This document shows, one piece after another, positions 1 to 64,000 of a stretch of DNA of 64,000 bases (position 1 is the stretch's first letter; each line of letters begins with the position of its first letter). Source of the stretch: an uncultured Aliarcobacter sp. (GTDB taxonomy: Bacteria > Campylobacterota > Campylobacteria > Campylobacterales > Arcobacteraceae). The stretch is from positions 1 through 64,000 of the forward strand of contig CAXXLV010000002.1 in assembly GCA_963664305.2 (NCBI GenBank), written 5' to 3'. The position numbers and the translations under genes were made by a program. The notes under the pieces were generated by a model. That model made no database searches. It was not told the origin of the DNA and saw nothing but the letters and a program-made list of their open reading frames with translations.

Positions 1-3000
1 ATGGGAGCAGATGTAGGTGGAACGGCAGCAACATTAAGTTATGCATTATCACTAGCAGAAGGTACAACAACAAGCTTAACAAGTAATGGAGAAGAGATAA
101 CATTATCTTTAGTAAATGGTGTTGTAACAGGTACAGTAGCAGGAGTAACAGAGCCAATCTTTACAGTAGCAGTTGATGCAAGTACAGGAACAGTAACTCT
201 AACTCAAAATGGACCAATCGATCATTTAACAGAAGTAGATGGAAATGATGCAGATACATTAACAGATGATAATTCAGTAACAAATGTAGGATTATTATTA
301 AATGAAACTGGAGCAATTAACTTAACAGCAAGTGCAACAATCACAGATGGAGATGGAGATCAAAGAACAGATTCAGAAACAATAGATATTTCTGGAGCAA
401 TAAGCTTCGATGATGCTACTCCAACAGTAAATGTAGGTGTAACAGAAACAACAATACCAACATTAACAACACAAGATGCTGATACAATAGATACAAATAC
501 AGATGTAGTATCAGATACAGCAAGTGCATCGTTTGCAACTCTATTTACATTAACTCAAGATATGGGAGCAGATGTAGGTGGAACGGCAGCAACATTAAGT
601 TATGCATTATCACTAGCAGAAGGTACAACAACAAGCTTAACAAGTAATGGAGAAGAGATAACATTATCTTTAGTAAATGGTGTTGTAACAGGTACAGTAG
701 CAGGAGTAACAGAGCCAATCTTTACAGTAGCAGTTGATGCAAGTACAGGAACAGTAACTCTAACTCAAAATGGACCAATCGATCATTTAACAGAAGTAGA
801 TGGAAATGATGCAGATACATTAACAGATGATAATTCAGTAACAAATGTAGGATTATTATTAAATGAAACTGGAGCAATTAACTTAACAGCAAGTGCAACA
901 ATCACAGATGGAGATGGAGATCAAAGAACAGATTCAGAAACAATAGATATTTCTGGAGCAATAAGCTTCGATGATGCTACTCCAACAGTAAATGTAGGTG
1001 TAACAGAAACAACAATACCAACATTAACAACACAAGATGCTGATACAATAGATACAAATACAGATGTAGTATCAGATACAGCAAGTGCATCGTTTGCAAC
1101 TCTATTTACATTAACTCAAGATATGGGAGCAGATGTAGGTGGAACGGCAGCAACATTAAGTTATGCATTATCACTAGCAGAAGGTACAACAACAAGCTTA
1201 ACAAGTAATGGAGAAGAGATAACATTATCTTTAGTAAATGGTGTTGTAACAGGTACAGTAGCAGGAGTAACAGAGCCAATCTTTACAGTAGCAGTTGATG
1301 CAAGTACAGGAACAGTAACTCTAACTCAAAATGGACCAATCGATCATTTAACAGAAGTAGATGGAAATGATGCAGATACATTAACAGATGATAATTCAGT
1401 AACAAATGTAGGATTATTATTAAATGAAACTGGAGCAATTAACTTAACAGCAAGTGCAACAATCACAGATGGAGATGGAGATCAAAGAACAGATTCAGAA
1501 ACAATAGATATTTCTGGAGCAATAAGCTTCGATGATGCTACTCCAACAGTAAATGTAGGTGTAACAGAAACAACAATACCAACATTAACAACACAAGATG
1601 CTGATACAATAGATACAAATACAGATGTAGTATCAGATACAGCAAGTGCATCGTTTGCAACTCTATTTACATTAACTCAAGATATGGGAGCAGATGTAGG
1701 TGGAACGGCAGCAACATTAAGTTATGCATTATCACTAGCAGAAGGTACAACAACAAGCTTAACAAGTAATGGAGAAGAGATAACATTATCTTTAGTAAAT
1801 GGTGTTGTAACAGGTACAGTAGCAGGAGTAACAGAGCCAATCTTTACAGTAGCAGTTGATGCAAGTACAGGAACAGTAACTCTAACTCAAAATGGACCAA
1901 TCGATCATTTAACAGAAGTAGATGGAAATGATGCAGATACATTAACAGATGATAATTCAGTAACAAATGTAGGATTATTATTAAATGAAACTGGAGCAAT
2001 TAACTTAACAGCAAGTGCAACAATCACAGATGGAGATGGAGATCAAAGAACAGATTCAGAAACAATAGATATTTCTGGAGCAATAAGCTTCGATGATGCT
2101 ACTCCAACAGTAAATGTAGGTGTAACAGAAACAACAATACCAACATTAACAACACAAGATGCTGATACAATAGATACAAATACAGATGTAGTATCAGATA
2201 CAGCAAGTGCATCGTTTGCAACTCTATTTACATTAACTCAAGATATGGGAGCAGATGTAGGTGGAACGGCAGCAACATTAAGTTATGCATTATCACTAGC
2301 AGAAGGTACAACAACAAGCTTAACAAGTAATGGAGAAGAGATAACATTATCTTTAGTAAATGGTGTTGTAACAGGTACAGTAGCAGGAGTAACAGAGCCA
2401 ATCTTTACAGTAGCAGTTGATGCAAGTACAGGAACAGTAACTCTAACTCAAAATGGACCAATCGATCATTTAACAGAAGTAGATGGAAATGATGCAGATA
2501 CATTAACAGATGATAATTCAGTAACAAATGTAGGATTATTATTAAATGAAACTGGAGCAATTAACTTAACAGCAAGTGCAACAATCACAGATGGAGATGG
2601 AGATCAAAGAACAGATTCAGAAACAATAGATATTTCTGGAGCAATAAGCTTCGATGATGCTACTCCAACAGTAAATGTAGGTGTAACAGAAACAACAATA
2701 CCAACATTAACAACACAAGATGCTGATACAATAGATACAAATACAGATGTAGTATCAGATACAGCAAGTGCATCGTTTGCAACTCTATTTACATTAACTC
2801 AAGATATGGGAGCAGATGTAGGTGGAACGGCAGCAACATTAAGTTATGCATTATCACTAGCAGAAGGTACAACAACAAGCTTAACAAGTAATGGAGAAGA
2901 GATAACATTATCTTTAGTAAATGGTGTTGTAACAGGTACAGTAGCAGGAGTAACAGAGCCAATCTTTACAGTAGCAGTTGATGCAAGTACAGGAACAGTA

Positions 3001-6000
3001 ACTCTAACTCAAAATGGACCAATCGATCATTTAACAGAAGTAGATGGAAATGATGCAGATACATTAACAGATGATAATTCAGTAACAAATGTAGGATTAT
3101 TATTAAATGAAACTGGAGCAATTAACTTAACAGCAAGTGCAACAATCACAGATGGAGATGGAGATCAAAGAACAGATTCAGAAACAATAGATATTTCTGG
3201 AGCAATAAGCTTCGATGATGCTACTCCAACAGTAAATGTAGGTGTAACAGAAACAACAATACCAACATTAACAACACAAGATGCTGATACAATAGATACA
3301 AATACAGATGTAGTATCAGATACAGCAAGTGCATCGTTTGCAACTCTATTTACATTAACTCAAGATATGGGAGCAGATGTAGGTGGAACGGCAGCAACAT
3401 TAAGTTATGCATTATCACTAGCAGAAGGTACAACAACAAGCTTAACAAGTAATGGAGAAGAGATAACATTATCTTTAGTAAATGGTGTTGTAACAGGTAC
3501 AGTAGCAGGAGTAACAGAGCCAATCTTTACAGTAGCAGTTGATGCAAGTACAGGAACAGTAACTCTAACTCAAAATGGACCAATCGATCATTTAACAGAA
3601 GTAGATGGAAATGATGCAGATACATTAACAGATGATAATTCAGTAACAAATGTAGGATTATTATTAAATGAAACTGGAGCAATTAACTTAACAGCAAGTG
3701 CAACAATCACAGATGGAGATGGAGATCAAAGAACAGATTCAGAAACAATAGATATTTCTGGAGCAATAAGCTTCGATGATGCTACTCCAACAGTAAATGT
3801 AGGTGTAACAGAAACAACAATACCAACATTAACAACACAAGATGCTGATACAATAGATACAAATACAGATGTAGTATCAGATACAGCAAGTGCATCGTTT
3901 GCAACTCTATTTACATTAACTCAAGATATGGGAGCAGATGTAGGTGGAACGGCAGCAACATTAAGTTATGCATTATCACTAGCAGAAGGTACAACAACAA
4001 GCTTAACAAGTAATGGAGAAGAGATAACATTATCTTTAGTAAATGGTGTTGTAACAGGTACAGTAGCAGGAGTAACAGAGCCAATCTTTACAGTAGCAGT
4101 TGATGCAAGTACAGGAACAGTAACTCTAACTCAAAATGGACCAATCGATCATTTAACAGAAGTAGATGGAAATGATGCAGATACATTAACAGATGATAAT
4201 TCAGTAACAAATGTAGGATTATTATTAAATGAAACTGGAGCAATTAACTTAACAGCAAGTGCAACAATCACAGATGGAGATGGAGATCAAAGAACAGATT
4301 CAGAAACAATAGATATTTCTGGAGCAATAAGCTTCGATGATGCTACTCCAACAGTAAATGTAGGTGTAACAGAAACAACAATACCAACATTAACAACACA
4401 AGATGCTGATACAATAGATACAAATACAGATGTAGTATCAGATACAGCAAGTGCATCGTTTGCAACTCTATTTACATTAACTCAAGATATGGGAGCAGAT
4501 GTAGGTGGAACGGCAGCAACATTAAGTTATGCATTATCACTAGCAGAAGGTACAACAACAAGCTTAACAAGTAATGGAGAAGAGATAACATTATCTTTAG
4601 TAAATGGTGTTGTAACAGGTACAGTAGCAGGAGTAACAGAGCCAATCTTTACAGTAGCAGTTGATGCAAGTACAGGAACAGTAACTCTAACTCAAAATGG
4701 ACCAATCGATCATTTAACAGAAGTAGATGGAAATGATGCAGATACATTAACAGATGATAATTCAGTAACAAATGTAGGATTATTATTAAATGAAACTGGA
4801 GCAATTAACTTAACAGCAAGTGCAACAATCACAGATGGAGATGGAGATCAAAGAACAGATTCAGAAACAATAGATATTTCTGGAGCAATAAGCTTCGATG
4901 ATGCTACTCCAACAGTAAATGTAGGTGTAACAGAAACAACAATACCAACATTAACAACACAAGATGCTGATACAATAGATACAAATACAGATGTAGTATC
5001 AGATACAGCAAGTGCATCGTTTGCAACTCTATTTACATTAACTCAAGATATGGGAGCAGATGTAGGTGGAACGGCAGCAACATTAAGTTATGCATTATCA
5101 CTAGCAGAAGGTACAACAACAAGCTTAACAAGTAATGGAGAAGAGATAACATTATCTTTAGTAAATGGTGTTGTAACAGGTACAGTAGCAGGAGTAACAG
5201 AGCCAATCTTTACAGTAGCAGTTGATGCAAGTACAGGAACAGTAACTCTAACTCAAAATGGACCAATCGATCATTTAACAGAAGTAGATGGAAATGATGC
5301 AGATACATTAACAGATGATAATTCAGTAACAAATGTAGGATTATTATTAAATGAAACTGGAGCAATTAACTTAACAGCAAGTGCAACAATCACAGATGGA
5401 GATGGAGATCAAAGAACAGATTCAGAAACAATAGATATTTCTGGAGCAATAAGCTTCGATGATGCTACTCCAACAGTAAATGTAGGTGTAACAGAAACAA
5501 CAATACCAACATTAACAACACAAGATGCTGATACAATAGATACAAATACAGATGTAGTATCAGATACAGCAAGTGCATCGTTTGCAACTCTATTTACATT
5601 AACTCAAGATATGGGAGCAGATGTAGGTGGAACGGCAGCAACATTAAGTTATGCATTATCACTAGCAGAAGGTACAACAACAAGCTTAACAAGTAATGGA
5701 GAAGAGATAACATTATCTTTAGTAAATGGTGTTGTAACAGGTACAGTAGCAGGAGTAACAGAGCCAATCTTTACAGTAGCAGTTGATGCAAGTACAGGAA
5801 CAGTAACTCTAACTCAAAATGGACCAATCGATCATTTAACAGAAGTAGATGGAAATGATGCAGATACATTAACAGATGATAATTCAGTAACAAATGTAGG
5901 ATTATTATTAAATGAAACTGGAGCAATTAACTTAACAGCAAGTGCAACAATCACAGATGGAGATGGAGATCAAAGAACAGATTCAGAAACAATAGATATT

Positions 6001-8285
6001 TCTGGAGCAATAAGCTTCGATGATGCTACTCCAACAGTAAATGTAGGTGTAACAGAAACAACAATACCAACATTAACAACACAAGATGCTGATACAATAG
6101 ATACAAATACAGATGTAGTATCAGATACAGCAAGTGCATCGTTTGCAACTCTATTTACATTAACTCAAGATATGGGAGCAGATGTAGGTGGAACGGCAGC
6201 AACATTAAGTTATGCATTATCACTAGCAGAAGGTACAACAACAAGCTTAACAAGTAATGGAGAAGAGATAACATTATCTTTAGTAAATGGTGTTGTAACA
6301 GGTACAGTAGCAGGAGTAACAGAGCCAATCTTTACAGTAGCAGTTGATGCAAGTACAGGAACAGTAACTCTAACTCAAAATGGACCAATCGATCATTTAA
6401 CAGAAGTAGATGGAAATGATGCAGATACATTAACAGATGATAATTCAGTAACAAATGTAGGATTATTATTAAATGAAACTGGAGCAATTAACTTAACAGC
6501 AAGTGCAACAATCACAGATGGAGATGGAGATCAAAGAACAGATTCAGAAACAATAGATATTTCTGGAGCAATAAGCTTCGATGATGCTACTCCAACAGTA
6601 AATGTAGGTGTAACAGAAACAACAATACCAACATTAACAACACAAGATGCTGATACAATAGATACAAATACAGATGTAGTATCAGATACAGCAAGTGCAT
6701 CGTTTGCAACTCTATTTACATTAACTCAAGATATGGGAGCAGATGTAGGTGGAACGGCAGCAACATTAAGTTATGCATTATCACTAGCAGAAGGTACAAC
6801 AACAAGCTTAACAAGTAATGGAGAAGAGATAACATTATCTTTAGTAAATGGTGTTGTAACAGGTACAGTAGCAGGAGTAACAGAGCCAATCTTTACAGTA
6901 GCAGTTGATGCAAGTACAGGAACAGTAACTCTAACTCAAAATGGACCAATCGATCATTTAACAGAAGTAGATGGAAATGATGCAGATACATTAACAGATG
7001 ATAATTCAGTAACAAATGTAGGATTATTATTAAATGAAACTGGAGCAATTAACTTAACAGCAAGTGCAACAATCACAGATGGAGATGGAGATCAAAGAAC
7101 AGATTCAGAAACAATAGATATTTCTGGAGCAATAAGCTTCGATGATGCTACTCCAACAGTAAATGTAGGTGTAACAGAAACAACAATACCAACATTAACA
7201 ACACAAGATGCTGATACAATAGATACAAATACAGATGTAGTATCAGATACAGCAAGTGCATCGTTTGCAACTCTATTTACATTAACTCAAGATATGGGAG
7301 CAGATGTAGGTGGAACGGCAGCAACATTAAGTTATGCATTATCACTAGCAGAAGGTACAACAACAAGCTTAACAAGTAATGGAGAAGAGATAACATTATC
7401 TTTAGTAAATGGTGTTGTAACAGGTACAGTAGCAGGAGTAACAGAGCCAATCTTTACAGTAGCAGTTGATGCAAGTACAGGAACAGTAACTCTAACTCAA
7501 AATGGACCAATCGATCATTTAACAGAAGTAGATGGAAATGATGCAGATACATTAACAGATGATAATTCAGTAACAAATGTAGGATTATTATTAAATGAAA
7601 CTGGAGCAATTAACTTAACAGCAAGTGCAACAATCACAGATGGAGATGGAGATCAAAGAACAGATTCAGAAACAATAGATATTTCTGGAGCAATAAGCTT
7701 CGATGATGCTACTCCAACAGTAAATGTAGGTGTAACAGAAACAACAATACCAACATTAACAACACAAGATGCTGATACAATAGATACAAATACAGATGTA
7801 GTATCAGATACAGCAAGTGCATCGTTTGCAACTCTATTTACATTAACTCAAGATATGGGAGCAGATGTAGGTGGAACGGCAGCAACATTAAGTTATGCAT
7901 TATCACTAGCAGAAGGTACAACAACAAGCTTAACAAGTAATGGAGAAGAGATAACATTATCTTTAGTAAATGGTGTTGTAACAGGTACAGTAGCAGGAGT
8001 AACAGAGCCAATCTTTACAGTAGCAGTTGATGCAAGTACAGGAACAGTAACTCTAACTCAAAATGGACCAATCGATCATTTAACAGAAGTAGATGGAAAT
8101 GATGCAGATACATTAACAGATGATAATTCAGTAACAAATGTAGGATTATTATTAAATGAAACTGGAGCAATTAACTTAACAGCAAGTGCAACAATCACAG
8201 ATGGAGATGGAGATCAAAGAACAGATTCAGAAACAATAGATATTTCTGGAGCAATAAGCTTCGATGATGCTACTCCAACAGTAAA
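1..8285 (+). repeat. Tandem 561-bp (187-codon) intragenic repeat, 14 full copies plus a 431-bp partial copy within the window
   Basis: ATGGGAGCAGATGTAGG recurs at 1, 562, 1123, 1684 ... 7855. Identity ends at 8285 (ccaacagtaaa-c versus -t). Translated copies look identical. Confidence 0.97.
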
Positions 8286-11200
8286 CTTCACAGATGCAAT
8301 AAATAATACAACAACTCCAACAGTTGCAATAGGAACTTGGTCAGAGACTATAGGTGCAGATAATAATTCAATGACATTAGGTGCAGATGTTGAGTTAAAT
8401 TGGGTTAAAGTTAATAATGTTTTAATTCCAACAACAACTTTTACTTTTGATAATAGCTCAAATACGGGAAGTGGAACTTTTGTGTATGATGGAACAACAT
8501 ATAATTTTGATTTAACATTAAATAATAATGGTACTTATGAAGTTGTTGCAGCTTCTTTACCTCAAACTATAGAGATTAATTATAATGAATTCTCAAGTAG
8601 TATCAAAGCATCAGGTCCAACTGATACTTATATTGTTGAATATCAAGATGCAGATACAAAAGATATATATAGTGCAAAAATTTACGCAGAGGTTGAAGGT
8701 AATAGTTTATCATTGGTTAATTATGTTAATTCAACAACAACTAATATTATTCCATCAACAACAGTTGGTAGCACAATAAATGTTTCAGCAACAGGTATTG
8801 GACTAGGAAACAATGTCTTAGAGAGTTATTACAAAAATGGAGTATATACAAGCGAGTCTTTATATTTTAATCCTGATAATGAAACAAACTTAATAACATT
8901 AAATTTCACAGGAACAGGAGCAAATGCTTTTGGTAGTGGAGATGTTATTTATATAGAGTTAACAGGAGTTGATGGAACAGTACAAACTGTATTATTAGAT
9001 AGTGTTCATGGTGATTTTATCGTAAATAGTGATAATAGCTTAACTCCTATTTCAAATACTTATACAGGTGGGAATTTATCATCTTATTCTGTTTCTTTAT
9101 CAAATGGAGAAGCAATTGATTATGTTAAAGTAACAACTGGATTTAGTGGAACAACTGAAACAAATGTAAAACTAGCTTTTAGTTATTCTGTAAGTGAAAC
9201 TGTAACATTTAATGAAGATTTATCAATGAATTTTACAGCTACAATAACTGATGCAGATAATGACCAAGATAGTATAGATTTTGATGTGCAATTTAATAAA
9301 GTTGATTTAATTCCTGAAAGTACAGATAAAATATTTGATATGACTTTAGGTGATACTAAAGAGACAGTAAATGTTGTAATAACATTAGATCTTTCAGGTA
9401 GTATGGATGATGATATTAATGATACAACAAGATTAGCTTTAGCAAAAGATGCAATTGAAAATATGTTAAATGCATATGCTGATAATTATATTGTTAATGT
9501 AAAACTTGTAACATTTAGTGATACTGGAACTTCATATGATTGGATTCTAAATGATGTAGATACTGCAATTGATACTGTAAATAGTTTAAATACTGGAGTT
9601 TATACAAATTATGAGGCAGGTGTTTCTGCAACATATAGTAATTATACAGAGCCTACAGCAGATAAAACTGTTGCATATTTTATTTCTGATGGTGCGCCAA
9701 CATCTGAAAATAATGAAGGACCAGATCAATGGGGTAATGTTGGTTCAGATTCTGAATCTGGTTGGTTAGATACAAGTTATAAAACAGCATGGAACACTTT
9801 TGTTGACACTTATGTAGATGAATTAAATGTAATAGCAGTAAATAGTGGAACATTTAGTACTACTTATTTAGATGCTCTTGCTTCTGCTGAACAAGGAAAT
9901 AATACAATAGTAATTACTGATGAATATCAATTAAGTAATATTTTAGTTAACCTTGCAAGTGAACAAATAAGTGGAAATGCATATAGTACTATTAGTGGAG
10001 GAAATGGTGTAATTTCTATTGATGCAATAGAAGTAAATGGTACAACATATAATGCAAGTGATTATACTTCATCAAATAATACAGTAACATTAAATAATTG
10101 GAATGGAACTTTGACATTTAATTTCTCAAATGGTGCATATACATATGTAACAAGTGCAGATAAATTTACACAAGATTTAGAAAAATCTTTCAAAGTTTTT
10201 GCCTCTGATGCAGATGGGGATTCTACAAGTTTTGACGTAAAAATAAATGTTGATATTGATGATACAGCATCAACTCCAACTCTTGATATGAATATATCAG
10301 ATAGTACAACAGTTATTTCTGACTTAACTTATCCAGATAGAACTATATCAAATGGAGCAACTTATAGTCAAACTATTTCTCTTGGTAGTGCTTATGCAAA
10401 TAAAACAGTTACTGTAAGTTTTGATGCACAAACGGGTGGTAACTGGAATAACTCTGATACATTTAAAGTTTATAATGGAACAATATCTTCTGCTAATGAA
10501 GTTTATTCTAATAAAAATGATTTTACAGTTAATAATAAAACTTTTACAGTGACATTAGATTCTTTTGGTAATGCAACAATAAATTTTGTTTCATATTCAA
10601 ATGAAAGTGATGAAACTATCAGAATTAGTGATTTTAAAGTTCTAAATAGCGTAGAAAATTATCATTATACAATTGCATTAGATGCAGGATTAACTGATAA
10701 TGGAGAAACATTATCTGATATAACTCTTGATAATTTACCAGCAGGTACAACAATTGATGGATTAACTGCAAATGTAGATGGAAGTTATACAATAGATATT
10801 AATTCTTCTGGAGATGCAACTGTTACATTGATTAGTCCAACACAATTAGACCTATCAAGTTTAAATAGTATCACTGCAAGTGTAACTTCTACGGAAACAA
10901 CAGGAGATGAAGCAATAATTACAGTAAATGATACGTCTATTCTTTCAGTTGAAGCAGGTTCAGGTGATGATGAAATTGATTATACTAATAATACATCTAT
11001 TGATGGTGGAGAAGGAGTAGATACTTTAATCTTATCTAATAGTGATTCTATTGACTTCTCAAATGTAAATCAAGGTGCAACTCAAACTATTTCAAGTATT
11101 GAGAATATTGATTTAACAGCAAGTGGAACACAATCTATAACAAAATTATCACTTGCAGATGTTGTTCAATTAACTCAAGACCAAGTTGATGCAGATGGAA

Positions 11201-11406
11201 AACATATATTAAAAATAACAGGTAGTGATACAGCTTCAACAAGTGAAGATTCTGTACATTTTGATTTAACGGAAGGGGTAGTATGGAGTCATGCTGGAAC
11301 ACAATTGATTGATAATGTTTCATATAACGTTTATACAAACGATACAGACCCAACATATAAAGTTGCAATTGCAAATGTTGATGATGTAAATATCTCAAAT
11401 TCATAA
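1..11406 (+). CDS. Giant repetitive T1SS/RTX-type surface adhesin, 5'-truncated by the window (DUF5801/T1SS-type repeats, vWA domain, RTX-like C-terminus)
   Basis: 3801-codon open frame. 187-aa acidic Thr/Asp/Val-rich repeats with TVTLTQNGPIDH and TITDGDGD motifs; vWA MIDAS (ITLDLSGSM...FISDGAP) at about 9365-9960; C-terminal AGSGDDEI / IDGGEGVDTL / IENIDL. The ATG at position 1 is internal to a repeat. Confidence 0.9.
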   Translation: MGADVGGTAATLSYALSLAEGTTTSLTSNGEEITLSLVNGVVTGTVAGVTEPIFTVAVDASTGTVTLTQNGPIDHLTEVDGNDADTLTDDNSVTNVGLLLNETGAINLTASATITDGDGDQRTDSETIDISGAISFDDATPTVNVGVTETTIPTLTTQDADTIDTNTDVVSDTASASFATLFTLTQDMGADVGGTAATLSYALSLAEGTTTSLTSNGEEITLSLVNGVVTGTVAGVTEPIFTVAVDASTGTVTLTQNGPIDHLTEVDGNDADTLTDDNSVTNVGLLLNETGAINLTASATITDGDGDQRTDSETIDISGAISFDDATPTVNVGVTETTIPTLTTQDADTIDTNTDVVSDTASASFATLFTLTQDMGADVGGTAATLSYALSLAEGTTTSLTSNGEEITLSLVNGVVTGTVAGVTEPIFTVAVDASTGTVTLTQNGPIDHLTEVDGNDADTLTDDNSVTNVGLLLNETGAINLTASATITDGDGDQRTDSETIDISGAISFDDATPTVNVGVTETTIPTLTTQDADTIDTNTDVVSDTASASFATLFTLTQDMGADVGGTAATLSYALSLAEGTTTSLTSNGEEITLSLVNGVVTGTVAGVTEPIFTVAVDASTGTVTLTQNGPIDHLTEVDGNDADTLTDDNSVTNVGLLLNETGAINLTASATITDGDGDQRTDSETIDISGAISFDDATPTVNVGVTETTIPTLTTQDADTIDTNTDVVSDTASASFATLFTLTQDMGADVGGTAATLSYALSLAEGTTTSLTSNGEEITLSLVNGVVTGTVAGVTEPIFTVAVDASTGTVTLTQNGPIDHLTEVDGNDADTLTDDNSVTNVGLLLNETGAINLTASATITDGDGDQRTDSETIDISGAISFDDATPTVNVGVTETTIPTLTTQDADTIDTNTDVVSDTASASFATLFTLTQDMGADVGGTAATLSYALSLAEGTTTSLTSNGEEITLSLVNGVVTGTVAGVTEPIFTVAVDASTGTVTLTQNGPIDHLTEVDGNDADTLTDDNSVTNVGLLLNETGAINLTASATITDGDGDQRTDSETIDISGAISFDDATPTVNVGVTETTIPTLTTQDADTIDTNTDVVSDTASASFATLFTLTQDMGADVGGTAATLSYALSLAEGTTTSLTSNGEEITLSLVNGVVTGTVAGVTEPIFTVAVDASTGTVTLTQNGPIDHLTEVDGNDADTLTDDNSVTNVGLLLNETGAINLTASATITDGDGDQRTDSETIDISGAISFDDATPTVNVGVTETTIPTLTTQDADTIDTNTDVVSDTASASFATLFTLTQDMGADVGGTAATLSYALSLAEGTTTSLTSNGEEITLSLVNGVVTGTVAGVTEPIFTVAVDASTGTVTLTQNGPIDHLTEVDGNDADTLTDDNSVTNVGLLLNETGAINLTASATITDGDGDQRTDSETIDISGAISFDDATPTVNVGVTETTIPTLTTQDADTIDTNTDVVSDTASASFATLFTLTQDMGADVGGTAATLSYALSLAEGTTTSLTSNGEEITLSLVNGVVTGTVAGVTEPIFTVAVDASTGTVTLTQNGPIDHLTEVDGNDADTLTDDNSVTNVGLLLNETGAINLTASATITDGDGDQRTDSETIDISGAISFDDATPTVNVGVTETTIPTLTTQDADTIDTNTDVVSDTASASFATLFTLTQDMGADVGGTAATLSYALSLAEGTTTSLTSNGEEITLSLVNGVVTGTVAGVTEPIFTVAVDASTGTVTLTQNGPIDHLTEVDGNDADTLTDDNSVTNVGLLLNETGAINLTASATITDGDGDQRTDSETIDISGAISFDDATPTVNVGVTETTIPTLTTQDADTIDTNTDVVSDTASASFATLFTLTQDMGADVGGTAATLSYALSLAEGTTTSLTSNGEEITLSLVNGVVTGTVAGVTEPIFTVAVDASTGTVTLTQNGPIDHLTEVDGNDADTLTDDNSVTNVGLLLNETGAINLTASATITDGDGDQRTDSETIDISGAISFDDATPTVNVGVTETTIPTLTTQDADTIDTNTDVVSDTASASFATLFTLTQDMGADVGGTAATLSYALSLAEGTTTSLTSNGEEITLSLVNGVVTGTVAGVTEPIFTVAVDASTGTVTLTQNGPIDHLTEVDGNDADTLTDDNSVTNVGLLLNETGAINLTASATITDGDGDQRTDSETIDISGAISFDDATPTVNVGVTETTIPTLTTQDADTIDTNTDVVSDTASASFATLFTLTQDMGADVGGTAATLSYALSLAEGTTTSLTSNGEEITLSLVNGVVTGTVAGVTEPIFTVAVDASTGTVTLTQNGPIDHLTEVDGNDADTLTDDNSVTNVGLLLNETGAINLTASATITDGDGDQRTDSETIDISGAISFDDATPTVNVGVTETTIPTLTTQDADTIDTNTDVVSDTASASFATLFTLTQDMGADVGGTAATLSYALSLAEGTTTSLTSNGEEITLSLVNGVVTGTVAGVTEPIFTVAVDASTGTVTLTQNGPIDHLTEVDGNDADTLTDDNSVTNVGLLLNETGAINLTASATITDGDGDQRTDSETIDISGAISFDDATPTVNVGVTETTIPTLTTQDADTIDTNTDVVSDTASASFATLFTLTQDMGADVGGTAATLSYALSLAEGTTTSLTSNGEEITLSLVNGVVTGTVAGVTEPIFTVAVDASTGTVTLTQNGPIDHLTEVDGNDADTLTDDNSVTNVGLLLNETGAINLTASATITDGDGDQRTDSETIDISGAISFDDATPTVNFTDAINNTTTPTVAIGTWSETIGADNNSMTLGADVELNWVKVNNVLIPTTTFTFDNSSNTGSGTFVYDGTTYNFDLTLNNNGTYEVVAASLPQTIEINYNEFSSSIKASGPTDTYIVEYQDADTKDIYSAKIYAEVEGNSLSLVNYVNSTTTNIIPSTTVGSTINVSATGIGLGNNVLESYYKNGVYTSESLYFNPDNETNLITLNFTGTGANAFGSGDVIYIELTGVDGTVQTVLLDSVHGDFIVNSDNSLTPISNTYTGGNLSSYSVSLSNGEAIDYVKVTTGFSGTTETNVKLAFSYSVSETVTFNEDLSMNFTATITDADNDQDSIDFDVQFNKVDLIPESTDKIFDMTLGDTKETVNVVITLDLSGSMDDDINDTTRLALAKDAIENMLNAYADNYIVNVKLVTFSDTGTSYDWILNDVDTAIDTVNSLNTGVYTNYEAGVSATYSNYTEPTADKTVAYFISDGAPTSENNEGPDQWGNVGSDSESGWLDTSYKTAWNTFVDTYVDELNVIAVNSGTFSTTYLDALASAEQGNNTIVITDEYQLSNILVNLASEQISGNAYSTISGGNGVISIDAIEVNGTTYNASDYTSSNNTVTLNNWNGTLTFNFSNGAYTYVTSADKFTQDLEKSFKVFASDADGDSTSFDVKINVDIDDTASTPTLDMNISDSTTVISDLTYPDRTISNGATYSQTISLGSAYANKTVTVSFDAQTGGNWNNSDTFKVYNGTISSANEVYSNKNDFTVNNKTFTVTLDSFGNATINFVSYSNESDETIRISDFKVLNSVENYHYTIALDAGLTDNGETLSDITLDNLPAGTTIDGLTANVDGSYTIDINSSGDATVTLISPTQLDLSSLNSITASVTSTETTGDEAIITVNDTSILSVEAGSGDDEIDYTNNTSIDGGEGVDTLILSNSDSIDFSNVNQGATQTISSIENIDLTASGTQSITKLSLADVVQLTQDQVDADGKHILKITGSDTASTSEDSVHFDLTEGVVWSHAGTQLIDNVSYNVYTNDTDPTYKVAIANVDDVNISNS

Positions 11407-11439
11407 AAAAGTGGAGGTAGTTTTCTACTTCCCTTTTTT
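11405..11439. terminator. Probable bidirectional intrinsic terminator
   Basis: aaaaaagtggaggtag-tttt-ctacttcccttttt between the convergent adhesin and LysR genes. Confidence 0.7.
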
Positions 11440-11451
11440 ATATAAAAAATC

Positions 11452-12285
11452 TTAAATTAATTTTACTTTCTTTAAAAAATCACTAATCATTGGAATATAA
11501 TCTTTTCGACAAATCAAATAAGTTTCAAGTTCATTTGGTAGTTTAGTTAGTTTTAAATCATTTGTATATCCATATTTATCTATGATAATTTTGGATACAT
11601 AAGCTTTTCCCATTCCTTCTTTTACACAACCTAACATAACTTCATAGTTTTCTATAAATATTGTTTTAAAATCAAGATTTCCTCTATCTTTTTCATATTG
11701 TGCCAAGAATTTGTAGTGAGTACTATCTTGTTTATAACCAATTATTGAGTTGTTATAATCTTTATTTTTTGGTTCAACCATATACAAATCATCATAAAAT
11801 TTATTTAAAATCATTAAATCTTTATGGTTTGGCTTTCCTGTTATAAACGCAACATCAAGTTTATAATCAAGTAGTTTTTCTAAAATCTGTGGATTTGCAT
11901 TTGCATAGAGTTCTAGTTCTATATTTGGATATTTTTTATTTAGTTTATTTATAAAAGGTAATAATCTTAGTGCAACATTTGCTTGACCAGAACCAATTCG
12001 CAAGTTTTCTTGATAAGAGATATTTTTCATCTTTAGCGTGGCAACTTCAACTTTATTTACTATTTCACTAGCCATTGGATAGAGTTTTTCACCTTCTTTT
12101 GTAAGAATTACTCCTTGAGGAACTCTATGAAAAAGTAAATATCCTAAATTTTTTTCTAATTGTTTTATTCTAAGCGTTACATTTGATTGGGTGAAGTTTA
12201 AATCAAGAGCTGCTAACGAGATAGATTTTTTATTTGCAACAGCAACAAAAACTTTTAATAAAGTTGATTCCATATTACAATCCAT
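11452..12285 (-). CDS. LysR-family transcriptional regulator (likely start at 12273)
   Basis: N-terminal HTH LKVFVAVA...AALDLNFTQSNVTLRIKQLEKNLG..LFHR...LTKEG; divergent from a transporter gene. Confidence 0.92.
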   Translation of the reverse strand: MDCNMESTLLKVFVAVANKKSISLAALDLNFTQSNVTLRIKQLEKNLGYLLFHRVPQGVILTKEGEKLYPMASEIVNKVEVATLKMKNISYQENLRIGSGQANVALRLLPFINKLNKKYPNIELELYANANPQILEKLLDYKLDVAFITGKPNHKDLMILNKFYDDLYMVEPKNKDYNNSIIGYKQDSTHYKFLAQYEKDRGNLDFKTIFIENYEVMLGCVKEGMGKAYVSKIIIDKYGYTNDLKLTKLPNELETYLICRKDYIPMISDFLKKVKLI

Positions 12286-12364
12286 TATATAGTATATTAT
12301 TTTACATTATTTGACATTATATAATAAATGAATTATAGTTTCAAAAATATATAAAGGATTTATT

Positions 12365-13240
12365 TTGATAGAGTTACTTTTTAATAAACTCACTCCCATT
12401 GTAATACTAATTTTTATAGGTTATTATTGGAAAAAAAAAGAGTTACCTTTTGATAAAGATATGATTAGTTCACTTCTTATGAATTTAGGAACTCCAGCAC
12501 TTTTAATTGCTTCAATAAATAATAAAGATTTAACTATTGATAATATACTTACAATTATGATTTATGGGACATCTTTGATTATAGTTTGTACACTTTTGAC
12601 GATAATTTATTTAAAAATAGAATCAAAACCAATAAGACCATTTTTACAAAGTTTTATTTTTCCAAATACAGGTGGGTTAGGAATTCCTATTGTTTATGTA
12701 CTTTTAGGTGAGACGGCATTTGTTTATGCGATTACTTTTTCAGTTTTAATAAATATTTATCATTTTACTATTGGATTATGGCTTGCAAATAATGAATTAA
12801 ATCTAAAAAAAGCATTACAAACTCCAGTTTTATATGCTTTAGTTATTGCTTTAGCTTTTAAAGGAAGTCAAACAGATGTTCCTTTTGTAATAGTTGATGT
12901 TTGTAAAATGTTAGGTGGAATTGTAATTCCTTTAATGTTGATTGCTTTTGGTTCTTCTTTAGTTGGTATAAAAATTGGCGAAAACTTAAAAGCAGTAAGA
13001 ATGGGTGTAGTTCGTGTAATCATAGGATTTATTGTTGTATTTGCTCTTTATTCTTTGGGAAATTTTGAACAAGTTTTAATAGATACTTTGTTAATTCAAT
13101 ATTCTATGCCAATTGCAACTACAAGTTATCTTTTTGCATTAAGATTTAATGGCCCTTCAAGTGAAATTGCAGTTATGACAGCATCAAGTACAATAGCGAT
13201 TTTATTTTTATTACCAGTTATAATTTATGTAATAAGATAA
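12365..13240 (+). CDS. AEC (auxin efflux carrier/malate permease-like) family transporter
   Basis: About 10 TM segments; PALL, FPNTGGLGIP and MPIATTSYLFA motifs; AAGGA RBS before a TTG start. Confidence 0.85.
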   Translation: MIELLFNKLTPIVILIFIGYYWKKKELPFDKDMISSLLMNLGTPALLIASINNKDLTIDNILTIMIYGTSLIIVCTLLTIIYLKIESKPIRPFLQSFIFPNTGGLGIPIVYVLLGETAFVYAITFSVLINIYHFTIGLWLANNELNLKKALQTPVLYALVIALAFKGSQTDVPFVIVDVCKMLGGIVIPLMLIAFGSSLVGIKIGENLKAVRMGVVRVIIGFIVVFALYSLGNFEQVLIDTLLIQYSMPIATTSYLFALRFNGPSSEIAVMTASSTIAILFLLPVIIYVIR

Positions 13241-13308
13241 AATAAACTCTTTTTTTTGTTTTTTGTAATAAAATTCCAATCTAATAACAAAAGAAGAGAA
13301 AGATAAAA

Positions 13309-13539
13309 ATGAAGCAAATAAAGTTAGATGTAGAAGAAGATAAAGTAGAAATAGTACTTAATATTATTAAAAATTTAAAAGAGGGTTTAATCAGCAATAT
13401 TGAAATAGATGGTACTACAAAACAGATAACAACAAAATACCAGCCAAAACACAATAAAGTTATATATGAAAATGAAAATCCACAAGGAAAATATATGTCA
13501 CCTTCGGCATATAAATCAAGATTAGATAATAAAAATTAG
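13309..13539 (+). CDS. Hypothetical protein (76 aa)
   Basis: Clean ORF with a purine-rich upstream region; no family recognised. Confidence 0.65.
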   Translation: MKQIKLDVEEDKVEIVLNIIKNLKEGLISNIEIDGTTKQITTKYQPKHNKVIYENENPQGKYMSPSAYKSRLDNKN

Positions 13540-13556
13540 TATTTAAAAGAGATTCC

Positions 13557-13895
13557 TTGGAAAATAAACCTTTTCAAATAGATGCGAATATTTTATCAAA
13601 TAAAAAAAAGAGTAATAAATCTGTAAATAAAAATACTAATTCAAATAAAACTAAAAAAGGAAGTGGGAGATTTTTTCCTTTTTTTAGTTTGTGTTTGATT
13701 ATTATTGTTGGAGTAGGGCTTTTTATAAATTATCATAAAAGTAACATGGTAAAAGAGTTTTTAGATGGAAAAACATTGGTTTGTAAGGATAGATTAGTCT
13801 CAAAAGAACAATATATTTTAAGTAAAAATGAGAATGCTTTTATAAATAAAAAAGAGGGATTATATCTGTCAAGTTATTTTTGTTTTGAATTTTAA
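13557..13895 (+). CDS. Hypothetical single-TM protein
   Basis: Lys/Asn-rich N-terminus, one hydrophobic helix, small C-terminal domain with two Cys; TTG start. Confidence 0.6.
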   Translation: MENKPFQIDANILSNKKKSNKSVNKNTNSNKTKKGSGRFFPFFSLCLIIIVGVGLFINYHKSNMVKEFLDGKTLVCKDRLVSKEQYILSKNENAFINKKEGLYLSSYFCFEF

Positions 13896-13915
13896 GAGTT
13901 ATTATAAAAATTAAG

Positions 13916-13940
13916 ATACTTAGCCAAAAAGGCTAAGTAT
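13916..13940. terminator. Hairpin, probable terminator between convergent genes
   Basis: atacttagcc-aaaaa-ggctaagtat, perfect 10-bp stem. Confidence 0.7.
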
Positions 13941-13947
13941 AATTTAG

Positions 13948-14955
13948 TTATTTCCAATTTCCTTCAGTTGCTATTTCTACAGCTTTTTTAGTATTTTCAC
14001 CAATTTTATTTAATTCTATATTGTCTTCTTTAAATGTTCCCCATGAAGCAACAGTAGCTGATGGTTTAACTTTTACATTAACTGGATATTCATGATTTCC
14101 TTCTGCAAATAAAGATTGAGCCTCTTCCGAGCTTAAAAATTCCATAAGTTTTACAGCATTTTCTTTATTTTTTGCATACTTAGTTACACCAGCTCCTGAA
14201 ATATTTATATGTGTTCCAGTTGTTTCTTGTGCTGGGAAGAAAATTTTAACACTTTTTGCAATATCTATATCTTTTTGGTCTTTACCATGTAACATTACAC
14301 CTAAATAATATGTATTAACGATTGCAATATCAGCATCACCAGCTGCAACTGCTCTGATTTGGTCTCTATCACTTCCTTTTGGTTCTCTAGCAAAATTAGC
14401 AACTAAACCTTTTGTAAATTCTAAAGCTTTTGTTTCACCATGATTTGCGATAATTGAAGCTAATAAGGCTTTATTATATACATTTGTAGAACTTCTAGTA
14501 ATAACTCTTCCTTTGAATTTTTCATTTGTAATACTAAAATAATCACTTAAATCCTTCACATCAACTTTTTCTGGATTATAAACAAAGATTCTTGCTCTTT
14601 TTGTTAGTGCAAACCAATTGTTATCGTTATCTCTTAAGTGAGTAGGAATATTCTCATTTAATGTTTGAGAAGTTACTGCTTGTAATAAATTTTTTGATTT
14701 TGCTTCATAAAGGTTTCCAATGTCTGATGTAATTAATAAATCAGCTGGTGTTTTTTGACCTTCAATCTCTAATTTTGTTACTAATTCTTCAGCTTTTGCA
14801 GTTATTACATTTACTTTAATACCTGTTTTATCCTCAAATTTCTTGAATAATTCTTTATCTGAGTCATAATGTCTATGAGAATAAACATTTACTTCTGCTG
14901 AAGCAAATAACGAAGATGCAAATACAATGGCACTTAATGCTAAACTTTTAATCAT
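13948..14955 (-). CDS. Fe(3+) ABC transporter periplasmic binding protein (FutA/FbpA/CfbpA-like)
   Basis: Signal peptide; EVNVYSHRHY, YNKALLAS, DRDQIRAVAAG and NTYY (iron-binding Tyr-Tyr) motifs. Confidence 0.92.
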   Translation of the reverse strand: MIKSLALSAIVFASSLFASAEVNVYSHRHYDSDKELFKKFEDKTGIKVNVITAKAEELVTKLEIEGQKTPADLLITSDIGNLYEAKSKNLLQAVTSQTLNENIPTHLRDNDNNWFALTKRARIFVYNPEKVDVKDLSDYFSITNEKFKGRVITRSSTNVYNKALLASIIANHGETKALEFTKGLVANFAREPKGSDRDQIRAVAAGDADIAIVNTYYLGVMLHGKDQKDIDIAKSVKIFFPAQETTGTHINISGAGVTKYAKNKENAVKLMEFLSSEEAQSLFAEGNHEYPVNVKVKPSATVASWGTFKEDNIELNKIGENTKKAVEIATEGNWK

Positions 14956-14973
14956 ACTGATTCCTTTTAGTTT

Positions 14974-15040
14974 TAATAATTATTATCAAATATTATAGAA
15001 ATAAAACTTTAATTAATCTTAATAGTAAGAATGATTATCA
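14974..15040 (-). promoter_or_regulatory. Two Fur-box-like sites upstream of the Fe(3+)-binding protein gene
   Basis: Minus strand TGATAAT-A-ATTATTA (14974-14988) and TGATAAT-C-ATTCTTA (15026-15040) versus the 7-1-7 consensus TGATAATnATTATCA. Confidence 0.7.
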
Positions 15041-15080
15041 AATCATAATGATGATTTTAAATATTTACAGAATAGTTTTT

Positions 15081-15719
15081 TTATTTATTAAATTTTTTTA
15101 CAGCTTTATCAAGTTCATTAAATAGATAGTTGTTTCCCATTAAATCGAGGCATTGGTTGTGAATAAAAGTTTGTTTTTCATCAAATTCTGAACCATTTAA
15201 TTTTAGTTTTTCAAATATCTTTATTAAATTTGTTTCACCAATATTTTCAATATTTTCATTTTTTACTATAGATTTTAATTCATTTATATTTTTTTGTGGC
15301 ATTTTAAAATCACAATAATATTGTCCAGATTCATTTACACCCCAAAATTTAAGTCCTAATTTCATATAAAATTTTATAGAACTAGAAACACTATAAAGCT
15401 TAAATCGTTTTATATTAGAATCCATCAATGTATTAAAAAGATGTTCTATCATTTTATAGGCATAATTATTATTTCTATAATTTTTAGGTGTGAAAATATT
15501 ATGTATATTTAAATATTCATTATCTTTAGATATAGTATAAAAAAGATAACAAATATCTTTGTTGTTATCTCGTAAACACAAGGGAGGATTTTTTTCCCAA
15601 GAATAATAGTTATCCCACCATTCAAGTGCTTGTTTTGAGAATTTTAATGTTTCAAAATCTTTTATTAGTTTTACAGAATTTAGATATTCTTCTCTTGAAT
15701 ATTTTACAAATTTAATCAT
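15081..15719 (-). CDS. GNAT-family N-acetyltransferase-like protein
   Basis: LNIHNIFTPKNYRNNNYAYKMI (degenerate motif A) and SIKFYMKLGL (motif B). Confidence 0.7.
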   Translation of the reverse strand: MIKFVKYSREEYLNSVKLIKDFETLKFSKQALEWWDNYYSWEKNPPLCLRDNNKDICYLFYTISKDNEYLNIHNIFTPKNYRNNNYAYKMIEHLFNTLMDSNIKRFKLYSVSSSIKFYMKLGLKFWGVNESGQYYCDFKMPQKNINELKSIVKNENIENIGETNLIKIFEKLKLNGSEFDEKQTFIHNQCLDLMGNNYLFNELDKAVKKFNK

Positions 15720-15786
15720 ATAGTTTTGTATTTTTTAAAAGTTTTTGTAAAACTTTGTATTTATATTTCATTGTTAGAATAGTCAT
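15712..15786 (-). CDS. Possible 24-aa leader/small peptide MTILTMKYKYKVLQKLLKNTKLYD overlapping the GNAT start
   Basis: AAGGA RBS 5 nt before the ATG; its last codons TAT GAT TAA overlap ATG ATT AAA of the GNAT gene, which has no obvious RBS of its own. Confidence 0.4.
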   Translation of the reverse strand: MTILTMKYKYKVLQKLLKNTKLYD

Positions 15787-15997
15787 TTTTATCCTTTTTG
15801 AAGTATTTTTTATAGTTCACTAGAACTTGACTTGAAGACCATAAAACTCCAAAGATAGCCCTAGAAGCTGAATTTATTCCTAGCTTCTGAGCTTTATCTT
15901 TGTCATCATAAAATTGTTGAGTATTTTTAAGTGTTCTTAAATAAATGCTAATATTTTCAAACTTTATAGTTTGCTATTTATATCTAATATTGGACAA
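15761..15997 (-). pseudogene. N-terminal remnant of a class I SAM-dependent methyltransferase, directly behind cspA
   Basis: Frame reads LSNIRYK*QTIKFENISIYLRTLKNTQQFYDDKDKAQKLGINSASRAIFGVLWSSSQVLV.... I recognise the pattern YQTIEF..IHLRTL...QQF.D...A..LGISSA.WP.FG..WPS..VL. In-frame TAG at 15974-15976; no SAM-binding core follows. Confidence 0.65.
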
Positions 15998-16002
15998 ACC
16001 AA

Positions 16003-16221
16003 TTATATAGTTTCCACACTTGTAGCATGTTCACCTCTTTGGTTTTCACCAATAGAAAAAGTCACTTTTTGACCATCATCAAGAGATGCTCTACCATAGT
16101 TGTTGTTTTTTATTTCACTATAATGAACAAATAAATCTTTGCTATTATCTTCTAATTGGATAAATCCAAAACCTTTTTCACTATTGAACCATTTTACAGT
16201 TCCATTATATCTATTTGACAT
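16003..16221 (-). CDS. cspA: Cold-shock protein (CspA family)
   Basis: [15 protein letters not shown] (RNP1) and DLFVHYS (RNP2). Confidence 0.96.
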
Positions 16222-16367
16222 AGAAATCCTTTTATATAAAGTACTTCGTATAAGAAGTTTTAATAAAGTTTAACCAGATTTTAATATTTTGAGAGTAGTG
16301 TATTAATTTTGAAGTGTTAATAAAAAAGCAAACAATGTATAAGTACTAATTTTTCTTTAAGTAACAC

Positions 16368-16396
16368 ATGGTATCTGAAAAAAATTAAAATAGCAA
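16368..16396 (-). promoter_or_regulatory. Sigma70-type promoter for cspA, implying a 5' UTR of about 140 nt
   Basis: TTGCTA-17 nt-TACCAT on the minus strand. Confidence 0.5.
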
Positions 16397-16498
16397 GTCT
16401 TTTTTTAACTTTAAAAATATTTCTATTAATAACATTTGTTGATATAATAGTTTTGTATTTTTATTTGATAATATTTATAAAATAAGTTATACTTCAGT

Positions 16499-17383
16499 AT
16501 GAAACATAAAATCGAAGACAAATTATTTTCTGTTATTAACTCTATCCCAAATCCTGTGATTGTAATAAGCTGTGATAAACTGCAAAGTGTTAATAAAGCT
16601 TTTTTGGAATTCTTTAATGTTAAATCAATTGAAGAATTTAATATAATGTATAATCAAATAGCTGAATTATTTATAAAAAATAATGGTTTTTTTATCTTAT
16701 CAAATGTTACAAAAGAAGATGTATATTGGACTGATTATTTATTTCTTCATCCTGAAATGAATCGTATTGTATCTATTAAGAATAAAGATGACCAAATAAT
16801 TGACTTTGAACTTACTATAAAAAAAATAGAAAATGAATCAGAATATATTATAGTATTTAATGATATTACTAAATTTATTGCTGAAAAAAATGAATATAAA
16901 TATTTTGCTTATCATGACCATTTAACTAAAATATATAATAGACAAAAGTTTGATGAATTATTTTTAAAAGAAGTAGAAAATAAAAAAAGATATAAAGATC
17001 ATTTCTCTCTTCTTTTATTGGATATAGATCATTTTAAAATTATTAATGATACTTATGGTCATCAAATAGGTGATTTAACATTAATAGCCCTAACAAATTT
17101 GATTAAGAAAAATCTTCGAATTAATGATATCTTCGCTCGATGGGGTGGTGAAGAATTTATCATACTATTACCACGAACAAATATAAATGACGCATATACA
17201 AAAGCTCAAGAAATACGTGCTGATGTTGAATTTAATGTAGCTAAAGGACTTCCTTCAATTACAATAAGTATTGGTGTAACTGAAATGCGTAATTCTGATA
17301 CTACTCAAACATGTTTAAAACGTGTGGATGAAGCTTTGTATATTGCTAAAGAAAAACGTAACGAAGTAAAAAAAGTAATTTAA
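16499..17383 (+). CDS. Diguanylate cyclase with a PAS-like N-terminal domain
   Basis: DHLTKIYNR, DIDHFK.INDTYGH, RIND I-site, ARWGGEEF. Confidence 0.92.
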   Translation: MKHKIEDKLFSVINSIPNPVIVISCDKLQSVNKAFLEFFNVKSIEEFNIMYNQIAELFIKNNGFFILSNVTKEDVYWTDYLFLHPEMNRIVSIKNKDDQIIDFELTIKKIENESEYIIVFNDITKFIAEKNEYKYFAYHDHLTKIYNRQKFDELFLKEVENKKRYKDHFSLLLLDIDHFKIINDTYGHQIGDLTLIALTNLIKKNLRINDIFARWGGEEFIILLPRTNINDAYTKAQEIRADVEFNVAKGLPSITISIGVTEMRNSDTTQTCLKRVDEALYIAKEKRNEVKKVI

Positions 17384-17398
17384 TTTTTCAAAAATTAA

Positions 17399-17422
17399 AA
17401 AGAGTCTATTAAAAGACTCTTT
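17399..17422. terminator. Hairpin between convergent genes
   Basis: aaagagtct-attaaa-agactcttt. Confidence 0.65.
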
Positions 17423-17438
17423 AATAAAATATTATAAA

Positions 17439-18413
17439 TTATAGTTTAACTAAATATCTACCAACAGCCTTACCAGCTAATAAAGCTTCATAAGCTTCTT
17501 TAACTTCATCAAGAGTTATTTCATTTGTTAAATTATCTAAATTATCAATTTTAAAATCACCTGCAATTTTTTCCCATGCGTGAATTTTTTTCTCTAATTT
17601 TGCTTCAACAGAATCGATACCAATTAATCTTACCCCTCTTAAAATAAATGGGAATACATTTGTATTTAATTCAAAAGAAGATGTTAATCCACAACAAGTT
17701 GCAACACCATCATATTTTATAACTTTTAATGCCTCAGCTAAAATATTACCACCAACAGTGTCAATAACGCCATTATATTTTTCACTTCCCATTGGTCTTT
17801 TATTTTCAACATCAAAATCTTTTCTTAAAATTACTTCTTTTGCTCCAAGCTCTTTTAAGAATGGGATTTTATCCTCTTTACCAGAGATTGCAGTAACATT
17901 AAATCCTAATTTACTTAAAATAGAAACAGCAATAGAACCAACTCCACCAGTTGCTCCTGTAACTAAAACTTCACCAGATGTAATTCCATTGTTTAATAAT
18001 TCATTTACACTTAAAGCAGCTGTTAATCCTGCTGTTCCATAAGTCATAATCTCTTTATCTGTAATATTTTTCGGCATATTTACAACCCAAGAATCAGGAA
18101 CTTTTACAAACTCAGCATGACCTCCATTTGTGTTCATACCCATATCATAACCAGTAACAAGTACTTTATCACCTTTATTAAATTTTGATGAATTTGATTC
18201 TTCAATAACTCCAGCTACGTCAATCCCTGTAACATGGGGGAAAACTCTTGTAACTCCAGGATTTCCAACTGAACTTAATGCATCTTTAAAATTTAATGAT
18301 GAATAAGTAACTTTAATTAAAACTTCATTCTCTTCTATAGATGGGATTTCTATGTCTTGAATTCCTGATTCAAATTTTTTATCTTCTAGTTTATTTACAA
18401 CATATGCTTTCAT
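17439..18413 (-). CDS. YhdH/YhfP (AcuI-like) MDR-family NADPH oxidoreductase
   Basis: YSSLNFKDAL, GTAGLTAAL, VTGATGGVGS and PFILRGVRLIGIDSV motifs. Confidence 0.92.
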   Translation of the reverse strand: MKAYVVNKLEDKKFESGIQDIEIPSIEENEVLIKVTYSSLNFKDALSSVGNPGVTRVFPHVTGIDVAGVIEESNSSKFNKGDKVLVTGYDMGMNTNGGHAEFVKVPDSWVVNMPKNITDKEIMTYGTAGLTAALSVNELLNNGITSGEVLVTGATGGVGSIAVSILSKLGFNVTAISGKEDKIPFLKELGAKEVILRKDFDVENKRPMGSEKYNGVIDTVGGNILAEALKVIKYDGVATCCGLTSSFELNTNVFPFILRGVRLIGIDSVEAKLEKKIHAWEKIAGDFKIDNLDNLTNEITLDEVKEAYEALLAGKAVGRYLVKL

Positions 18414-18532
18414 AATTTATCCTTTTTTTTAATAATCTTTACACATACTGAAATTTTAGCTAAAATACATTATTAGAACAAGAACTTACTAAAAAGAAAT
18501 GTACTATCTAAAAAGATACTATAGGAAATAAA

Positions 18533-18877
18533 ATGACAAAAAAAATTGATTTAAATATTGAAGAAAATATTGAAAAATGTCCCGTTGAAACAGCACTTGA
18601 TGTACTTGCGGGTAAATGGAAAATATTAATATTATGGTATTTAAGAGCGGAGAAAAAAAGATTTAGTGAATTACAAAAAATGCTTCCTAGAACTACACAA
18701 AAAATGTTAATTCAAAAATTAAGGGAGCTTGAAGAAGATGGAATTGTTCATCGGGAAGTTTATCCTGTTGTTCCTCCAAGAGTTGAATATTCATTAACTG
18801 AATATGGAGAAACTTTAAAACCTATATTAAAACAATTATATTTATGGGGTGAAATTCACAAGAATGAATATAAATAG
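18533..18877 (+). CDS. HxlR-family winged-helix regulator with an N-terminal Cys
   Basis: [15 protein letters not shown]...RFSELQK...LRELEEDG...PPRVEYSLT; divergent from the oxidoreductase gene. Confidence 0.93.
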
Positions 18878-18898
18878 AAACATTAATTTATATTTTTT

Positions 18899-18940
18899 AT
18901 GAGAATTATTTGTTTAAATCTAATAATTCTCATTTTTTTT
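18899..18940 (+). terminator. Intrinsic terminator after the HxlR gene
   Basis: atgagaattatt...aataattctcat followed by a T run. Confidence 0.65.
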
Positions 18941-19233
18941 CAAAAAATTTATTTTCTTTAATTTGATTTTTACTAACTTTTAAAAACTCCCAATTTTCAT
19001 ACTAATGTTAAGTTTTTATTGTGTAAATAAGTTTATCTTTTTTCTTAAAAATATATTTTTAGAAACTACCTTTCTTTTTTGTAAGTTCTTGTTTTTTGTT
19101 TTTTCATAAGTTAAACTTTTCTAAATCAAACTTTAAGGATTGATAATAGTAAAAAATATTATTTACAGTGTAAAAGCATAAATTATCCTTTTACACTAAT
19201 TTTTAATATAAGAAAGTTAATAGGAATTAAAAA

Positions 19234-20250
19234 ATGACAGAAAAAATATATGATATTATAATTATAGGTGGTGGACCAGGAGGAATTGGTACTGCAATTG
19301 AAGCATCAGCCCATAATATTGGGAAAATTTTACTTATTGAAAAAAGTGATAATCATTCAAATACAATTAGAAAATTTTATAAAGATAATAAAAGAGTTGA
19401 TAAAGATTATAAAGGTCAAGTAACTGAACTTCAAGGTAATGTTGAATTTTATGATGGTACTAAAGAAACTACATTAGATTATTTTAATGATTTATTAGAT
19501 AGTGAGAAAATTGATTCTTCATTTAATACTGAAATTGAAAAACTTGTAAAAATTGAAGATGGATTAATGGAAATTCATACTTCAAATGGAATTTTTAAAA
19601 CTAAAAATACTGTTATTGCTATTGGTAAAATGGGTAAACCAAATAAACCAATAGATTATAAAATTCCAGTATCAATTGGAAGACAAGTAAATTTTAATCT
19701 TGATTCATGTTCTTCAAATGAAAAGATACTTGTAGTAGGAGGAGGAAATTCTGCTGCAGAATACGCCTATGACTTAGCAGAGCAAAATAATAATGTTACA
19801 TTAGTTTATAGAAAAGCTGAGTTTTCAAGATTAAATAAATTAAATGAAAATTTATTATATAAATATTATGGTGAAGAAAAATTAAGACTTAGAATGAACT
19901 GTGATATAGAGAATCTAGAAAATGAAAATGGGAAGATAAAAGTTCAATTCAATGATGGATATTCAGTTTTATATGACAGAATAATTTATGCAATTGGAGG
20001 AACAACACCAGTTGATTTTTTAAAAAGTTGTGGTGTAGATATAGATGAGAGTGGGAAACCAATTTTTAATGAACATCATGAAACATCAAATGAAAATGTA
20101 TATGTAGCAGGGGATATAGCAATGATGTCTGGTGGATCTATTGCAATAGCGTTGAATCATGGATATCATATTGTAAATAATATTCAAAGAAAGAGTGGTA
20201 AAATTTTTTCTCATACTTATAAGTTTCAAGCAAATGAAATAGATGTTTAA
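19234..20250 (+). CDS. FAD/NAD(P)H oxidoreductase of the thioredoxin-reductase fold lacking CxxC (FqrB/YpdA-like)
   Basis: IIGGGPGG, TIRKFYKDNKRVD, VVGGGNSAAEYA and YVAGDI...GGSIAIALNHG motifs. Confidence 0.8.
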   Translation: MTEKIYDIIIIGGGPGGIGTAIEASAHNIGKILLIEKSDNHSNTIRKFYKDNKRVDKDYKGQVTELQGNVEFYDGTKETTLDYFNDLLDSEKIDSSFNTEIEKLVKIEDGLMEIHTSNGIFKTKNTVIAIGKMGKPNKPIDYKIPVSIGRQVNFNLDSCSSNEKILVVGGGNSAAEYAYDLAEQNNNVTLVYRKAEFSRLNKLNENLLYKYYGEEKLRLRMNCDIENLENENGKIKVQFNDGYSVLYDRIIYAIGGTTPVDFLKSCGVDIDESGKPIFNEHHETSNENVYVAGDIAMMSGGSIAIALNHGYHIVNNIQRKSGKIFSHTYKFQANEIDV

Positions 20251-20326
20251 AAAAATATTAGGGAATAGGGACAAATTTTGAACAATGGAATATATAAAAA
20301 TTTTGGTTTATTCAAAATAAATATCT

Positions 20327-20359
20327 TGCAAGTTTTATGACAGAATTGAATGTTACTAT
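20327..20359 (+). promoter_or_regulatory. Regulon motif copy 1 with -10 (usp-tctD-tctE)
   Basis: TGCAAG-TTTTA-TGACAG-aattgaaTGt-TACTAT. Confidence 0.8.
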
Positions 20360-20389
20360 TCTTTTAACGTTAGATTAAAAGGATTTTTT

Positions 20390-21241
20390 ATGAATTATAA
20401 AAAAATGTTCTTCCCTATTGGTGGTGGAGAAGAGTTAGAAGAGAGAATTTATGGAGCCTTGTTAGTTGCAAAATATTTTAAAATAAATTTAGAAATTTTA
20501 AAATGTGGACCTAAATATAATCCTAATATGTATAGAAATTTATCTATACCAGAAGATCTTTTTAAAAAAATTGATGAAGTTGTAGATAAAAAATATAAAG
20601 ATGAATCTTTAGAGTTTAATGAACTTTTTGAGAAAAAAGTTAAAGAAATTGATATTAAAATATCTCCAATCCCACTTGATAGTGAAGCAAGTGTTTATTT
20701 AAAAGATAATAAAAAAGGACTTAGAAGTAATATTATTGAACAAGAATCAAAGTTTTGTGATTTAGTAATAGCAGCAGCTCCTCCTTTAGGAGTTACAACA
20801 TCTACATTTGAAACAGCTGTATTAAAAAGTGGGAAATCAGTACTAATGATTCCAAGAATTATGAAAATATTCTCTACAAAATCAGTAATTATTGGATGGA
20901 ATAACTCTCCTGAAGCTTCAAGAGCATTAACTACTTCAATTGGTATTTTAAAAGAAGCACAAAGAGTACATATTGTTTCGTCAGAAGAGTATGTTGGGGG
21001 AACTAATATCATAAATGATTTATTAGATTATTTGAAATGTCATAAAATAGATGCTACTTATGAAATCGTTAAAACAACAAAAATTCCAGGTCAAGCACTT
21101 TTAAATGCAGCATTAGATGGTAATTTTGATTTAATAGTTGCAGGTGCTTATGGACATAGAGGTTTAAAAGAGATGATGTTTGGTGGAGCGACTAGATATC
21201 TTTTAGAAAAATCGACATTACCTATTTTTATGTCTCACTAA
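20390..21241 (+). CDS. Universal stress protein (tandem USP domains)
   Basis: IGWNNSPEASRAL and DLIVAGAYGHRGLKEMMFGGATRYLL...PIFMSH. Confidence 0.92.
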   Translation: MNYKKMFFPIGGGEELEERIYGALLVAKYFKINLEILKCGPKYNPNMYRNLSIPEDLFKKIDEVVDKKYKDESLEFNELFEKKVKEIDIKISPIPLDSEASVYLKDNKKGLRSNIIEQESKFCDLVIAAAPPLGVTTSTFETAVLKSGKSVLMIPRIMKIFSTKSVIIGWNNSPEASRALTTSIGILKEAQRVHIVSSEEYVGGTNIINDLLDYLKCHKIDATYEIVKTTKIPGQALLNAALDGNFDLIVAGAYGHRGLKEMMFGGATRYLLEKSTLPIFMSH

Positions 21242-21260
21242 ATTGTGATATACTTTAGCC

Positions 21261-21917
21261 ATGAAAATATTATTAATTGAAGATAATGAAACCTTAGCAA
21301 ATGGTATCTCTAGAAAATTAAAAGAAATAGGTTACCTTGTTGATATTTTTCATGATGGAGAAAATGGACTTTATTCTCTTGAAACAGCAATTTATGATTT
21401 ATTGATTTTAGATTTAGGATTACCTAATATTGATGGAATTGATATTATTAAAAAATTAAGAACATCTCAAAAAAATTTACCGATTTTGGTTATTTCTGCA
21501 AGAGATAAACTTGACCAAAGAATCTTAGGTCTTGATACAGGAGCAGATGATTATTTGTGTAAGCCTTTTGAACTAGATGAAGTAATAGCAAGGGTTCATG
21601 CCCTTTTGAGAAGAAGCAAAAACCAAGTTTCAAATATTATTAATTATAATGATTTATCATTTAATACTCAAACACTTATATTAACTAAAAATTCAGAATT
21701 GATAGAATTAAGTAAAAGAGAATTAAAAATATTTGAATTCTTATTACAAAATCAAAATGCAATAGTAAGTAAAGATAATATTGTTGACCATATTACAACA
21801 ATTGATGATGAATTTAACCCAACAGCTGTTGAAACATATATTTCAAGATTAAGAAAAAAACTTGGGGATTCAATAAATATAAAAACTGTGAGGGGCCTTG
21901 GCTATATGATGAACTAA
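21261..21917 (+). CDS. tctD: OmpR-family response regulator, TctD-like
   Basis: LLIEDN, LDLGLP, GADDYLCKPF, AVETYISRLRKKL and TVRGLGY motifs; tct context supports the symbol. Confidence 0.8.
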   Translation: MKILLIEDNETLANGISRKLKEIGYLVDIFHDGENGLYSLETAIYDLLILDLGLPNIDGIDIIKKLRTSQKNLPILVISARDKLDQRILGLDTGADDYLCKPFELDEVIARVHALLRRSKNQVSNIINYNDLSFNTQTLILTKNSELIELSKRELKIFEFLLQNQNAIVSKDNIVDHITTIDDEFNPTAVETYISRLRKKLGDSINIKTVRGLGYMMN

Positions 21918-21918
21918 T

Positions 21919-23289
21919 ATGAAAGAGATACCATCAATTCGTACTCAATTAACAAAGTGGTTAATATTTCCATTAGGTTTATTTACTTTAATACTTTTTA
22001 TATATTTAAATAATTTTTTGAAAAATAGAGTTAATGATTTTTTTGATAATCGTTTATATGCTTCTGCAAAAAGTATAGAAGATTATATTGGGGTTGAAAA
22101 TGGGAAATTAATAATTGATTTCCCTAATTTTTCTGTTGATTTTTTATCCCTTACTCAAAAAGGTCTGGTCTATTATTCTGTTGTAACTGAAAGTGGAGAA
22201 GTTTTAGTTGGACAAAAAGATTTATTTGAAAAAAAAATTCTTTTAAAAGAAGATAAAAGATTTTATTATAAGACCTATGATAATGAAAAGTTAAGAGTAA
22301 TCTCTTATAAAGTTTTTTTTATAGATTCAAACAAAAAATATTCTGCATATATAACCATTGCTGAAAGTATGGATGAAAGAAAAGAAAATATAAAAGAAGT
22401 TATAAATACTGTTCTAATGATTATTTTAATTGTTTCTTTGTTTACCATTATAATTACACTAATTGCAGTAAATAAGGGATTAGAACCACTTCAATTACTC
22501 AAAAATAAAATAAAACAAAGAGATTCAAGAGATTTAACTCCATTGAAATTTAATGCTCCAAAAGAAATTGAAGATGTTGTTAATAGTATTAATATCTTGC
22601 TTGAAAGAAGTAGAGATAATATTGAATATATAGAACAATTTAATTCAGATGTTTCTCACCAATTAAGAACACCTTTAGCTGAAATGAAAATGGAGTTAGA
22701 CCATTTTTTTGATAAAAAAGATGAAAAGTTTATTATTTTAAACTCTCATATTAATAATATGTCACATATTACAGAACAACTATTATTGTACGCAAAAACA
22801 AATCCAAATACAATAAATTTAGCTAGATTAAAAAAAGCAAATTTAAATGAAATTTGTAAAAATTATAGTATTAAAACAGCTCCTAGAGTTTATAAAAGAG
22901 GTTTTGAATTTGCATTTGAAGATATAGATGAACAAATATTTATAGAAACAGATACAATTATTTTAGAAAGTATGCTTGATAATATTATTAATAATGCGTT
23001 ACATTATGCTGTAGATAAAGATGGTAACCCAATGGGAACAATAACTTTATCCCTAAAAAGACACAATAATACAATCTGGTTAAATGTTAAAGATGAAGGA
23101 TATGGTGTAGAAAAAGAAAACTTAAAAAATATTTTTCAAAGATATTATAGAGTTGATTCTTCAAAAACTGGTTCAGGTTTAGGACTTAGTATTGTAAAAC
23201 AAATTGCTACATTACACAATGCAGAAGTTATTGCTTCAAATAATAATGGTTTAGAAATATCTATAATATTTAAATATCCAATGAAATAG
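21919..23289 (+). CDS. tctE: Sensor histidine kinase, TctE-like
   Basis: Two TMs, FDNRLYASA N-terminal segment, SHQLRTPL H-box, NIINNALHY, GSGLGLSIV. Confidence 0.8.
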   Translation: MKEIPSIRTQLTKWLIFPLGLFTLILFIYLNNFLKNRVNDFFDNRLYASAKSIEDYIGVENGKLIIDFPNFSVDFLSLTQKGLVYYSVVTESGEVLVGQKDLFEKKILLKEDKRFYYKTYDNEKLRVISYKVFFIDSNKKYSAYITIAESMDERKENIKEVINTVLMIILIVSLFTIIITLIAVNKGLEPLQLLKNKIKQRDSRDLTPLKFNAPKEIEDVVNSINILLERSRDNIEYIEQFNSDVSHQLRTPLAEMKMELDHFFDKKDEKFIILNSHINNMSHITEQLLLYAKTNPNTINLARLKKANLNEICKNYSIKTAPRVYKRGFEFAFEDIDEQIFIETDTIILESMLDNIINNALHYAVDKDGNPMGTITLSLKRHNNTIWLNVKDEGYGVEKENLKNIFQRYYRVDSSKTGSGLGLSIVKQIATLHNAEVIASNNNGLEISIIFKYPMK

Positions 23290-23291
23290 TT

Positions 23292-24254
23292 TTATTTATC
23301 AAATAAATAGTTATAAGTTTCAAATAAATTATAGGTATTAAGAAGAACTTCTTTTGATTTTTTATCTCCTATCCAAGTATAACCTATATTTTTTTCTTTT
23401 AATATTTTTTGATTATTTCTTTGTGCTAAAACTTTTTCAAGAGCTTTTTCTAATATTAAATATCTTTGTGGGAAATCTTCTTTAAATTTTTTTGAAACAG
23501 CAAAACCTCTCATTGGACCACTGATAATTGGTAAAATAATATTTGTATCTTTAATAGCTTCATTAAGTGTAGGAGCATCCCATCTTCTTGATCTCTTATC
23601 TGAAATTACAGCTAAAGGTTTAATCTCATTTCTATATTTTTCACTTCCTTGAGCTGCAATTACTAAAAGATCAACTTTTGATTCAAAAAGTGCAGTTCTT
23701 GCTAATTCTCCTCCTGCAAAAAAATTAAATTCAACTTTTTCAAATGGAATATTAAACTTTTCAAGTAAAAGTTTTATCATTAAATGACCACTTGATTTAT
23801 AAATAACTGCAATTTTAATTTTTTTTGGACTATTTTGTATTTCAGATAATAGTTCTTTTATTGAATTGATTTTTGAATCTTTGTTTACAGATATTAAATC
23901 GTAATCAAACCATTGAATATTTATGAAATGAAAGTCATCAAGAGTATATTTTGATTGTCCACTTAATACTGTATTTGCAAGATATGGAGAAAAAGCTGAA
24001 GCAAAAATAGTATAACCGTCACTTTCTTGAGCTAATACATAATTTGCAGCATCTAATGAGGCATTTGCTTTTATATTTATTACATTTATAGAAGTATTTA
24101 ACTCTTTTTCCAATAAAGTAGCCATATTTCTAGCCATTCTATCACTACTTCCACCTTTTCCTAAACCTACAACTAATGTTATAGGTTTAGAAGGGTAATT
24201 TTGGGCAAATAAAATTGTATTTAATAAAAAAAGAATACTTAATAATATTTTCAT
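23292..24254 (-). CDS. TctC/Bug-family periplasmic binding protein (second, divergent copy)
   Basis: Signal peptide; YPSKPITLVVGLGKGGSSDRMAR, DGYTIF and DAPTLNE motifs. Confidence 0.88.
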   Translation of the reverse strand: MKILLSILFLLNTILFAQNYPSKPITLVVGLGKGGSSDRMARNMATLLEKELNTSINVINIKANASLDAANYVLAQESDGYTIFASAFSPYLANTVLSGQSKYTLDDFHFINIQWFDYDLISVNKDSKINSIKELLSEIQNSPKKIKIAVIYKSSGHLMIKLLLEKFNIPFEKVEFNFFAGGELARTALFESKVDLLVIAAQGSEKYRNEIKPLAVISDKRSRRWDAPTLNEAIKDTNIILPIISGPMRGFAVSKKFKEDFPQRYLILEKALEKVLAQRNNQKILKEKNIGYTWIGDKKSKEVLLNTYNLFETYNYLFDK

Positions 24255-24276
24255 TTAAAACTCCATTTTTATTATA

Positions 24277-24309
24277 ACCTTAATATATAAAGCTGTCATT
24301 AACCTTGCA
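24277..24309 (-). promoter_or_regulatory. Regulon motif copy 2 with -10 (second tctC)
   Basis: Minus strand TGCAAG-GTTAA-TGACAG-ctttatatat-TAAGGT. Confidence 0.7.
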
Positions 24310-24310
24310 T

Positions 24311-25066
24311 TTATTTAAGCATCAGTAAAATAGATTCAATTACTAATTTACCTCCAAGAAAAATAATTACTATTTTTATGATTTTTTTAAATAATTCATC
24401 ATTACTTTTATCTAACAGTTTTTTACCAAAAAGTGTTCCAAAATATGAAAAAACAATTAGTATTAAAATCAAATTTATCCAAGGAGTATAATCAAATCCT
24501 AAACCACCAAAAATAATAGCTTTTCCTAAGTTCTGAAAAGAAATACACCAAGCTAAAGTTCCTACAATTATATGACGATTTGTCAAAAATGAGCTTAAAA
24601 ATATTCCTAAAAGTGGTCCCATTACTCCAACAAACATTGTTAAAAAACCTGTAATTGCACCAAAAATTATTATTTTAATATTTGAAATATTATCTATTTT
24701 AAAATTAGGAATTAAAGTTAAAATAATAATACCAAGCCCTAAAAATAGTTTTAAAAAATATTCAGGAAGTACAATCAAAAATTGTGTAGCAAAAAAGTAT
24801 CCAAAAAGTGTACCAAACATAAAAAGAAAAAAGAATTTTTTATAAAAGGAATTTCTAAACATTATTGCACGCAATATTCCAGAGCCTGCTTGAATTATTG
24901 CATGAATAGATAAAAGAGCTGTTACTGGGATGACTAAACTCATCGCCCCAATAACAACTAATCCTCCTCCTGTTCCAACAGATGTAGAAATTGCTGCACC
25001 TAAGAAACAAAAAAGGATTAATAAAAACAAATCAAAAAGTGTAATTGAATTTGGAAGCAGTTCCAT
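24311..25066 (-). CDS. TauE/SafE (TSUP) family membrane transporter
   Basis: About 8 TMs with duplicated GTGGG / GVMGP motifs. Confidence 0.8.
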   Translation of the reverse strand: MELLPNSITLFDLFLLILFCFLGAAISTSVGTGGGLVVIGAMSLVIPVTALLSIHAIIQAGSGILRAIMFRNSFYKKFFFLFMFGTLFGYFFATQFLIVLPEYFLKLFLGLGIIILTLIPNFKIDNISNIKIIIFGAITGFLTMFVGVMGPLLGIFLSSFLTNRHIIVGTLAWCISFQNLGKAIIFGGLGFDYTPWINLILILIVFSYFGTLFGKKLLDKSNDELFKKIIKIVIIFLGGKLVIESILLMLK

Positions 25067-25068
25067 TT

Positions 25069-26136
25069 TTATACATAAACCTCACCTTCAAATAAAAGTC
25101 TAGCTGTTCTTGTTGTCATTCCTTCTACTTTACTTACATCAAGACTTGGAAAATTAACTCCTACTTGTGTTGTTCCTGATGGATTTTCAATTTTAACTAT
25201 ATGATTACCTAAAGTTAACTCTTGTGGATTAATTTGATTTAATATTGTTCCTTTTATAAAAGAACCAACTGCAATACAAAAACCTGCTGATACAGCAATT
25301 GCAGGATGTGCAGTTGTTGGTGTAAAATATCTAATGTTCATATCTCCATCAAATTTAGGCTTGCTAACTGCTGCAATTTTTGGAATAACATTTCCTTTAC
25401 AAGAACCAAGACCCATAGCTTGCGAAGCTTCTTCTCTAATTTGTTCTAGTTTTTTAAATAACTCTTTATTTGAATCTAATACCTCTGGTGTTTCATAACC
25501 TGTAATTCCTACATCTTGGGCTCTTACAAAAACAACAGGCATACTAATATCTAAACAAGTTGCTTCAACTCCACAAAAAGTATCAATTACATTTTTTGTT
25601 GGTAAATATGAACCTGTTTTTCCACCAGTTATATTTTTAAAAAATAGTTTAATTGGAGCAGCCGTTCCAGGAACTCCTGCAATTTCCATATCACCTTTAT
25701 AAGTTATACATCTATTAGGTGTTTTAATTGTTTGAGCAATTGTAGCACCTGTATTTACATCATAGATATTTACGATAGTTTCATCTTCTTCAATATTTAC
25801 TAATCCTCGCTCAAGAGCAAAAACTCCAACAGCTGTTAATATATTTCCACAAGTTGGCTTATCATCAACAATTGGTTGGTCAACCATAACTTGGATAAAT
25901 TTATAATCAATATCTATCCCATCTCTTTTTGATGGAGAAATAATTGCAACTTTCGTTGTAACAGAAGTTGCTCCTCCAATACCATCAATTTGTCTTATAT
26001 CAGGAGAACCCATAATCTTTAATAAAAGATTATGTCTCTCTTGTGTATTACTTGGTAAATCTTTATCTAAAAAATAAGCACCTTTTGAAGTTCCCGCTCT
26101 ATACATCATACATTTTATTCTATTTAAATCATTCAT
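25069..26136 (-). CDS. PrpF-family isomerase (4-oxalomesaconate tautomerase / aconitate isomerase-like)
   Basis: MYRAGTSKGAYF, MGSPDIRQIDGIGGA..TTKVAII, CGNIL, GVPGTAAPI and RTARLLFEGEV motifs. Confidence 0.9.
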   Translation of the reverse strand: MNDLNRIKCMMYRAGTSKGAYFLDKDLPSNTQERHNLLLKIMGSPDIRQIDGIGGATSVTTKVAIISPSKRDGIDIDYKFIQVMVDQPIVDDKPTCGNILTAVGVFALERGLVNIEEDETIVNIYDVNTGATIAQTIKTPNRCITYKGDMEIAGVPGTAAPIKLFFKNITGGKTGSYLPTKNVIDTFCGVEATCLDISMPVVFVRAQDVGITGYETPEVLDSNKELFKKLEQIREEASQAMGLGSCKGNVIPKIAAVSKPKFDGDMNIRYFTPTTAHPAIAVSAGFCIAVGSFIKGTILNQINPQELTLGNHIVKIENPSGTTQVGVNFPSLDVSKVEGMTTRTARLLFEGEVYV

Positions 26137-26140
26137 TTTA

Positions 26141-28165
26141 TTAACCTTTTAATATTAAATCACCAATTAGTCCAGTAGGAAGTGTCAACGATAATAAGTG
26201 ACACATAAACCATAAAGAACCAATTGAAAGAGCTGCTATAATCGATGTTTTTAACCATGACGATTGTATTTTAATTCTAATAGTAGCTATAATCATAATT
26301 GTTACAGAAGGAATAAATCCTAAAATCCACGTACCAACTAAAAAAATAGGAAGAATTAAAAAGCTTTTCCATGTCTCTTTCCAATATGTTGTTACTTCAC
26401 CATTTTCAATAATACTCGCTCCTAAAACTTCTTTTTGTTTAGTTTTTGATACTAATTGAAATGCTAATAAAATTGAAAAAACAATCATTATTGAACTAAT
26501 AACTATTGGGAAAATTCCCCCTAAAAAATCATGTGGAATAGAATCAAATAAAGCATAAGCTGCAAATATAATTAATCCAATAACCATAAATAATTCACCA
26601 GAAAAGAATGAATAAGTGTAATTAGTTTTGTTTTCTTCTAAATCTTCTTCAGATAATTCACCATTTTTTATTCTATTTTCTTTTTCTAATTTCTCTTTTT
26701 TATCACTTCTTTTTTTGAAGTAAGCACTTAATCCAATTGAAGCAATCATAAATAGTATGATTCCAATTACACCTGGTCTATATAACATATCCCATGAATA
26801 GAATTGAACAGCTTGATAATAATAAGTTTCAATAGTACCAGCTAAAATAAATCCAATAAGAAGAGCTGGTCTTGGCCAATCAAAGTGTTTAAATAAAATA
26901 CCTAATGCACCAATCACTATTAATAAAATTAAATCTTCTAAACTTCTAGTTGCTTGAAGTGCAGCAAAAAAGATAATCATTAACATAATAGGAGCAACAT
27001 AACCATAAGGAATTTTTGTAATTTTTGCAATATGATTTGCTAATCCTAAACATACTAATGTACCAACAACGTTTGCAATAGCAAGTGACCAAATAATCGT
27101 ATAAGATATTCCTAAATTTGAGCCAACCATTGCAGGTCCTGGTTCAATTCCTAAGATAGTTAATCCACCTAAGAATACAGCCATAGAACCACTTCCAGGA
27201 ACTCCTAAAAGTAATGTAGGAATTAATCCTCCACCTTCTTTTGCATTATTCGCACATTCAGGTGCAATTACACCTCTAATATCACCTTTACCAAATTGAC
27301 TTTTATCTTTTGATGTTTGAACAACATGTCCGTATGCAATCCAGTCAACAACACTTCCACCAAGTCCTGGAATTGCTCCAATCATTGCTCCCATTGGTGC
27401 ACAACGAGCAATAATCCATTTTGCTGCCCAAGTATCTTTTACACCTTGAAACCAAGAACCACTTAATTTTCCATTAGTTGATATTTGTTGATTTTTAACT
27501 AATAAATCAATAATTTCAGGAATAGCATAAACACCAAGTCCTAAAATTACTAATTTAATTCCATCAAATAAATAGTAACTATCAAAAGTCATTCTCCATT
27601 CACCAGTTGCAGGTGCACTTCCAATACAACCTAATAGTAAACCTACAGAAGCTGCGATAAAACCTTTATATAAGCTTTTACCACTTAAAACTCCCACCAT
27701 ACTAAGACCAAAAATTCCTAATATAAATAGTTCTGCAGTACCTAATTTTAGGATGATGCCTCTTGCAAAAACAATAAAAAATGTCAAAATAATAGCACCT
27801 AATAATCCACCAATTAAAGATGAAGTAAAAGCAGCTGCTAAAGCCCTTGAAGCTTGCCCTTTTTGAGCTAATGGATAACCATCTAAAACTGTTGCTTGAG
27901 AAGCAGATGAACCTGGAATCCCCATAAGTACTGATGTAAAAGTATCAGATGTTGGAATAACAGCTACCATCCCAATTAACATAGCAAGAGCAGATGTTAC
28001 ATCCATTCCATAAATAAAAGGTATCATTATAGAAAAACCTACAATTCCACCAAGTCCGGGAAGAATCCCAACAATAATTCCTAAAATCACCCCACCAAAT
28101 AAATAAAGCATATGTTGAACTGACATAAGTTCATTAAAGGCACTAAATAACGCATCTATAGCCAT
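26141..28165 (-). CDS. tctA: Tripartite tricarboxylate transporter permease TctA with a fused C-terminal TctB-like domain
   Basis: GILPGLGG, GIPGS..S.ATVLDGYPLAQKG and GVIAPECANNA motifs; 674 aa, with a charged linker then about 4 extra TMs ending LPTG. Confidence 0.88.
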   Translation of the reverse strand: MAIDALFSAFNELMSVQHMLYLFGGVILGIIVGILPGLGGIVGFSIMIPFIYGMDVTSALAMLIGMVAVIPTSDTFTSVLMGIPGSSASQATVLDGYPLAQKGQASRALAAAFTSSLIGGLLGAIILTFFIVFARGIILKLGTAELFILGIFGLSMVGVLSGKSLYKGFIAASVGLLLGCIGSAPATGEWRMTFDSYYLFDGIKLVILGLGVYAIPEIIDLLVKNQQISTNGKLSGSWFQGVKDTWAAKWIIARCAPMGAMIGAIPGLGGSVVDWIAYGHVVQTSKDKSQFGKGDIRGVIAPECANNAKEGGGLIPTLLLGVPGSGSMAVFLGGLTILGIEPGPAMVGSNLGISYTIIWSLAIANVVGTLVCLGLANHIAKITKIPYGYVAPIMLMIIFFAALQATRSLEDLILLIVIGALGILFKHFDWPRPALLIGFILAGTIETYYYQAVQFYSWDMLYRPGVIGIILFMIASIGLSAYFKKRSDKKEKLEKENRIKNGELSEEDLEENKTNYTYSFFSGELFMVIGLIIFAAYALFDSIPHDFLGGIFPIVISSIMIVFSILLAFQLVSKTKQKEVLGASIIENGEVTTYWKETWKSFLILPIFLVGTWILGFIPSVTIMIIATIRIKIQSSWLKTSIIAALSIGSLWFMCHLLSLTLPTGLIGDLILKG

Positions 28166-28208
28166 AAAATCTCCTTTAAAGTAAATTCTTACTTTGAATT
28201 CTGAATGA

Positions 28209-28241
28209 AGATTAACATTTTTAGCTGTCTTGAAACTTGCA
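28209..28241 (-). promoter_or_regulatory. Regulon motif copy 3 with -10 (tctAB-prpF-tauE)
   Basis: Minus strand TGCAAG-TTTCA-AGACAG-ctaaaaaTGt-TAATCT. Confidence 0.8.
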
Positions 28242-28291
28242 ATTATTGTTTTTATATTTGATGAATTAAGGGGAAATTTTTGTATAAAAAG

Positions 28292-28325
28292 AAAAAGTCA
28301 TTTTCTAAAAGAAAATGACTTTTTT
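28292..28325 (-). terminator. Intrinsic terminator after tctC
   Basis: aaaaagtcattttct-aaa-agaaaatgacttttt. Confidence 0.75.
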
Positions 28326-28347
28326 AAGTATATATTTTTGATTAGAA

Positions 28348-29427
28348 TTAGAATTTAACTTTATAATTTTCCATTAGCCAATTAGTAATCCATTCTTTAT
28401 CTTTTTTATCAACAGTTGTTGCAGTATCTTTTAATTTATTTGCATTTTCTCCAATAGTTTGTTCATATATTCCTAAATGTAAATCACTTTTTTCTTTAAA
28501 GTCAGGAGCTGTTACAACTTTTTTAAGTGCATTTGTATAAGTTTCAAGTACATCAGGAGATACATCTTTTGGTAATACTAACATTTTTTGAGAAGGGAAA
28601 CTTGCTGTAAATAATGCTTTCCATGCTTTAAAAGATGTATCATTAAGAGATTTTCCACTTGTTTTTTCATATACTTCAGCAAATGTTGGTAATTCAGGGA
28701 AACTAGGATCTCTTTGAATATTTCCTTTATCATCTAATATACCCCATGAAAATAAAGGTACAGATTTTTCTTCAGTCATTGCAGGTAAAACTTCTTTTAA
28801 ATATGCAGAACTAGTTTGAAAATCAATATTTGTTTCACCTCTTAAAAAGGCTAATCTACCTTCTTTTCTTCCTTTCATTCCAAATACTGGTTGAACATTT
28901 AAGTCAAGTATTTTAAAAGCTAATAAAGGAATTAAATCCATTGATGTAGGACCTTGACTTCCAAATTTCAATTCAGCATTTTTTAGCTTATCAAAATCAT
29001 TTATATCTTTTATACCTAAAGAAGATGATACATAAACTACTCCACCTGTAGGAGAAGATAGTACAGCATACCAATCTTTAAAATCATATTTAATTCTATC
29101 ATCACCTAAAACAAAAGGTATTTGTGTTGATGCTGATGATGCAAAAATTGTTAAACCATCTTTCGTAGCTTTTTCTGCAAAATAGTTTGCACCTTTAGTT
29201 GATCCTCCACCTGGCATATTTTTTATAATAATATTAGGTTTTCCTGGAAGTGCTTGAGATAATAATGGTGCATAAAATCTTCCCCATTGGTCAGTTCCAC
29301 CACCAGCATTGTATGGCATAATCCATTCAATTGTTTTACCTTCAAAATTTACTTCTTTTGCATTTAGTGTATTTACTAACATTCCTAATGCCAAACCTGA
29401 AGTCACAAGTGTTTTAATCATTTTCAT
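28348..29427 (-). CDS. tctC: TctC/Bug-family periplasmic binding protein
   Basis: Signal peptide; PYNAGGGTD, NMPGGGS..GAN, RLAFLRGE and PELPTF motifs; lies upstream of tctA. Confidence 0.88.
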   Translation of the reverse strand: MKMIKTLVTSGLALGMLVNTLNAKEVNFEGKTIEWIMPYNAGGGTDQWGRFYAPLLSQALPGKPNIIIKNMPGGGSTKGANYFAEKATKDGLTIFASSASTQIPFVLGDDRIKYDFKDWYAVLSSPTGGVVYVSSSLGIKDINDFDKLKNAELKFGSQGPTSMDLIPLLAFKILDLNVQPVFGMKGRKEGRLAFLRGETNIDFQTSSAYLKEVLPAMTEEKSVPLFSWGILDDKGNIQRDPSFPELPTFAEVYEKTSGKSLNDTSFKAWKALFTASFPSQKMLVLPKDVSPDVLETYTNALKKVVTAPDFKEKSDLHLGIYEQTIGENANKLKDTATTVDKKDKEWITNWLMENYKVKF

Positions 29428-29474
29428 CTTAAATCCTTTTTTTAAGTTTTATTATCTAAGAAAGATATGAGGGA

Positions 29475-29507
29475 AGATTAACATTGAATTCTTTCATGAA
29501 ACTTGCA
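29475..29507 (-). promoter_or_regulatory. Regulon motif copy 4 with -10 (tctC)
   Basis: Minus strand TGCAAG-TTTCA-TGAAAG-aattcaaTGt-TAATCT. Confidence 0.8.
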
Positions 29508-29550
29508 TAATATTTAATTTTTTTATTATCAAGAGTTATCAAAAAATCTT

Positions 29551-29583
29551 TGCAAGTTTCTTGACAGTAATAGAAGTTATATT
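29551..29583 (+). promoter_or_regulatory. Regulon motif copy 5 with -10 (MCP)
   Basis: TGCAAG-TTTCT-TGACAG-taatagaagt-TATATT. Confidence 0.8.
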
Positions 29584-29608
29584 AATAGAAAATGAAAAAA
29601 GGATTTTT

Positions 29609-31915
29609 ATGTTTAAATATAAAGATATAAATATTAAAATGAAAATGATTTTAATTTCAATCATTTCTTTATTAATTGTTGTAGTTATTATAGGTGGTAT
29701 TTCTGTTGAAGAAGCAAAAAAAGCACTAATGAAAAATAATTATGATAGTTTAACTTTCTCAAGAGATAATAAAACTCAGCAAATTGAAAATCTTTTTAAT
29801 CGAATGGTTAATGATATAGAAGTTTTATCAAGTAGTAAAACAGTCGATCAATTAGTTTATGATTTAACTAGTTTATATTCTCAAATGGATATAGATACAA
29901 AAGATAAATTTCCAATAAATGATTCAATGGTTAAAGATACTATTTCTTCAAGTGAGAATTTTTTTCAAAGTTATATTAAAAAGTATAATTATAATGATAT
30001 CTATTTAATTGATGTACAATCAGGGCAAATATATTATACAGCTAAAAAAAATGCTGACTTTGGAGAAAATTTAAAATCTGGAAAATTGAATAATTCTTTA
30101 CTAGCTGATGTATGGAAAAAAACCATTGAAAACAATGCAACTACTTTTGTAGATATGAAACCTTATGAAATTAATGACAATAAACCTGTAATGTTTTTAG
30201 GAACACCTGTATATGAAAATGGATATAAAGAGGATGGAATAAAAGCTGTATTAGTATTTCAAATTGGAAATAATGATATAAATAAAATAATGAATTTTAG
30301 GAAAGGTTATGGACAAACACAAGAAGATTATTTGGTTGGTAATGATTATTTAATGAGAAGTGATAGTTTTTTAAGTCCAAAAACTCATTCAATAAATTCA
30401 TCTTTTTCATCTCCTCAAAAAAATAGTATAAAAACAAATGCAACGATAAATGCATTTAAAAATCAAACAAATACAGAAATTATAAAAGGGTATGATAATT
30501 ATAATGTTTTATGTGCATACAGTCCTATCAATATTTCAAAAGATATAACTTGGGCAATTGTTTCTGAAATTAGTGAAGATGAAGTTTTAATTACACCACA
30601 TTCTTTGAGAACAGAGATTATTATAGTTTCATTTATTGTTTTATTGTCTTTGTCACTTTTTGTATATTTCATAATAAATAAAAATATAATATCACCTCTT
30701 AATAACTTTCAAGAAGGATTATTAAATTTCTTTAAATATCTAAATAGAGAAAAGGATGATGTCTCTCTTTTAAACATAGTTTCAAAAGATGAAATAGGAG
30801 TTATGTCAAAAATCATAAATGAAAATATTTTAAAAATAAAAGATAACATTGAGGAAGAAAAAGAGCTTATTAAATCAACTATTTTTGTATTAAAAGAGTT
30901 TGAACAAGGTGATTTATCACAAAGAGTTACTAAAAAATCTTCAAACTCTTCATTGAATGAATTAACAAATTTATTAAACCAAATGGGAATAAATTTAGAA
31001 ATGAATATCAATAATATACTTAATATATTAGAACAATATTCAAATTATAATTATTTGAATAAAATCAACACGAATAACTCTAAAAAACATCTTCTTCAAT
31101 TATCTGAAGGAATAAATTATTTAGGTGATTCAATTACTCAAATGTTAATAGAAAATAAAAAAAATGGTTTGGTTTTAGATTCTAATAGTGATATATTAAT
31201 TAAAAATGTAAATCTTCTAAATAATAATCTAAATAATTCTGCTGCTTCACTTGAAGAAACAGCTGCTGCTGTTGAGCAAATAACAAGTAATATAACATCA
31301 AATACACTAAGTGTTAAAAATATGTTTGAATATACAGAAATATTAACTAATTCAGTAAATGAAGGAAAAAATTTATCGTTAAAGACTGATTTGGCAATTG
31401 ATATAATGAATGAGCAAATTCTTACAATAAATAATAGTATTGACATGATTGAACAAATTTCATTTCAAACAAATATATTATCTCTTAATGCAGCTGTTGA
31501 AGCAGCAACTGCTGGTGAAGCTGGACGTGGTTTTGCAGTTGTTGCAGCTGAAGTGCGAAATTTAGCTTCAAGAAGTGCTGAAACAACAAGAAAAATTAAA
31601 GAATTAGTATCAATTGCTATATTAAAAGCAAATGATGGAAAAGAGATAGCTAAAGAGATGATTGCTGGTTATAACACTGTTGATGAAAATATTTCAAAAA
31701 CGATTGAATTGATATCACAAGTTAATTTTTCTAGTAATGAACAACAAAAAGGAATAGAGCAAATAAATGATGCAATAAATTTATTAGATCAAAAGACTCA
31801 AGAAAATGCTGCAATATCCAATAAAACTTATGATGTTGCAATACAAACGGATAAATTAGCAAAGTTAATTGTTCAAAAAACAAATGAAAAAGAATTTAAT
31901 GGAAAGGATATTTAA
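29609..31915 (+). CDS. Methyl-accepting chemotaxis protein with a large Cache-type periplasmic domain
   Basis: Two TMs; [27 protein letters not shown]. Start moved from the track's TTG at 29561 to ATG 29609 (AAGGA RBS; the TTG lies inside the promoter motif). Confidence 0.92.
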
Positions 31916-31935
31916 AAGTCAAAATTTGTATTAAA

Positions 31936-31968
31936 TGCAAGTTTCATGACAGTGTTCAATGTTAGGAT
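31936..31968 (+). promoter_or_regulatory. Regulon motif copy 6 with -10 (porin)
   Basis: TGCAAG-TTTCA-TGACAG-tgttcaaTGt-TAGGAT. Confidence 0.8.
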
Positions 31969-31997
31969 AACCTTGTTAAATTAACAAGGAGAGAAAA

Positions 31998-33215
31998 ATG
32001 AACAAATTAATTAAAAAGAGTTTAATTGCTACTTTAGCAGTAACATCAATTGCAACATCATCATTTGCAGCTGATACATTAGCTGATGCTTTTAGTAATG
32101 GAAAAATAAAAGGTGATATTAAATCATACTATTTTGATGAAAATTATGATTCAGCAAAAACTTCTGATAATAGTATTTGGGTAAATGGTGGAAGTTTAAA
32201 TTATGTTACAGATAGTTTTAATGGTGTAAAACTAGGTGCAACATTACAAACTTCACATGTTGGAACTATTGATGATGACACAGCTAAACAAGCAAAATTT
32301 ATGGATGCATCAGGTTCAGTTTTATCTGAGGCTTATTTAGAATATAAATATGCAAATACAAGCTTTAAAGGTGGTAGACAATTTATCTCTTTACCTTTAA
32401 TCAATGGTTCAGGTTCAAGACTTATAAAAGAATCATTTGAAGGTTACTTTTTAGCTAATAATGATATTCCAAATACTTTAGTATCTTTAGGAAAAGTTAC
32501 AAAATATCAAACAAGAACAGATAGTGTAACAAGTGGAACAAATGGTGCATCTTTTTCAAATACAGAAGTAAATGATGGTGATGTTGGTGGATTTAATAAA
32601 ATAGGTACAGATGGTGCTGTTTCATTATATATTAAAAATGATTCTATAAATAATTTAACTATTCAAGGTCATTATGTAGATTTTATTGATGAGGTTAAAG
32701 ATTTATATGTAGATGCTACTTATAAATTTGGTGGAGATTTTAAACCATTTGTAGCAGCACAATATTATGATTCAAATTATGATAAAGCTACAGTTAAAGA
32801 TAGCTCATTATATGGTTATAAAATTGGGGCTACATTCTTTACAGTAGATTTTCATGCTGCTTATACATCAGCAGATGATAAAGGAAATGTAAATAGAGGT
32901 ATAGGTGAAGCTGCAACTGCATCATTTACTTCTTCAACAACAACAACTGGAAACTATACAGCGGGTACTGATTCATGGCAAATTGGTGCTTCTAAGAAAT
33001 TTGGAAATTTAACTACAAAAATTTCTTATACTGATAGTGATTCTTTATTAGTAAAAAATGATTTAAAACAAACATATTTAGGTGCACAATATAAATTCTC
33101 TGGGGCACTTAAAAATTTAGCAATGTCAGCTGATTATACTATCTATGAAAATGGAAAAGGTAATGAATCTAAAGATAAAGATGAGTTAAGATTAAAAGCA
33201 ATTTATTCTTTTTAA
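31998..33215 (+). CDS. OprD-family outer membrane porin
   Basis: Signal peptide; ADTLADAFSNGK, LSEAYL, GGRQFI..PLI motifs; C-terminal ELRLKAIYSF beta-signal. Confidence 0.85.
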   Translation: MNKLIKKSLIATLAVTSIATSSFAADTLADAFSNGKIKGDIKSYYFDENYDSAKTSDNSIWVNGGSLNYVTDSFNGVKLGATLQTSHVGTIDDDTAKQAKFMDASGSVLSEAYLEYKYANTSFKGGRQFISLPLINGSGSRLIKESFEGYFLANNDIPNTLVSLGKVTKYQTRTDSVTSGTNGASFSNTEVNDGDVGGFNKIGTDGAVSLYIKNDSINNLTIQGHYVDFIDEVKDLYVDATYKFGGDFKPFVAAQYYDSNYDKATVKDSSLYGYKIGATFFTVDFHAAYTSADDKGNVNRGIGEAATASFTSSTTTTGNYTAGTDSWQIGASKKFGNLTTKISYTDSDSLLVKNDLKQTYLGAQYKFSGALKNLAMSADYTIYENGKGNESKDKDELRLKAIYSF

Positions 33216-33306
33216 TAAAATAAATAAAAAGTTTGAAGAAATTCAAGCTTTTTATATTTGTGACTAAAATTTCGAAATCAAAAAAAAGCGAACAAAAGGA
33301 GAGATA

Positions 33307-33813
33307 TTAATATCTCTTCTTTAAATTACTACTATTTAATTCTTCAGAACAAACAATTATCCCATCTTCATCAGCATATAAAAAGTCGCCACTATTAAAA
33401 GTAACACCTCCAAATTTAAGTTCAATGTTTCTTTCTCCTTTATTTTTTTCAAAATTTCTTAAAGGACAAGTTCCTAATGCAATAAGACCAATTTTAAATT
33501 TATTAGTTTCTTTAATATCTCTTACATATCCATTTATAATAATTGCTTTATAGTTATTGTTTTCCGCAAATAATGATAGTTTATCTCCTACAATACCATA
33601 AAATTCTCTATCAACATCAACAACTACGATTTTCTCAGTTCCATCTTCATCTTTCAGCATAGAAAGTAAGTCCCAATTACTTTTGTTTAATTTGATAGTT
33701 GTTATTTGTCCGAAAAAACCAACTAAACCACCATAATTTCTGAATTCTGATGACAATACTTGTATGTTTTTATCTTGATTTTCATCACATAAATCTGCAG
33801 TGCTAAAATACAT
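33307..33813 (-). CDS. RraA-family protein (putative HMG aldolase / oxaloacetate decarboxylase)
   Basis: STADLCDE, NYGG...F.GQITTI, VGD, INGYVRD and GDFLYADEDGII motifs. Confidence 0.88.
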   Translation of the reverse strand: MYFSTADLCDENQDKNIQVLSSEFRNYGGLVGFFGQITTIKLNKSNWDLLSMLKDEDGTEKIVVVDVDREFYGIVGDKLSLFAENNNYKAIIINGYVRDIKETNKFKIGLIALGTCPLRNFEKNKGERNIELKFGGVTFNSGDFLYADEDGIIVCSEELNSSNLKKRY

Positions 33814-33835
33814 ATAGATACTCCTTTTTTTCTGA

Positions 33836-33868
33836 ATAGTATAATATTAATCTTTCAGTAAGCTTGCA
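33836..33868 (-). promoter_or_regulatory. Regulon motif copy 7 with -10 (rraA-like gene)
   Basis: Minus strand TGCAAG-CTTAC-TGAAAG-attaatatta-TACTAT. Confidence 0.75.
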
Positions 33869-34384
33869 AATTAGTTTATTAATTTAAGTTTTTATTAATT
33901 ATTAAATAGGGAAAAGTGAGAATTTATAAAGTTATATTTTTAAGTATTAAAGATTATTTATTAGATTTATTGTTCTATCAACAGAATTTTTTGCTAATTG
34001 ATAGTTATTTTAAGAATATAATATTTTTCCAAATAAAGTTTTAAAAATAGTATTTTTTAGACAAGAATAATATTTATTGAAAAACATTATTCGTAATAAA
34101 TATACTCTTTTAAAGAAATTATTTTTAACATCTGTTTTCCGACACCCTAGTTTAAAATCAAAAAAAGTACAGAAAAAGCACAAAATGCCATGAAATAAGT
34201 ATATGATAAATACTATCGGATTCTAATGTAGTACGAAAATTAAGAATAAAGAGTTTTTCGTATACTTAGATTTTAATATAGAAAGTGAAGGATTGATTAA
34301 ATATGTAATAGAAGAAAGAATGTTTTGGAACTAAGAATTAATATAATAAATTATTATAAAAATATTATAATATTTTTTAATAAA

Positions 34385-34782
34385 TGGTGGAGATGTGCGG
34401 GATCGAACCGCAGTCTTAAAACAGATCATAGAAGCGTCTACATGCTTAGCAAAGTTGAAAGATTTCACTTCATGACAGCTCAACTTCCAAAAGCAATCAC
34501 AAAGCTAAGATTTAAAATTTCTCTTTAAAGCCCAATCACAACCTCAAAGATAATCTATCTAGGGTGAACCAGCGATAATCTACATAGATAGAATCTGTAG
34601 TGCTAGCCTCCGAAGACTCAAGCCGTTAGGCGAGTCAATAAGTTGTTAAACTTACGCAGCTTTTGCGTAAGCTGGAGCGTAATTTGTATTGTTTGCGTCT
34701 AAAAAAAATGAACCGCGTAACGGCATGTTCAGGCCGACATGCAACTAATACTCACTGCTCTAATCGATACCAAGTCATCCCC
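34385..34782 (-). ncRNA. ssrA: tmRNA
   Basis: 5' GGGGATGACTTGGTATCGA; 3' GACTGCGGTTCGATCCCGCACATCTCCACCA; tag frame 34696-34652 reads ANNTNYAPAYAKAA*. Confidence 0.96.
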
Positions 34783-34934
34783 ATAATTTAAAAACGAAGT
34801 TTACATAACAAATTATTAAAAGCATGTTAATTGTAATCAAATTGTTATCAAATACCAAATGAGTTTTTGTTTCAATGGTTCTTATACTTTAAAACTGTAT
34901 AATGGTTACATAAAAATATATCGGAGTGAATAAA

Positions 34935-36128
34935 ATGAGCAAAAAAGGTATTTTAATTATTGGGGCAGGTGGTGTAAGTAGAGTAGCCACTGTTAAATGT
35001 GCAATGAATATTGACACATTTGAACATATTACATTAGCTTCTAGAACAGTTTCTAAATGTGAAGCAATTGCTGCTGATATTTTAAAAAATCAAGGTGTAA
35101 AAATTGATGTAGCTAGTGTTAATGCTGATAGTGTTGATGAATTAGTAAAATTAATTGAAAAAGTAAATCCTAAATTAGTATTAAATGTAGCATTACCATA
35201 CCAAGATTTAACAATAATGGACGCTTGTACAAAATGTAAAGTTGATTATGTAGATACTGCAAATTATGAACATCCAGATGAAGCAAAATTTGAATATAAA
35301 CTTCAATGGGAAAGAGATGGACAATTTAAAGAAGCTGGAATTATGGGATTATTAGGTTCAGGTTTTGACCCAGGTGTTACAGGAGTATTTTGTGCATATG
35401 CTCAACAAAATTTATTTGATGAGATTCACTATATTGATATTATGGATTGTAATGCAGGTGACCATGGTTATAAATTTGCAACAAACTTTAATCCAGAAAT
35501 TAACTTAAGAGAAGTATCTGCAAATGGTAGATATTGGGAAAATGGTCAATGGATTGAAACAACTCCTTTAGAAATTAGAGTTGACCATGACTATCCTGAA
35601 GTTGGTGTAAAACCATCTTATTTACTATATCATGAAGAGTTAGAGTCTTTATCAAAAAATATTAAAGGTTTAAAAAGAATTAGATTCTTTATGACTTTTG
35701 GTGATGCTTATATTCAACATATGAATTGTTTACAAAATGTTGGAATGTTAGGTATTGAGCCAGTTGAACATAAAGGTATGATGATTACTCCAATTGAATT
35801 TTTAACTACATTATTACCAGATCCAGCAAGCCTTGGACCAAGAACTGTTGGTAAAACAAATATTGGATGTATCATTGAAGGTATTAAAGATGGAAAACCA
35901 AGAAAAGTTTATATCTATAACGTTTGTGACCACCAAGAGTGTTATAAAGAAACAGGAGCACAAGCTGTTTCATATACTACAGGAGTTCCTGCAATGATTG
36001 GTTCTAAATTACTTTACAAAGGTATTTGGAAAAATACAGGAGTATTTAACATTGAAGAGTTTGATGCAAAACCATTTATGGATGAGTTAATGACTCAAGG
36101 TCTTCCTTGGAAAATTTTAGAGTTATAA
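34935..36128 (+). CDS. Carboxy(nor)spermidine dehydrogenase (saccharopine dehydrogenase family)
   Basis: IIGAGGV, NVALPYQDLTIMDAC, GSGFDPG, TNFNPEINLRE and QAVSYTTGVPA motifs; adjacent to nspC; ATG 34935 follows GGAG. Confidence 0.9.
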   Translation: MSKKGILIIGAGGVSRVATVKCAMNIDTFEHITLASRTVSKCEAIAADILKNQGVKIDVASVNADSVDELVKLIEKVNPKLVLNVALPYQDLTIMDACTKCKVDYVDTANYEHPDEAKFEYKLQWERDGQFKEAGIMGLLGSGFDPGVTGVFCAYAQQNLFDEIHYIDIMDCNAGDHGYKFATNFNPEINLREVSANGRYWENGQWIETTPLEIRVDHDYPEVGVKPSYLLYHEELESLSKNIKGLKRIRFFMTFGDAYIQHMNCLQNVGMLGIEPVEHKGMMITPIEFLTTLLPDPASLGPRTVGKTNIGCIIEGIKDGKPRKVYIYNVCDHQECYKETGAQAVSYTTGVPAMIGSKLLYKGIWKNTGVFNIEEFDAKPFMDELMTQGLPWKILEL

Positions 36129-36153
36129 TAAATCTTGAATAGAGGAGTTTATT

Positions 36154-36318
36154 ATGCAAAAATATATTTGTACAGCTTGTGACTACATATATGATCCAGC
36201 TGTTGGTGATCCTGATAGTGGGATTGAGGCAGGAACTGCATTTGAAGATTTACCCCAAGATTGGTCTTGTCCAGATTGTGGAGTAGGGAAAGAAGATTTT
36301 GAGCCATATGAAGAATAG
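36154..36318 (+). CDS. Rubredoxin (54 aa; absent from the ORF track)
   Basis: [54 protein letters not shown]; two CxxC motifs; GAGGAG RBS. Confidence 0.95.
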
Positions 36319-37456
36319 TTATACAACAGTAGATAGCTTTGATAAGCTTCCAAGCCCAAGTTTTGTTTGTGAAGAAGCATTACTTGAAAAAAATTTAAAA
36401 CTTTTAAAAAGAGTTCAAGATGAAGCTGATATTAGTATTCTTCTTGCTCTTAAAGGTTTTGCAATGCATTCAACTTTTGATTTATGTAAAAAATATCTTA
36501 AAGGTTGTTGTGCATCAGGTCTTCATGAAGCGATTTTAGCAAAAGAAGAGTTTGGTGGAGAAGTACATACTTATAGCCCAGCTTTTAAAGATGAAGAAAT
36601 AGATGAAATTATAGCTATTTCAAATCATCTTGTTTTTAACTCTTTTAGCCAACTAAAAAGATACAAAGATAAAGCTTTTGGAAAAGTATCTTTAGGTATT
36701 AGATTAAATCCTGAATACTCTTCAGTTGAAGTTGATTTATATAATCCTTGTGCACCATTTTCAAGAATGGGAACAACAAAAGCGAACTTTGATGAATCTC
36801 AACTTGAATTTTTAGATGGTTTTCACTTTCATGCACTTTGTGAACAAAATGTAGATGCACTTGAAGGTGCGCTTGCAGCTTTTGAAAAAAACTTTAGCCA
36901 ATATTTTGATAAATTAAAATGGGTAAATTTTGGTGGTGGTCATCATATTACAAGAGCTGATTATGATGTAGAAGGATTAATCAAACTTTTAAAAGATTTC
37001 AAATCAAGATATCCACATTTAAAAGTTTATATGGAGCCAGGTGAAGCAATTGGTTGGCAAACAGGTTATTTGATGGCAACTGTTTTAGATGTGATTCACA
37101 ATGGTATGGATTTAGCAATTTTAGATACAAGTGCTGAAGCTCATATGCCTGATACTTTAGCAATGCCTTATAGAGCTATGATTAGAAATAGTGGTGTTGC
37201 TGGGGAAAAAGCATATACATATAGATTAGGTGGAAATACTTGTTTATCTGGTGATATAATTGGTGATTACTCTTTTGATGAGCCATTAAAAGTAGGTGAT
37301 AGAATTATTTTAGAAGATATGATTCATTATACTATGGTAAAAACGACAACTTTTAATGGTATAAAATTACCTTCAATTGTTATAAAACATAATGAAAACA
37401 ATTATCAAATTATAAAAAACTTTGGGTATAATGACTATAAAGTAAGACTTTCATAG
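36308..37456 (+). CDS. nspC: Carboxy(nor)spermidine decarboxylase
   Basis: LLALKGF (PLP Lys), [31 protein letters not shown] and TTFNGI motifs; ATG 36308 overlaps the rubredoxin end. Confidence 0.93.
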
Positions 37457-37465
37457 GAGAAAATA

Positions 37466-38407
37466 ATGTCGGGGCACGAAAGAAATATATTAAATAGTGA
37501 ATTTTCAGATATGGAAGTTGTTGATACGAAAGAGTGTTTAAAACATGATTATAAAGATAAAAGTAGAAAAAGAAAAAAACTAAAAGAAAAAGAAGAAGAT
37601 GGAGTTGAAAAAGTTCAGATTTGGGTTAGAAAAGAGACTTTAGAGTACGAAAGAGAATTAACTAAACTTCAAATTGAACTTTTAAAACTTCAAAATCATG
37701 TAAAAGAAAAAGGTTTAAAAATCTTAATGCTTTTTGAAGGAAGAGATGCTGCTGGAAAAGGTGGAACGATAAAAAGAATTACTGAACACTTAAATCCAAG
37801 GGGAGCAAGAGTTGTTGCTTTAGAAAAACCAAGTGATATTGAAAAAACACAATGGTATTTTCAAAGATATACTCAACATCTTCCAAGTGCAGGAGAAATA
37901 GTATTTTTTGATAGGTCTTGGTATAACAGAGCAGGTGTTGAACCTGTTATGGGATTTTGTACAACAGAAGAACATCATGAATTTTTAAGAGAAGTTCCAG
38001 AATTTGAAAGAATGCTTGTGAAATCTGGGATTATTTTGATGAAGTTTTATTTTTCTGTTTCAAAAAAAGAGCAATTAAAAAGATTTAAAAAAAGAGAAAT
38101 AGATCCTTTAAAACAATATAAACTTTCACCTGTAGATAAAGAGTCTCAAAATTTATGGGAAAAGTATACTATTGCTAAATTCTCAATGTTAATGGCTTCA
38201 AATACAGACGTTGCCCCGTGGACTGTAATTAGAAGTGATGATAAGAAAAGAGCTAGATTAAATTGTATTAGATATATTTTATCAAATATTGATTATGAGA
38301 AAAAAACTGATGAAGATTTATTTAATATTGATAGAGATATTTTAATAACTGGTTCAGAAGAGATAGAAAATATGGAACAAGACAACAAATTTTCGAGGTT
38401 ACCATAA
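37466..38407 (+). CDS. ppk2: Polyphosphate kinase 2
   Basis: FEGRDAAGKGG, LNPRG, WYFQRY and FDRSWYNRAGVE motifs. Confidence 0.95.
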   Translation: MSGHERNILNSEFSDMEVVDTKECLKHDYKDKSRKRKKLKEKEEDGVEKVQIWVRKETLEYERELTKLQIELLKLQNHVKEKGLKILMLFEGRDAAGKGGTIKRITEHLNPRGARVVALEKPSDIEKTQWYFQRYTQHLPSAGEIVFFDRSWYNRAGVEPVMGFCTTEEHHEFLREVPEFERMLVKSGIILMKFYFSVSKKEQLKRFKKREIDPLKQYKLSPVDKESQNLWEKYTIAKFSMLMASNTDVAPWTVIRSDDKKRARLNCIRYILSNIDYEKKTDEDLFNIDRDILITGSEEIENMEQDNKFSRLP

Positions 38408-39525
38408 TGAATTTGAATGAATTTGAAAGAACAAATCATAGTGGATTATATATTTCAAAAGATACTCATCCTGAGTTTGGAAGAAAATATATAGTTCGAT
38501 TTCAACATGATAAAAAAAGATATGTAAAAGTTTTAGGTTATACAAAACGAGATAATTTAACAAGAAAAGATGCTATTGAATTGATGCAATCTTTTAAAGA
38601 TTCGATAATATCAAAAACAGAAGAAAAAACTACTTTAGAGGAAGAAGAATTGGTAACTAAAGATAATGAAGCTTTAAAAAAATTAAAAGAAGAAAATGAT
38701 TTTCTAAAATCAATTTTAGGTAACTATGAAAAGTTGAATCCTCATGTTTTATCTGAAGGTATTCAAAAGATTTATGATTTAGAAGCTTTAAAAAAATATC
38801 AAATAGAGTTAATCAAACTTCAAAATTGGTTGGAAAAAGAGAATAAAAGAATGATTATTATCTTTGAAGGAAGAGATGCTTCTGGAAAAGGTGGAGCAAT
38901 TAGAAGAATTACTAGATATATGAATAATAAACATTATAGAGTAGTTGCTCTTGGAAAACCAACAGAAACTCAAAAAAATCAATGGTTTTTACAAAGATAT
39001 ATTACTCATTTCCCAACAGGTGGAGAGATAGTTTTATTTGATAGAAGTTGGTACAATAGAGCGATGGTTGAGCCAATTTTTGGATTTTGTACACCTGAAG
39101 AACATGAAATTTTTATGGAAGATATTGTTAATTTTGAACAAGATTTAGTAAGACAAGGAATGATTCTAATAAAACTATATTTTTCTGTTTCAAAAGAAGA
39201 GCAAAAAAGAAGATTTGAAAGAAGAATTCATGATCCATTAAGACAATGGAAATTCTCAGAAGTTGACATGCAAGCTCAAGATTTATGGGATGAGTTCTCT
39301 GAAAAAAAATATGAAATGTTAAGAAGAACTACTTCAAGAAGTGCTCCTTGGCATATTGTAAGAAGTGATAATAAGCATCTAGCAAGATTAGAGGCTATGA
39401 AAATTATTTTAAATTCTGTTGATTATGATGGGAGAAACTATTCTTTAGATTTTGAAGCTAATGAAGATGTAAATATCTCTGTTCAAAAAGAGCTTTTACA
39501 AATGAGAAAAACAAAAGATTATTAA
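38407..39525 (+). CDS. ppk2: Second polyphosphate kinase 2 with an N-terminal extension of about 120 aa (arm-type DNA-binding-like domain plus coiled coil)
   Basis: FEGRDASGKGG, FDRSWYNRAMVE and DPLRQWK motifs; TAATG overlap with the upstream ppk2. Confidence 0.9.
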   Translation: MNLNEFERTNHSGLYISKDTHPEFGRKYIVRFQHDKKRYVKVLGYTKRDNLTRKDAIELMQSFKDSIISKTEEKTTLEEEELVTKDNEALKKLKEENDFLKSILGNYEKLNPHVLSEGIQKIYDLEALKKYQIELIKLQNWLEKENKRMIIIFEGRDASGKGGAIRRITRYMNNKHYRVVALGKPTETQKNQWFLQRYITHFPTGGEIVLFDRSWYNRAMVEPIFGFCTPEEHEIFMEDIVNFEQDLVRQGMILIKLYFSVSKEEQKRRFERRIHDPLRQWKFSEVDMQAQDLWDEFSEKKYEMLRRTTSRSAPWHIVRSDNKHLARLEAMKIILNSVDYDGRNYSLDFEANEDVNISVQKELLQMRKTKDY

Positions 39526-39534
39526 TCTTTTGTT

Positions 39535-41217
39535 TTACCAAGGATTGGAAATGGAATCTTCTTTTGAAGATTCCATTTTTTTTAGCATTGAATTCGTTTT
39601 TTGATTTTCAAGTTCTTTTAACCATTTCTCTTCTTCAAAATTAGAGATTTCTTCCTTTTTATTTATTTGTTCATCTTTAGAGTTTTTTTGATTCTCTTTT
39701 TCTCTTTCTTTGGATTTATTTTCATTTTTTTGAGATGAATTTTCTTTATTTTCTTCTTGTTTTTGATTATCTTCTTTCTTCTTTTGCTCATCTTGCTTGT
39801 TTTTATTATCTTGATTTTTGTTATCTTCTTTTTTATTTTCTAAAAGTTTTTTTACCAATTCTAAATTTTCTTTTGTTTTTATATCATTTTTTAATTCTAA
39901 AGCTTTTTCATAACTATTAACTGCATTTTGAAAATCACTATTTTTCGCATAGGCATTTCCTAGATTGTGAAGCCTTTTAAACTCTAAATCATTTGATGAA
40001 GTTTTTATACTGTTATATGTATCTATTGCTTCTTTAAATTTATTTTCTTTATATAAACTATTTGCCAAATCATAATCTCTAAATTCATTTGAATCAAGTT
40101 TTTCAAACTCTTTTGATGCTTTAGTATAATCTTTATTTTCATAAGCTTTATTAGCTTCATTTATTGTTTTAAAATCAAAAATAGAAGAGGCAATTAATTG
40201 TGAATTTGTAAAATTAAAACTAAAAAATAGAATAAAAATTAGCAGTTTTATTTTTTTTAAATTTGGCATTGATGAAAAAGCAATCAGAAGTAAAAAAAGA
40301 GCAATAGCTAGAGGATAATAAAAAAGTTCAGTGTACGTTTTATATTTTCTTTCATCAAACTTTTCTTTATTAGATTTAGAATTTATATCGTCTAAAATCT
40401 GATTTATATCAGAATTGTCCAAAGAGTATTCAATATATCCACCATTTGTTTTTAAACTTAAATCTTTTATTTTTGAGTTTAATTTCACATTTACAATATT
40501 TCCATCTTTTGTTGTTAAAAAGTTTCCATTTTCTTCTTTTACAGCAGAGCCTTGAGAAGTTGCAAGAGCTAATGTATAAATTTTGATATTGTTTTTATTT
40601 GCAAAATTTATCTCTTCATCAAAATCTTCTTTATCACCGCCATCTGTTAATAAAAGAAGATTTTTATTTGAATAATCTTTCAATAATTTATTTGTTGACT
40701 CAAGAGTTGAATAGATATTTGTTCCATTGTCAAAATTTATTCCTGTATCTAGATTATTTATCAAAATTTTTAAAGAATTAAAATCTTCAGTTACAGGAGA
40801 GAGTAAAAAAGAGGATTTTGCAAACAAAATAACGCCAATAGCTTCTGTTTTTGAATTATCCAAAATATTTAAAAGTTTTTGTTTTGCAAATTCTAATCGA
40901 TTTGGATATAAATCAATTGCTTTCATTGATTTTGATACATCAATAGCAATTATTATTGGAGTTAATGAAGTCTCAGAATTATTTATTTTTTCATTAGTTA
41001 CTGGACGAGCTAATGCAATAATCATAAAAATCAGTGATAAAAAAAGAATAATATTTCTTGTTTTATTTGAAAAATATTGATTTGAAATACTTAGTTTATT
41101 TAGAGCAGTTTTGGAAAAATAGTTTTCTAATTTATTTTGTTTTGAAAGTATAAAATACATTAAGATAAAGCTAGGTATCAACATCAAAAATAGTACTTTA
41201 TAGTAGACAAAATTCAA
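39535..41217 (-). CDS. vWA + TPR membrane protein (BatB/BatC-like)
   Basis: IIALARP, AIDVSKSM MIDAS, LLTDGGD, TPR HNLGNAYAK, K/E/Q-rich tail ending NPW. Confidence 0.85.
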   Translation of the reverse strand: MNFVYYKVLFLMLIPSFILMYFILSKQNKLENYFSKTALNKLSISNQYFSNKTRNIILFLSLIFMIIALARPVTNEKINNSETSLTPIIIAIDVSKSMKAIDLYPNRLEFAKQKLLNILDNSKTEAIGVILFAKSSFLLSPVTEDFNSLKILINNLDTGINFDNGTNIYSTLESTNKLLKDYSNKNLLLLTDGGDKEDFDEEINFANKNNIKIYTLALATSQGSAVKEENGNFLTTKDGNIVNVKLNSKIKDLSLKTNGGYIEYSLDNSDINQILDDINSKSNKEKFDERKYKTYTELFYYPLAIALFLLLIAFSSMPNLKKIKLLIFILFFSFNFTNSQLIASSIFDFKTINEANKAYENKDYTKASKEFEKLDSNEFRDYDLANSLYKENKFKEAIDTYNSIKTSSNDLEFKRLHNLGNAYAKNSDFQNAVNSYEKALELKNDIKTKENLELVKKLLENKKEDNKNQDNKNKQDEQKKKEDNQKQEENKENSSQKNENKSKEREKENQKNSKDEQINKKEEISNFEEEKWLKELENQKTNSMLKKMESSKEDSISNPW

Positions 41218-41308
41218 CTAAAACTCCTTTGAAAAAGGTATTTTAGTAAAGCCTTAGTAATTTTTAGATAAAATCTGCGTTAAAATTATAACAATCGGAG
41301 TAAATTTA

Positions 41309-42610
41309 ATGGAATTTAACGCAAATAGAGTTGATGAAGCAAATGCAGTTATTACTGCAACAGTTGCAAAAGAGATGATAGAAGCAAACTTAGATAAAGT
41401 TGCAAAACAAGCTTCTAAAACTATGAATATTCAGGGATTTAGAAAAGGTAAAGTTCCTGTTGCTGTTGTAAAACAAAGATTTGCAGAAAAATTAAAAGAA
41501 GATGCAGAAGCTGATGCAGTTAGAAAAGTTTTAAAAGATGGTTTAAAACTATTAGACATTAAAAATGAAGATTTAATTGGTGAACCAACTGTTAGCAAAT
41601 TTGATAAAAAAGAAGATGGTTCAATTGAAATCGAATTATCAGTAGCTTGTAAACCAAATATTGATTTAGGTGATTATAAATCATTAGTTCCTGAAGTTAA
41701 AGATATTGATGTTGATATTAAAGAAATTGATGCAAGATTAACAGAAATTGCTTCATCTTCTGCTCCATTAGAAAAAATTGCAAGAAAAAGAGCTGTAAAA
41801 GATGGTGATTTCGCATTAATCGATTTTGAAGGTTTTGTTGATGGTGTTGCATTTGAAGGTGGAAAAGCTGAAAAATATCCATTACAAATAGGTTCAGGTT
41901 CATTTATCCCAGGATTTGAAGAACAAATTATTGGTATGAAATATGATGAGCAAAAAGATATCACTGTAACTTTCCCAGAATCTTACCAAGCAAAAAATTT
42001 AGCTGGAAAAGAAGCTGTATTTAAAGTAACTTTACATGAAATTCAAGAAAAAGTTGCTCCTGAATTAAATGATGAATTTGCACAAAAAATGTTACCAGGT
42101 CAAGAAAATGTAACTATTGATACATTAAGAGATAGAGTAAAAGAGCAAATGAAAGCTGAAGAAAAATCTAAATACTATAGAGAAGAATTAAAACCTACAT
42201 ATTTAGAAACTTTAGTTGAGAGAATAGAATTTGCATTACCAAATTCTGTAGTTGATCAAGAAATCAATTTTGCTTTAAATAACAAAATTAGAGCAATGAG
42301 TGAAGAAGAGATTAACGCATTAAAAGAAGATGCTTCAAAAGTAGAAGAAATCAGAAATGAATTAAAACAAGATGCAGTAAATTCAGTTAAAGCTACATTT
42401 ATTATTGATGCTCTTGCAAAAGCTGAAAATGTTCAAGTAAATGATCAAGAAGTTATGCAAGTTCTTTATTATGAAGCAATGCAAATGGGACAAAATCCAC
42501 AAGAAGTGGTAAAACAATACCAAGAAGCTGGATATTTACCTGCAATTAAAATGTCTATGATTGAAGAGAAAGTTATATCTAAATTATTAGATGAAAAATT
42601 AGGAAAATAA
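41309..42610 (+). CDS. tig: Trigger factor
   Basis: GFRKGKVP signature; FKBP domain FIPGFEEQIIG. Confidence 0.97.
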   Translation: MEFNANRVDEANAVITATVAKEMIEANLDKVAKQASKTMNIQGFRKGKVPVAVVKQRFAEKLKEDAEADAVRKVLKDGLKLLDIKNEDLIGEPTVSKFDKKEDGSIEIELSVACKPNIDLGDYKSLVPEVKDIDVDIKEIDARLTEIASSSAPLEKIARKRAVKDGDFALIDFEGFVDGVAFEGGKAEKYPLQIGSGSFIPGFEEQIIGMKYDEQKDITVTFPESYQAKNLAGKEAVFKVTLHEIQEKVAPELNDEFAQKMLPGQENVTIDTLRDRVKEQMKAEEKSKYYREELKPTYLETLVERIEFALPNSVVDQEINFALNNKIRAMSEEEINALKEDASKVEEIRNELKQDAVNSVKATFIIDALAKAENVQVNDQEVMQVLYYEAMQMGQNPQEVVKQYQEAGYLPAIKMSMIEEKVISKLLDEKLGK

Positions 42611-42624
42611 TATAGGATTAAATT

Positions 42625-43209
42625 ATGAGTTATATACCATATGTAGTTGAAAAAACAGGAAGAGGTGAAAGAAGTTACGATATTTATTCAAGACTTCTTA
42701 AAGATAGAATTATTATGTTAAGTGGAGAAATAAATGATGCAGTAGCATCAACAGTTGTTGCTCAATTACTTTTCTTAGAAGCTGAAGATCCAGATAAAGA
42801 TATCTATTTATATATCAACTCTCCAGGTGGAGTAATTACAAGTGGTATGTCAATTTATGATACTATGAATTATATTAAACCTGATGTTTGTACTATTTGT
42901 ATAGGACAAGCTGCTTCTATGGGAGCATTTTTATTAAGTTCTGGAACAAAAGGTAAAAGATACTCTTTACCAAATTCTAGAATTATGATTCACCAACCAT
43001 TAGGTGGAGCACAAGGTCAAGCAACAGATATTCAAATTCAAGCAAAAGAGATTCAAAGAATGAAAGATTCTTTAAACTCTATCATTGCTGAACAAACTGG
43101 ACAGCCATTAGAAATTATCGAAAAAGATACAGATAGAGATAATTTTATGAGTGCAGAACAAGCATGCACTTATGGTTTAATTGACGAAGTTATAGCAAAA
43201 CATAAATAA
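42625..43209 (+). CDS. clpP: ATP-dependent Clp protease proteolytic subunit
   Basis: [19 protein letters not shown] and RIMIHQP motifs. Confidence 0.98.
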
Positions 43210-43217
43210 GAAAGTTA

Positions 43218-43736
43218 TTGATGATTAGAGAAGTTATAACTTATCCAAATAAATTACTTCGATTAAAATCTAAAGATGTAGAGAAGTTCGATAATGAACT
43301 TCATACTCTTTTAGATGATATGTATGAAACAATGATTGCTCAAAATGGAGTAGGGTTAGCAGCAATTCAAGTTGCAATTCCATTAAATGTTTTAATCATT
43401 AATCTTCCAAACGAAGAAGATATTCAAGATAAAGAACAGTTAATAGAAGCAATCAATCCTGTTATTACACATAAAGATGGAACTCAAGTTTTCACAGAAG
43501 GGTGTTTGAGTGTTCCCGGATTTAGTGAAGATGTAACAAGAGCACAACATATTATTGTTGAATATTGTAATAGATTTGGTGAAAAAGAAAAAATGGAATG
43601 TGAAGGTTTTTTAGCAGTTGCATGGCAACATGAAATGGAACATTTAGCAGGACATTTATTTATTGAAAATTTATCTATTCTTAAAAGAAAAAAATTCGAA
43701 AAAGAGTGGAAAAAGAAGATAAAAGATAAAAGATAA
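43218..43736 (+). CDS. def: Peptide deformylase
   Basis: GVGLAAIQ, EGCLS and QHEMEHL motifs. Confidence 0.97.
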   Translation: MMIREVITYPNKLLRLKSKDVEKFDNELHTLLDDMYETMIAQNGVGLAAIQVAIPLNVLIINLPNEEDIQDKEQLIEAINPVITHKDGTQVFTEGCLSVPGFSEDVTRAQHIIVEYCNRFGEKEKMECEGFLAVAWQHEMEHLAGHLFIENLSILKRKKFEKEWKKKIKDKR

Positions 43737-43744
43737 AATATCTT

Positions 43745-44125
43745 TTATCCCTCTATACCCTTACTTAAAATATTTATTATTAGAGCAAATATAAGGCTAT
43801 TTGCTAAAATCCAAATTAACCAAAAAAATATCTTCTCAAATTTTGTGAAGAATATTTCTTTAAATGAAATAGGGCAAGATTTTATTGCTAAATAAAAAAA
43901 TACTGCTATACCAATAATCATTGTATATTTATTTAATTGTGCAAATATAATAGTAATAAAAGAGATAAAAGGTATAAATACTGTTAATGCAAAGAATTTT
44001 GCATATTTTTTTCTTTTTATATCTCCATTAAAATATCCTACTGTATAACCACAATTTGGGCAAATAGTTCCCATTCTTGTTAGAATTTCATGATTACATT
44101 CCGGACAATTCATTGTTGATGACAT
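43745..44125 (-). CDS. Zinc-ribbon membrane protein of unknown function
   Basis: CPEC...CPNC N-terminus followed by about 3 TMs; AGGA RBS. Confidence 0.7.
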   Translation of the reverse strand: MSSTMNCPECNHEILTRMGTICPNCGYTVGYFNGDIKRKKYAKFFALTVFIPFISFITIIFAQLNKYTMIIGIAVFFYLAIKSCPISFKEIFFTKFEKIFFWLIWILANSLIFALIINILSKGIEG

Positions 44126-44184
44126 ATAATAATTCCTAGATTTTTTCCGTATTATATCAAGAGAAGATAAAATCTATATTTACC

Positions 44185-44577
44185 TTATTGTTTATTCCAA
44201 GTTTCATAAAGTTTAGTAGCTTCTTCAATTTCTTTTGTTGAAGCTTTTCTTCTACAAGAGATATAACCTAACTCTCCTTTATAATTTTCAAATGGATAAA
44301 CAGTTGCAAATACCCAATAAAATCCACCATTTTTTGTTGCATTTTTTACATAACCTGTCCAGACATCTCCTTTTTTTACTGTTTCCCAAAGAGATTTAAA
44401 TGCAAGTTTTGGCATATCTTTATGTCTAACAAGATTATGAGGTTTTCCCATCATTTCTTCAAGTGAATAACCTGCTATTTTACAAAAATCATCATTTGCA
44501 AAAAGAATATTACCCTTAGAATCAGTTTCACTAACTAAAAATGCATAATCATCTAATAGATACTCTTTTTCTTTCAT
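44185..44577 (-). CDS. Stand-alone PAS protein (Aer/CetB-like)
   Basis: LVSETD.KG.I..AN..F..IAGY, GKPHNLVRHKDMP and W.GYVKN..K.G.FYWV motifs. Confidence 0.9.
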   Translation of the reverse strand: MKEKEYLLDDYAFLVSETDSKGNILFANDDFCKIAGYSLEEMMGKPHNLVRHKDMPKLAFKSLWETVKKGDVWTGYVKNATKNGGFYWVFATVYPFENYKGELGYISCRRKASTKEIEEATKLYETWNKQ

Positions 44578-44589
44578 AATAAATCCTTT

Positions 44590-46368
44590 TTAATTAAATT
44601 TCTTTGTTTTTGCATCAAGAACTAAATTTTGAGCCATTGTTGAAACATCAGATGCAATAGATGTTATTTGTGTAGCTTCATTTGCATTTTCTTGAGTTAC
44701 TTTATCAAGCATTGAAATAGTGTCATTAATTTGTTCTATTCCACTCATTTGTTCTTTCGCAGCAGTACTTACATCATGAATAATTGAGATAGTTTCACTT
44801 ATATGATTATTTAGTATTTCATAACCATTTATCATTTTTGATGATATCTCTTTTCCTTCATTTGCTTTAGAATGAGCCTCTTCAACCAAATGTTTAATTT
44901 CTCGTGCTGCTTCTGCACTTCTTGAAGCTAAATTTCTTACTTCTTGGGCAACAACTGCAAATCCTTTCCCAACTTCTCCTGCAGTTGCTGCTTCAACGGC
45001 TGCATTTAACGAAAGAATATTTGTTTGAAATGCTATTTGGTCAATTACTATTATTGCTTCATTAATTGCATTAACTTTATCATTTATCTCTTCCATTGAT
45101 ATTGCTGTTTTTGAAGCTAGTTCTTGACCTAAATGAACAGCTGATTTTACAGTTTCACCTAAAGTTGTCATTTTTTGTGCATTTTGTGTATTACTTCTTG
45201 TAATTGAAGTAATTTCTTCAACTGAAGCAGCCGTTTCTTCTAAAGTAGTTGCTTGTTCATTTGCTTTTGCTGCTAGATTAAGCATTGATGATTTCATAAT
45301 TGAAGAATTATTTTCAAGTATTTGACCATTTTCAAGATTTTGTTTTGAAACTTCTGCCAAAGTTTTTCCTAAAATATTTACTCCTTCCATTACAGCAAGT
45401 AATCTTGCCTTCATTTTTGAAGGAATTTCTATTTTATCTGTGAAGTCATTATTTGTGTAAGAGGTAACAACTTTTTGTAACTCTTTCATACTATCTTCTA
45501 AAGATGTTAAAGCTTGATTGATAGTATTTCTAAGTGTTCTAATCATTGGATTATTAGTATCAGATTTTATTCTACATCTAAAAATACCTTGTTGTACTTT
45601 ATCCATAGTTAAAACTATTTCTCCAATAACTTTCATGTCATCTTTTAATTTTTTATCAAATTCATCAACAACACTATTTATTTGATTTATCATAGATGAA
45701 AATTCATTGTTATTATTTGTATTAACTTTTGTAATTCTATTTTGTTTAAAAGTAATAAAATTTAAAAATTCAGCAAAATAATTATTGAAATCTTTAATAT
45801 TTTTATCAATTGATTTTAAAAGTTTAAATGACAAAATACCAATTATAAAAATAAAAGCCATACCTAATATGACTATATTTTGTATGAAATGTTGAAAAAT
45901 ATCTTCTAAAAAATCACTTTCATCTATTGAAGAGATTATTATAATATCTGAATTAGCTAGGAATTTATATGATATTATTTTATTTTTTCCTTCATATGCG
46001 TAAGAAAGATTTCCCTCTTTTTTATTTGAATAAATCTCTTTGAAAAATGATTCATTTGAAATATTTTTATTTTCAAGATTTGGATGAATTAAAATATTTC
46101 CTTTTAAATCAATGAAATAAATATATCCTTTTTCACCAATTTTTACATTTTTTATAAAATTTTTAAACTCTACTTTTTCAAAAAAATTATCATCATTTTT
46201 TGAAAATAAAAGGGAACTTTCATATATTGTATTTGTTACAGATTCGAGATTTATGAGTACAGTTTTTTTTACATCATCTTTTGCAGTGATAAAAGAAATA
46301 ATAATTAGTATTATAAAGCTTGATAGTGTAATTAAATTATTTGTAATAATATTTTGTCTTAAATTCAT
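44590..46368 (-). CDS. Methyl-accepting chemotaxis protein with a Cache domain
   Basis: [36 protein letters not shown]. Confidence 0.92.
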   Translation of the reverse strand: MNLRQNIITNNLITLSSFIILIIISFITAKDDVKKTVLINLESVTNTIYESSLLFSKNDDNFFEKVEFKNFIKNVKIGEKGYIYFIDLKGNILIHPNLENKNISNESFFKEIYSNKKEGNLSYAYEGKNKIISYKFLANSDIIIISSIDESDFLEDIFQHFIQNIVILGMAFIFIIGILSFKLLKSIDKNIKDFNNYFAEFLNFITFKQNRITKVNTNNNNEFSSMINQINSVVDEFDKKLKDDMKVIGEIVLTMDKVQQGIFRCRIKSDTNNPMIRTLRNTINQALTSLEDSMKELQKVVTSYTNNDFTDKIEIPSKMKARLLAVMEGVNILGKTLAEVSKQNLENGQILENNSSIMKSSMLNLAAKANEQATTLEETAASVEEITSITRSNTQNAQKMTTLGETVKSAVHLGQELASKTAISMEEINDKVNAINEAIIVIDQIAFQTNILSLNAAVEAATAGEVGKGFAVVAQEVRNLASRSAEAAREIKHLVEEAHSKANEGKEISSKMINGYEILNNHISETISIIHDVSTAAKEQMSGIEQINDTISMLDKVTQENANEATQITSIASDVSTMAQNLVLDAKTKKFN

Positions 46369-46505
46369 AAAAAATCCCTTTTTTTAATGTGTTAAATTTT
46401 TCGAATTATAGAAAAAAAAATGTATTTCAAAAATAATTAACATAATAAAAATTAATCAATTTTTTAATATAATCAAAAAAATTATTAATTAAAAAGAATA
46501 TTGAT

Positions 46506-48017
46506 ATGAAAATTATAAAATCTGCTTCATTTGATACAATTGATGCTATATCAATCGATGTTGAATCAACTTTTACCAAGGGATTACCTACATTTACTAT
46601 TGTTGGAATGATTAGTAATAGTATTAATGAATCTAAAGACAGAGTCAAATCTGCATTATTAATCAATGGTTTTAAATTTCCTCCACTAAAAATTACTGTA
46701 AATTTATCCCCTTCAGAAATTTCAAAAAAAGGCACACATTTTGATTTATCCATTGCTTTACAAATTGCATTTTTTGATGATAAAAATATTAATTTTGATG
46801 ATTTTTATTTCTTTGGAGAATTGGCACTTGATGGTACAATCAAAGATACTACACTTATTTTTCCAATAGTTTTATCTTTAGTAAAAAAAGGAGAAATTAA
46901 AAAAGTAGTTGTTTGTGAAGAGAGCGCAAAAAAATTAGTAAATATACCAAATTTAGATGTTTACAAAATAAAAAATTTAAATGAAGCTATAGATTTTATT
47001 AAAAGTGATAGAAAAGAGATTTTTTTGTATGAAAGAAAAGAGATAAAATATAAAACTTTAGAAATTTTTAATGAAAAATATTTTTATGACACAAATTATA
47101 TTGATGATTTTTGTGATGTTTTAGGACAAGATATGGCTAAATATGCTGCGATGATTTGTGCAGCAGGAAATCATAATTTGATTATGGAGGGAAGTCCTGG
47201 TTGTGGAAAATCTATGATTTCAAAAAGAGTTCAATATATAATGCCTCCAATGAGTTTAGAAGAAATTTTAGAAAAAGCTAAACTTCAAGCTTTGGACTTT
47301 AAAGATGTAAATTTTTCACCTATAAGGGCTTTTAGGTCTCCTCATCATAGCGCAACAAAATCTTCTATATTTGGAGGAGGTAGCTCAAATGCAAAGATGG
47401 GAGAAATTGCTTTAAGTAATAATGGTATTCTATTTTTTGATGAATTACCTCATTTCTCAAAATCTGTTTTAGAAGCATTAAGAGAACCACTTGAAGATAA
47501 TAAAATTTTAATTTCAAGAGTAAATAATAAGATTTTATATGAAACAAAATTTACTTTTATTTCTGCGATGAATCCATGTCCTTGTGGTAATTTACTTTCA
47601 AGTGTAAAAGAGTGTAGATGTAATGAACTTGAAATTCAAAGATATAAAGGCCGTTTGAGTGAACCATTTTTAGACAGGATAGATTTATATCTTGTGATGA
47701 ATGATAGTTTTAATGATTCAAAAAATATAGTAACATCAAAAGAGTTACATGAAAATGTTATCAAAGCTTTTATAAAACAAAAACAAAGAGGTCAGAAAGA
47801 ATTAAATGGAAAATTAAGTGATGAAGAAATAAAAAAATATTGTATTTTAGATGATGAGAGTCAATTGATTTTAGAAAAAGCAAGAATAAATTATCAACTA
47901 TCATTTAGAAGTTTAAATAAAGTTTTAAAAGTTGCTAGAACTATTGCAGATTTAAACGATAAGGATATTATTACAAAAAATGAATTATTACAAAGTTTGA
48001 ATTTTCGAAGAAGATAA
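46506..48017 (+). CDS. comM: YifB/ComM Mg-chelatase-like AAA+ ATPase
   Basis: ITVNLSPS, GSPGCGKS, FRSPHH, FFDELP, AMNPCPCG and KVARTIADL motifs. Confidence 0.92.
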   Translation: MKIIKSASFDTIDAISIDVESTFTKGLPTFTIVGMISNSINESKDRVKSALLINGFKFPPLKITVNLSPSEISKKGTHFDLSIALQIAFFDDKNINFDDFYFFGELALDGTIKDTTLIFPIVLSLVKKGEIKKVVVCEESAKKLVNIPNLDVYKIKNLNEAIDFIKSDRKEIFLYERKEIKYKTLEIFNEKYFYDTNYIDDFCDVLGQDMAKYAAMICAAGNHNLIMEGSPGCGKSMISKRVQYIMPPMSLEEILEKAKLQALDFKDVNFSPIRAFRSPHHSATKSSIFGGGSSNAKMGEIALSNNGILFFDELPHFSKSVLEALREPLEDNKILISRVNNKILYETKFTFISAMNPCPCGNLLSSVKECRCNELEIQRYKGRLSEPFLDRIDLYLVMNDSFNDSKNIVTSKELHENVIKAFIKQKQRGQKELNGKLSDEEIKKYCILDDESQLILEKARINYQLSFRSLNKVLKVARTIADLNDKDIITKNELLQSLNFRRR

Positions 48018-48089
48018 AAATACTATTTAAAGCCCTTTGGAGTAAAAATATGTTAAAATCATGGTAATTTATAAATCTAAAGGTAAATA

Positions 48090-48974
48090 ATGACAAAATG
48101 TGGATATGTTTCAGTTGTAGGTCGTCCTAATGCTGGAAAAAGTTCTCTTTTAAATTGGCTTGTTGGTGAAAAAATTGCAATGGTATCACACAAAGCAAAT
48201 GCTACAAGAAAAAGATCAAATATAATAGTAATGCACAATAGTGATCAAATTATATTTGTAGATACTCCAGGAATCCATGAAACGGAAAAACTTTTAAATC
48301 AATTTATGCTTGAAGAAGCTTTAAAAGCTATGGGTGATTGTGATTTAATTTTATATTTAGCTCCTGTTACTGACAAAATTTCTTATTATGAAGATTTTTT
48401 AGAAAAGAATAAAAAAGGAATAAAACATATTTTATTGTTAACAAAAATTGATTTTGTAAATAATGAGCAAATTATCGAAAAAATGAAAGAGTATGAGCAA
48501 TATAGCGACAAATATGAGTGTATTATTCCTGTATCTATAAAAAAACAAACAAAACAATCTGATATATTAAATAATGTAGTTAAATATTTACCTGTTCATC
48601 CATATTTATTTGACCCTGAAATTATTACAACTGAACATTTAAGAGATATTTTTAAAGAATTCATTAGAGAATCTATTTTTGAAAACATTAGTGATGAAAT
48701 ACCTTATGAAACTGATGTTATGATAAATAAAGTTGAAGAAAAAAGTAATGTTGATGTAATTAAAGCAACAATTATTGTACAAAAAGATACTCAAAAAGGT
48801 ATGATTATTGGAAAAGGCGCTACTGCTATAAAAAGAATTGGAAGAGATGCTAGGGTTAAAATAGAAAAATTAACTGGTAAAAAATGTTATCTTGAACTTT
48901 TTGTATCAATTAAAAAAGGTTGGACAAAAAATAAAGATGGATTAAAAGAGTTAGGATACGATATAAATTCTTAA
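48090..48974 (+). CDS. era: GTPase Era
   Basis: GRPNAGKS, DTPG, TKID and KH-domain IIGKG motifs. Confidence 0.96.
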   Translation: MTKCGYVSVVGRPNAGKSSLLNWLVGEKIAMVSHKANATRKRSNIIVMHNSDQIIFVDTPGIHETEKLLNQFMLEEALKAMGDCDLILYLAPVTDKISYYEDFLEKNKKGIKHILLLTKIDFVNNEQIIEKMKEYEQYSDKYECIIPVSIKKQTKQSDILNNVVKYLPVHPYLFDPEIITTEHLRDIFKEFIRESIFENISDEIPYETDVMINKVEEKSNVDVIKATIIVQKDTQKGMIIGKGATAIKRIGRDARVKIEKLTGKKCYLELFVSIKKGWTKNKDGLKELGYDINS

Positions 48975-49065
48975 AAAGATTATTAAATAATAATATATTT
49001 TATTATCATTAAGCTTGATTTTTATATACTTTATAACTTAAAAAGTTATAAAAAGAGAGCTTTAG

Positions 49066-49947
49066 ATGATAGTTTATTCTCCTTTAAATCAACAAAATTT
49101 TCTAGAAATAGAAGTAACTGAACAAATCAAAGAAAAAAATCTAAAAAAATTTATAAATACATCACTAAAATTCAATAATATAAATATTGAAAAAAGAGAT
49201 AAAGTTTTTGTATCTTATGTAAAAGAGTTGAATTTATATCAATTTTTTATTTTAGAAAACTCTTATAAATATTTTGAATTTCAAATTTTTGAGCTTTTTT
49301 ATAAAGATGAGATTAAAACAAAATTTGATTTATATGTATGTGAAGATTTTTTTTGTTTATATAAAAATCGCTCTTTTTACTATTTCCAAAGATTTAATTT
49401 AAATTTACCGATAGAAGAATTTATAGAGTTTTTGAATAAAAAATTTTCTATACAAATAGAAAATTATAAAATACTTGATAAAAATAAATTAGAAGAATTA
49501 AAAGTTGAATACTCTAAAAATAATATAAAATCAGATATAAAAGTTATAAATCTAAAGTATAGTTTTGGATTCTATTTTTATATCTTTTATCTGATTCTTT
49601 TTGTAATATTTTTTTATTTTATATATTTAGAAAAATCAACTATAAACAACTCTCAATTAATATCTAATAATTTAATTTCATCAAAACAATTTGAAAATGA
49701 GTATAAATTTGTTAGTTTTTATGAAAAATCTGATTTATTATTAAAAGAAATAAAATCAAATAATTTAGATTTAATTTCTTTTGAATTTAGAGAAAATAGT
49801 TCTAAAATAGTTTTAAATTCAAACTCAAAAGAAAAAATTTACTCTTTTTTAGAAAAGAATAAAAAATATTTACTTTCATCATCACTTAATTTTATTGAAA
49901 ATAAAAATCTTTATGAAGCAGTTATTCATGTTAAATTATCTGAATAA
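49066..49947 (+). CDS. Hypothetical single-TM protein, possibly a GspL/PilMN-like alignment component
   Basis: Cytoplasmic domain, TM, then periplasmic domain; sits upstream of gspE/gspF; function inferred from context only. Confidence 0.5.
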   Translation: MIVYSPLNQQNFLEIEVTEQIKEKNLKKFINTSLKFNNINIEKRDKVFVSYVKELNLYQFFILENSYKYFEFQIFELFYKDEIKTKFDLYVCEDFFCLYKNRSFYYFQRFNLNLPIEEFIEFLNKKFSIQIENYKILDKNKLEELKVEYSKNNIKSDIKVINLKYSFGFYFYIFYLILFVIFFYFIYLEKSTINNSQLISNNLISSKQFENEYKFVSFYEKSDLLLKEIKSNNLDLISFEFRENSSKIVLNSNSKEKIYSFLEKNKKYLLSSSLNFIENKNLYEAVIHVKLSE

Positions 49948-50608
49948 TAAATTTTTAAATAGTTCAAGAAAAACAAAAATTGAATTATATGTTTTGCCTT
50001 TATTTGTTTTTGTATTTTTATATTTTTCTTTTATTGAAAATAGCACAAAAGAAAAATTAGAAATTTCTTCTAAAACAAATTTCTCAAATTACGAAAATAA
50101 AAAATTTAATGGTTCATTTTCAGAGTTGTTTTCTATATTTGAAGAACTTGCAAATAAAAACAATATCTCAATTTTTACAAATGAAAGGATTGAAAAACAA
50201 ATTTTATTAAAAGGAAAAGGGATAAAAGAATCTATTTTAGAATTTATAAATGAGATTGAAAATATAAATAATTTTACAAAAATAGATTCTTTGATTTTAT
50301 CTAAAGATGAAAATAATGAGTATAAATTTAATCTAAAAATCGATTTAAATAAGTTTTATATAAAGAGTTTGAAAAGCGTTGAAAATAAAAAATATAAGGT
50401 AGAAAAAATTGATAAAAAAATAGATTTTAAAATAAATGCAATTATTGCTGAATATGCTTTGATAAATGAAAAGTGGATTAAAGAAAATGAAAAGATAGAA
50501 AATTACGTAGTAGTAAAAATAGAAAAAAATTTTGTGTTACTTAAAAATGAATTTGAAGAGATTAAATTGGAGTTACATGATGAAAAGTATATTGAAAAAT
50601 TTAATTGA
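49928..50608 (+). CDS. Hypothetical N-terminal-TM protein, possibly PilO/GspM-like
   Basis: N-terminal TM, ILEFINEIEN segment, overlaps both neighbours; likely start ATG 49928. Confidence 0.5.
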   Translation: MLNYLNNKFLNSSRKTKIELYVLPLFVFVFLYFSFIENSTKEKLEISSKTNFSNYENKKFNGSFSELFSIFEELANKNNISIFTNERIEKQILLKGKGIKESILEFINEIENINNFTKIDSLILSKDENNEYKFNLKIDLNKFYIKSLKSVENKKYKVEKIDKKIDFKINAIIAEYALINEKWIKENEKIENYVVVKIEKNFVLLKNEFEEIKLELHDEKYIEKFN

Positions 50609-51941
50609 TTATTCTTTATTTGAAAAATATGATAAAGAGTATTTTGTAAAAAATAAAATTGTGCCTATTTTTGAAGATAATATCTATTTAAAAGTTGCAA
50701 TCTGTAAAAATTCAAATCTTAATAGTATAAAGGATGATTTTACAAAATTAATAAGTTTTGAAGAGATAAATGAACTTGAATTACTTTTTATTTTATCCAA
50801 TTTAAACAGAAAAATTTCTCTTTATTCCCTTGCAAAAAAGTCTATATTTCAAAATAGTCTAGAGAAATATGTAAATAAATTTTTAGATGAATTATTGTCA
50901 TTTTCCATTGAAGTTCGAGCGAGTGATATACATATTGAAAAATATAAAAATTTAGTTATTTTTAAATTTAGAGTCGATGGGAAGTTAAAAACTTTTTTTA
51001 CATTTCAAAGTGAATTCTTTAAATTTATATCTTCATATATAAAACTTATTTCTAATCTTGATATGACACAAATACGTTTACCTTTAGATGGTAGATTTTC
51101 TTTAAATATTGAAGATAAAAAATATGATTTTAGAGTTTCAACTATGCCAACACTTGAAGCTGAATCAATAGTTTTAAGAATATTAGATAATAAAAATATA
51201 AATAAAAATTTAGAAACTTTAGGTCTTTCTTTTCATTTATTAAAAATTTTAAAAGAGAGTTTGAAATTAACACAAGGATTAATACTAATTTCTGGACCAA
51301 CAGGAAGTGGGAAAACAACAACTTTATATTCAATTTTAAAAGAGTTTAACAGTGAAGAAAAAAAGATAATTACTGTTGAAGACCCAATCGAGTATAAAAT
51401 AGATTCTATTTGTCAAGTTCCTATAAATCAGAAAATTGGACTAAGTTTTGAAGTTGTATTAAAAAATATTTTAAGACAAGATCCAGATATTATATTTATT
51501 GGAGAAATAAGAGATAAATTTTCATTGGATATTGCTTTACAAGCTTCTTTGACAGGACATTTAGTAATTGCAAGTATTCATGCTAATTCAGCAATTGAAA
51601 CAATATCAAGATTGATTGATTTACAAGCTGATCCATTTTTAATTTCAACAACATTGAAGCTTATTATGGCACAAAGATTAGTATTAAATTATTGTAAATA
51701 TTGTGGTTCATTGGGCTGTGTAAAATGTAACTTTACAAGATTTTATGATAGGTCTTCAATTGCAGAGATTTTAAGAATTGATGAAGAAATTTCATCTTTG
51801 ATTTTTAAAAAAGCTTCAATTAAAGAGTTCAAAGAGTATTTAAAAAGTATAAATTTTAAAACTTTATTAGATGATGGCAAAAATAAAGTAAAAGAAAATT
51901 TAACATCACTGGAAGAAGTTTATAAGGTGGTTACTTATTAA
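50577..51941 (+). CDS. GspE/PulE/CtsE-family secretion ATPase
   Basis: RASDIHIE, GPTGSGKTTT, TVEDPIE, LRQDPDII.IGEIRD and TGHLV motifs; likely start ATG 50577. Confidence 0.93.
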   Translation: MMKSILKNLIDYSLFEKYDKEYFVKNKIVPIFEDNIYLKVAICKNSNLNSIKDDFTKLISFEEINELELLFILSNLNRKISLYSLAKKSIFQNSLEKYVNKFLDELLSFSIEVRASDIHIEKYKNLVIFKFRVDGKLKTFFTFQSEFFKFISSYIKLISNLDMTQIRLPLDGRFSLNIEDKKYDFRVSTMPTLEAESIVLRILDNKNINKNLETLGLSFHLLKILKESLKLTQGLILISGPTGSGKTTTLYSILKEFNSEEKKIITVEDPIEYKIDSICQVPINQKIGLSFEVVLKNILRQDPDIIFIGEIRDKFSLDIALQASLTGHLVIASIHANSAIETISRLIDLQADPFLISTTLKLIMAQRLVLNYCKYCGSLGCVKCNFTRFYDRSSIAEILRIDEEISSLIFKKASIKEFKEYLKSINFKTLLDDGKNKVKENLTSLEEVYKVVTY

Positions 51942-53131
51942 TGAAAAAATATAAAATCAAATGTCAACATGAAAAAGAAGTTGAAGAATTTATTTTAGAA
52001 ACTTTCAATTTATCCAATGAAAAATTACCTAAAAATATTATTGAAATAGAAGAGTGTAAAAAGAGCTATTTATTTGAATTTAAAAGGAAAAAAAGATTAG
52101 ATGAAAAAAAATTAAATCTGCTTTTTTATGAATTAAATTTGATGCTTCAATCAAATATAAATATTTCAGATGCCTTAGATATTTTGATAAAAAATAAAAA
52201 AGATAAAAATTTAATTGAATTTTTAACAGCAATAAAATTTTCTTTATCAAATGGAAAATCAATAGAAGAAAATCTAGAACAATTTAAAATAAATCAACTA
52301 ATAATATCTTTTTTTAGGATATCCCAAGAAAATGGAAATTTAGCTTTAAATATAAAAGCTTTAAGTAAATTATTAAATGAAACAATTGAAATTAAAAAAA
52401 GTTTTTATAAAGCAATTTCATATCCCATGATTTTGTTAATCAGTTTTTTTATCTCTTTATTTACAATCTTTAATTTTGTAATACCTAAATTTAAACTGCT
52501 TTTTACTCAAACACAAACTGAATTACCACTTGCAACAAAAATATTATTAGATATTCAATATTTTTTTGAAAATTACTCTTCTTATTTCTTTATTTTTTTA
52601 TCTTTTATTATACTTTTTATAATATATATTTATAAAAAAAGTGAAAAATTTAGATATCTTTTAGATAAGTTAATGATAAAAAAATTAGTTTTGATAAAAG
52701 ATATTTATTTAAATATGCAACTTTATAAACTCTTTTTAGTAATCGATATAATGCTAAAATCAAATTACGAATTTCATAAAGCATTCATTTCTTCAAAAAT
52801 TTTATTAAAAAACAAATATCTATTGGATAAAATATATATAATTGATAGTTTATTACAAAATGGAAAAAGTATCAATGACTCTTTTTTAAGAACACAAATA
52901 TTTGATGATATAGTTTTAAATCTAATAAATACAGGAGAAGTTTCTAACTCTTTGAGTATTACAATAGATGAAATAAAAAAGATTTATAAAAATAGATTTA
53001 ATGATAAAATGAATTTACTAATATCTTTAATCCAACCCACATTTTTAGTAATGATTATGGGATTAATTCTTTGGATAGTATTGGCAATTTTTATGCCTAT
53101 TTGGGATATGGAAAATATGATAAACATTTAA
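51941..53131 (+). CDS. GspF/PilC/CtsF-family inner membrane platform protein
   Basis: AISYP, VIPKF, LPLATK, TGEVSNSL, IQP and AIFMPI motifs. Confidence 0.9.
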   Translation: MKKYKIKCQHEKEVEEFILETFNLSNEKLPKNIIEIEECKKSYLFEFKRKKRLDEKKLNLLFYELNLMLQSNINISDALDILIKNKKDKNLIEFLTAIKFSLSNGKSIEENLEQFKINQLIISFFRISQENGNLALNIKALSKLLNETIEIKKSFYKAISYPMILLISFFISLFTIFNFVIPKFKLLFTQTQTELPLATKILLDIQYFFENYSSYFFIFLSFIILFIIYIYKKSEKFRYLLDKLMIKKLVLIKDIYLNMQLYKLFLVIDIMLKSNYEFHKAFISSKILLKNKYLLDKIYIIDSLLQNGKSINDSFLRTQIFDDIVLNLINTGEVSNSLSITIDEIKKIYKNRFNDKMNLLISLIQPTFLVMIMGLILWIVLAIFMPIWDMENMINI

Positions 53132-53143
53132 AAAGGAGTAACC

Positions 53144-54097
53144 TTGATTAATTGTTATGTAAAAAAAGGAAATAGACTTACTGTAATTGAAGGAATAGAA
53201 TTTCTAGATACTACAGAAGATAAAAATAGTGTAATTTGGATAGATATGCTTTTACCTACAATTGATGAGATAAGAGCAGTTGAAAACTTATTTGATATGA
53301 AATTTCCTACAAAACAAGAGAGTGAAGAGATTGAGCTGAGTTCGAGATATTGGGAAGAAAATAATAGAATAGAAATAAACAGTTACTTCTTGATAAATGA
53401 TAATAAATCAGCTTTCAATGAAACAGTATCTTTTATTTTACAAGGTGCACTTTTAATTTCTGTTAGATATAAAAAGTTAGAGAGTTTTAACACTTTTACT
53501 AAAAAACTTTTAATATCTCCTAGAGAATTTAAAACAGGTTATTCAATTTTTTGTCAAATTATTGATATTAGAATTGATGCTGATGCGGATACAATTGAGA
53601 ATTTATCTAAAGAGATTACAAAGATTAGAAAACACGTATTTACAGATTATTCAAATGATGATGAAGAGATTCTTGAAAAAATCTCTACTTTTGAAGATTT
53701 GAATATGAAAATTAGAGAGAATTTAACAGATAAACAAAGAATTTTAAACTCTTTATTGAAGTCTCAAAAATTTGTTGATGATAAAAATGAATTACCAATT
53801 ATGTTAAAAGATATTAAGTCGTTAATCGACCATACAAATTTTAATTTTGAAAGATTAGATTATTTACAAAATATCTTTATTGGTATTTTGAGTATTGAAC
53901 AAAATAAGGTTATAAAAATCTTTACTATTGTAAATGTTATATTTCTTCCACCTACATTGATAGCAAGTATTTATGGAATGAACTTTGAGTTTATACCTGA
54001 ACTTCATTGGGAATATGGATATGTCTTCTCAATAATATTTATGATAATTGCATCAATTACTCCAATTCTAATATTTAAAAAGAAGGGTTGGATTTAG
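53144..54097 (+). CDS. corA: Magnesium/cobalt transporter
   Basis: [13 protein letters not shown] signature; C-terminal KKKGW. Confidence 0.95.
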
Positions 54098-54135
54098 TAA
54101 ATTTTATTAAAAACAAGTTTAAAGGAAAAATTTTA

Positions 54136-54708
54136 ATGGCTAAAGAAGTTGAATTTGAAAATGCAGTAAAAACAATTCTTACACATATCGGAGAAGATAT
54201 TACTAGAGAGGGATTAATTGATACTCCAAGTCGTGTGAGAAAAGCTTTTGAATTTATGTGTAGTGGATATAACCAAAATCCAAAAGAGATAATTGAAAAA
54301 GCACTTTTTACTTCGACAAATGATGAAATGGTAGTTGTAAAAGATATTGAGTTTTACTCTTTTTGCGAACATCATATGTTACCAATAATTGGAAAGGCTC
54401 ACGTTGCTTACATTCCAAATGGAAAAGTAGTTGGACTTTCAAAAATACCAAGAGTCGTAGATGTATTTGCAAGAAGATTACAAATACAAGAGCAAATGAC
54501 AGAACAAATTTGTGATGCATTAAATGAATATTTAAAACCAAAAGGTGTTGCAGTTATGATTGATGCAAGACACATGTGTATGGAAATGAGGGGAGTTGAA
54601 AAGATATGTTCAACAACAGTAACTTCTGCACTAAGAGGACTTTTTAAATCAAATAAAAAAACTAAAGATGAGTTTTTATCAATAGTTAGCTCATCACTTC
54701 ATAAATAA
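54136..54708 (+). CDS. folE: GTP cyclohydrolase I
   Basis: CEHHMLP, GLSK, RLQIQE and HMCMEMRG motifs; start ATG 54136 after AAGGA. Confidence 0.96.
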
Positions 54709-54739
54709 ATCAATAGTTTTTAAACTATTGGTTTATTAT

Positions 54740-55930
54740 TTATAAAACATTTACTTCACTTCTATCAGTTGTTCTTTCAAATCTTTTTGGAGTAGTTCTA
54801 TTTTCGTTTTGCATTTCAGAATCAAATTTTTGTATTATATTTTTTGTATTAGCTAAGAATGCTGCTTTATCTTTACCATCAAGACCTTCAATTTTAGGTT
54901 TTGTAATAACTGTCATAGGATCAATTGCATTTCCATTTCTATATAAACCTAAATGTAGGTGAGGTCCAGAACTAAGACCAGTATTTCCAACATATCCAAT
55001 ATGTGTACCTTTTTTTACAGTTGCACCTTGTCTTATACCTTTTGCAAAACCTTTTTGGTGAGCATATAATGTTTTATAACCATTTCCATGATTTATAATA
55101 ATAACATTCCCATAACCACCTTTTACACCCATAAATTCAATTCTTCCATCTGCTGCTGCATAAATATTTCTTCCTGTTGGTGCAGCAAAGTCTGTTCCTA
55201 AATGTGCTCTAAATCTTTTTAAAACAGGATGCCAACGTTTGTTAGTAAATACACTAGAAATTCTTTGAAATGTTACTGGCATTTGGAAAAAATAAGATTT
55301 TGTAAATCCAACACCTTTTTCATCATAATATTTATCATCTTTATCATTTTTAAATCTATAAAATGGTTTTCCTGAGATTTGCACCATTGCAGCAGTTAAA
55401 TCAGGCATACCTAATGTTCTACCTAAATAAGATTTTTGAGAATATTTTAAAGCAATAAAATCACCTTTTTGCATTTTTCTAAAATTTACATCACTATCTT
55501 GAAAAAGGGATTTTAATACAGCTGCAAGAGTCACATCTCCTGTTGCTTTTTGTATATCATAAGATACAGATTCTGTAATTTGAATTGCAACAGTTTCTGT
55601 ATGTTCAGTATAATTTATTGGTAATGTTTGAAATTTATATTCGTTGTTACTATCTTTGTAAACATGTAGTTGAATATCCTCAGATACAGGAATTAAAACT
55701 TGGTTTAAACTACCATCATCTTCAGTGTAAAGATAATAAGTTTTATCTGCTTCAATTTCCGAACATAACTCTTTATCTTCTTTCTCTAAATCAAAATATA
55801 ATTTTTGAGGAATTTTATATCTATCTAAAAAAGTTAAAAAACTCTCTCCTCTTGGCCAATTTAACTCTTCAACTTGTGCTGAGTATAAAAAATTAAAAAG
55901 AATAATAGTTAATAAAATAATTTTTTTCAT
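54740..55930 (-). CDS. M23-family peptidoglycan DD-metalloendopeptidase (Csd3-like)
   Basis: HLGTDFAA (HxxxD), YAH and GPHLH motifs; signal peptide. Confidence 0.9.
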   Translation of the reverse strand: MKKIILLTIILFNFLYSAQVEELNWPRGESFLTFLDRYKIPQKLYFDLEKEDKELCSEIEADKTYYLYTEDDGSLNQVLIPVSEDIQLHVYKDSNNEYKFQTLPINYTEHTETVAIQITESVSYDIQKATGDVTLAAVLKSLFQDSDVNFRKMQKGDFIALKYSQKSYLGRTLGMPDLTAAMVQISGKPFYRFKNDKDDKYYDEKGVGFTKSYFFQMPVTFQRISSVFTNKRWHPVLKRFRAHLGTDFAAPTGRNIYAAADGRIEFMGVKGGYGNVIIINHGNGYKTLYAHQKGFAKGIRQGATVKKGTHIGYVGNTGLSSGPHLHLGLYRNGNAIDPMTVITKPKIEGLDGKDKAAFLANTKNIIQKFDSEMQNENRTTPKRFERTTDRSEVNVL

Positions 55931-55997
55931 AGATCTTCACTTTTTATTTATTGAATAATTAGGGGGAGTATTATACAATTACGCAACTTAAAGATAG

Positions 55998-56969
55998 TTG
56001 GAGTACGATTTGTTGAGATTTATAATAGTATTTATTATTACTTTTAATGTATATGCAAATGATTTTGTAAATTTATATAGACTTAAAGGTATTAGTGAAG
56101 TAGAAAAAGAGATTGAAAATAGTTTAAAAGATGTTAATTATTGGAAAAATTATTTAGTAGATAAAAATGTTGAATTAGGTTATTATGAATATAAAAAGTA
56201 TGTTATCGTTGCTCAAAAAGAACAATCGGAATTATCTTTATATGAAAAAATCGATAATGATTATAAATTAGTTTTAAGAAATAGTGTAATTGTAGGTGAA
56301 AATCAAGGTGATAAATATCTTGAGGGTGATAAAAGAACACCAGAAGGTGCATATGAATTAGTAGAAAAAAAGACACAAGTTGACCAATTTTATGGTCCTT
56401 TTGCATTAGTAACTTCTTATCCTAACTCTTTTGATATGAGTTTAGATAAAAAGGGTTCAGGTATTTGGATACATGGAATGCCATTTGAAGGTGATAGAGA
56501 AAAGTTTACTAAAGGATGTATAGCTTTAGATAATAATGAATTAGAAAATTTAGAAAAAAATATTGATTATAAAAAAACAATTTTATTAACAAGTGAAAAT
56601 GAATTTAAAAAAGCTTCTAAAGATGATATAGCATTGATTTTAAGTTCTATATATAAATGGAAAGATGCTTGGAAATATTCAAATATAAATGAATATTTAT
56701 CTTTTTATTCAAAAGAGTTTAAAAGATCAGATAAATCTGATTTTAATCAATTTGAAGATTATAAAAAACAAGTATTTTCAAAAAATGAAGATAAAACAAT
56801 AACTTTTAAAAATATTGATATAGCACCTTATCCTAACTCTTTAAATAAAAAAATGTATAAAGTTTTAATGGATGAAGAATATTTAAGTCCATCTGTAAAA
56901 TTTTATGGAAAAAAAGAACTATTTTTAGAAGTAGCAAATAATGAAGTGAAAATTCTAACAGAGGATTAA
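55998..56969 (+). CDS. L,D-transpeptidase/carboxypeptidase family protein (Csd6/Pgp2-like)
   Basis: EGDKRTPEG and GIWIHG...TKGCIA motifs; C-terminal NTF2-like region. Confidence 0.88.
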   Translation: MEYDLLRFIIVFIITFNVYANDFVNLYRLKGISEVEKEIENSLKDVNYWKNYLVDKNVELGYYEYKKYVIVAQKEQSELSLYEKIDNDYKLVLRNSVIVGENQGDKYLEGDKRTPEGAYELVEKKTQVDQFYGPFALVTSYPNSFDMSLDKKGSGIWIHGMPFEGDREKFTKGCIALDNNELENLEKNIDYKKTILLTSENEFKKASKDDIALILSSIYKWKDAWKYSNINEYLSFYSKEFKRSDKSDFNQFEDYKKQVFSKNEDKTITFKNIDIAPYPNSLNKKMYKVLMDEEYLSPSVKFYGKKELFLEVANNEVKILTED

Positions 56970-57033
56970 AATTTTTTTCAACTCTTTTTAGATATAATCG
57001 CCCCTAAATAACAACCATATTTTAAGGCGAAAG

Positions 57034-59247
57034 ATGCAAAAACAAGAGATGAACCTTCAAGAGATAGCACTTGCTCACTCTTTAACACTTGAAGAATTTG
57101 AAAATATCAAAGAAATTTTAGGAAGAGAACCAAACTATGTAGAAATTGGTATCTTCTCTGCTATGTGGTCTGAGCACTGCTCATATAAATCAAGTAAAAA
57201 ATATTTAAGTGGTTTCCCAACAAAAGCTCCTTGGGTTATTCAAGGTCCAGGTGAAAATGCTGGTGTTATTGACATCGGTGATGGTTATGCTGCTGTATTT
57301 AAAATGGAATCACACAACCATCCATCTTTTATTGAGCCTTATCAAGGTGCAGCAACAGGTGTTGGAGGAATTTTAAGAGATGTATTTACAATGGGAGCAA
57401 GACCTATTGCAAATATGAATTCAATTAGATTTGCTTCAATTGAAGGAAACAGTGAAACTGCACAAAAACACAGATTTTTATTAAGAGGTGTTGTTGCAGG
57501 TATTGGTGGATATGGTAACTGTATGGGAGTTCCAACAATTGGTGGAGAAACTACATTTGAAGAGTGTTATGCTGGAAATAACCTTGTAAATGCATTTACT
57601 TTAGGATTAGCAAAAGCTGATGAAATTTTCTATGGAAAAGCTGAAGGTATAGGAAATCCAGTAATGTATGTTGGTTCTAAAACAGGAAGAGATGGTCTAG
57701 GTGGTGCAGTTATGTCAAGTGCAGCATTTGATGAAGATTCTGAATCAAAAAGACCAACAGTTCAAGTTGGAGATCCATTTACTGAAAAATTATTACTTGA
57801 AGCTTGTTTAGAACTGTTTAAAGCAGATTTAATTGTTGGTATTCAAGATATGGGAGCTGCTGGACTTACTTCAAGTTCTTTTGAAATGGCTGGAAGATCT
57901 GGTTCTGGAATGATTATGCATTTAGATAAAGTTCCAGCAAGAGAAGAGGGAATGACTCCTTATGACTTTATGCTTTCAGAATCTCAAGAAAGAATGCTTA
58001 TTTGTGCTAAAAAAGGTTGTGAACAAGCAATTATTGATATTTTTGAAAAATGGGAATTAGATGTTGCTGTTATTGGTGAAGTAACTGCAACTGGAAATAT
58101 GGAATTATTCTGGCATGGTGAAAAATGTGCGGAAGTTCCTGTTCAACCAGTTTCTGAACAAGCACCAGTTTTAGATAGACCAACAAAAAAACCAGCTTAT
58201 TTAGATGGAATTGAAAATATTAAATTAGACAAAGAGATTTCTAATCAAGTTGCATTTGATGATTTATTCTCTGATATGGAAGTTGTTGATAAATCTTGGG
58301 TTTATTCTCAATATGATTCAATGGTTCAAACAAATACAATTAAAGGTCCAGGTAAACTTGACGGTTCATCAATTAGAATCAAAGAAACAGGAAAAGCATT
58401 AGCAATGAGTGCTGATTGTAACACAAGACTTTGTTATATTAACCCAGAATTAGGAGCAGCGGCAGCTGTTATGGAATCTGGAAGAAATGTAGCAATGACT
58501 GGAGCAGTTCCAAAAGCAATTACAGATTGTTTAAATTTTGGTAACCCTACAAATCCTGAAGTTATGTGGCAATTTGCAGCTTCTTGTGAAGGTATTAAAA
58601 AAGCTTGTAAAGAATTAAATACTCCAGTAATTGGTGGAAATGTTTCACTTTATAATGAAACAAATGGAGTAGGAGTTTTCCCAACACCTTCAATTGCAAT
58701 GGTTGGAGTAAACGAAGATGCAAATAAAGTATTACCTTCTTGTGTTCAAGAAAATGGAAATATTTTATATATTTTAGGTGAAACAAAATCTGAATTTGGT
58801 GCTTCTTTATATATGAAAAAAATGTATGGAAAAGTTGCTGGAACTCATCCTGAAGTAAATTTCGAAAAAGAGTTAGCTTTATGGAATACTGTAATTGAAG
58901 CAAATAAACAAGGTTTATTAAAATCTGCAAAAGACGTAAATGTTGGTGGAATTGCTATTAGTGCAGCTAAAATGGCAGTTGTAGGAAATAAAGGTATTGA
59001 AATCTCTATTTCATTAAATGATTCAAAAGATATTTTTGCTGAATCTTTAAGTAGAGCTATCGTTGAAGTTACTCCTTCAAATTGTGAAGCGTTTGAAAAA
59101 GTTGCAAAATCATTTAATATCGAATGTAGTAAAATAGGTCAAGTTGGTGGAGATAAAATCTCTATTAATGATATCTATAAAGATTTAGATAAAGCTAGTG
59201 AAGTTTACTTTACAAGATTTAAAAAAGTAATTGAGCAAGATTTATAA
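57034..59247 (+). CDS. purL: Phosphoribosylformylglycinamidine synthase subunit PurL
   Basis: [31 protein letters not shown] and GGNVSLYN motifs. Confidence 0.98.
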
Positions 59248-59256
59248 TAAATAAAA

Positions 59257-59284
59257 TTTATTAGGAAGAATTCTTCCTAATAAA
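59257..59284. terminator. Perfect 28-bp palindrome, probable bidirectional terminator
   Basis: tttattaggaagaattcttcctaataaa between convergent purL and amt-GGDEF; includes the amt stop codon. Confidence 0.6.
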
Positions 59285-61094
59285 CAAAAACTCTGTTTCT
59301 TCCACTCATTTTAGCTTGGTATAAAGCTTGGTCTGCTTTTTTAAACACATCTTCAAACGTATCATTTTTTGTTTTAAATTCACTAATACCTATTGAAATA
59401 GTTATTTTCCCAACAGTTTTAAATTTAGAATTTTCAATCTCTTTTCTTAAATTATCAGATATATTTTGAGCTTGTAACAAATCAGGTGTATCTAAAATTA
59501 AAATAAACTCTTCTCCACCCCATCTTGCAAATATATCAGTTATTCTAATCTTATTTGAAATTAATGTTGCTAAATCTTTTAGAACATAATCTCCTACATC
59601 ATGACCATGTGTATCATTTATAGATTTGAATTTATCTATATCTATAATTGCAAGTGTGTATTTGTTGTTTGTTTCTGATAATTTTTTTAGAAGACCATTT
59701 CTATTTAAAATTTTAGTCAAATTATCATGGTATGCTTTGACACTTAAATTTTTATTTGATTTTTTAAGTTCAGCATTTTTTTCTTTTAATATACTAAGTA
59801 AATAGTTGAAAAATCTTGAAACAATTCCTATTTCCGTATCTCTTTCTTCATAAATTTTTTTGTCTAAATTTCCTGTTTTCATAATTTGAATAATACTTTG
59901 AATAGTGTCAACCCAAGGTAATTTTGCATTATGTTCACTTCTGTTTAAACCTAAAACTTCGTGTTTTTTTCGAACTCTTAAAAGGTTAACTTTTCTAAGA
60001 AATAAAAAAATTAGTAATCCAAAAGAAAAAGAGAATAAAAAAGCTACAAATACTCCTAAAGTTTGTACATAAATAAAATGTAATCTTGTAAAATTTTCAG
60101 GTAAATTTGCAAAAATTCCAACTGCTATTGTTCCCCAAACACCAACAAATCCATGAATACTTACAACACTTAAAGGGTCATCAATTTTTAATTTTTTTGT
60201 TAAAAATATATCAGTGAAATGCATTATAAATGATGATATAAAACCTACAAATGCAGATTGAATAGTATTAAATTCATAACAACCAGCAGTAATTCCTACA
60301 AGTCCAGCAATTATTCCAAAACTAAATATTTCAACACCAACTTTTTCTTTACTAAATAAAGTTATTATCCAAGCACTTAACCCACCAAATACACCAGCAA
60401 TTAAAGTATTTAATAAAATTGATGTAACTTCAGGTTTAAATTCAAGTAAACTTCCTGCATTAAAACCAAACCATGCAAAAAATAGGATAAATACACCAAA
60501 AACTATAAAATTATGATTACTTGGTGCAAAATATATGGTTTTATTTTTTCTAAATTTTCCAAGTCTTGGTCCTAAAACAATTGCACCTGCAAGTCCAATC
60601 CAAGCTCCAATCGAATGAACAACAGTAGACCCTGCAAAATCAATAAATCCTAACTCTTTTAACCAACCATTATCACTCCATGCCCAATGTCCAAAAATTG
60701 GATAAATTATAGAGCTTACAATAATTGCAACAACAATATATCCATTAAATTTTATTCTTTCTGCTACTGCTCCTGAAACAATTGTTATTGCAGTTGCTGC
60801 AAACATTGCTTGAAAAAAGAAAAATCCATTTAGTTGTAAATCTTTTCCATCAATTAAAAATTTATCTGTACCTATAAGTCCAAAACTATCCATTCCAAAC
60901 ATTAAGCCAAAACCAAATAACCAGAAAAATATAATACTAAAGACTGTATCAATAAGATTTTTCATTGCAACATTTATTGTATTTTTACTTCTAACCACAC
61001 CTGTTTCAACTAACGAAAAACCTAATTGCATCATAAAAACTAAAAATGCACTAACTAATATCCATAAAAGGTTTATTTCATTAAAACTTACCAA
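59277..61094 (-). CDS. Ammonium transporter (Amt) fused to a GGDEF diguanylate cyclase
   Basis: FQAMFAA, SGAVAER, DFAGSTVVH, WFGFNAGS, DDP...IHG; C-terminal DNLT..LNR, DIDKFK.IND.HGH, RITD, ARWGGEEF. Confidence 0.93.
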   Translation of the reverse strand: MVSFNEINLLWILVSAFLVFMMQLGFSLVETGVVRSKNTINVAMKNLIDTVFSIIFFWLFGFGLMFGMDSFGLIGTDKFLIDGKDLQLNGFFFFQAMFAATAITIVSGAVAERIKFNGYIVVAIIVSSIIYPIFGHWAWSDNGWLKELGFIDFAGSTVVHSIGAWIGLAGAIVLGPRLGKFRKNKTIYFAPSNHNFIVFGVFILFFAWFGFNAGSLLEFKPEVTSILLNTLIAGVFGGLSAWIITLFSKEKVGVEIFSFGIIAGLVGITAGCYEFNTIQSAFVGFISSFIMHFTDIFLTKKLKIDDPLSVVSIHGFVGVWGTIAVGIFANLPENFTRLHFIYVQTLGVFVAFLFSFSFGLLIFLFLRKVNLLRVRKKHEVLGLNRSEHNAKLPWVDTIQSIIQIMKTGNLDKKIYEERDTEIGIVSRFFNYLLSILKEKNAELKKSNKNLSVKAYHDNLTKILNRNGLLKKLSETNNKYTLAIIDIDKFKSINDTHGHDVGDYVLKDLATLISNKIRITDIFARWGGEEFILILDTPDLLQAQNISDNLRKEIENSKFKTVGKITISIGISEFKTKNDTFEDVFKKADQALYQAKMSGRNRVFVY

Positions 61095-61241
61095 TTATTG
61101 CTCCTTCTTATAATACAATGAATAAATTGTAACATAGAAAATAATTATTCTAGAGATAAAAAATATACAATTTCTAATGAAGCAAGTCCTAATTGGTTTT
61201 TTTGTATAATCACAAAAAATTATAAGACTTGGGGAAAACAA

Positions 61242-62774
61242 TTGAGAGCATTAATTAGTGTAAGCGACAAAAGTGGTGTTGAGAATTTTGCTAAAGAATT
61301 AGTATCATTAGGTTATGAAATTATTTCAACAGGTGGAACATATAATAAGTTAAAAGATGCAGGAATAGCTGTAATTGAAGCAAATGAAGTTACAAAATTT
61401 CCAGAATGTTTTGAAGGAAGAGTTAAAACATTAAATCCTTATATCCACGGTGGTATTTTACATAGAAGAGATAAACAATCTCATCTTGATCAAGCTAAAG
61501 AACTTGGAGTTGAAGGTATCGATTTAGTTTGTGTAAATTTATATCCATTTAAAGCAACTATTGAAAAAACTGATGATTTTGAAGAAATTATTGAAAACAT
61601 TGATATTGGTGGACCAGCGATGGTTAGAAGTGCAGCTAAAAACTTTGATTCAGTAATTATTGTTACTGATGTTGCTGATTATGATTTAGTATTAAATAAT
61701 CTTAAAAATGACACAAATACTGTTGAATTTAGAAGAGATATGATGATTAAAGCTTATGAGCATACAGCTGCTTATGATTCAATGATTGCAAACTATATGA
61801 ACAAAAGATTTAATAATGGTTTTGGAAATAAACAATTTATTGTTGGAAATAAAGTATTTGATACAAGATATGGTGAAAATCCACATCAAAAAGGTGCTTT
61901 ATACGAGTTTGATTCACAATTTACAAATAAATTTAAAACAATAAAAGGTGAAGCAAGTTTCAATAATATGGGTGATATTTCTGGAGCTGCTAGAATTGCT
62001 GCTGCATTTGGAAAAGAAAAAGCTATTTGTATAGTAAAACATGGAAATCCTTGTGGATTTGCAATTAAAGATACATTATTAGAATCTTATGTTGAAGCAT
62101 TAAAATGTGACCCAGTTTCTGCTTTTGGTGGAGTAGTTGCTGTTAATGGTTGTGTTGATAAAGAATTAGCTGAAAAAATGAATGAAATTTTCTTAGAAGT
62201 TATTTTTGCTGCAAGTTTCACTCCTGAAGCAGTTGCAGTATTTGATGCTAAAAAAAGAATTAAATTATTTGAGCAAGGAACTGAATATTTAGAACTTGCA
62301 AACGATGCAATTGACTTTAAAAGAGTTGATGGTGGATTTGTATTCCAAGATGCTGATAAAGTACAAGAAGATGAAGTTAGAAATTCTATTTTAAAATCTA
62401 AAAGAATTGCAACAGAGCAAGAAGTAAAAGATATGGAAATCGCTTATAAAATTGCTTCTTTAACAAAATCAAACTGCGTAGTTTACGTTAAAAATTCTGC
62501 AATGGTTGCTGTTGGTATGGGTATGACTTCAAGAGTTGATGCTTCAAAAGCAGCTTTAAGAAAAGCAGAAGATATGGGATTAGATGTAACTGGTGCTGTG
62601 TTAGCATCTGAAGCATTTTTCCCATTTAGAGATAGCATTGATGCTGCAGCTGAAGCTGGTGTTAAATGTGTAATTGAACCAGGTGGAAGTATCAGAGATG
62701 ATGAAATCATTGCTGCTGCTGATGAATATGACATGGCTTTATACTTCTCAGGAATTAGACACTTCTTACATTAA
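61242..62774 (+). CDS. purH: Bifunctional AICAR transformylase / IMP cyclohydrolase
   Basis: [29 protein letters not shown] and ASEAFFPF motifs. Confidence 0.98.
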
Positions 62775-62893
62775 TTATTTTTATAAAATTTATACTCAAA
62801 ACTTTTTTGTTTTGGTATAAATTTTATCTTTTTTATATTTACATTTTTAATAAAAATTAGATATACTCAGTTAGCATAAACTGAGGAATTTAC

Positions 62894-64000
62894 TTGATAT
62901 TTAGAAAAAAATTAAAGTTTCTTATTTTCTTATTATTACTTGTCTCAACAATATCTTATTCAAAAGAATTAAAAAAAGTTACATTACATTTGTCTTGGTT
63001 TGACCAATTTCAATTTGCTGGTTATTATATGGCAAAAGAAAAAGGTTTTTATGAAGAATTAGGATTAGATGTAGAAATTATTCCTTTTCAATTTGGTGTA
63101 GATATCCCAAAAGAAGTAAGTGATGGAAAATTTGATTTTGCTGTGGGAAGAGAAACTTTAATTTTAGAGCGAACAAAAGATAGAAATATAGTTGCTTTAT
63201 ATGCACTTTTTCAAGCAACTCCATTAATTTTGATTAGTACAAAAGAATCAGGTATTAATACTATTGAAGATTTCTCAAATAAAAGAGTTATGACAACTAT
63301 TGATGATTCAAGTGAAGTATCATTAAAAGCAATGATTGTATCAAACAAAGTTAAATTAGAAAATTTAAAATTTCTAAAACACACTCATAACATAAATGAT
63401 TTAATAGATAAAAATACAGATGTGATTTCTGCATATATCTCAAAAGCACCATATGAACTTCAAAAAAAAGGTATAGAATATAATGTTTTTGATCCAAAAA
63501 AATTTGGATTTGATATGTATAGTGATATGTTATATACAAGTGAAAATTTAATTAATAATGATTTAAACACTGTATTATTATTTAAAAAAGCATCTTTAAA
63601 AGGTTGGGAGTATGCTTATTCAAATATTGAAGAGAGTGCAAATTTAATTATAGAAAAATATAACACTCAAAATTTAAAGAAAAGTGAACTTATTTATGAA
63701 GCTAAAGAATTAAGAAAATTATCTTATTTTAATACAGCAAATTTAGGTGAAATTAAAAAAGATAAAATTCAAAGAATATATGACTTATATAATCTAATGG
63801 GATTAATTCAAAAACCAGTTGATTTAAATAAATTTGTATTTGATTTAAATAATCTAAGAAATTTAACTTTTTCAGATTTTGAAAAAAAATATTTAGAGCA
63901 AAGAGATATCATAACTATGTGTGTTATTCCAAATGCGATGCCATATAGTGATATAAAAGATGAAAAATTTGTGGGATTTGTAGCTGATTTTATTTCATTG
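62894..64000 (+). CDS. NMT1/THI5-like periplasmic binding-domain protein, probably the N-terminus of a sensory signalling protein; 3'-truncated and absent from the ORF track
   Basis: TTG after GAGGA; signal/TM segment, then KKVTLHLSWFDQFQFAGYYMAKEKGFYEELGLDVEI...ASLKGWEYA; a second PBP-like domain begins (EKKYL...ITMCVIPNAMPY...GFVADF); frame is open to the window end. Confidence 0.8.
   Translation, partial: MIFRKKLKFLIFLLLLVSTISYSKELKKVTLHLSWFDQFQFAGYYMAKEKGFYEELGLDVEIIPFQFGVDIPKEVSDGKFDFAVGRETLILERTKDRNIVALYALFQATPLILISTKESGINTIEDFSNKRVMTTIDDSSEVSLKAMIVSNKVKLENLKFLKHTHNINDLIDKNTDVISAYISKAPYELQKKGIEYNVFDPKKFGFDMYSDMLYTSENLINNDLNTVLLFKKASLKGWEYAYSNIEESANLIIEKYNTQNLKKSELIYEAKELRKLSYFNTANLGEIKKDKIQRIYDLYNLMGLIQKPVDLNKFVFDLNNLRNLTFSDFEKKYLEQRDIITMCVIPNAMPYSDIKDEKFVGFVADFISL

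Follow-up and report, generated by a model that had tools for sequence, protein, structure and literature searches.

A direct repeat at seven promoters of a tct gene cluster in an uncultured Aliarcobacter is very probably the operator of the neighbouring TctD-like regulator

TctDE systems of Pseudomonas aeruginosa and Salmonella pair an OmpR-family regulator with a 2CSK_N kinase, and their genes adjoin those of TctABC and a porin. There, opdH/tctC is preceded by a direct repeat. The boxes of PhoB, PmrA/BasR and CiaR are built in a similar way, with two hexamers, a gap of five nucleotides and an 11-bp period. The E. coli phoB promoter has the register TTTCAT-N5-TGTCAT-N10-CATAAT, and at E. coli eptA ten nucleotides separate the repeat from a -10-like hexamer. 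The CiaR site lies 10 bp upstream of the -10 element (PMC4863584), and the pmra-box takes the place of the -35 (PMC10570014). In Bordetella, the TctC protein BctC has been proposed to dock on the kinase BctE (PMC5812351).

We have analyzed a window of 64,000 nucleotides, the whole stretch of DNA under study, that holds a cluster with the same arrangement of regulator, kinase, transporter and porin genes (Table 1). Its repeat belongs to the same family as that of the TctDE systems and agrees with it in spacing and position. The register at phoB is also the one found here. The recognition helix of the cluster regulator is TAVETYISRLRKK, and the E-x-Y-x-x-R helix is common to this protein and TctD of P. 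aeruginosa and Salmonella; however, identity to these is 38-39% and the cluster regulator falls into a separate clade. The first half-site is TGCAAG instead of TGAAAG, and seven boxed promoters are found in one cluster compared to one or two for TctDE. Unlike the TctDE systems, the cluster has a fused TctAB, two TctC proteins and genes for Usp, PrpF-like, RraA-like and chemoreceptor proteins, and the regulator's own promoter carries a box in sense orientation. The docking that was proposed for BctC and BctE is modelled here, in a system with two TctC proteins.

Table 1. Genes and boxed promoters of the cluster, with functions as predicted from sequence
Feature	Position	Strand	Remarks
Box TGCAAG-N5-TGACAG, N10, extended -10 TG-N-TACTAT	20327..20359	+	promoter of usp-RR-HK, autoregulatory; kept before usp in relatives
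Universal-stress-family protein (Usp), 283 aa	20390..21241	+	PF00582, E 4e-7
OmpR/PhoB-family response regulator (RR), TctD-like, 218 aa, Asp51	21261..21917	+	PF00072 + PF00486
Sensor histidine kinase (HK), TctE-like, 2CSK_N periplasmic domain, His247	21919..23289	+	PF08521, PF00512, PF02518
TctC-family binding protein 2 (TctC2), predicted sensing partner of kinase	23292..24254	-	PF03401
Box TGCAAG-N5-TGACAG, N10, -10 TAAGGT	24277..24309	-	internal promoter of tctC2
TauE/SafE (TSUP) membrane protein	24311..25066	-	PF01925
PrpF-family isomerase, YbhH / oxalomesaconate isomerase-like	25069..26136	-	NF033377, 417.8 bits (cut-off 440)
Fused TctA-TctB permease	26141..28165	-	PF01970 + PF07331
Box TGCAAG-N5-AGACAG, N10, extended -10 TAATCT	28209..28241	-	promoter of tctAB-prpF-tauE
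TctC-family binding protein 1 (TctC1), probable transport partner	28348..29427	-	PF03401 weak, below cut-off
Box TGCAAG-N5-TGAAAG, N10, extended -10 TAATCT	29475..29507	-	promoter of tctC1
Box TGCAAG-N5-TGACAG, N10, -10 TATATT	29551..29583	+	chemoreceptor promoter, divergent from tctC1
Methyl-accepting chemotaxis protein (MCP), dCache-like periplasmic domain	29609..31915	+	PF00015
Box TGCAAG-N5-TGACAG, N10, extended -10 TAGGAT	31936..31968	+	porin promoter
OprD-family porin	31998..33215	+	PF03573
RraA/HMG-aldolase-family protein	33307..33813	-	NF006875 + TIGR01935 above cut-off
Box TGCAAG-N5-TGAAAG, N10, -10 TACTAT	33836..33868	-	promoter of rraA-like gene
tmRNA gene (ssrA)	34385..34782	-	3' end bounds variable region holding cluster

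The repeated signal before all seven cluster promoters is real. It is a 17-mer, TGCAAG-nTTnn-TGA(C/A)AG, that forms a hexamer-N5-hexamer direct repeat with an 11-bp period. A preliminary description of this DNA had reported seven such 17-mers, each with a TAnnnT hexamer exactly 10 nt downstream and four with an extended TG. All seven positions and strands agree with the sequence; TAnnnT follows at this distance in 7/7 sites, compared to 0-2/7 at all other spacers from 4 to 18, and the extended TG is present in 4/7 (20327, 28241, 29507, 31936). The same description had seen no box elsewhere in the window, and allowing one mismatch indeed adds no further window site. Shuffled sequence holds 0.03 boxes on average. 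In the rest of the genome only two exact 17-mers exist (C1:397936 and C2:179063), and both lack TAnnnT at spacer 10. Whether the motif is as frequent in other intergenic DNA was checked with a matrix built from relatives only: it gives 24 matches of at least 12 bits in the whole genome, and the intergenic ones are the seven cluster sites, with the porin box at the top (31.6 bits). A generic promoter scan was uninformative, with 109 sites against 111 in shuffles.

The claim that the box precedes every transcription unit needs a correction. It does precede seven promoters, but two of these are internal. The tauE stop is followed after 2 nt by the tctC2 box, and the MCP stop after about 20 nt by the porin box; the terminator-like sites listed include none between tauE and the tctC2 box or between MCP and the porin box; hence, not all seven head separate units. 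A terminator-like hairpin does lie upstream of the tctAB-prpF-tauE box, at 28324-28292. For the MCP, the most likely start codon is ATG 29609, which is preceded by the Shine-Dalgarno sequence AAGGA, and not TTG 29561, which lies inside the box. Of 16 RNA runs listed, 4 were compared with the DNA; all are contigs of mixed communities, mostly less than 95% alike, and such contigs show neither start sites nor expression.

The neighbouring two-component regulator very probably docks on the box, judged from the way both occur together across genomes. An orthologue of the regulator (58-82% identity, the next best protein at 45%) is found in 24 of 150 family genomes; the composite pattern occurs in 22 of these 24 and in 6 of the 126 others, with 0 for a reversed control, although the relatives in these counts are not independent. 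The two orthologue genomes that miss the pattern have variant boxes (L019, L039). At the relatives' non-coding sites found with the box only, TAnnnT stands at spacer 10 in 71/72 and at other spacers in 0-10/72. The box stays with the regulator through rearrangements and transporter changes, and TRAP, ABC, DASS and tcuAB genes are headed by it when they adjoin the regulator. The tctC2 box is present in L003 and L006 and was not found in L001 and L004, and no box was found at one regulator locus (L028/L029). Paralogous regulators whose helix is SSVETYVSRIRKK go with a separate variant, TGTCAG/TGCCAG, which is also seen in a genome holding both regulator types (L003 vs L038). In a scan of the collection, a hand count found a cluster-type gene nearby in 61 of 128 loci among the matches listed. 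Most of the remainder fall within coding regions of unrelated organisms and are regarded as chance matches; L053, for one, extends over the beginning of a LacI-type gene.

The label TctD-like is fair in a broad sense. The best NCBIfam match of the cluster regulator is TctD (NF012023), but its 192 bits leave it outside this equivalog (cut-off 337), which Salmonella TctD passes with 456 and P. aeruginosa-type TctD misses with 291. In quick trees the protein sits in a marine branch, separate from the TctD proteins of Salmonella and Pseudomonas. A TctD-family clade apart from QseB/BasR was left without resolution in one quick tree and reached 84% SH-aLRT in another, with 31/32 such rows. The broad traits of the family are present, namely an adjacent 2CSK_N kinase, tct transporter genes and a common box, and so are those expected with such an operator: a receiver plus winged-helix regulator with a phospho-Asp and a kinase with its His. 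The usp-RR-HK gene order is found in Azospirillum too, and the cluster kinase holds the only PF08521 match in the genome.

Boxes of related sequence are found in Proteobacteria. Exactly one box-N10-TA is present in 21 of 27 loci (shuffle mean 0.23 over all), by a strict pattern that was set after viewing these same 27 loci. It missed 6/27; L173 is missed only because the promoter sits in L175, and a Thalassospira locus has spacer 11. Variant boxes precede tct operons in Vibrio, Halomonas, Pseudomonas and Salmonella, and the 21 loci include those of Salmonella and Serratia in which tctD is named. The TctD and CitA of G833 are named as P. aeruginosa-type proteins, and this genome has boxes 93-109 bp upstream of tctD and 157-173 bp upstream of citA. 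Published DAP-seq summits of TctD, a homologue 39% identical to the cluster regulator, are at 105/99 bp (tctD) and 124/158 bp (citA) (PMC8599809), and the two G833 boxes fall under these two main peaks, with the PAO1 citA summit 33 bp from the box edge. The strongest TctD peak in IHMA87 is at another locus, and a CitMHS box of G833 has no matching peak in the lists for PAO1 (4 peaks) or PA14 (3 peaks). The opdH-facing box is in sense orientation with N10 to a -10, and opdH induction requires TctD; the citA box is reversed and lacks a -10, and TctDE has no effect on citA. Thus, box orientation fits the set of genes activated by TctD.

Co-occurrence, the constancy of the box beside the regulator through rearrangements and transporter changes, the variant loci and the DAP-seq overlap support what had been proposed at the outset, that the box is an operator of the local TctD-like regulator that covers the -35 and includes autoregulation. 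The sign of control had been left open. The box occupies the -35 position, 10 nt upstream of a sigma-70 -10 that is often extended, and this fixed spacing argues for activation. We consider it highly likely that the phosphorylated regulator binds the box in place of a -35 element and activates. That the same protein acts at the same site mainly as a repressor, blocking the -35 until the inducer arrives, or as a dual regulator, appears unlikely. An older repressor model of TctD is cited (bioRxiv 2022.07.01.498397), and in a tctD transposon mutant the opdH operon is up 3.5-6.6 log2, with opdH at +6.6 (PMC4513871, table S3). At tctC2 an alternative promoter, ATGACA-17-TATAAT, fits too, with the second half-site usable as a -35 at 17 nt from TATAAT. 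However, a repressor would need no fixed phase, deletion mutants fail to induce opdH, and induction is likewise lost for Salmonella tctD and Bordetella bctDE according to a review (PMC5812351). The rise of opdH could be explained by an outward-reading transposon.

Binding of the box by another regulator, either the LysR (11452) or HxlR (18533) protein encoded in the window or a global factor, is very unlikely. Some relatives do have a LysR gene beside tcuAB, but here both genes lie outside the block common to G531 and G532 (20309-33908), the box co-occurs with the response regulator orthologue and varies with its helix, and no intergenic site exists elsewhere in the genome. A promoter of an alternative sigma factor is highly improbable. 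Sigma-54 promoters have GG at -24 and GC at -12. The genome has rpoN, the reverse strand of the box ends in CTTGCA, and TGGCA-N6-TTGC is found in 11/72 relatives' sites. Yet GG 10 nt before GC occurs in 0/7 window sites, five of the sites would, as sigma-54 promoters, read away from the genes, the position of TAnnnT is constant on the gene side and the TTGC half is lost in the proteobacterial variants; sigma-54 was rejected on the missing GG-N10-GC and the wrong orientation. For alternative sigma factors in general, there was a single match to sigma-70 region 2. That the boxes arose by chance in AT-rich DNA, or are remnants of duplicated intergenic DNA, is hardly credible: the genome has 27% G+C, but seven boxes were reached in 0 of 100 shuffles, flanks and spacers differ among the sites while hexamers and phase are constant, and the box is kept across phyla.

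Activation by the neighbouring regulator would start with a periplasmic tricarboxylate of the citrate, aconitate or tricarballylate class bound by TctC2. Ligand-bound TctC2 would dock on the periplasmic domain of the kinase, which would phosphorylate Asp51 of the regulator; two DNA-binding domains would then occupy the repeat head-to-tail and help sigma-70 RNA polymerase to start at each of the seven promoters. This would raise the chemoreceptor, the porin and the binding proteins together with permease, isomerase and aldolase-like protein, and the regulator would raise its own operon as positive feedback. A tricarboxylate is the presumed inducer on the basis of neighbouring tct, tcuAB and PrpF-like genes, although no tcuA was found in the genome studied here. 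The PrpF-family protein (6otv, E 1e-88 and 6p3j, E 3e-84 among PDB entries) may be an aconitate isomerase. Modelling of TctC2 in complex with the periplasmic domain of the kinase supports a sensing role: the pair scored 0.82 against 0.00 for the best of 3 controls, TctC1 not among them, with a score mark that was reached by 116/157 solved and 2/215 mismatched pairs. At least 92% of contacts agree between runs, and partner pLDDT is at least 90. The tctC2 gene stays next to the kinase gene even where a TRAP system is the regulated transporter (L022/L023; not L010), which points to separate TctC copies for sensing and for transport. Similarity between TctC1 and TctC2 is local only, and TctC1 is 49% identical to a Thalassospira transporter protein.

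The box is a conventional switch with a textbook mechanism, and its variants hold the same place in promoters beside related regulators, in bacteria that range from Arcobacter-like ones to Vibrio, Pseudomonas and Salmonella; box and half-site variants may be the general TctD-family operator in Campylobacterota and Proteobacteria. Its sequence code seems to be unpublished, although a P. aeruginosa motif may exist as a figure logo; a literature search by box hexamers returned nothing relevant. A search for homologues yielded close relatives alone, none of them specifically named. The wider reading has about an even chance of being right. According to it, one code not spelled out before, (T/C)G(A/C/T)(A/C)AG-N5-(T/C)G(A/C/T)(A/C)AG-N10-TAnnnT, would define the whole TctD-family regulon in both phyla. 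Half-sites would vary with the helix (ETY: TGCAAG; EIY/ELY: mostly TGAAAG; the SSVETY paralogue: TGTCAG/TGCCAG) and thereby insulate paralogues in one cell. Orientation would settle the dispute over P. aeruginosa TctD as activator or repressor and predict direct control of the CitMHS transporter. Of the forms compared, that of this genome would be the most elaborate, a cassette of seven promoters at ssrA that includes a TctC copy dedicated to sensing and a newly recruited chemoreceptor. The box offers a searchable operator for a widespread, thinly studied regulator family, with which regulons and probable substrates can be deduced from genomes: any TTT, TRAP, ABC, DASS or CitMHS transporter that carries it is a candidate tricarboxylate carrier. 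The conflicting reports on P. aeruginosa TctD become testable on a defined 33-bp element, and paralogues with differing helices and boxes form a natural series in which OmpR-family specificity can be studied.

Similarity to the closest relatives in the genus ends at 34385. A search of this genome for another copy of the 3' end of ssrA gave nothing beyond 12 chance letters, and an FNR-like gene at 19234 was rejected as a mark of an empty site, since it has a paralogue on C1 and the relatives' best matches lie elsewhere. The MCP periplasmic domain has no match among solved structures by sequence. It occurs in G000, G531 and G532 only among the loci compared, with the chemoreceptor box at the same site in G531 and G532, and has atlas look-alikes at 0.96, in clusters where 35-43% of members carry dCache_1.

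A pattern search finds the direct repeat TGCAAG-N5-WGAMAG (the box) seven times in the window, at the very positions proposed in the preliminary description, and shuffled windows (n=100) hold a mean of 0.03 matches, with none of the 100 reaching seven. No site had been noticed elsewhere in the window, and allowing one mismatch brings up no additional one. TAnnnT follows exactly 10 nt downstream in all seven cases, compared with 0-2 of 7 at other spacers, and the extended TG is present in four of the seven promoters, both as originally claimed. Every box lies 55-80 nt upstream of an ATG preceded by a GGA-type ribosome site. The boxes head usp-RR-HK (stress-family, response regulator and kinase genes), tctC2, tctAB-prpF-tauE, tctC1, a chemoreceptor gene, the OprD porin gene and an RraA-like gene. 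The idea of a box before every transcription unit stood as regards seven promoters, but those of tctC2 and the porin are internal promoters that do not head a separate unit. The exact 17-mer pattern has two more matches in the 2.78 Mb genome (27% G+C), neither with TAnnnT at spacer 10. A genome scan with a matrix built from relatives' sites alone, window sites excluded, gave 24 matches of at least 12 bits; the intergenic ones are the seven cluster sites only, the motif scan of intergenic DNA having been suggested beforehand as a check. The regulon is local.

The cluster regulator is of the OmpR type with Asp51, and its kinase (His247) carries the sole 2CSK_N domain of the genome. Among 150 genomes of the family, 24 hold a regulator orthologue at 58-82% identity (next best 45%), and a cross-count done by hand places the composite box pattern in 22 of these 24 versus 6 of the 126 others; the two genomes that miss it have variant boxes, and a reversed control pattern has no match in the 150. 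TAnnnT stands at spacer 10 in 71 of 72 distinct non-coding sites chosen on the box alone in 38 Campylobacterota loci (overlapping, related), with 0-10 of 72 at other spacers, and TG at -15/-14 is found in 51. Gene order in the relatives is highly variable, yet the box is kept at operon heads, and it also heads tcuAB, TRAP, ABC and DASS genes where these are adjacent to the regulator. No box was found at regulator locus L028/L029. Named loci with the same cluster, among the matches listed, belong to Arcobacteraceae and Sulfurospirillum, which suggests that the window comes from the former family. Because the kinase occurs in only 6 of 400 genomes sampled across the phylum, the system is patchy there. 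Outside the genus the closest kinase (74%) and regulator (83%) are those of G308, a genome of another family, where the pair would control a TRAP-prpF-tcuAB operon. Some relatives encode a 156-aa winged-helix protein without a receiver, under its own box variant.

In the identical form TGCAAG-N5-TGACAG-N10-TAnnnT the box precedes tctC in Vibrio pelagius and Halomonas, and a scan of species genomes gave at least 128 loci, 61 with genes of the cluster type (hand count among the matches listed). A strict pattern, defined after viewing the 27 proteobacterial loci in question, matched 21 of them once each at spacer 10 and 0-4 at other spacers (shuffled loci: mean 0.23); it had no match in L042, L171, L172, L173, L206 and L207. 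Each of 15 Pseudomonadales kinase loci examined has one variant box, which in one of them faces a probable TRAP-like operon. In Salmonella and Serratia, loci with a named tctD carry TGAAAG-N5-TGAAAG-N10-TAACAA. In a Pseudomonas-type genus the pattern is present in 33 of 34 genomes, mostly with two matches (control, 2 matches), and in five genomes examined a citrate transporter gene of the CitMHS type follows the second site. Among the matches listed, one Cellvibrionaceae genome has three (L104, L114, L149), one at tctC, and the other two may also belong to the regulon. In one MAG, seven almost identical matches (L052, L108, L118, L121, L168-L170) lie where contigs end and are probably an insertion-sequence end unrelated to TctD.

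In G833, a genome whose TctD and CitA proteins are named in sources as P. aeruginosa-type, boxes lie 93-109 bp upstream of tctD and 157-173 bp upstream of citA (measured by hand). The TctD DAP-seq tables of PMC8599809 place the top two summits of PAO1 and PA14 at tctD (105 and 99 bp before the gene) and at citA (124 and 158 bp before it). The box facing opdH is in sense orientation with N10-TAGGAT, and opdH induction is reported as TctD-dependent (PMC4513871; bioRxiv 2022.07.01.498397; PMC10865840); the citA box is reversed and lacks a -10, and citA expression is reported as not affected by TctDE (bioRxiv 2022.07.01.498397). Box geometry fits the TctD genetics at both genes. The CitMHS gene, probably PA14_72170 (picked from citrate-induced transporters, orthology judged by position), has a sense box. 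Counting against the comparison, the peaks listed for PAO1 and PA14 in PMC8599809 include none at the CitMHS box, and the strongest IHMA87 TctD peak is at another locus. Also against it, opdH was up 6.6 log2 in a tctD transposon mutant (PMC4513871).

In most loci recognition helix ETY goes with half-site TGCAAG. An EIY helix is paired with TGAAAG sites in three Arcobacteraceae loci, as in Pseudomonas (EIY) and Salmonella (ELY), and an SSVETYVSRIRKK paralogue has TGTCAG/TGCCAG. That half-site letters vary with the recognition helix is a hint, because there are exceptions (L206, L173, L189, L026) and few independent origins. In quick trees the Campylobacterota regulators (99) are nested in a marine gammaproteobacterial clade (99) that is separate from TctD of Salmonella and Pseudomonas (96-97), with weak support for the deeper node joining them against QseB and BasR. 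The window's regulator falls below the cut-off of the strict TctD model but appears to work like TctD.

The same hexamer-N5-hexamer-N10-(-10) register can be read from the sequence in E. coli before phoB and before eptA, where the -10-like hexamer is weaker, and is reported for CiaR (PMC4863584). A solved activation complex is described in which the pmra-box stands in for the -35 (PMC10570014), and PhoB promoters are noted as strictly spaced (PMC10294691). A review (PMC5812351) reports activation by Salmonella TctD and Bordetella BctDE, and BctC with bound citrate as the partner of the kinase. Here, TctC2 modelled in complex with the periplasmic domain of the kinase, using our own alignments, scores 0.82 versus 0.00 for the best control; among solved pairs 116 of 157 attain the mark for this score, among mismatched pairs 2 of 215. 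At least 92% of contacts are shared between runs, partner pLDDT is at least 90, and the model supports TctC2 as a predicted binding partner of this domain. In relatives tcuAB lies under the box, and in Thalassospira tct, isomerase and tcuAB are joined. Gene neighbours (tct, isomerase, and tcuAB in relatives) would point to the inducer: since the isomerase is present and no tcuA exceeds the cut-off in the window's genome, citrate or aconitate may be likelier than tricarballylate.

The cluster architecture is already known. The box consensus was not found in open-access text on TctD binding sites, direct repeats, motifs and footprinting, nor in that on Arcobacter and tricarboxylates, and the passages searched in PMC8041468, PMC7318608 and PMC5507510 hold no TctD motif; PMC4415409 and PMC2147049 served as background. 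Logos appear as figures in PMC4513871 (Fig. 3B) and probably in PMC8599809 (Fig. 2A), so the motif of P. aeruginosa may already be published. The papers searched gave neither the cross-phylum reach of the box nor a Campylobacterota regulon of this kind. The regulon observation is real and well supported, and the mechanism is conventional.

Coordinates of the features in the window and in other contigs and loci
Feature	Sequence	Position
3801-aa ORF	window	1-11406
HxlR gene	window	18533-18877
FAD oxidoreductase gene	window	19234-20250
Block shared with G531 and G532	window	20309-33908
Boxes, plus strand	window	20327; 29551; 31936
Boxes, minus strand	window	24293-24309; 28225-28241; 29491-29507; 33852-33868
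ssrA	window	34385-34782
rpoN	G000:C1	749514-749972
Integrase-led islands, close relatives	L219; L220	2354-3454; 2328-3560
14-bp ssrA-end copies, G532	L192	2153; 17447
Toxin-antitoxin genes, G532	L192	16099-17298
Lone box and rraA-like remnant, G864	L221	8458-8673
Kinase and regulator, G308	L022	16514-18542
Winged-helix protein	L004	15142-15612

The cluster adjoins the 3' end of ssrA, and the full seven-site set occurs in 3 of 44 genus genomes. Similarity to the nearest relatives in the genus (95-97%) is confined to the part from 34385 rightwards, and in the two of them examined an integrase occupies the cluster's place. The block common to the window, G531 and G532 starts shortly ahead of the first box and stops shortly past the last, and in G532 a 14-bp copy of the ssrA end lies on either side of it; no integrase adjoins the cluster in the window. 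We infer that the shared block is a self-contained mobile cassette. In the genus ssrA is an integration hotspot: next to its 3' end, two close relatives each have an integrase-led island, and the two islands differ. The 14-bp copies bound the cluster in G532, where ParE/Phd and RelB/YafQ-type toxin-antitoxin genes lie inside the left bound. G864, another genome, has a lone box before a short rraA-like remnant, with the cluster absent from the 14 kb examined, perhaps a decayed copy. Left of the cluster, both the FAD oxidoreductase gene and the HxlR gene are matched by a paralogue on contig C1 (77-78% DNA identity), so the region further left may also be acquired. The genome contains rpoN, reported as missing in A. 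butzleri in the genome paper of that species (PMC2147049). The 3801-aa ORF begins at the contig's first base, has DUF5801 domains and a repeat with a 561 bp period (15 copies seen via a 2-mismatch motif match), and probably encodes a giant secreted adhesin.

Follow-up and report, generated by a model that had tools for sequence, protein, structure and literature searches.

A TctDE-like two-component regulon that probably scavenges an aconitate-type tricarboxylate in an Aliarcobacter-like bacterium

Introduction

Which acid is sought, imported and isomerised by the products of a gene cluster that places a tricarboxylate transporter beside an isomerase, a chemoreceptor and a two-component system? 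The question is raised by a locus of ~13.5 kb (20390-33813) in a 64-kb window, the whole stretch of DNA that was analysed, from the 2.78-Mb genome of an Aliarcobacter-like bacterium. Among the acids to be considered, trans-aconitate and tricarballylate both inhibit aconitase and derive in abundance from plants and the rumen, and to our knowledge few systems for their uptake and catabolism have been recognised. We consider it probable, at roughly 0.6, that the locus is a closed TctDE-like two-component regulon that serves to scavenge a C6 tricarboxylate of the aconitate type, with trans-aconitate as the most likely substrate. The kind of system is known; new here are the combination of parts and their regulation.

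Results

Searches of the window with Pfam and NCBIfam profiles found 11/11 genes of the module, so that the gene list of the sequence-only reading, from the porin to the two-component pair, stands in full. The same searches found no 4-oxalomesaconate (OMA) hydratase, ring-cleavage dioxygenase or AcnD in the locus, as that reading had stated.

Seven promoters of the locus have one box in common, the 17-nt TGCAAG-N5-TGACAG, in a fixed geometry at about -39 to -23. Exact copies precede the operon of universal-stress protein (USP), response regulator (RR) and histidine kinase (HK) (20327-20343, + strand), TctC1 (24293-24309, -), the methyl-accepting chemotaxis protein (MCP; 29551-29567, +) and the porin (31936-31952, +), and copies with one mismatch precede the TctAB-isomerase-TauE operon (28225-28241, -), TctC2 (29491-29507, -) and the RraA gene (33852-33868, -; exact in genome G273). 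Each of the seven lies upstream of a gene and is oriented towards it. Allowing at most one mismatch on both strands, the whole genome contains 10 matches, 7 of them inside the 13.5-kb locus; the remaining three all fall within long ORFs, and none is found at a promoter outside the locus. Across the genome, 10 matches do not exceed the number expected by chance (mean 8.65, sd 2.5, in 20 Markov-1 simulated genomes); it is the clustering that does (7 in 13.5 kb against ~0.04 expected by arithmetic from the simulated rate). Hence, the significance of the box comes from its clustering and fixed promoter geometry and not from the genome-wide count.

The box is also retained among relatives. All seven window boxes are conserved in the related loci L001 and L002, and the box of the USP-RR-HK operon is kept in L001, L002, L026, L020, L005, L027, L030, L031 and L034. 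The 47 box instances collected from the window plus 14 related loci comprise 45 distinct sequences and give the consensus TGCAAGTTTnATGACAG-nnTTnAATG-TTAnTnT, in which the -10 positions T, A and T are invariant (45/45). In L035 and L036 the box is absent, and the two-component pair there differs (27% and 41% identity). The OmpR-family regulator is presumed to be the candidate binder of the box. One shared promoter motif had been proposed from the sequence, together with one co-regulated module that senses, swims, imports and isomerises, and both proposals are supported.

The operon of the regulator pair begins with the USP-family gene (20390-21241, +; PF00582, 31 bits), an orthologue of which precedes RR-HK in most related loci. 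The OmpR/PhoB-family RR (21261-21917, +), with its Response_reg and Trans_reg_C domains, has TctD (NF012023) as its best NCBIfam match, with 192.1 of the 337 bits required, so that the TctD likeness holds at family level only. The TctE/BctE-like HK (21919-23289, +) carries a 2CSK_N domain (PF08521, 80.9 bits), HisKA and HATPase_c; its periplasmic part spans about residues 36-160, and for the kinase domain no relative was found among solved structures.

Directly beside the kinase gene lies TctC1 (23292-24254, -), a divergent binding protein of the tripartite tricarboxylate transporter (TTT) family with its own promoter, which reaches the PF03401 cut-off (29.7 against 27 bits) and matches TTT binding proteins in the PDB (E=2.8e-17). 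The predicted complex of TctC1 with the kinase scores 0.79 and the best control 0.00, with a contact agreement of at least 84% and a partner pLDDT of at least 83. Of 157 solved complexes, 116 attained a mark of 0.79, as did 2 of 215 mismatched pairs, a calibration that is rough here as the alignments were self-made. In Bordetella, BctC is reported to stimulate BctE, a kinase that also has a 2CSK_N domain (PMC8050422, PMC5812351). In genome G165, TctC1 is kept beside the HK although TctA is absent from that genome (100% complete), and the regulator pair and box of the window there control a TRAP transporter together with the isomerase and TcuAB. The predicted complex speaks for binding at the level of a model, and TctC1 is probably a binding protein that serves sensing only and would dock on the kinase, as BctC does on BctE.

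The transporter itself is encoded by a fused TctA-TctB gene (26141-28165, -). Its TctA part (PF01970, 410.2 bits) is the sole TctA match in the genome, and the TctB part at the C-terminus of TctA scores 28.9 bits on PF07331 against a cut-off of 29.1. The transporter's binding protein would be TctC2 (28348-29427, -), followed on its 3' side by a terminator-like hairpin (28292-28324, -; stem of 15 pairs and a T run). TctC2 remains below the PF03401 cut-off (25.9 against 27 bits), matches TTT binding proteins in the PDB (E 1.3e-6), and always adjoins TctAB in related loci. TctC1 and TctC2 share ~30% identity across ~110 residues, and in these comparisons both are very divergent from characterised TctC proteins.

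These components might instead belong to a general regulon for citrate or isocitrate uptake of the TctCBA type, as in Salmonella and Bordetella, with the isomerase as an accessory passenger. Characterised TTT systems most often transport citrate (PMC5812351), the best NCBIfam match of the regulator is TctD, and BctC-BctE is reported to sense citrate. However, the isomerase is found in 17/17 informative loci in the same operon, often with TcuAB adjacent, citrate requires no isomerase, and both TctC proteins diverge strongly from the characterised ones. We therefore regard the citrate regulon as unlikely.

The putative cytoplasmic isomerase (25069-26136, -) belongs to the PrpF superfamily (PF04303, 326.4 bits against a cut-off of 27, residues 6-355). 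Its best NCBIfam model is that of the OMA tautomerase GalD/LigU (NF033377), on which it scores 417.8 bits, 22 bits under the cut-off of 440, and its orthologues 394.6-416.2 bits. The 17 sequences of the window-type clade are monophyletic (support 99/99), and Lys62 and Cys96, residues of the catalytic type, are invariant and align with those of LigU and YbhH. The closest solved relative is E. coli YbhH (43% identical, 1e-88), and the characterised enzymes nearest to the isomerase use 4-oxalomesaconate (LigU, E=3e-84). Hence, the cluster might instead take up OMA or a related product of aromatic ring fission, with the isomerase being of the GalD/LigU type and RraA the terminal aldolase, and both the best model and the LigU match speak for this.

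The relatives in the same phylum argue against it. True GalD proteins score 503.5 (G243) and 486.4 bits (G075), above the cut-off, are only 41% identical to the isomerase, and are encoded together with LigK, a LigI-like hydrolase and a dioxygenase. When the partner proteins of locus L022 were used as tblastn queries, the genome had no homologue of the LigI-like protein, the putative hydratase or the dioxygenase; the sole match was an unlinked LigK-like fragment (C2:672196), and the genome is also without genes of the gallate or the protocatechuate pathway. With its sub-cut-off score, its separate clade and the missing partner genes of the pathway, identity as an OMA tautomerase was rejected. 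The orthologous clusters carry TcuAB and not lig or gal genes. An aromatic ring-fission product, one of two substrates suggested from the sequence, is thus very unlikely, the genome being without a homologue of the partner genes of an OMA tautomerase.

Identity as PrpF, the 2-methylaconitate isomerase, was likewise rejected. The isomerase scores 184.2 bits on TIGR02334 against a cut-off of 440.55, and the real PrpF of this genome (626 bits) lies elsewhere, in a prpB-prpC-acnD-prpF operon at C2:1651899-1657937. The claim that the locus represents neither the gallate nor the methylcitrate pathway is upheld by the absent partner genes and by this methylcitrate operon.

A comparison of synteny, which had been recommended as a check, narrows the substrate. 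The dehydrogenase TcuA and/or the Fe-S protein TcuB of tricarballylate utilisation are encoded in 9/17 informative loci with a window-clade isomerase (L003, L005, L020, L021, L026, L027, L030, L031 and L034), and their scores on the tricarballylate equivalog models are far over the cut-offs (TcuA 637-668 bits against 369; TcuB 350-409 against 246.6). No partner of the transporter is more constant than the isomerase, found in 17/17 informative loci in a shared operon. TcuA is reported to turn tricarballylate into cis-aconitate (PMC5630845, PMC2606687), and the catabolism of tricarballylate has been linked to that of aconitate (Baugh 2024, cited in PMC12338516). From the TcuAB and transporter context only, we propose that the isomerase is an aconitate isomerase (EC 5.3.3.7); TarA and TbrA of the PrpF superfamily are proven enzymes of this type (PMC11495376). 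Against the proposal, Salmonella TcuA is reported to yield cis-aconitate directly, so that TcuAB alone does not require the isomerase. Of the candidate acids named in the sequence-only reading, trans-aconitate and tricarballylate thus gain from the orthologous clusters, and the aromatic product loses.

Other unsaturated or branched acids, such as methylaconitate, itaconate, methylitaconate or a homologue of tricarballylate, might also be isomerised for use by housekeeping enzymes. The homology search with the isomerase showed that the PrpF superfamily includes methylaconitate and methylitaconate isomerases, and the methylcitrate operon of this genome could take 2-methyl-cis-aconitate. Yet no CoA-transferase, hydratase or lyase was found in any related locus, and the TcuA and TcuB scores favour tricarballylate, which leaves a branched acid improbable.

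TcuA was found neither in the window nor elsewhere in the genome, so that the link to tricarballylate rests on orthologous loci only. This gap allows a further explanation, in which the isomerase acts after TcuA (tricarballylate to trans-aconitate to cis-aconitate) and the TcuAB-less cluster of the window is a decaying remnant of little function. The gene tcuA lies directly 3' of the isomerase gene in five loci (L003, L005, L021, L026 and L031). L026, whose isomerase is 92% identical, keeps the order RraA, porin, MCP, TctC2, TctAB, isomerase, TauE, TctC1, HK, RR and USP unchanged and differs from the window mainly by added TcuAB, at a site corresponding to a gap of 2 bp in the window. Against a remnant, 11/11 window genes are intact, 7/7 boxes are conserved in L001 and L002, TcuAB-less forms recur on separate branches of the tree (L028, L032, L004, L035 and L036), and TcuAB of G273, L027 and L034 is under its own LysR regulator and has no box. 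These four observations suggest that TcuAB is a separable add-on to the cluster, and a decaying remnant appears quite improbable. We propose that tricarballylate is taken as well where the fuller versions of the cluster carry TcuAB.

The start of the MCP gene (29609-31915, +) is most likely the ATG at 29609, because the box overlaps the alternative TTG at 29561. The protein is confirmed as an MCP (MCPsignal, 99 bits) with a large periplasmic sensor of ~400 aa. The Cache domain it had been credited with found no Pfam match, even at E<=1, and is supported only indirectly: PF02743 (dCache_1) occurs in 21 of the 120 MCP homologues listed, at 42-50% identity, and the nearest Atlas clusters are MCP-like_PDC_1/dCache_1 (0.98-0.99). 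Judged by its homologues, the sensor may be dCache-like. Orthologues of the MCP (58-59% identity) adjoin TctC2 in L028 and L032.

The OprD-family outer-membrane porin (31998-33215, +; PF03573, 41.3 bits) has orthologues in L001, L002, L020, L026, L027 and L034. The gal cluster of P. putida presumably also has an OprD-type porin, which we count in favour of OMA uptake. The short RraA-family protein (33307-33813, -) passes the family cut-offs (NF006875, 147.9 against 136 bits; TIGR01935, 129.5 against 123.8), its orthologue adjoins the porin in L001, L002, L020 and L026, and two more paralogues are present in the genome. RraA homologues mostly retain the metal-binding motifs of the aldolases (PMC5065237), a further point for OMA uptake, but on the LigK/GalC aldolase model TIGR02798 the window protein reaches 26.7 bits of the 304.5 required. 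It is probably an oxaloacetate decarboxylase, and a class II pyruvate aldolase is proposed as the other option. The cleavage step of the sequence-only reading is doubtful: this is a short RraA that does not belong to the LigK/GalC aldolases, and a hydratase that could supply an aldolase with its substrate is missing. The TauE/SafE (TSUP) membrane permease (24311-25066, -; PF01925, 66.9 bits) has an orthologue in 11 related loci; the roles given to RraA, TauE and USP are conjecture.

Discussion

In the proposed regulon, the acid would cross the outer membrane through the OprD-family porin and be bound in the periplasm by TctC1, which would dock on the 2CSK_N domain of the kinase. The phosphorylated OmpR-family regulator would then bind the direct-repeat box at -39 to -23 and activate the seven promoters. 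TctC2 would hand the acid to the fused TctAB permease, and in the cytoplasm the PrpF-superfamily isomerase would shift the double bond to give cis-aconitate. Aconitase-family genes are present in the genome, and the aconitases could feed the product into the TCA cycle. The co-regulated RraA-type enzyme would probably decarboxylate oxaloacetate to pyruvate, by which, as we propose, a TCA intermediate can be fully oxidised. Meanwhile, the co-regulated chemoreceptor would steer the cell towards the acid.

The TctDE/BctDE-TctCBA/BctCBA systems resemble the window in combining a TTT transporter with an OmpR-family regulator and a 2CSK_N kinase; in them, the kinase receives signals from a TctC-family protein (PMC8050422, PMC5812351), a part that TctC1 may play here. 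Unlike them, the window has two very divergent TctC paralogues whose roles are apparently split, TctA is fused to TctB, the regulon additionally comprises the isomerase, TauE, RraA, USP and the chemoreceptor, and the likely substrate is not citrate. The porin resembles P. aeruginosa OpdH, also of the OprD family and there needed for cis-aconitate, on which opdH mutants fail to grow (PMC12338516).

Isomerisation of trans-aconitate by the PrpF superfamily is already in print (PMC11495376), and the route, taken in the sequence-only reading as possibly undescribed, cannot be called so. In tarR-tarAB of Bacillus velezensis, trans-aconitate is imported and isomerised in the cytoplasm to cis-aconitate by a PrpF-superfamily enzyme, with induction by the substrate, much as we propose here. 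That system differs in its MFS importer TarB and one-component regulator TarR, in place of the TTT transporter and two-component system of the window, and TarA is a longer member of the superfamily (376 aa). Neither porin, chemoreceptor nor RraA belongs to that system.

The orthologous clusters share TcuA and TcuB with tcuRABC of Salmonella and reptile-associated Campylobacter (PMC5630845), and the tcu locus of A. baylyi has been linked to the use of aconitate (Baugh 2024, cited in PMC12338516). The window and its genome are without TcuAB and the MFS transporter TcuC, and the window regulator is two-component and not LysR, the latter type serving only the TcuAB insert in G273, L027 and L034. 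The isomerase of A. baylyi, PacI, is periplasmic and is not known to belong to the PrpF family. GalD/LigU are the closest characterised sequences to the window isomerase and have the same Lys/Cys pair; the window isomerase is set apart from them by its sub-cut-off score, its separate clade and the lack of gal/lig partners.

In E. coli, ybhD-ybhH-ybhI-ybhJ likewise groups YbhH with a hydratase of the aconitase family and a putative tricarboxylate transporter; there the transporter is DASS and not TTT, the regulator is LysR, and YbhH sits on its own long branch. YbhH is an orphan protein as to substrate (PMC9068703), and the isomerase clade includes its closest relatives. Tentatively, and with less confidence than in the regulon itself, one may go further and take the clade, with YbhH as an outlying relative, for a third lineage of aconitate isomerases. 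If YbhH is included among aconitate isomerases, E. coli ybhHIJ would be a utilisation operon of the trans-aconitate type. Part of the same tentative extension is a division of labour novel for TTT systems, in which TctC2 would serve the permease only and TctC1 would be only the ligand-presenting co-sensor of the 2CSK_N kinase, persisting where a TRAP transporter has replaced the TTT permease.

The regulon is compact and fully delimited, comprising two binding proteins, a single kinase, chemoreceptor and enzyme, and a defined operator at each of seven promoters. It allows direct tests of the ligand specificity of TTT binding proteins, of signalling from binding protein to kinase and of the function of this PrpF-superfamily clade. 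Its relatives illustrate modular evolution: isomerase and regulator form a constant core, about which TcuAB, the MCP and TTT or TRAP transporters have been exchanged.

Gene layout and shared promoter box

The window covers contig C2 from its start to 64 kb, in a genome of 2.78 Mb with ~27% G + C, and the eleven genes at 20390–33813 are all intact. USP, the OmpR-family regulator (RR) and the 2CSK_N histidine kinase (HK) lie on the + strand with gaps of only 19 bp and then 1 bp, and they can therefore be taken as one operon. TctC1, the TctC protein encoded beside the kinase, is convergent with this operon and has a separate promoter. The − strand carries TctAB, the PrpF-family gene and TauE, which the 2- to 4-bp gaps likewise assign to one operon. 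TctC2, the TctC protein beside TctAB, is on the same strand and has a separate promoter as well as a 15-pair terminator hairpin at 28292–28324. Divergent from TctC2 on the + strand is the MCP gene and then the porin gene, with which RraA on the − strand is convergent. TctA and TctB are fused into a 674-aa protein (26141–28165, −) with TctB at the C-terminus, a fusion shared by nearly all related loci.

Allowing at most one mismatch, the box TGCAAG-N5-TGACAG occurs ten times in the genome, with seven copies within the locus and three inside long ORFs. Each of the seven locus copies precedes, and points at, one of the seven transcription units, which bears out the claim of the sequence-only reading that one motif is common to the module. 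The genome-wide total is at chance level (10 against 8.65, sd 2.5, in 20 Markov-1 simulations), and the evidence for the box hence lies in its clustering and geometry: by our arithmetic, ~0.04 copies are expected per 13.5 kb, against seven in the locus. The half-motif AAGATTAACATT by itself is not enriched, and a generic sigma-70 promoter scan (94 sites against 100.5 expected) was uninformative.

The consensus, drawn from the window together with 14 related loci (45 distinct instances), reads TGCAAGTTTnATGACAG-nnTTnAATG-TTAnTnT. All instances keep the T, A and T of a −10 hexamer, with a TG at the extended −10 position. The half-sites start 11 bp apart and lie at about −39 to −23, an arrangement that would fit an activator of the OmpR/PhoB type standing in for the −35 element. 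The box co-varies with the regulator, being present in loci with orthologous RR/HK and absent from L035 and L036, two loci where the kinase and regulator show just 27% and 41% identity. The locus is a real, well-delimited regulon, and we count the MCP among its members because of the box at 29551 and a position conserved in five other loci.

Contigs from RNA runs were considered as expression evidence and set aside, as contigs prove no transcription or induction and the libraries may contain DNA. Contigs 90–99% alike, from two metatranscriptome runs on wastewater and two RNA runs of uncertain nature, cover 25–30 of the 30 locus bins. The depth peak at 31376–31849 reflects the conserved MCP signalling domain from many organisms.

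Identity of the PrpF-family enzyme

The PrpF-family protein scores 417.8 bits against the 4-oxalomesaconate (OMA) tautomerase equivalog model (cut-off 440) and 184 bits against the PrpF model (cut-off 440.55). Among solved proteins it is closest to E. coli YbhH (1e-88, 43% identity), whose function is unknown, and to LigU (3e-84). True OMA tautomerases in two genomes of the same phylum reach 503.5 and 486.4 bits, share 41% identity with the window protein, and are accompanied by a LigK aldolase, a LigI-like hydrolase, an extradiol dioxygenase and a TRAP transporter. These two Campylobacterota loci (L022 in G243 and L023 in G075) each hold a full gallate/protocatechuate 4,5-cleavage-type cluster. 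A tblastn search of the window's genome with the partner proteins returned none of them, except for one unlinked LigK-like fragment. The genome's genuine PrpF sits 1.6 Mb away in a prpB-prpC-acnD-prpF operon. This classical methylcitrate operon spans C2:1651899–1657937, with AcnD at 1529.6 bits and PrpF at 626 bits. With scores below both cut-offs, no gallate/protocatechuate partners and a separate prp operon, the earlier proposal that the locus encodes neither the gallate nor the methylcitrate pathway stands, and by membership tests the system belongs to none of GalD/LigU, PrpF, tcu or tar.

The window system seemingly merges features of three known kinds, namely TctDE-TctCBA(-OpdH) tricarboxylate uptake, the tar trans-aconitate system and, in the fuller relatives, tcu tricarballylate utilisation. 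Our literature search found no description of a cluster of TTT transporter, PrpF-family isomerase and TcuAB, nor of the window's gene set; one paper mentions TcuAB near a TTT permease in Taylorella. Table S6 of PMC11495376 assigns species of Arcobacteraceae and Sulfurospirillum a tarA homologue of ~35–37% identity, leaving unstated which PrpF paralogue was scored.

Related loci

The module is accessory: two of the 400 other Campylobacterota genomes in the sample have window-type orthologues, and none of nine same-genus genomes does. MAGs labelled Aliarcobacter supply near copies of the locus. We fetched 20 loci with relatives 58–97% identical, five of them on genome contigs, two in the phylum sample and 13 in metagenomes. 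Before counting, we left out L025 (the contig of L001), L033 (1.2 kb, the gene alone), L037 (cut off and near-identical to L035) and L029 (without upstream flank), giving 17 informative loci with the window counted in.

The synteny search foreseen in the sequence-only reading placed fused TctAB beside the isomerase in 16 of the 17 loci, with a TRAP transporter instead in the remaining one (G165). TcuA and/or TcuB, the parts of tricarballylate dehydrogenase, are found in nine (L003, L005, L020, L021, L026, L027, L030, L031, L034), their proteins scoring far over the equivalog cut-offs; eight lack them (window, L001, L002, L004, L028, L032, L035, L036). An MCP orthologue adjoins TctC2 in six loci (window, L001, L002, L026, L028, L032), and orthologues of the porin and RraA occur in 7/17 and 5/17, respectively. 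The constant core is transporter plus isomerase, with TcuAB as an optional extra. The most telling locus is L026, whose isomerase is 92% identical and which repeats the window's gene set and order with TcuA-TcuB added between isomerase and TauE, two genes that only 2 bp separate in the window.

In the isomerase tree, the 17 window-type proteins form one clade (99/99), separate from the two true GalD proteins, YbhH and the genome's own PrpF. TcuAB-bearing and TcuAB-less forms are interleaved within it; as the tree is midpoint-rooted and has long outgroup branches, we draw no conclusion on whether TcuAB was gained or lost.

TauE orthologues occur in 11 loci, L029 included. An AbrB-duplication membrane protein (PF05145/TIGR03082) fills the equivalent position after the enzymes in L021 (13027–14082) and L004 (8647–9669), both of which lack TauE; the genome of the window has a homologue of this protein, 44% identical, at C1:927659–928708. 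In L003 (6792–12494, a Spirochaetota MAG), the TctC2, TctAB and TcuA genes are each broken into two or three ORFs, which are either pseudogenes or long-read frameshift errors. ORFs of 150–156 aa with only a Trans_reg_C domain lie at the cluster edges of L027 (701–1171) and L028 (69–521), and one such small ORF in L028 has a one-mismatch box ahead of it.

Substrate and co-regulated enzymes

According to PMC5630845 and PMC2606687, TcuA oxidises tricarballylate to cis-aconitate, and PMC11495376 describes TarA and TbrA, of the PrpF superfamily, as isomerising trans- to cis-aconitate. In Acinetobacter, a link between tricarballylate and cis/trans-aconitate catabolism is reported (PMC12338516, citing Baugh 2024). 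TcuA was not found in the window's genome, and aconitases are present. Sequence and alignment show no signal peptide on the isomerase, and its substrate would then be the acid in the form in which it is imported. Trans-aconitate would be the simplest such compound to become a central metabolite through a single allylic isomerisation, and from this sequence-based reasoning we give it a probability of about 0.6 as the substrate.

RraA is of the short type, and in the alignment an Arg-Asp pair is retained at the position of Arg-Gln in E. coli RraA. Most RraA homologues are regarded as class II pyruvate aldolases, and decarboxylation of oxaloacetate is a further activity of the related HMG/CHA aldolase (PMC5065237). 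On these grounds we tentatively propose that RraA might decarboxylate oxaloacetate, which would provide a cataplerotic exit. An RraA paralogue at C2:275201 was considered as a functional clue, and its unrelated neighbourhood taught us nothing.

Sensing

TctC1 and TctC2 share merely ~30% identity across ~110 residues, and in the related loci TctC2 is the constant companion of TctAB and TctC1 that of the kinase. In G165, a relative with a 100% complete genome, no TctA was found genome-wide; TctC1, HK and RR are retained, and the box drives an operon of TRAP transporter, isomerase and TcuAB. The predicted complex of mature TctC1 with the kinase periplasmic domain (residues 36–160) scores 0.79 (runs 0.79, 0.84 and 0.76), and the best of three controls 0.00. 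Of 157 solved complexes 116 attain this mark, as do 2 of 215 mismatched pairs; both counts are rough because own alignments were used. Contact agreement is at least 84% and partner pLDDT at least 83, and no solved structure is related to the kinase domain. The modelled interface involves TctC1 113–118 and 277–296 and kinase 65–86 and 95–100. The model supports a putative binding of TctC1 to the periplasmic domain of the kinase. Bordetella offers a precedent (PMC8050422 and PMC5812351), where BctC stimulates BctE, likewise a 2CSK_N kinase.

For the MCP, Pfam detects the signalling domain only, and a PDB sequence search with the 430-residue sensor region gave no meaningful match. By our count, 21 of the 120 listed homologues of this region have precomputed dCache_1 matches, and its Atlas feature neighbours are PDC/dCache clusters, making a dCache-like sensor likely.

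Flanking DNA

Directly right of RraA lies the tmRNA gene (34385–34782, −; Rfam 124.8 bits). Similarity to the window in the same-genus genomes G451 and G446 ends exactly at the tmRNA 3′ end, marking the stretch from the contig start to 34384 as a variable region beside ssrA. No att-like direct repeat of the tmRNA 3′ end was found in 11000–35200, and no integrase among the ORFs at 11452–20250. A giant ORF at 1–11406 (+), open at the contig start and at least 3801 aa long, has DUF5801 repeats and a VWA domain near its end; its product looks like an adhesin. Immediately left of the regulon, at 17439–20250, are genes for an AcuI/YhdH-type reductase, an HxlR/RrpB-like redox regulator and a YpdA-like pyridine-nucleotide disulfide oxidoreductase, none of which has a box. 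Past the tmRNA gene, the conserved backbone carries carboxynorspermidine synthase and decarboxylase genes (34926–37456, +; nspC, 547.7 bits).
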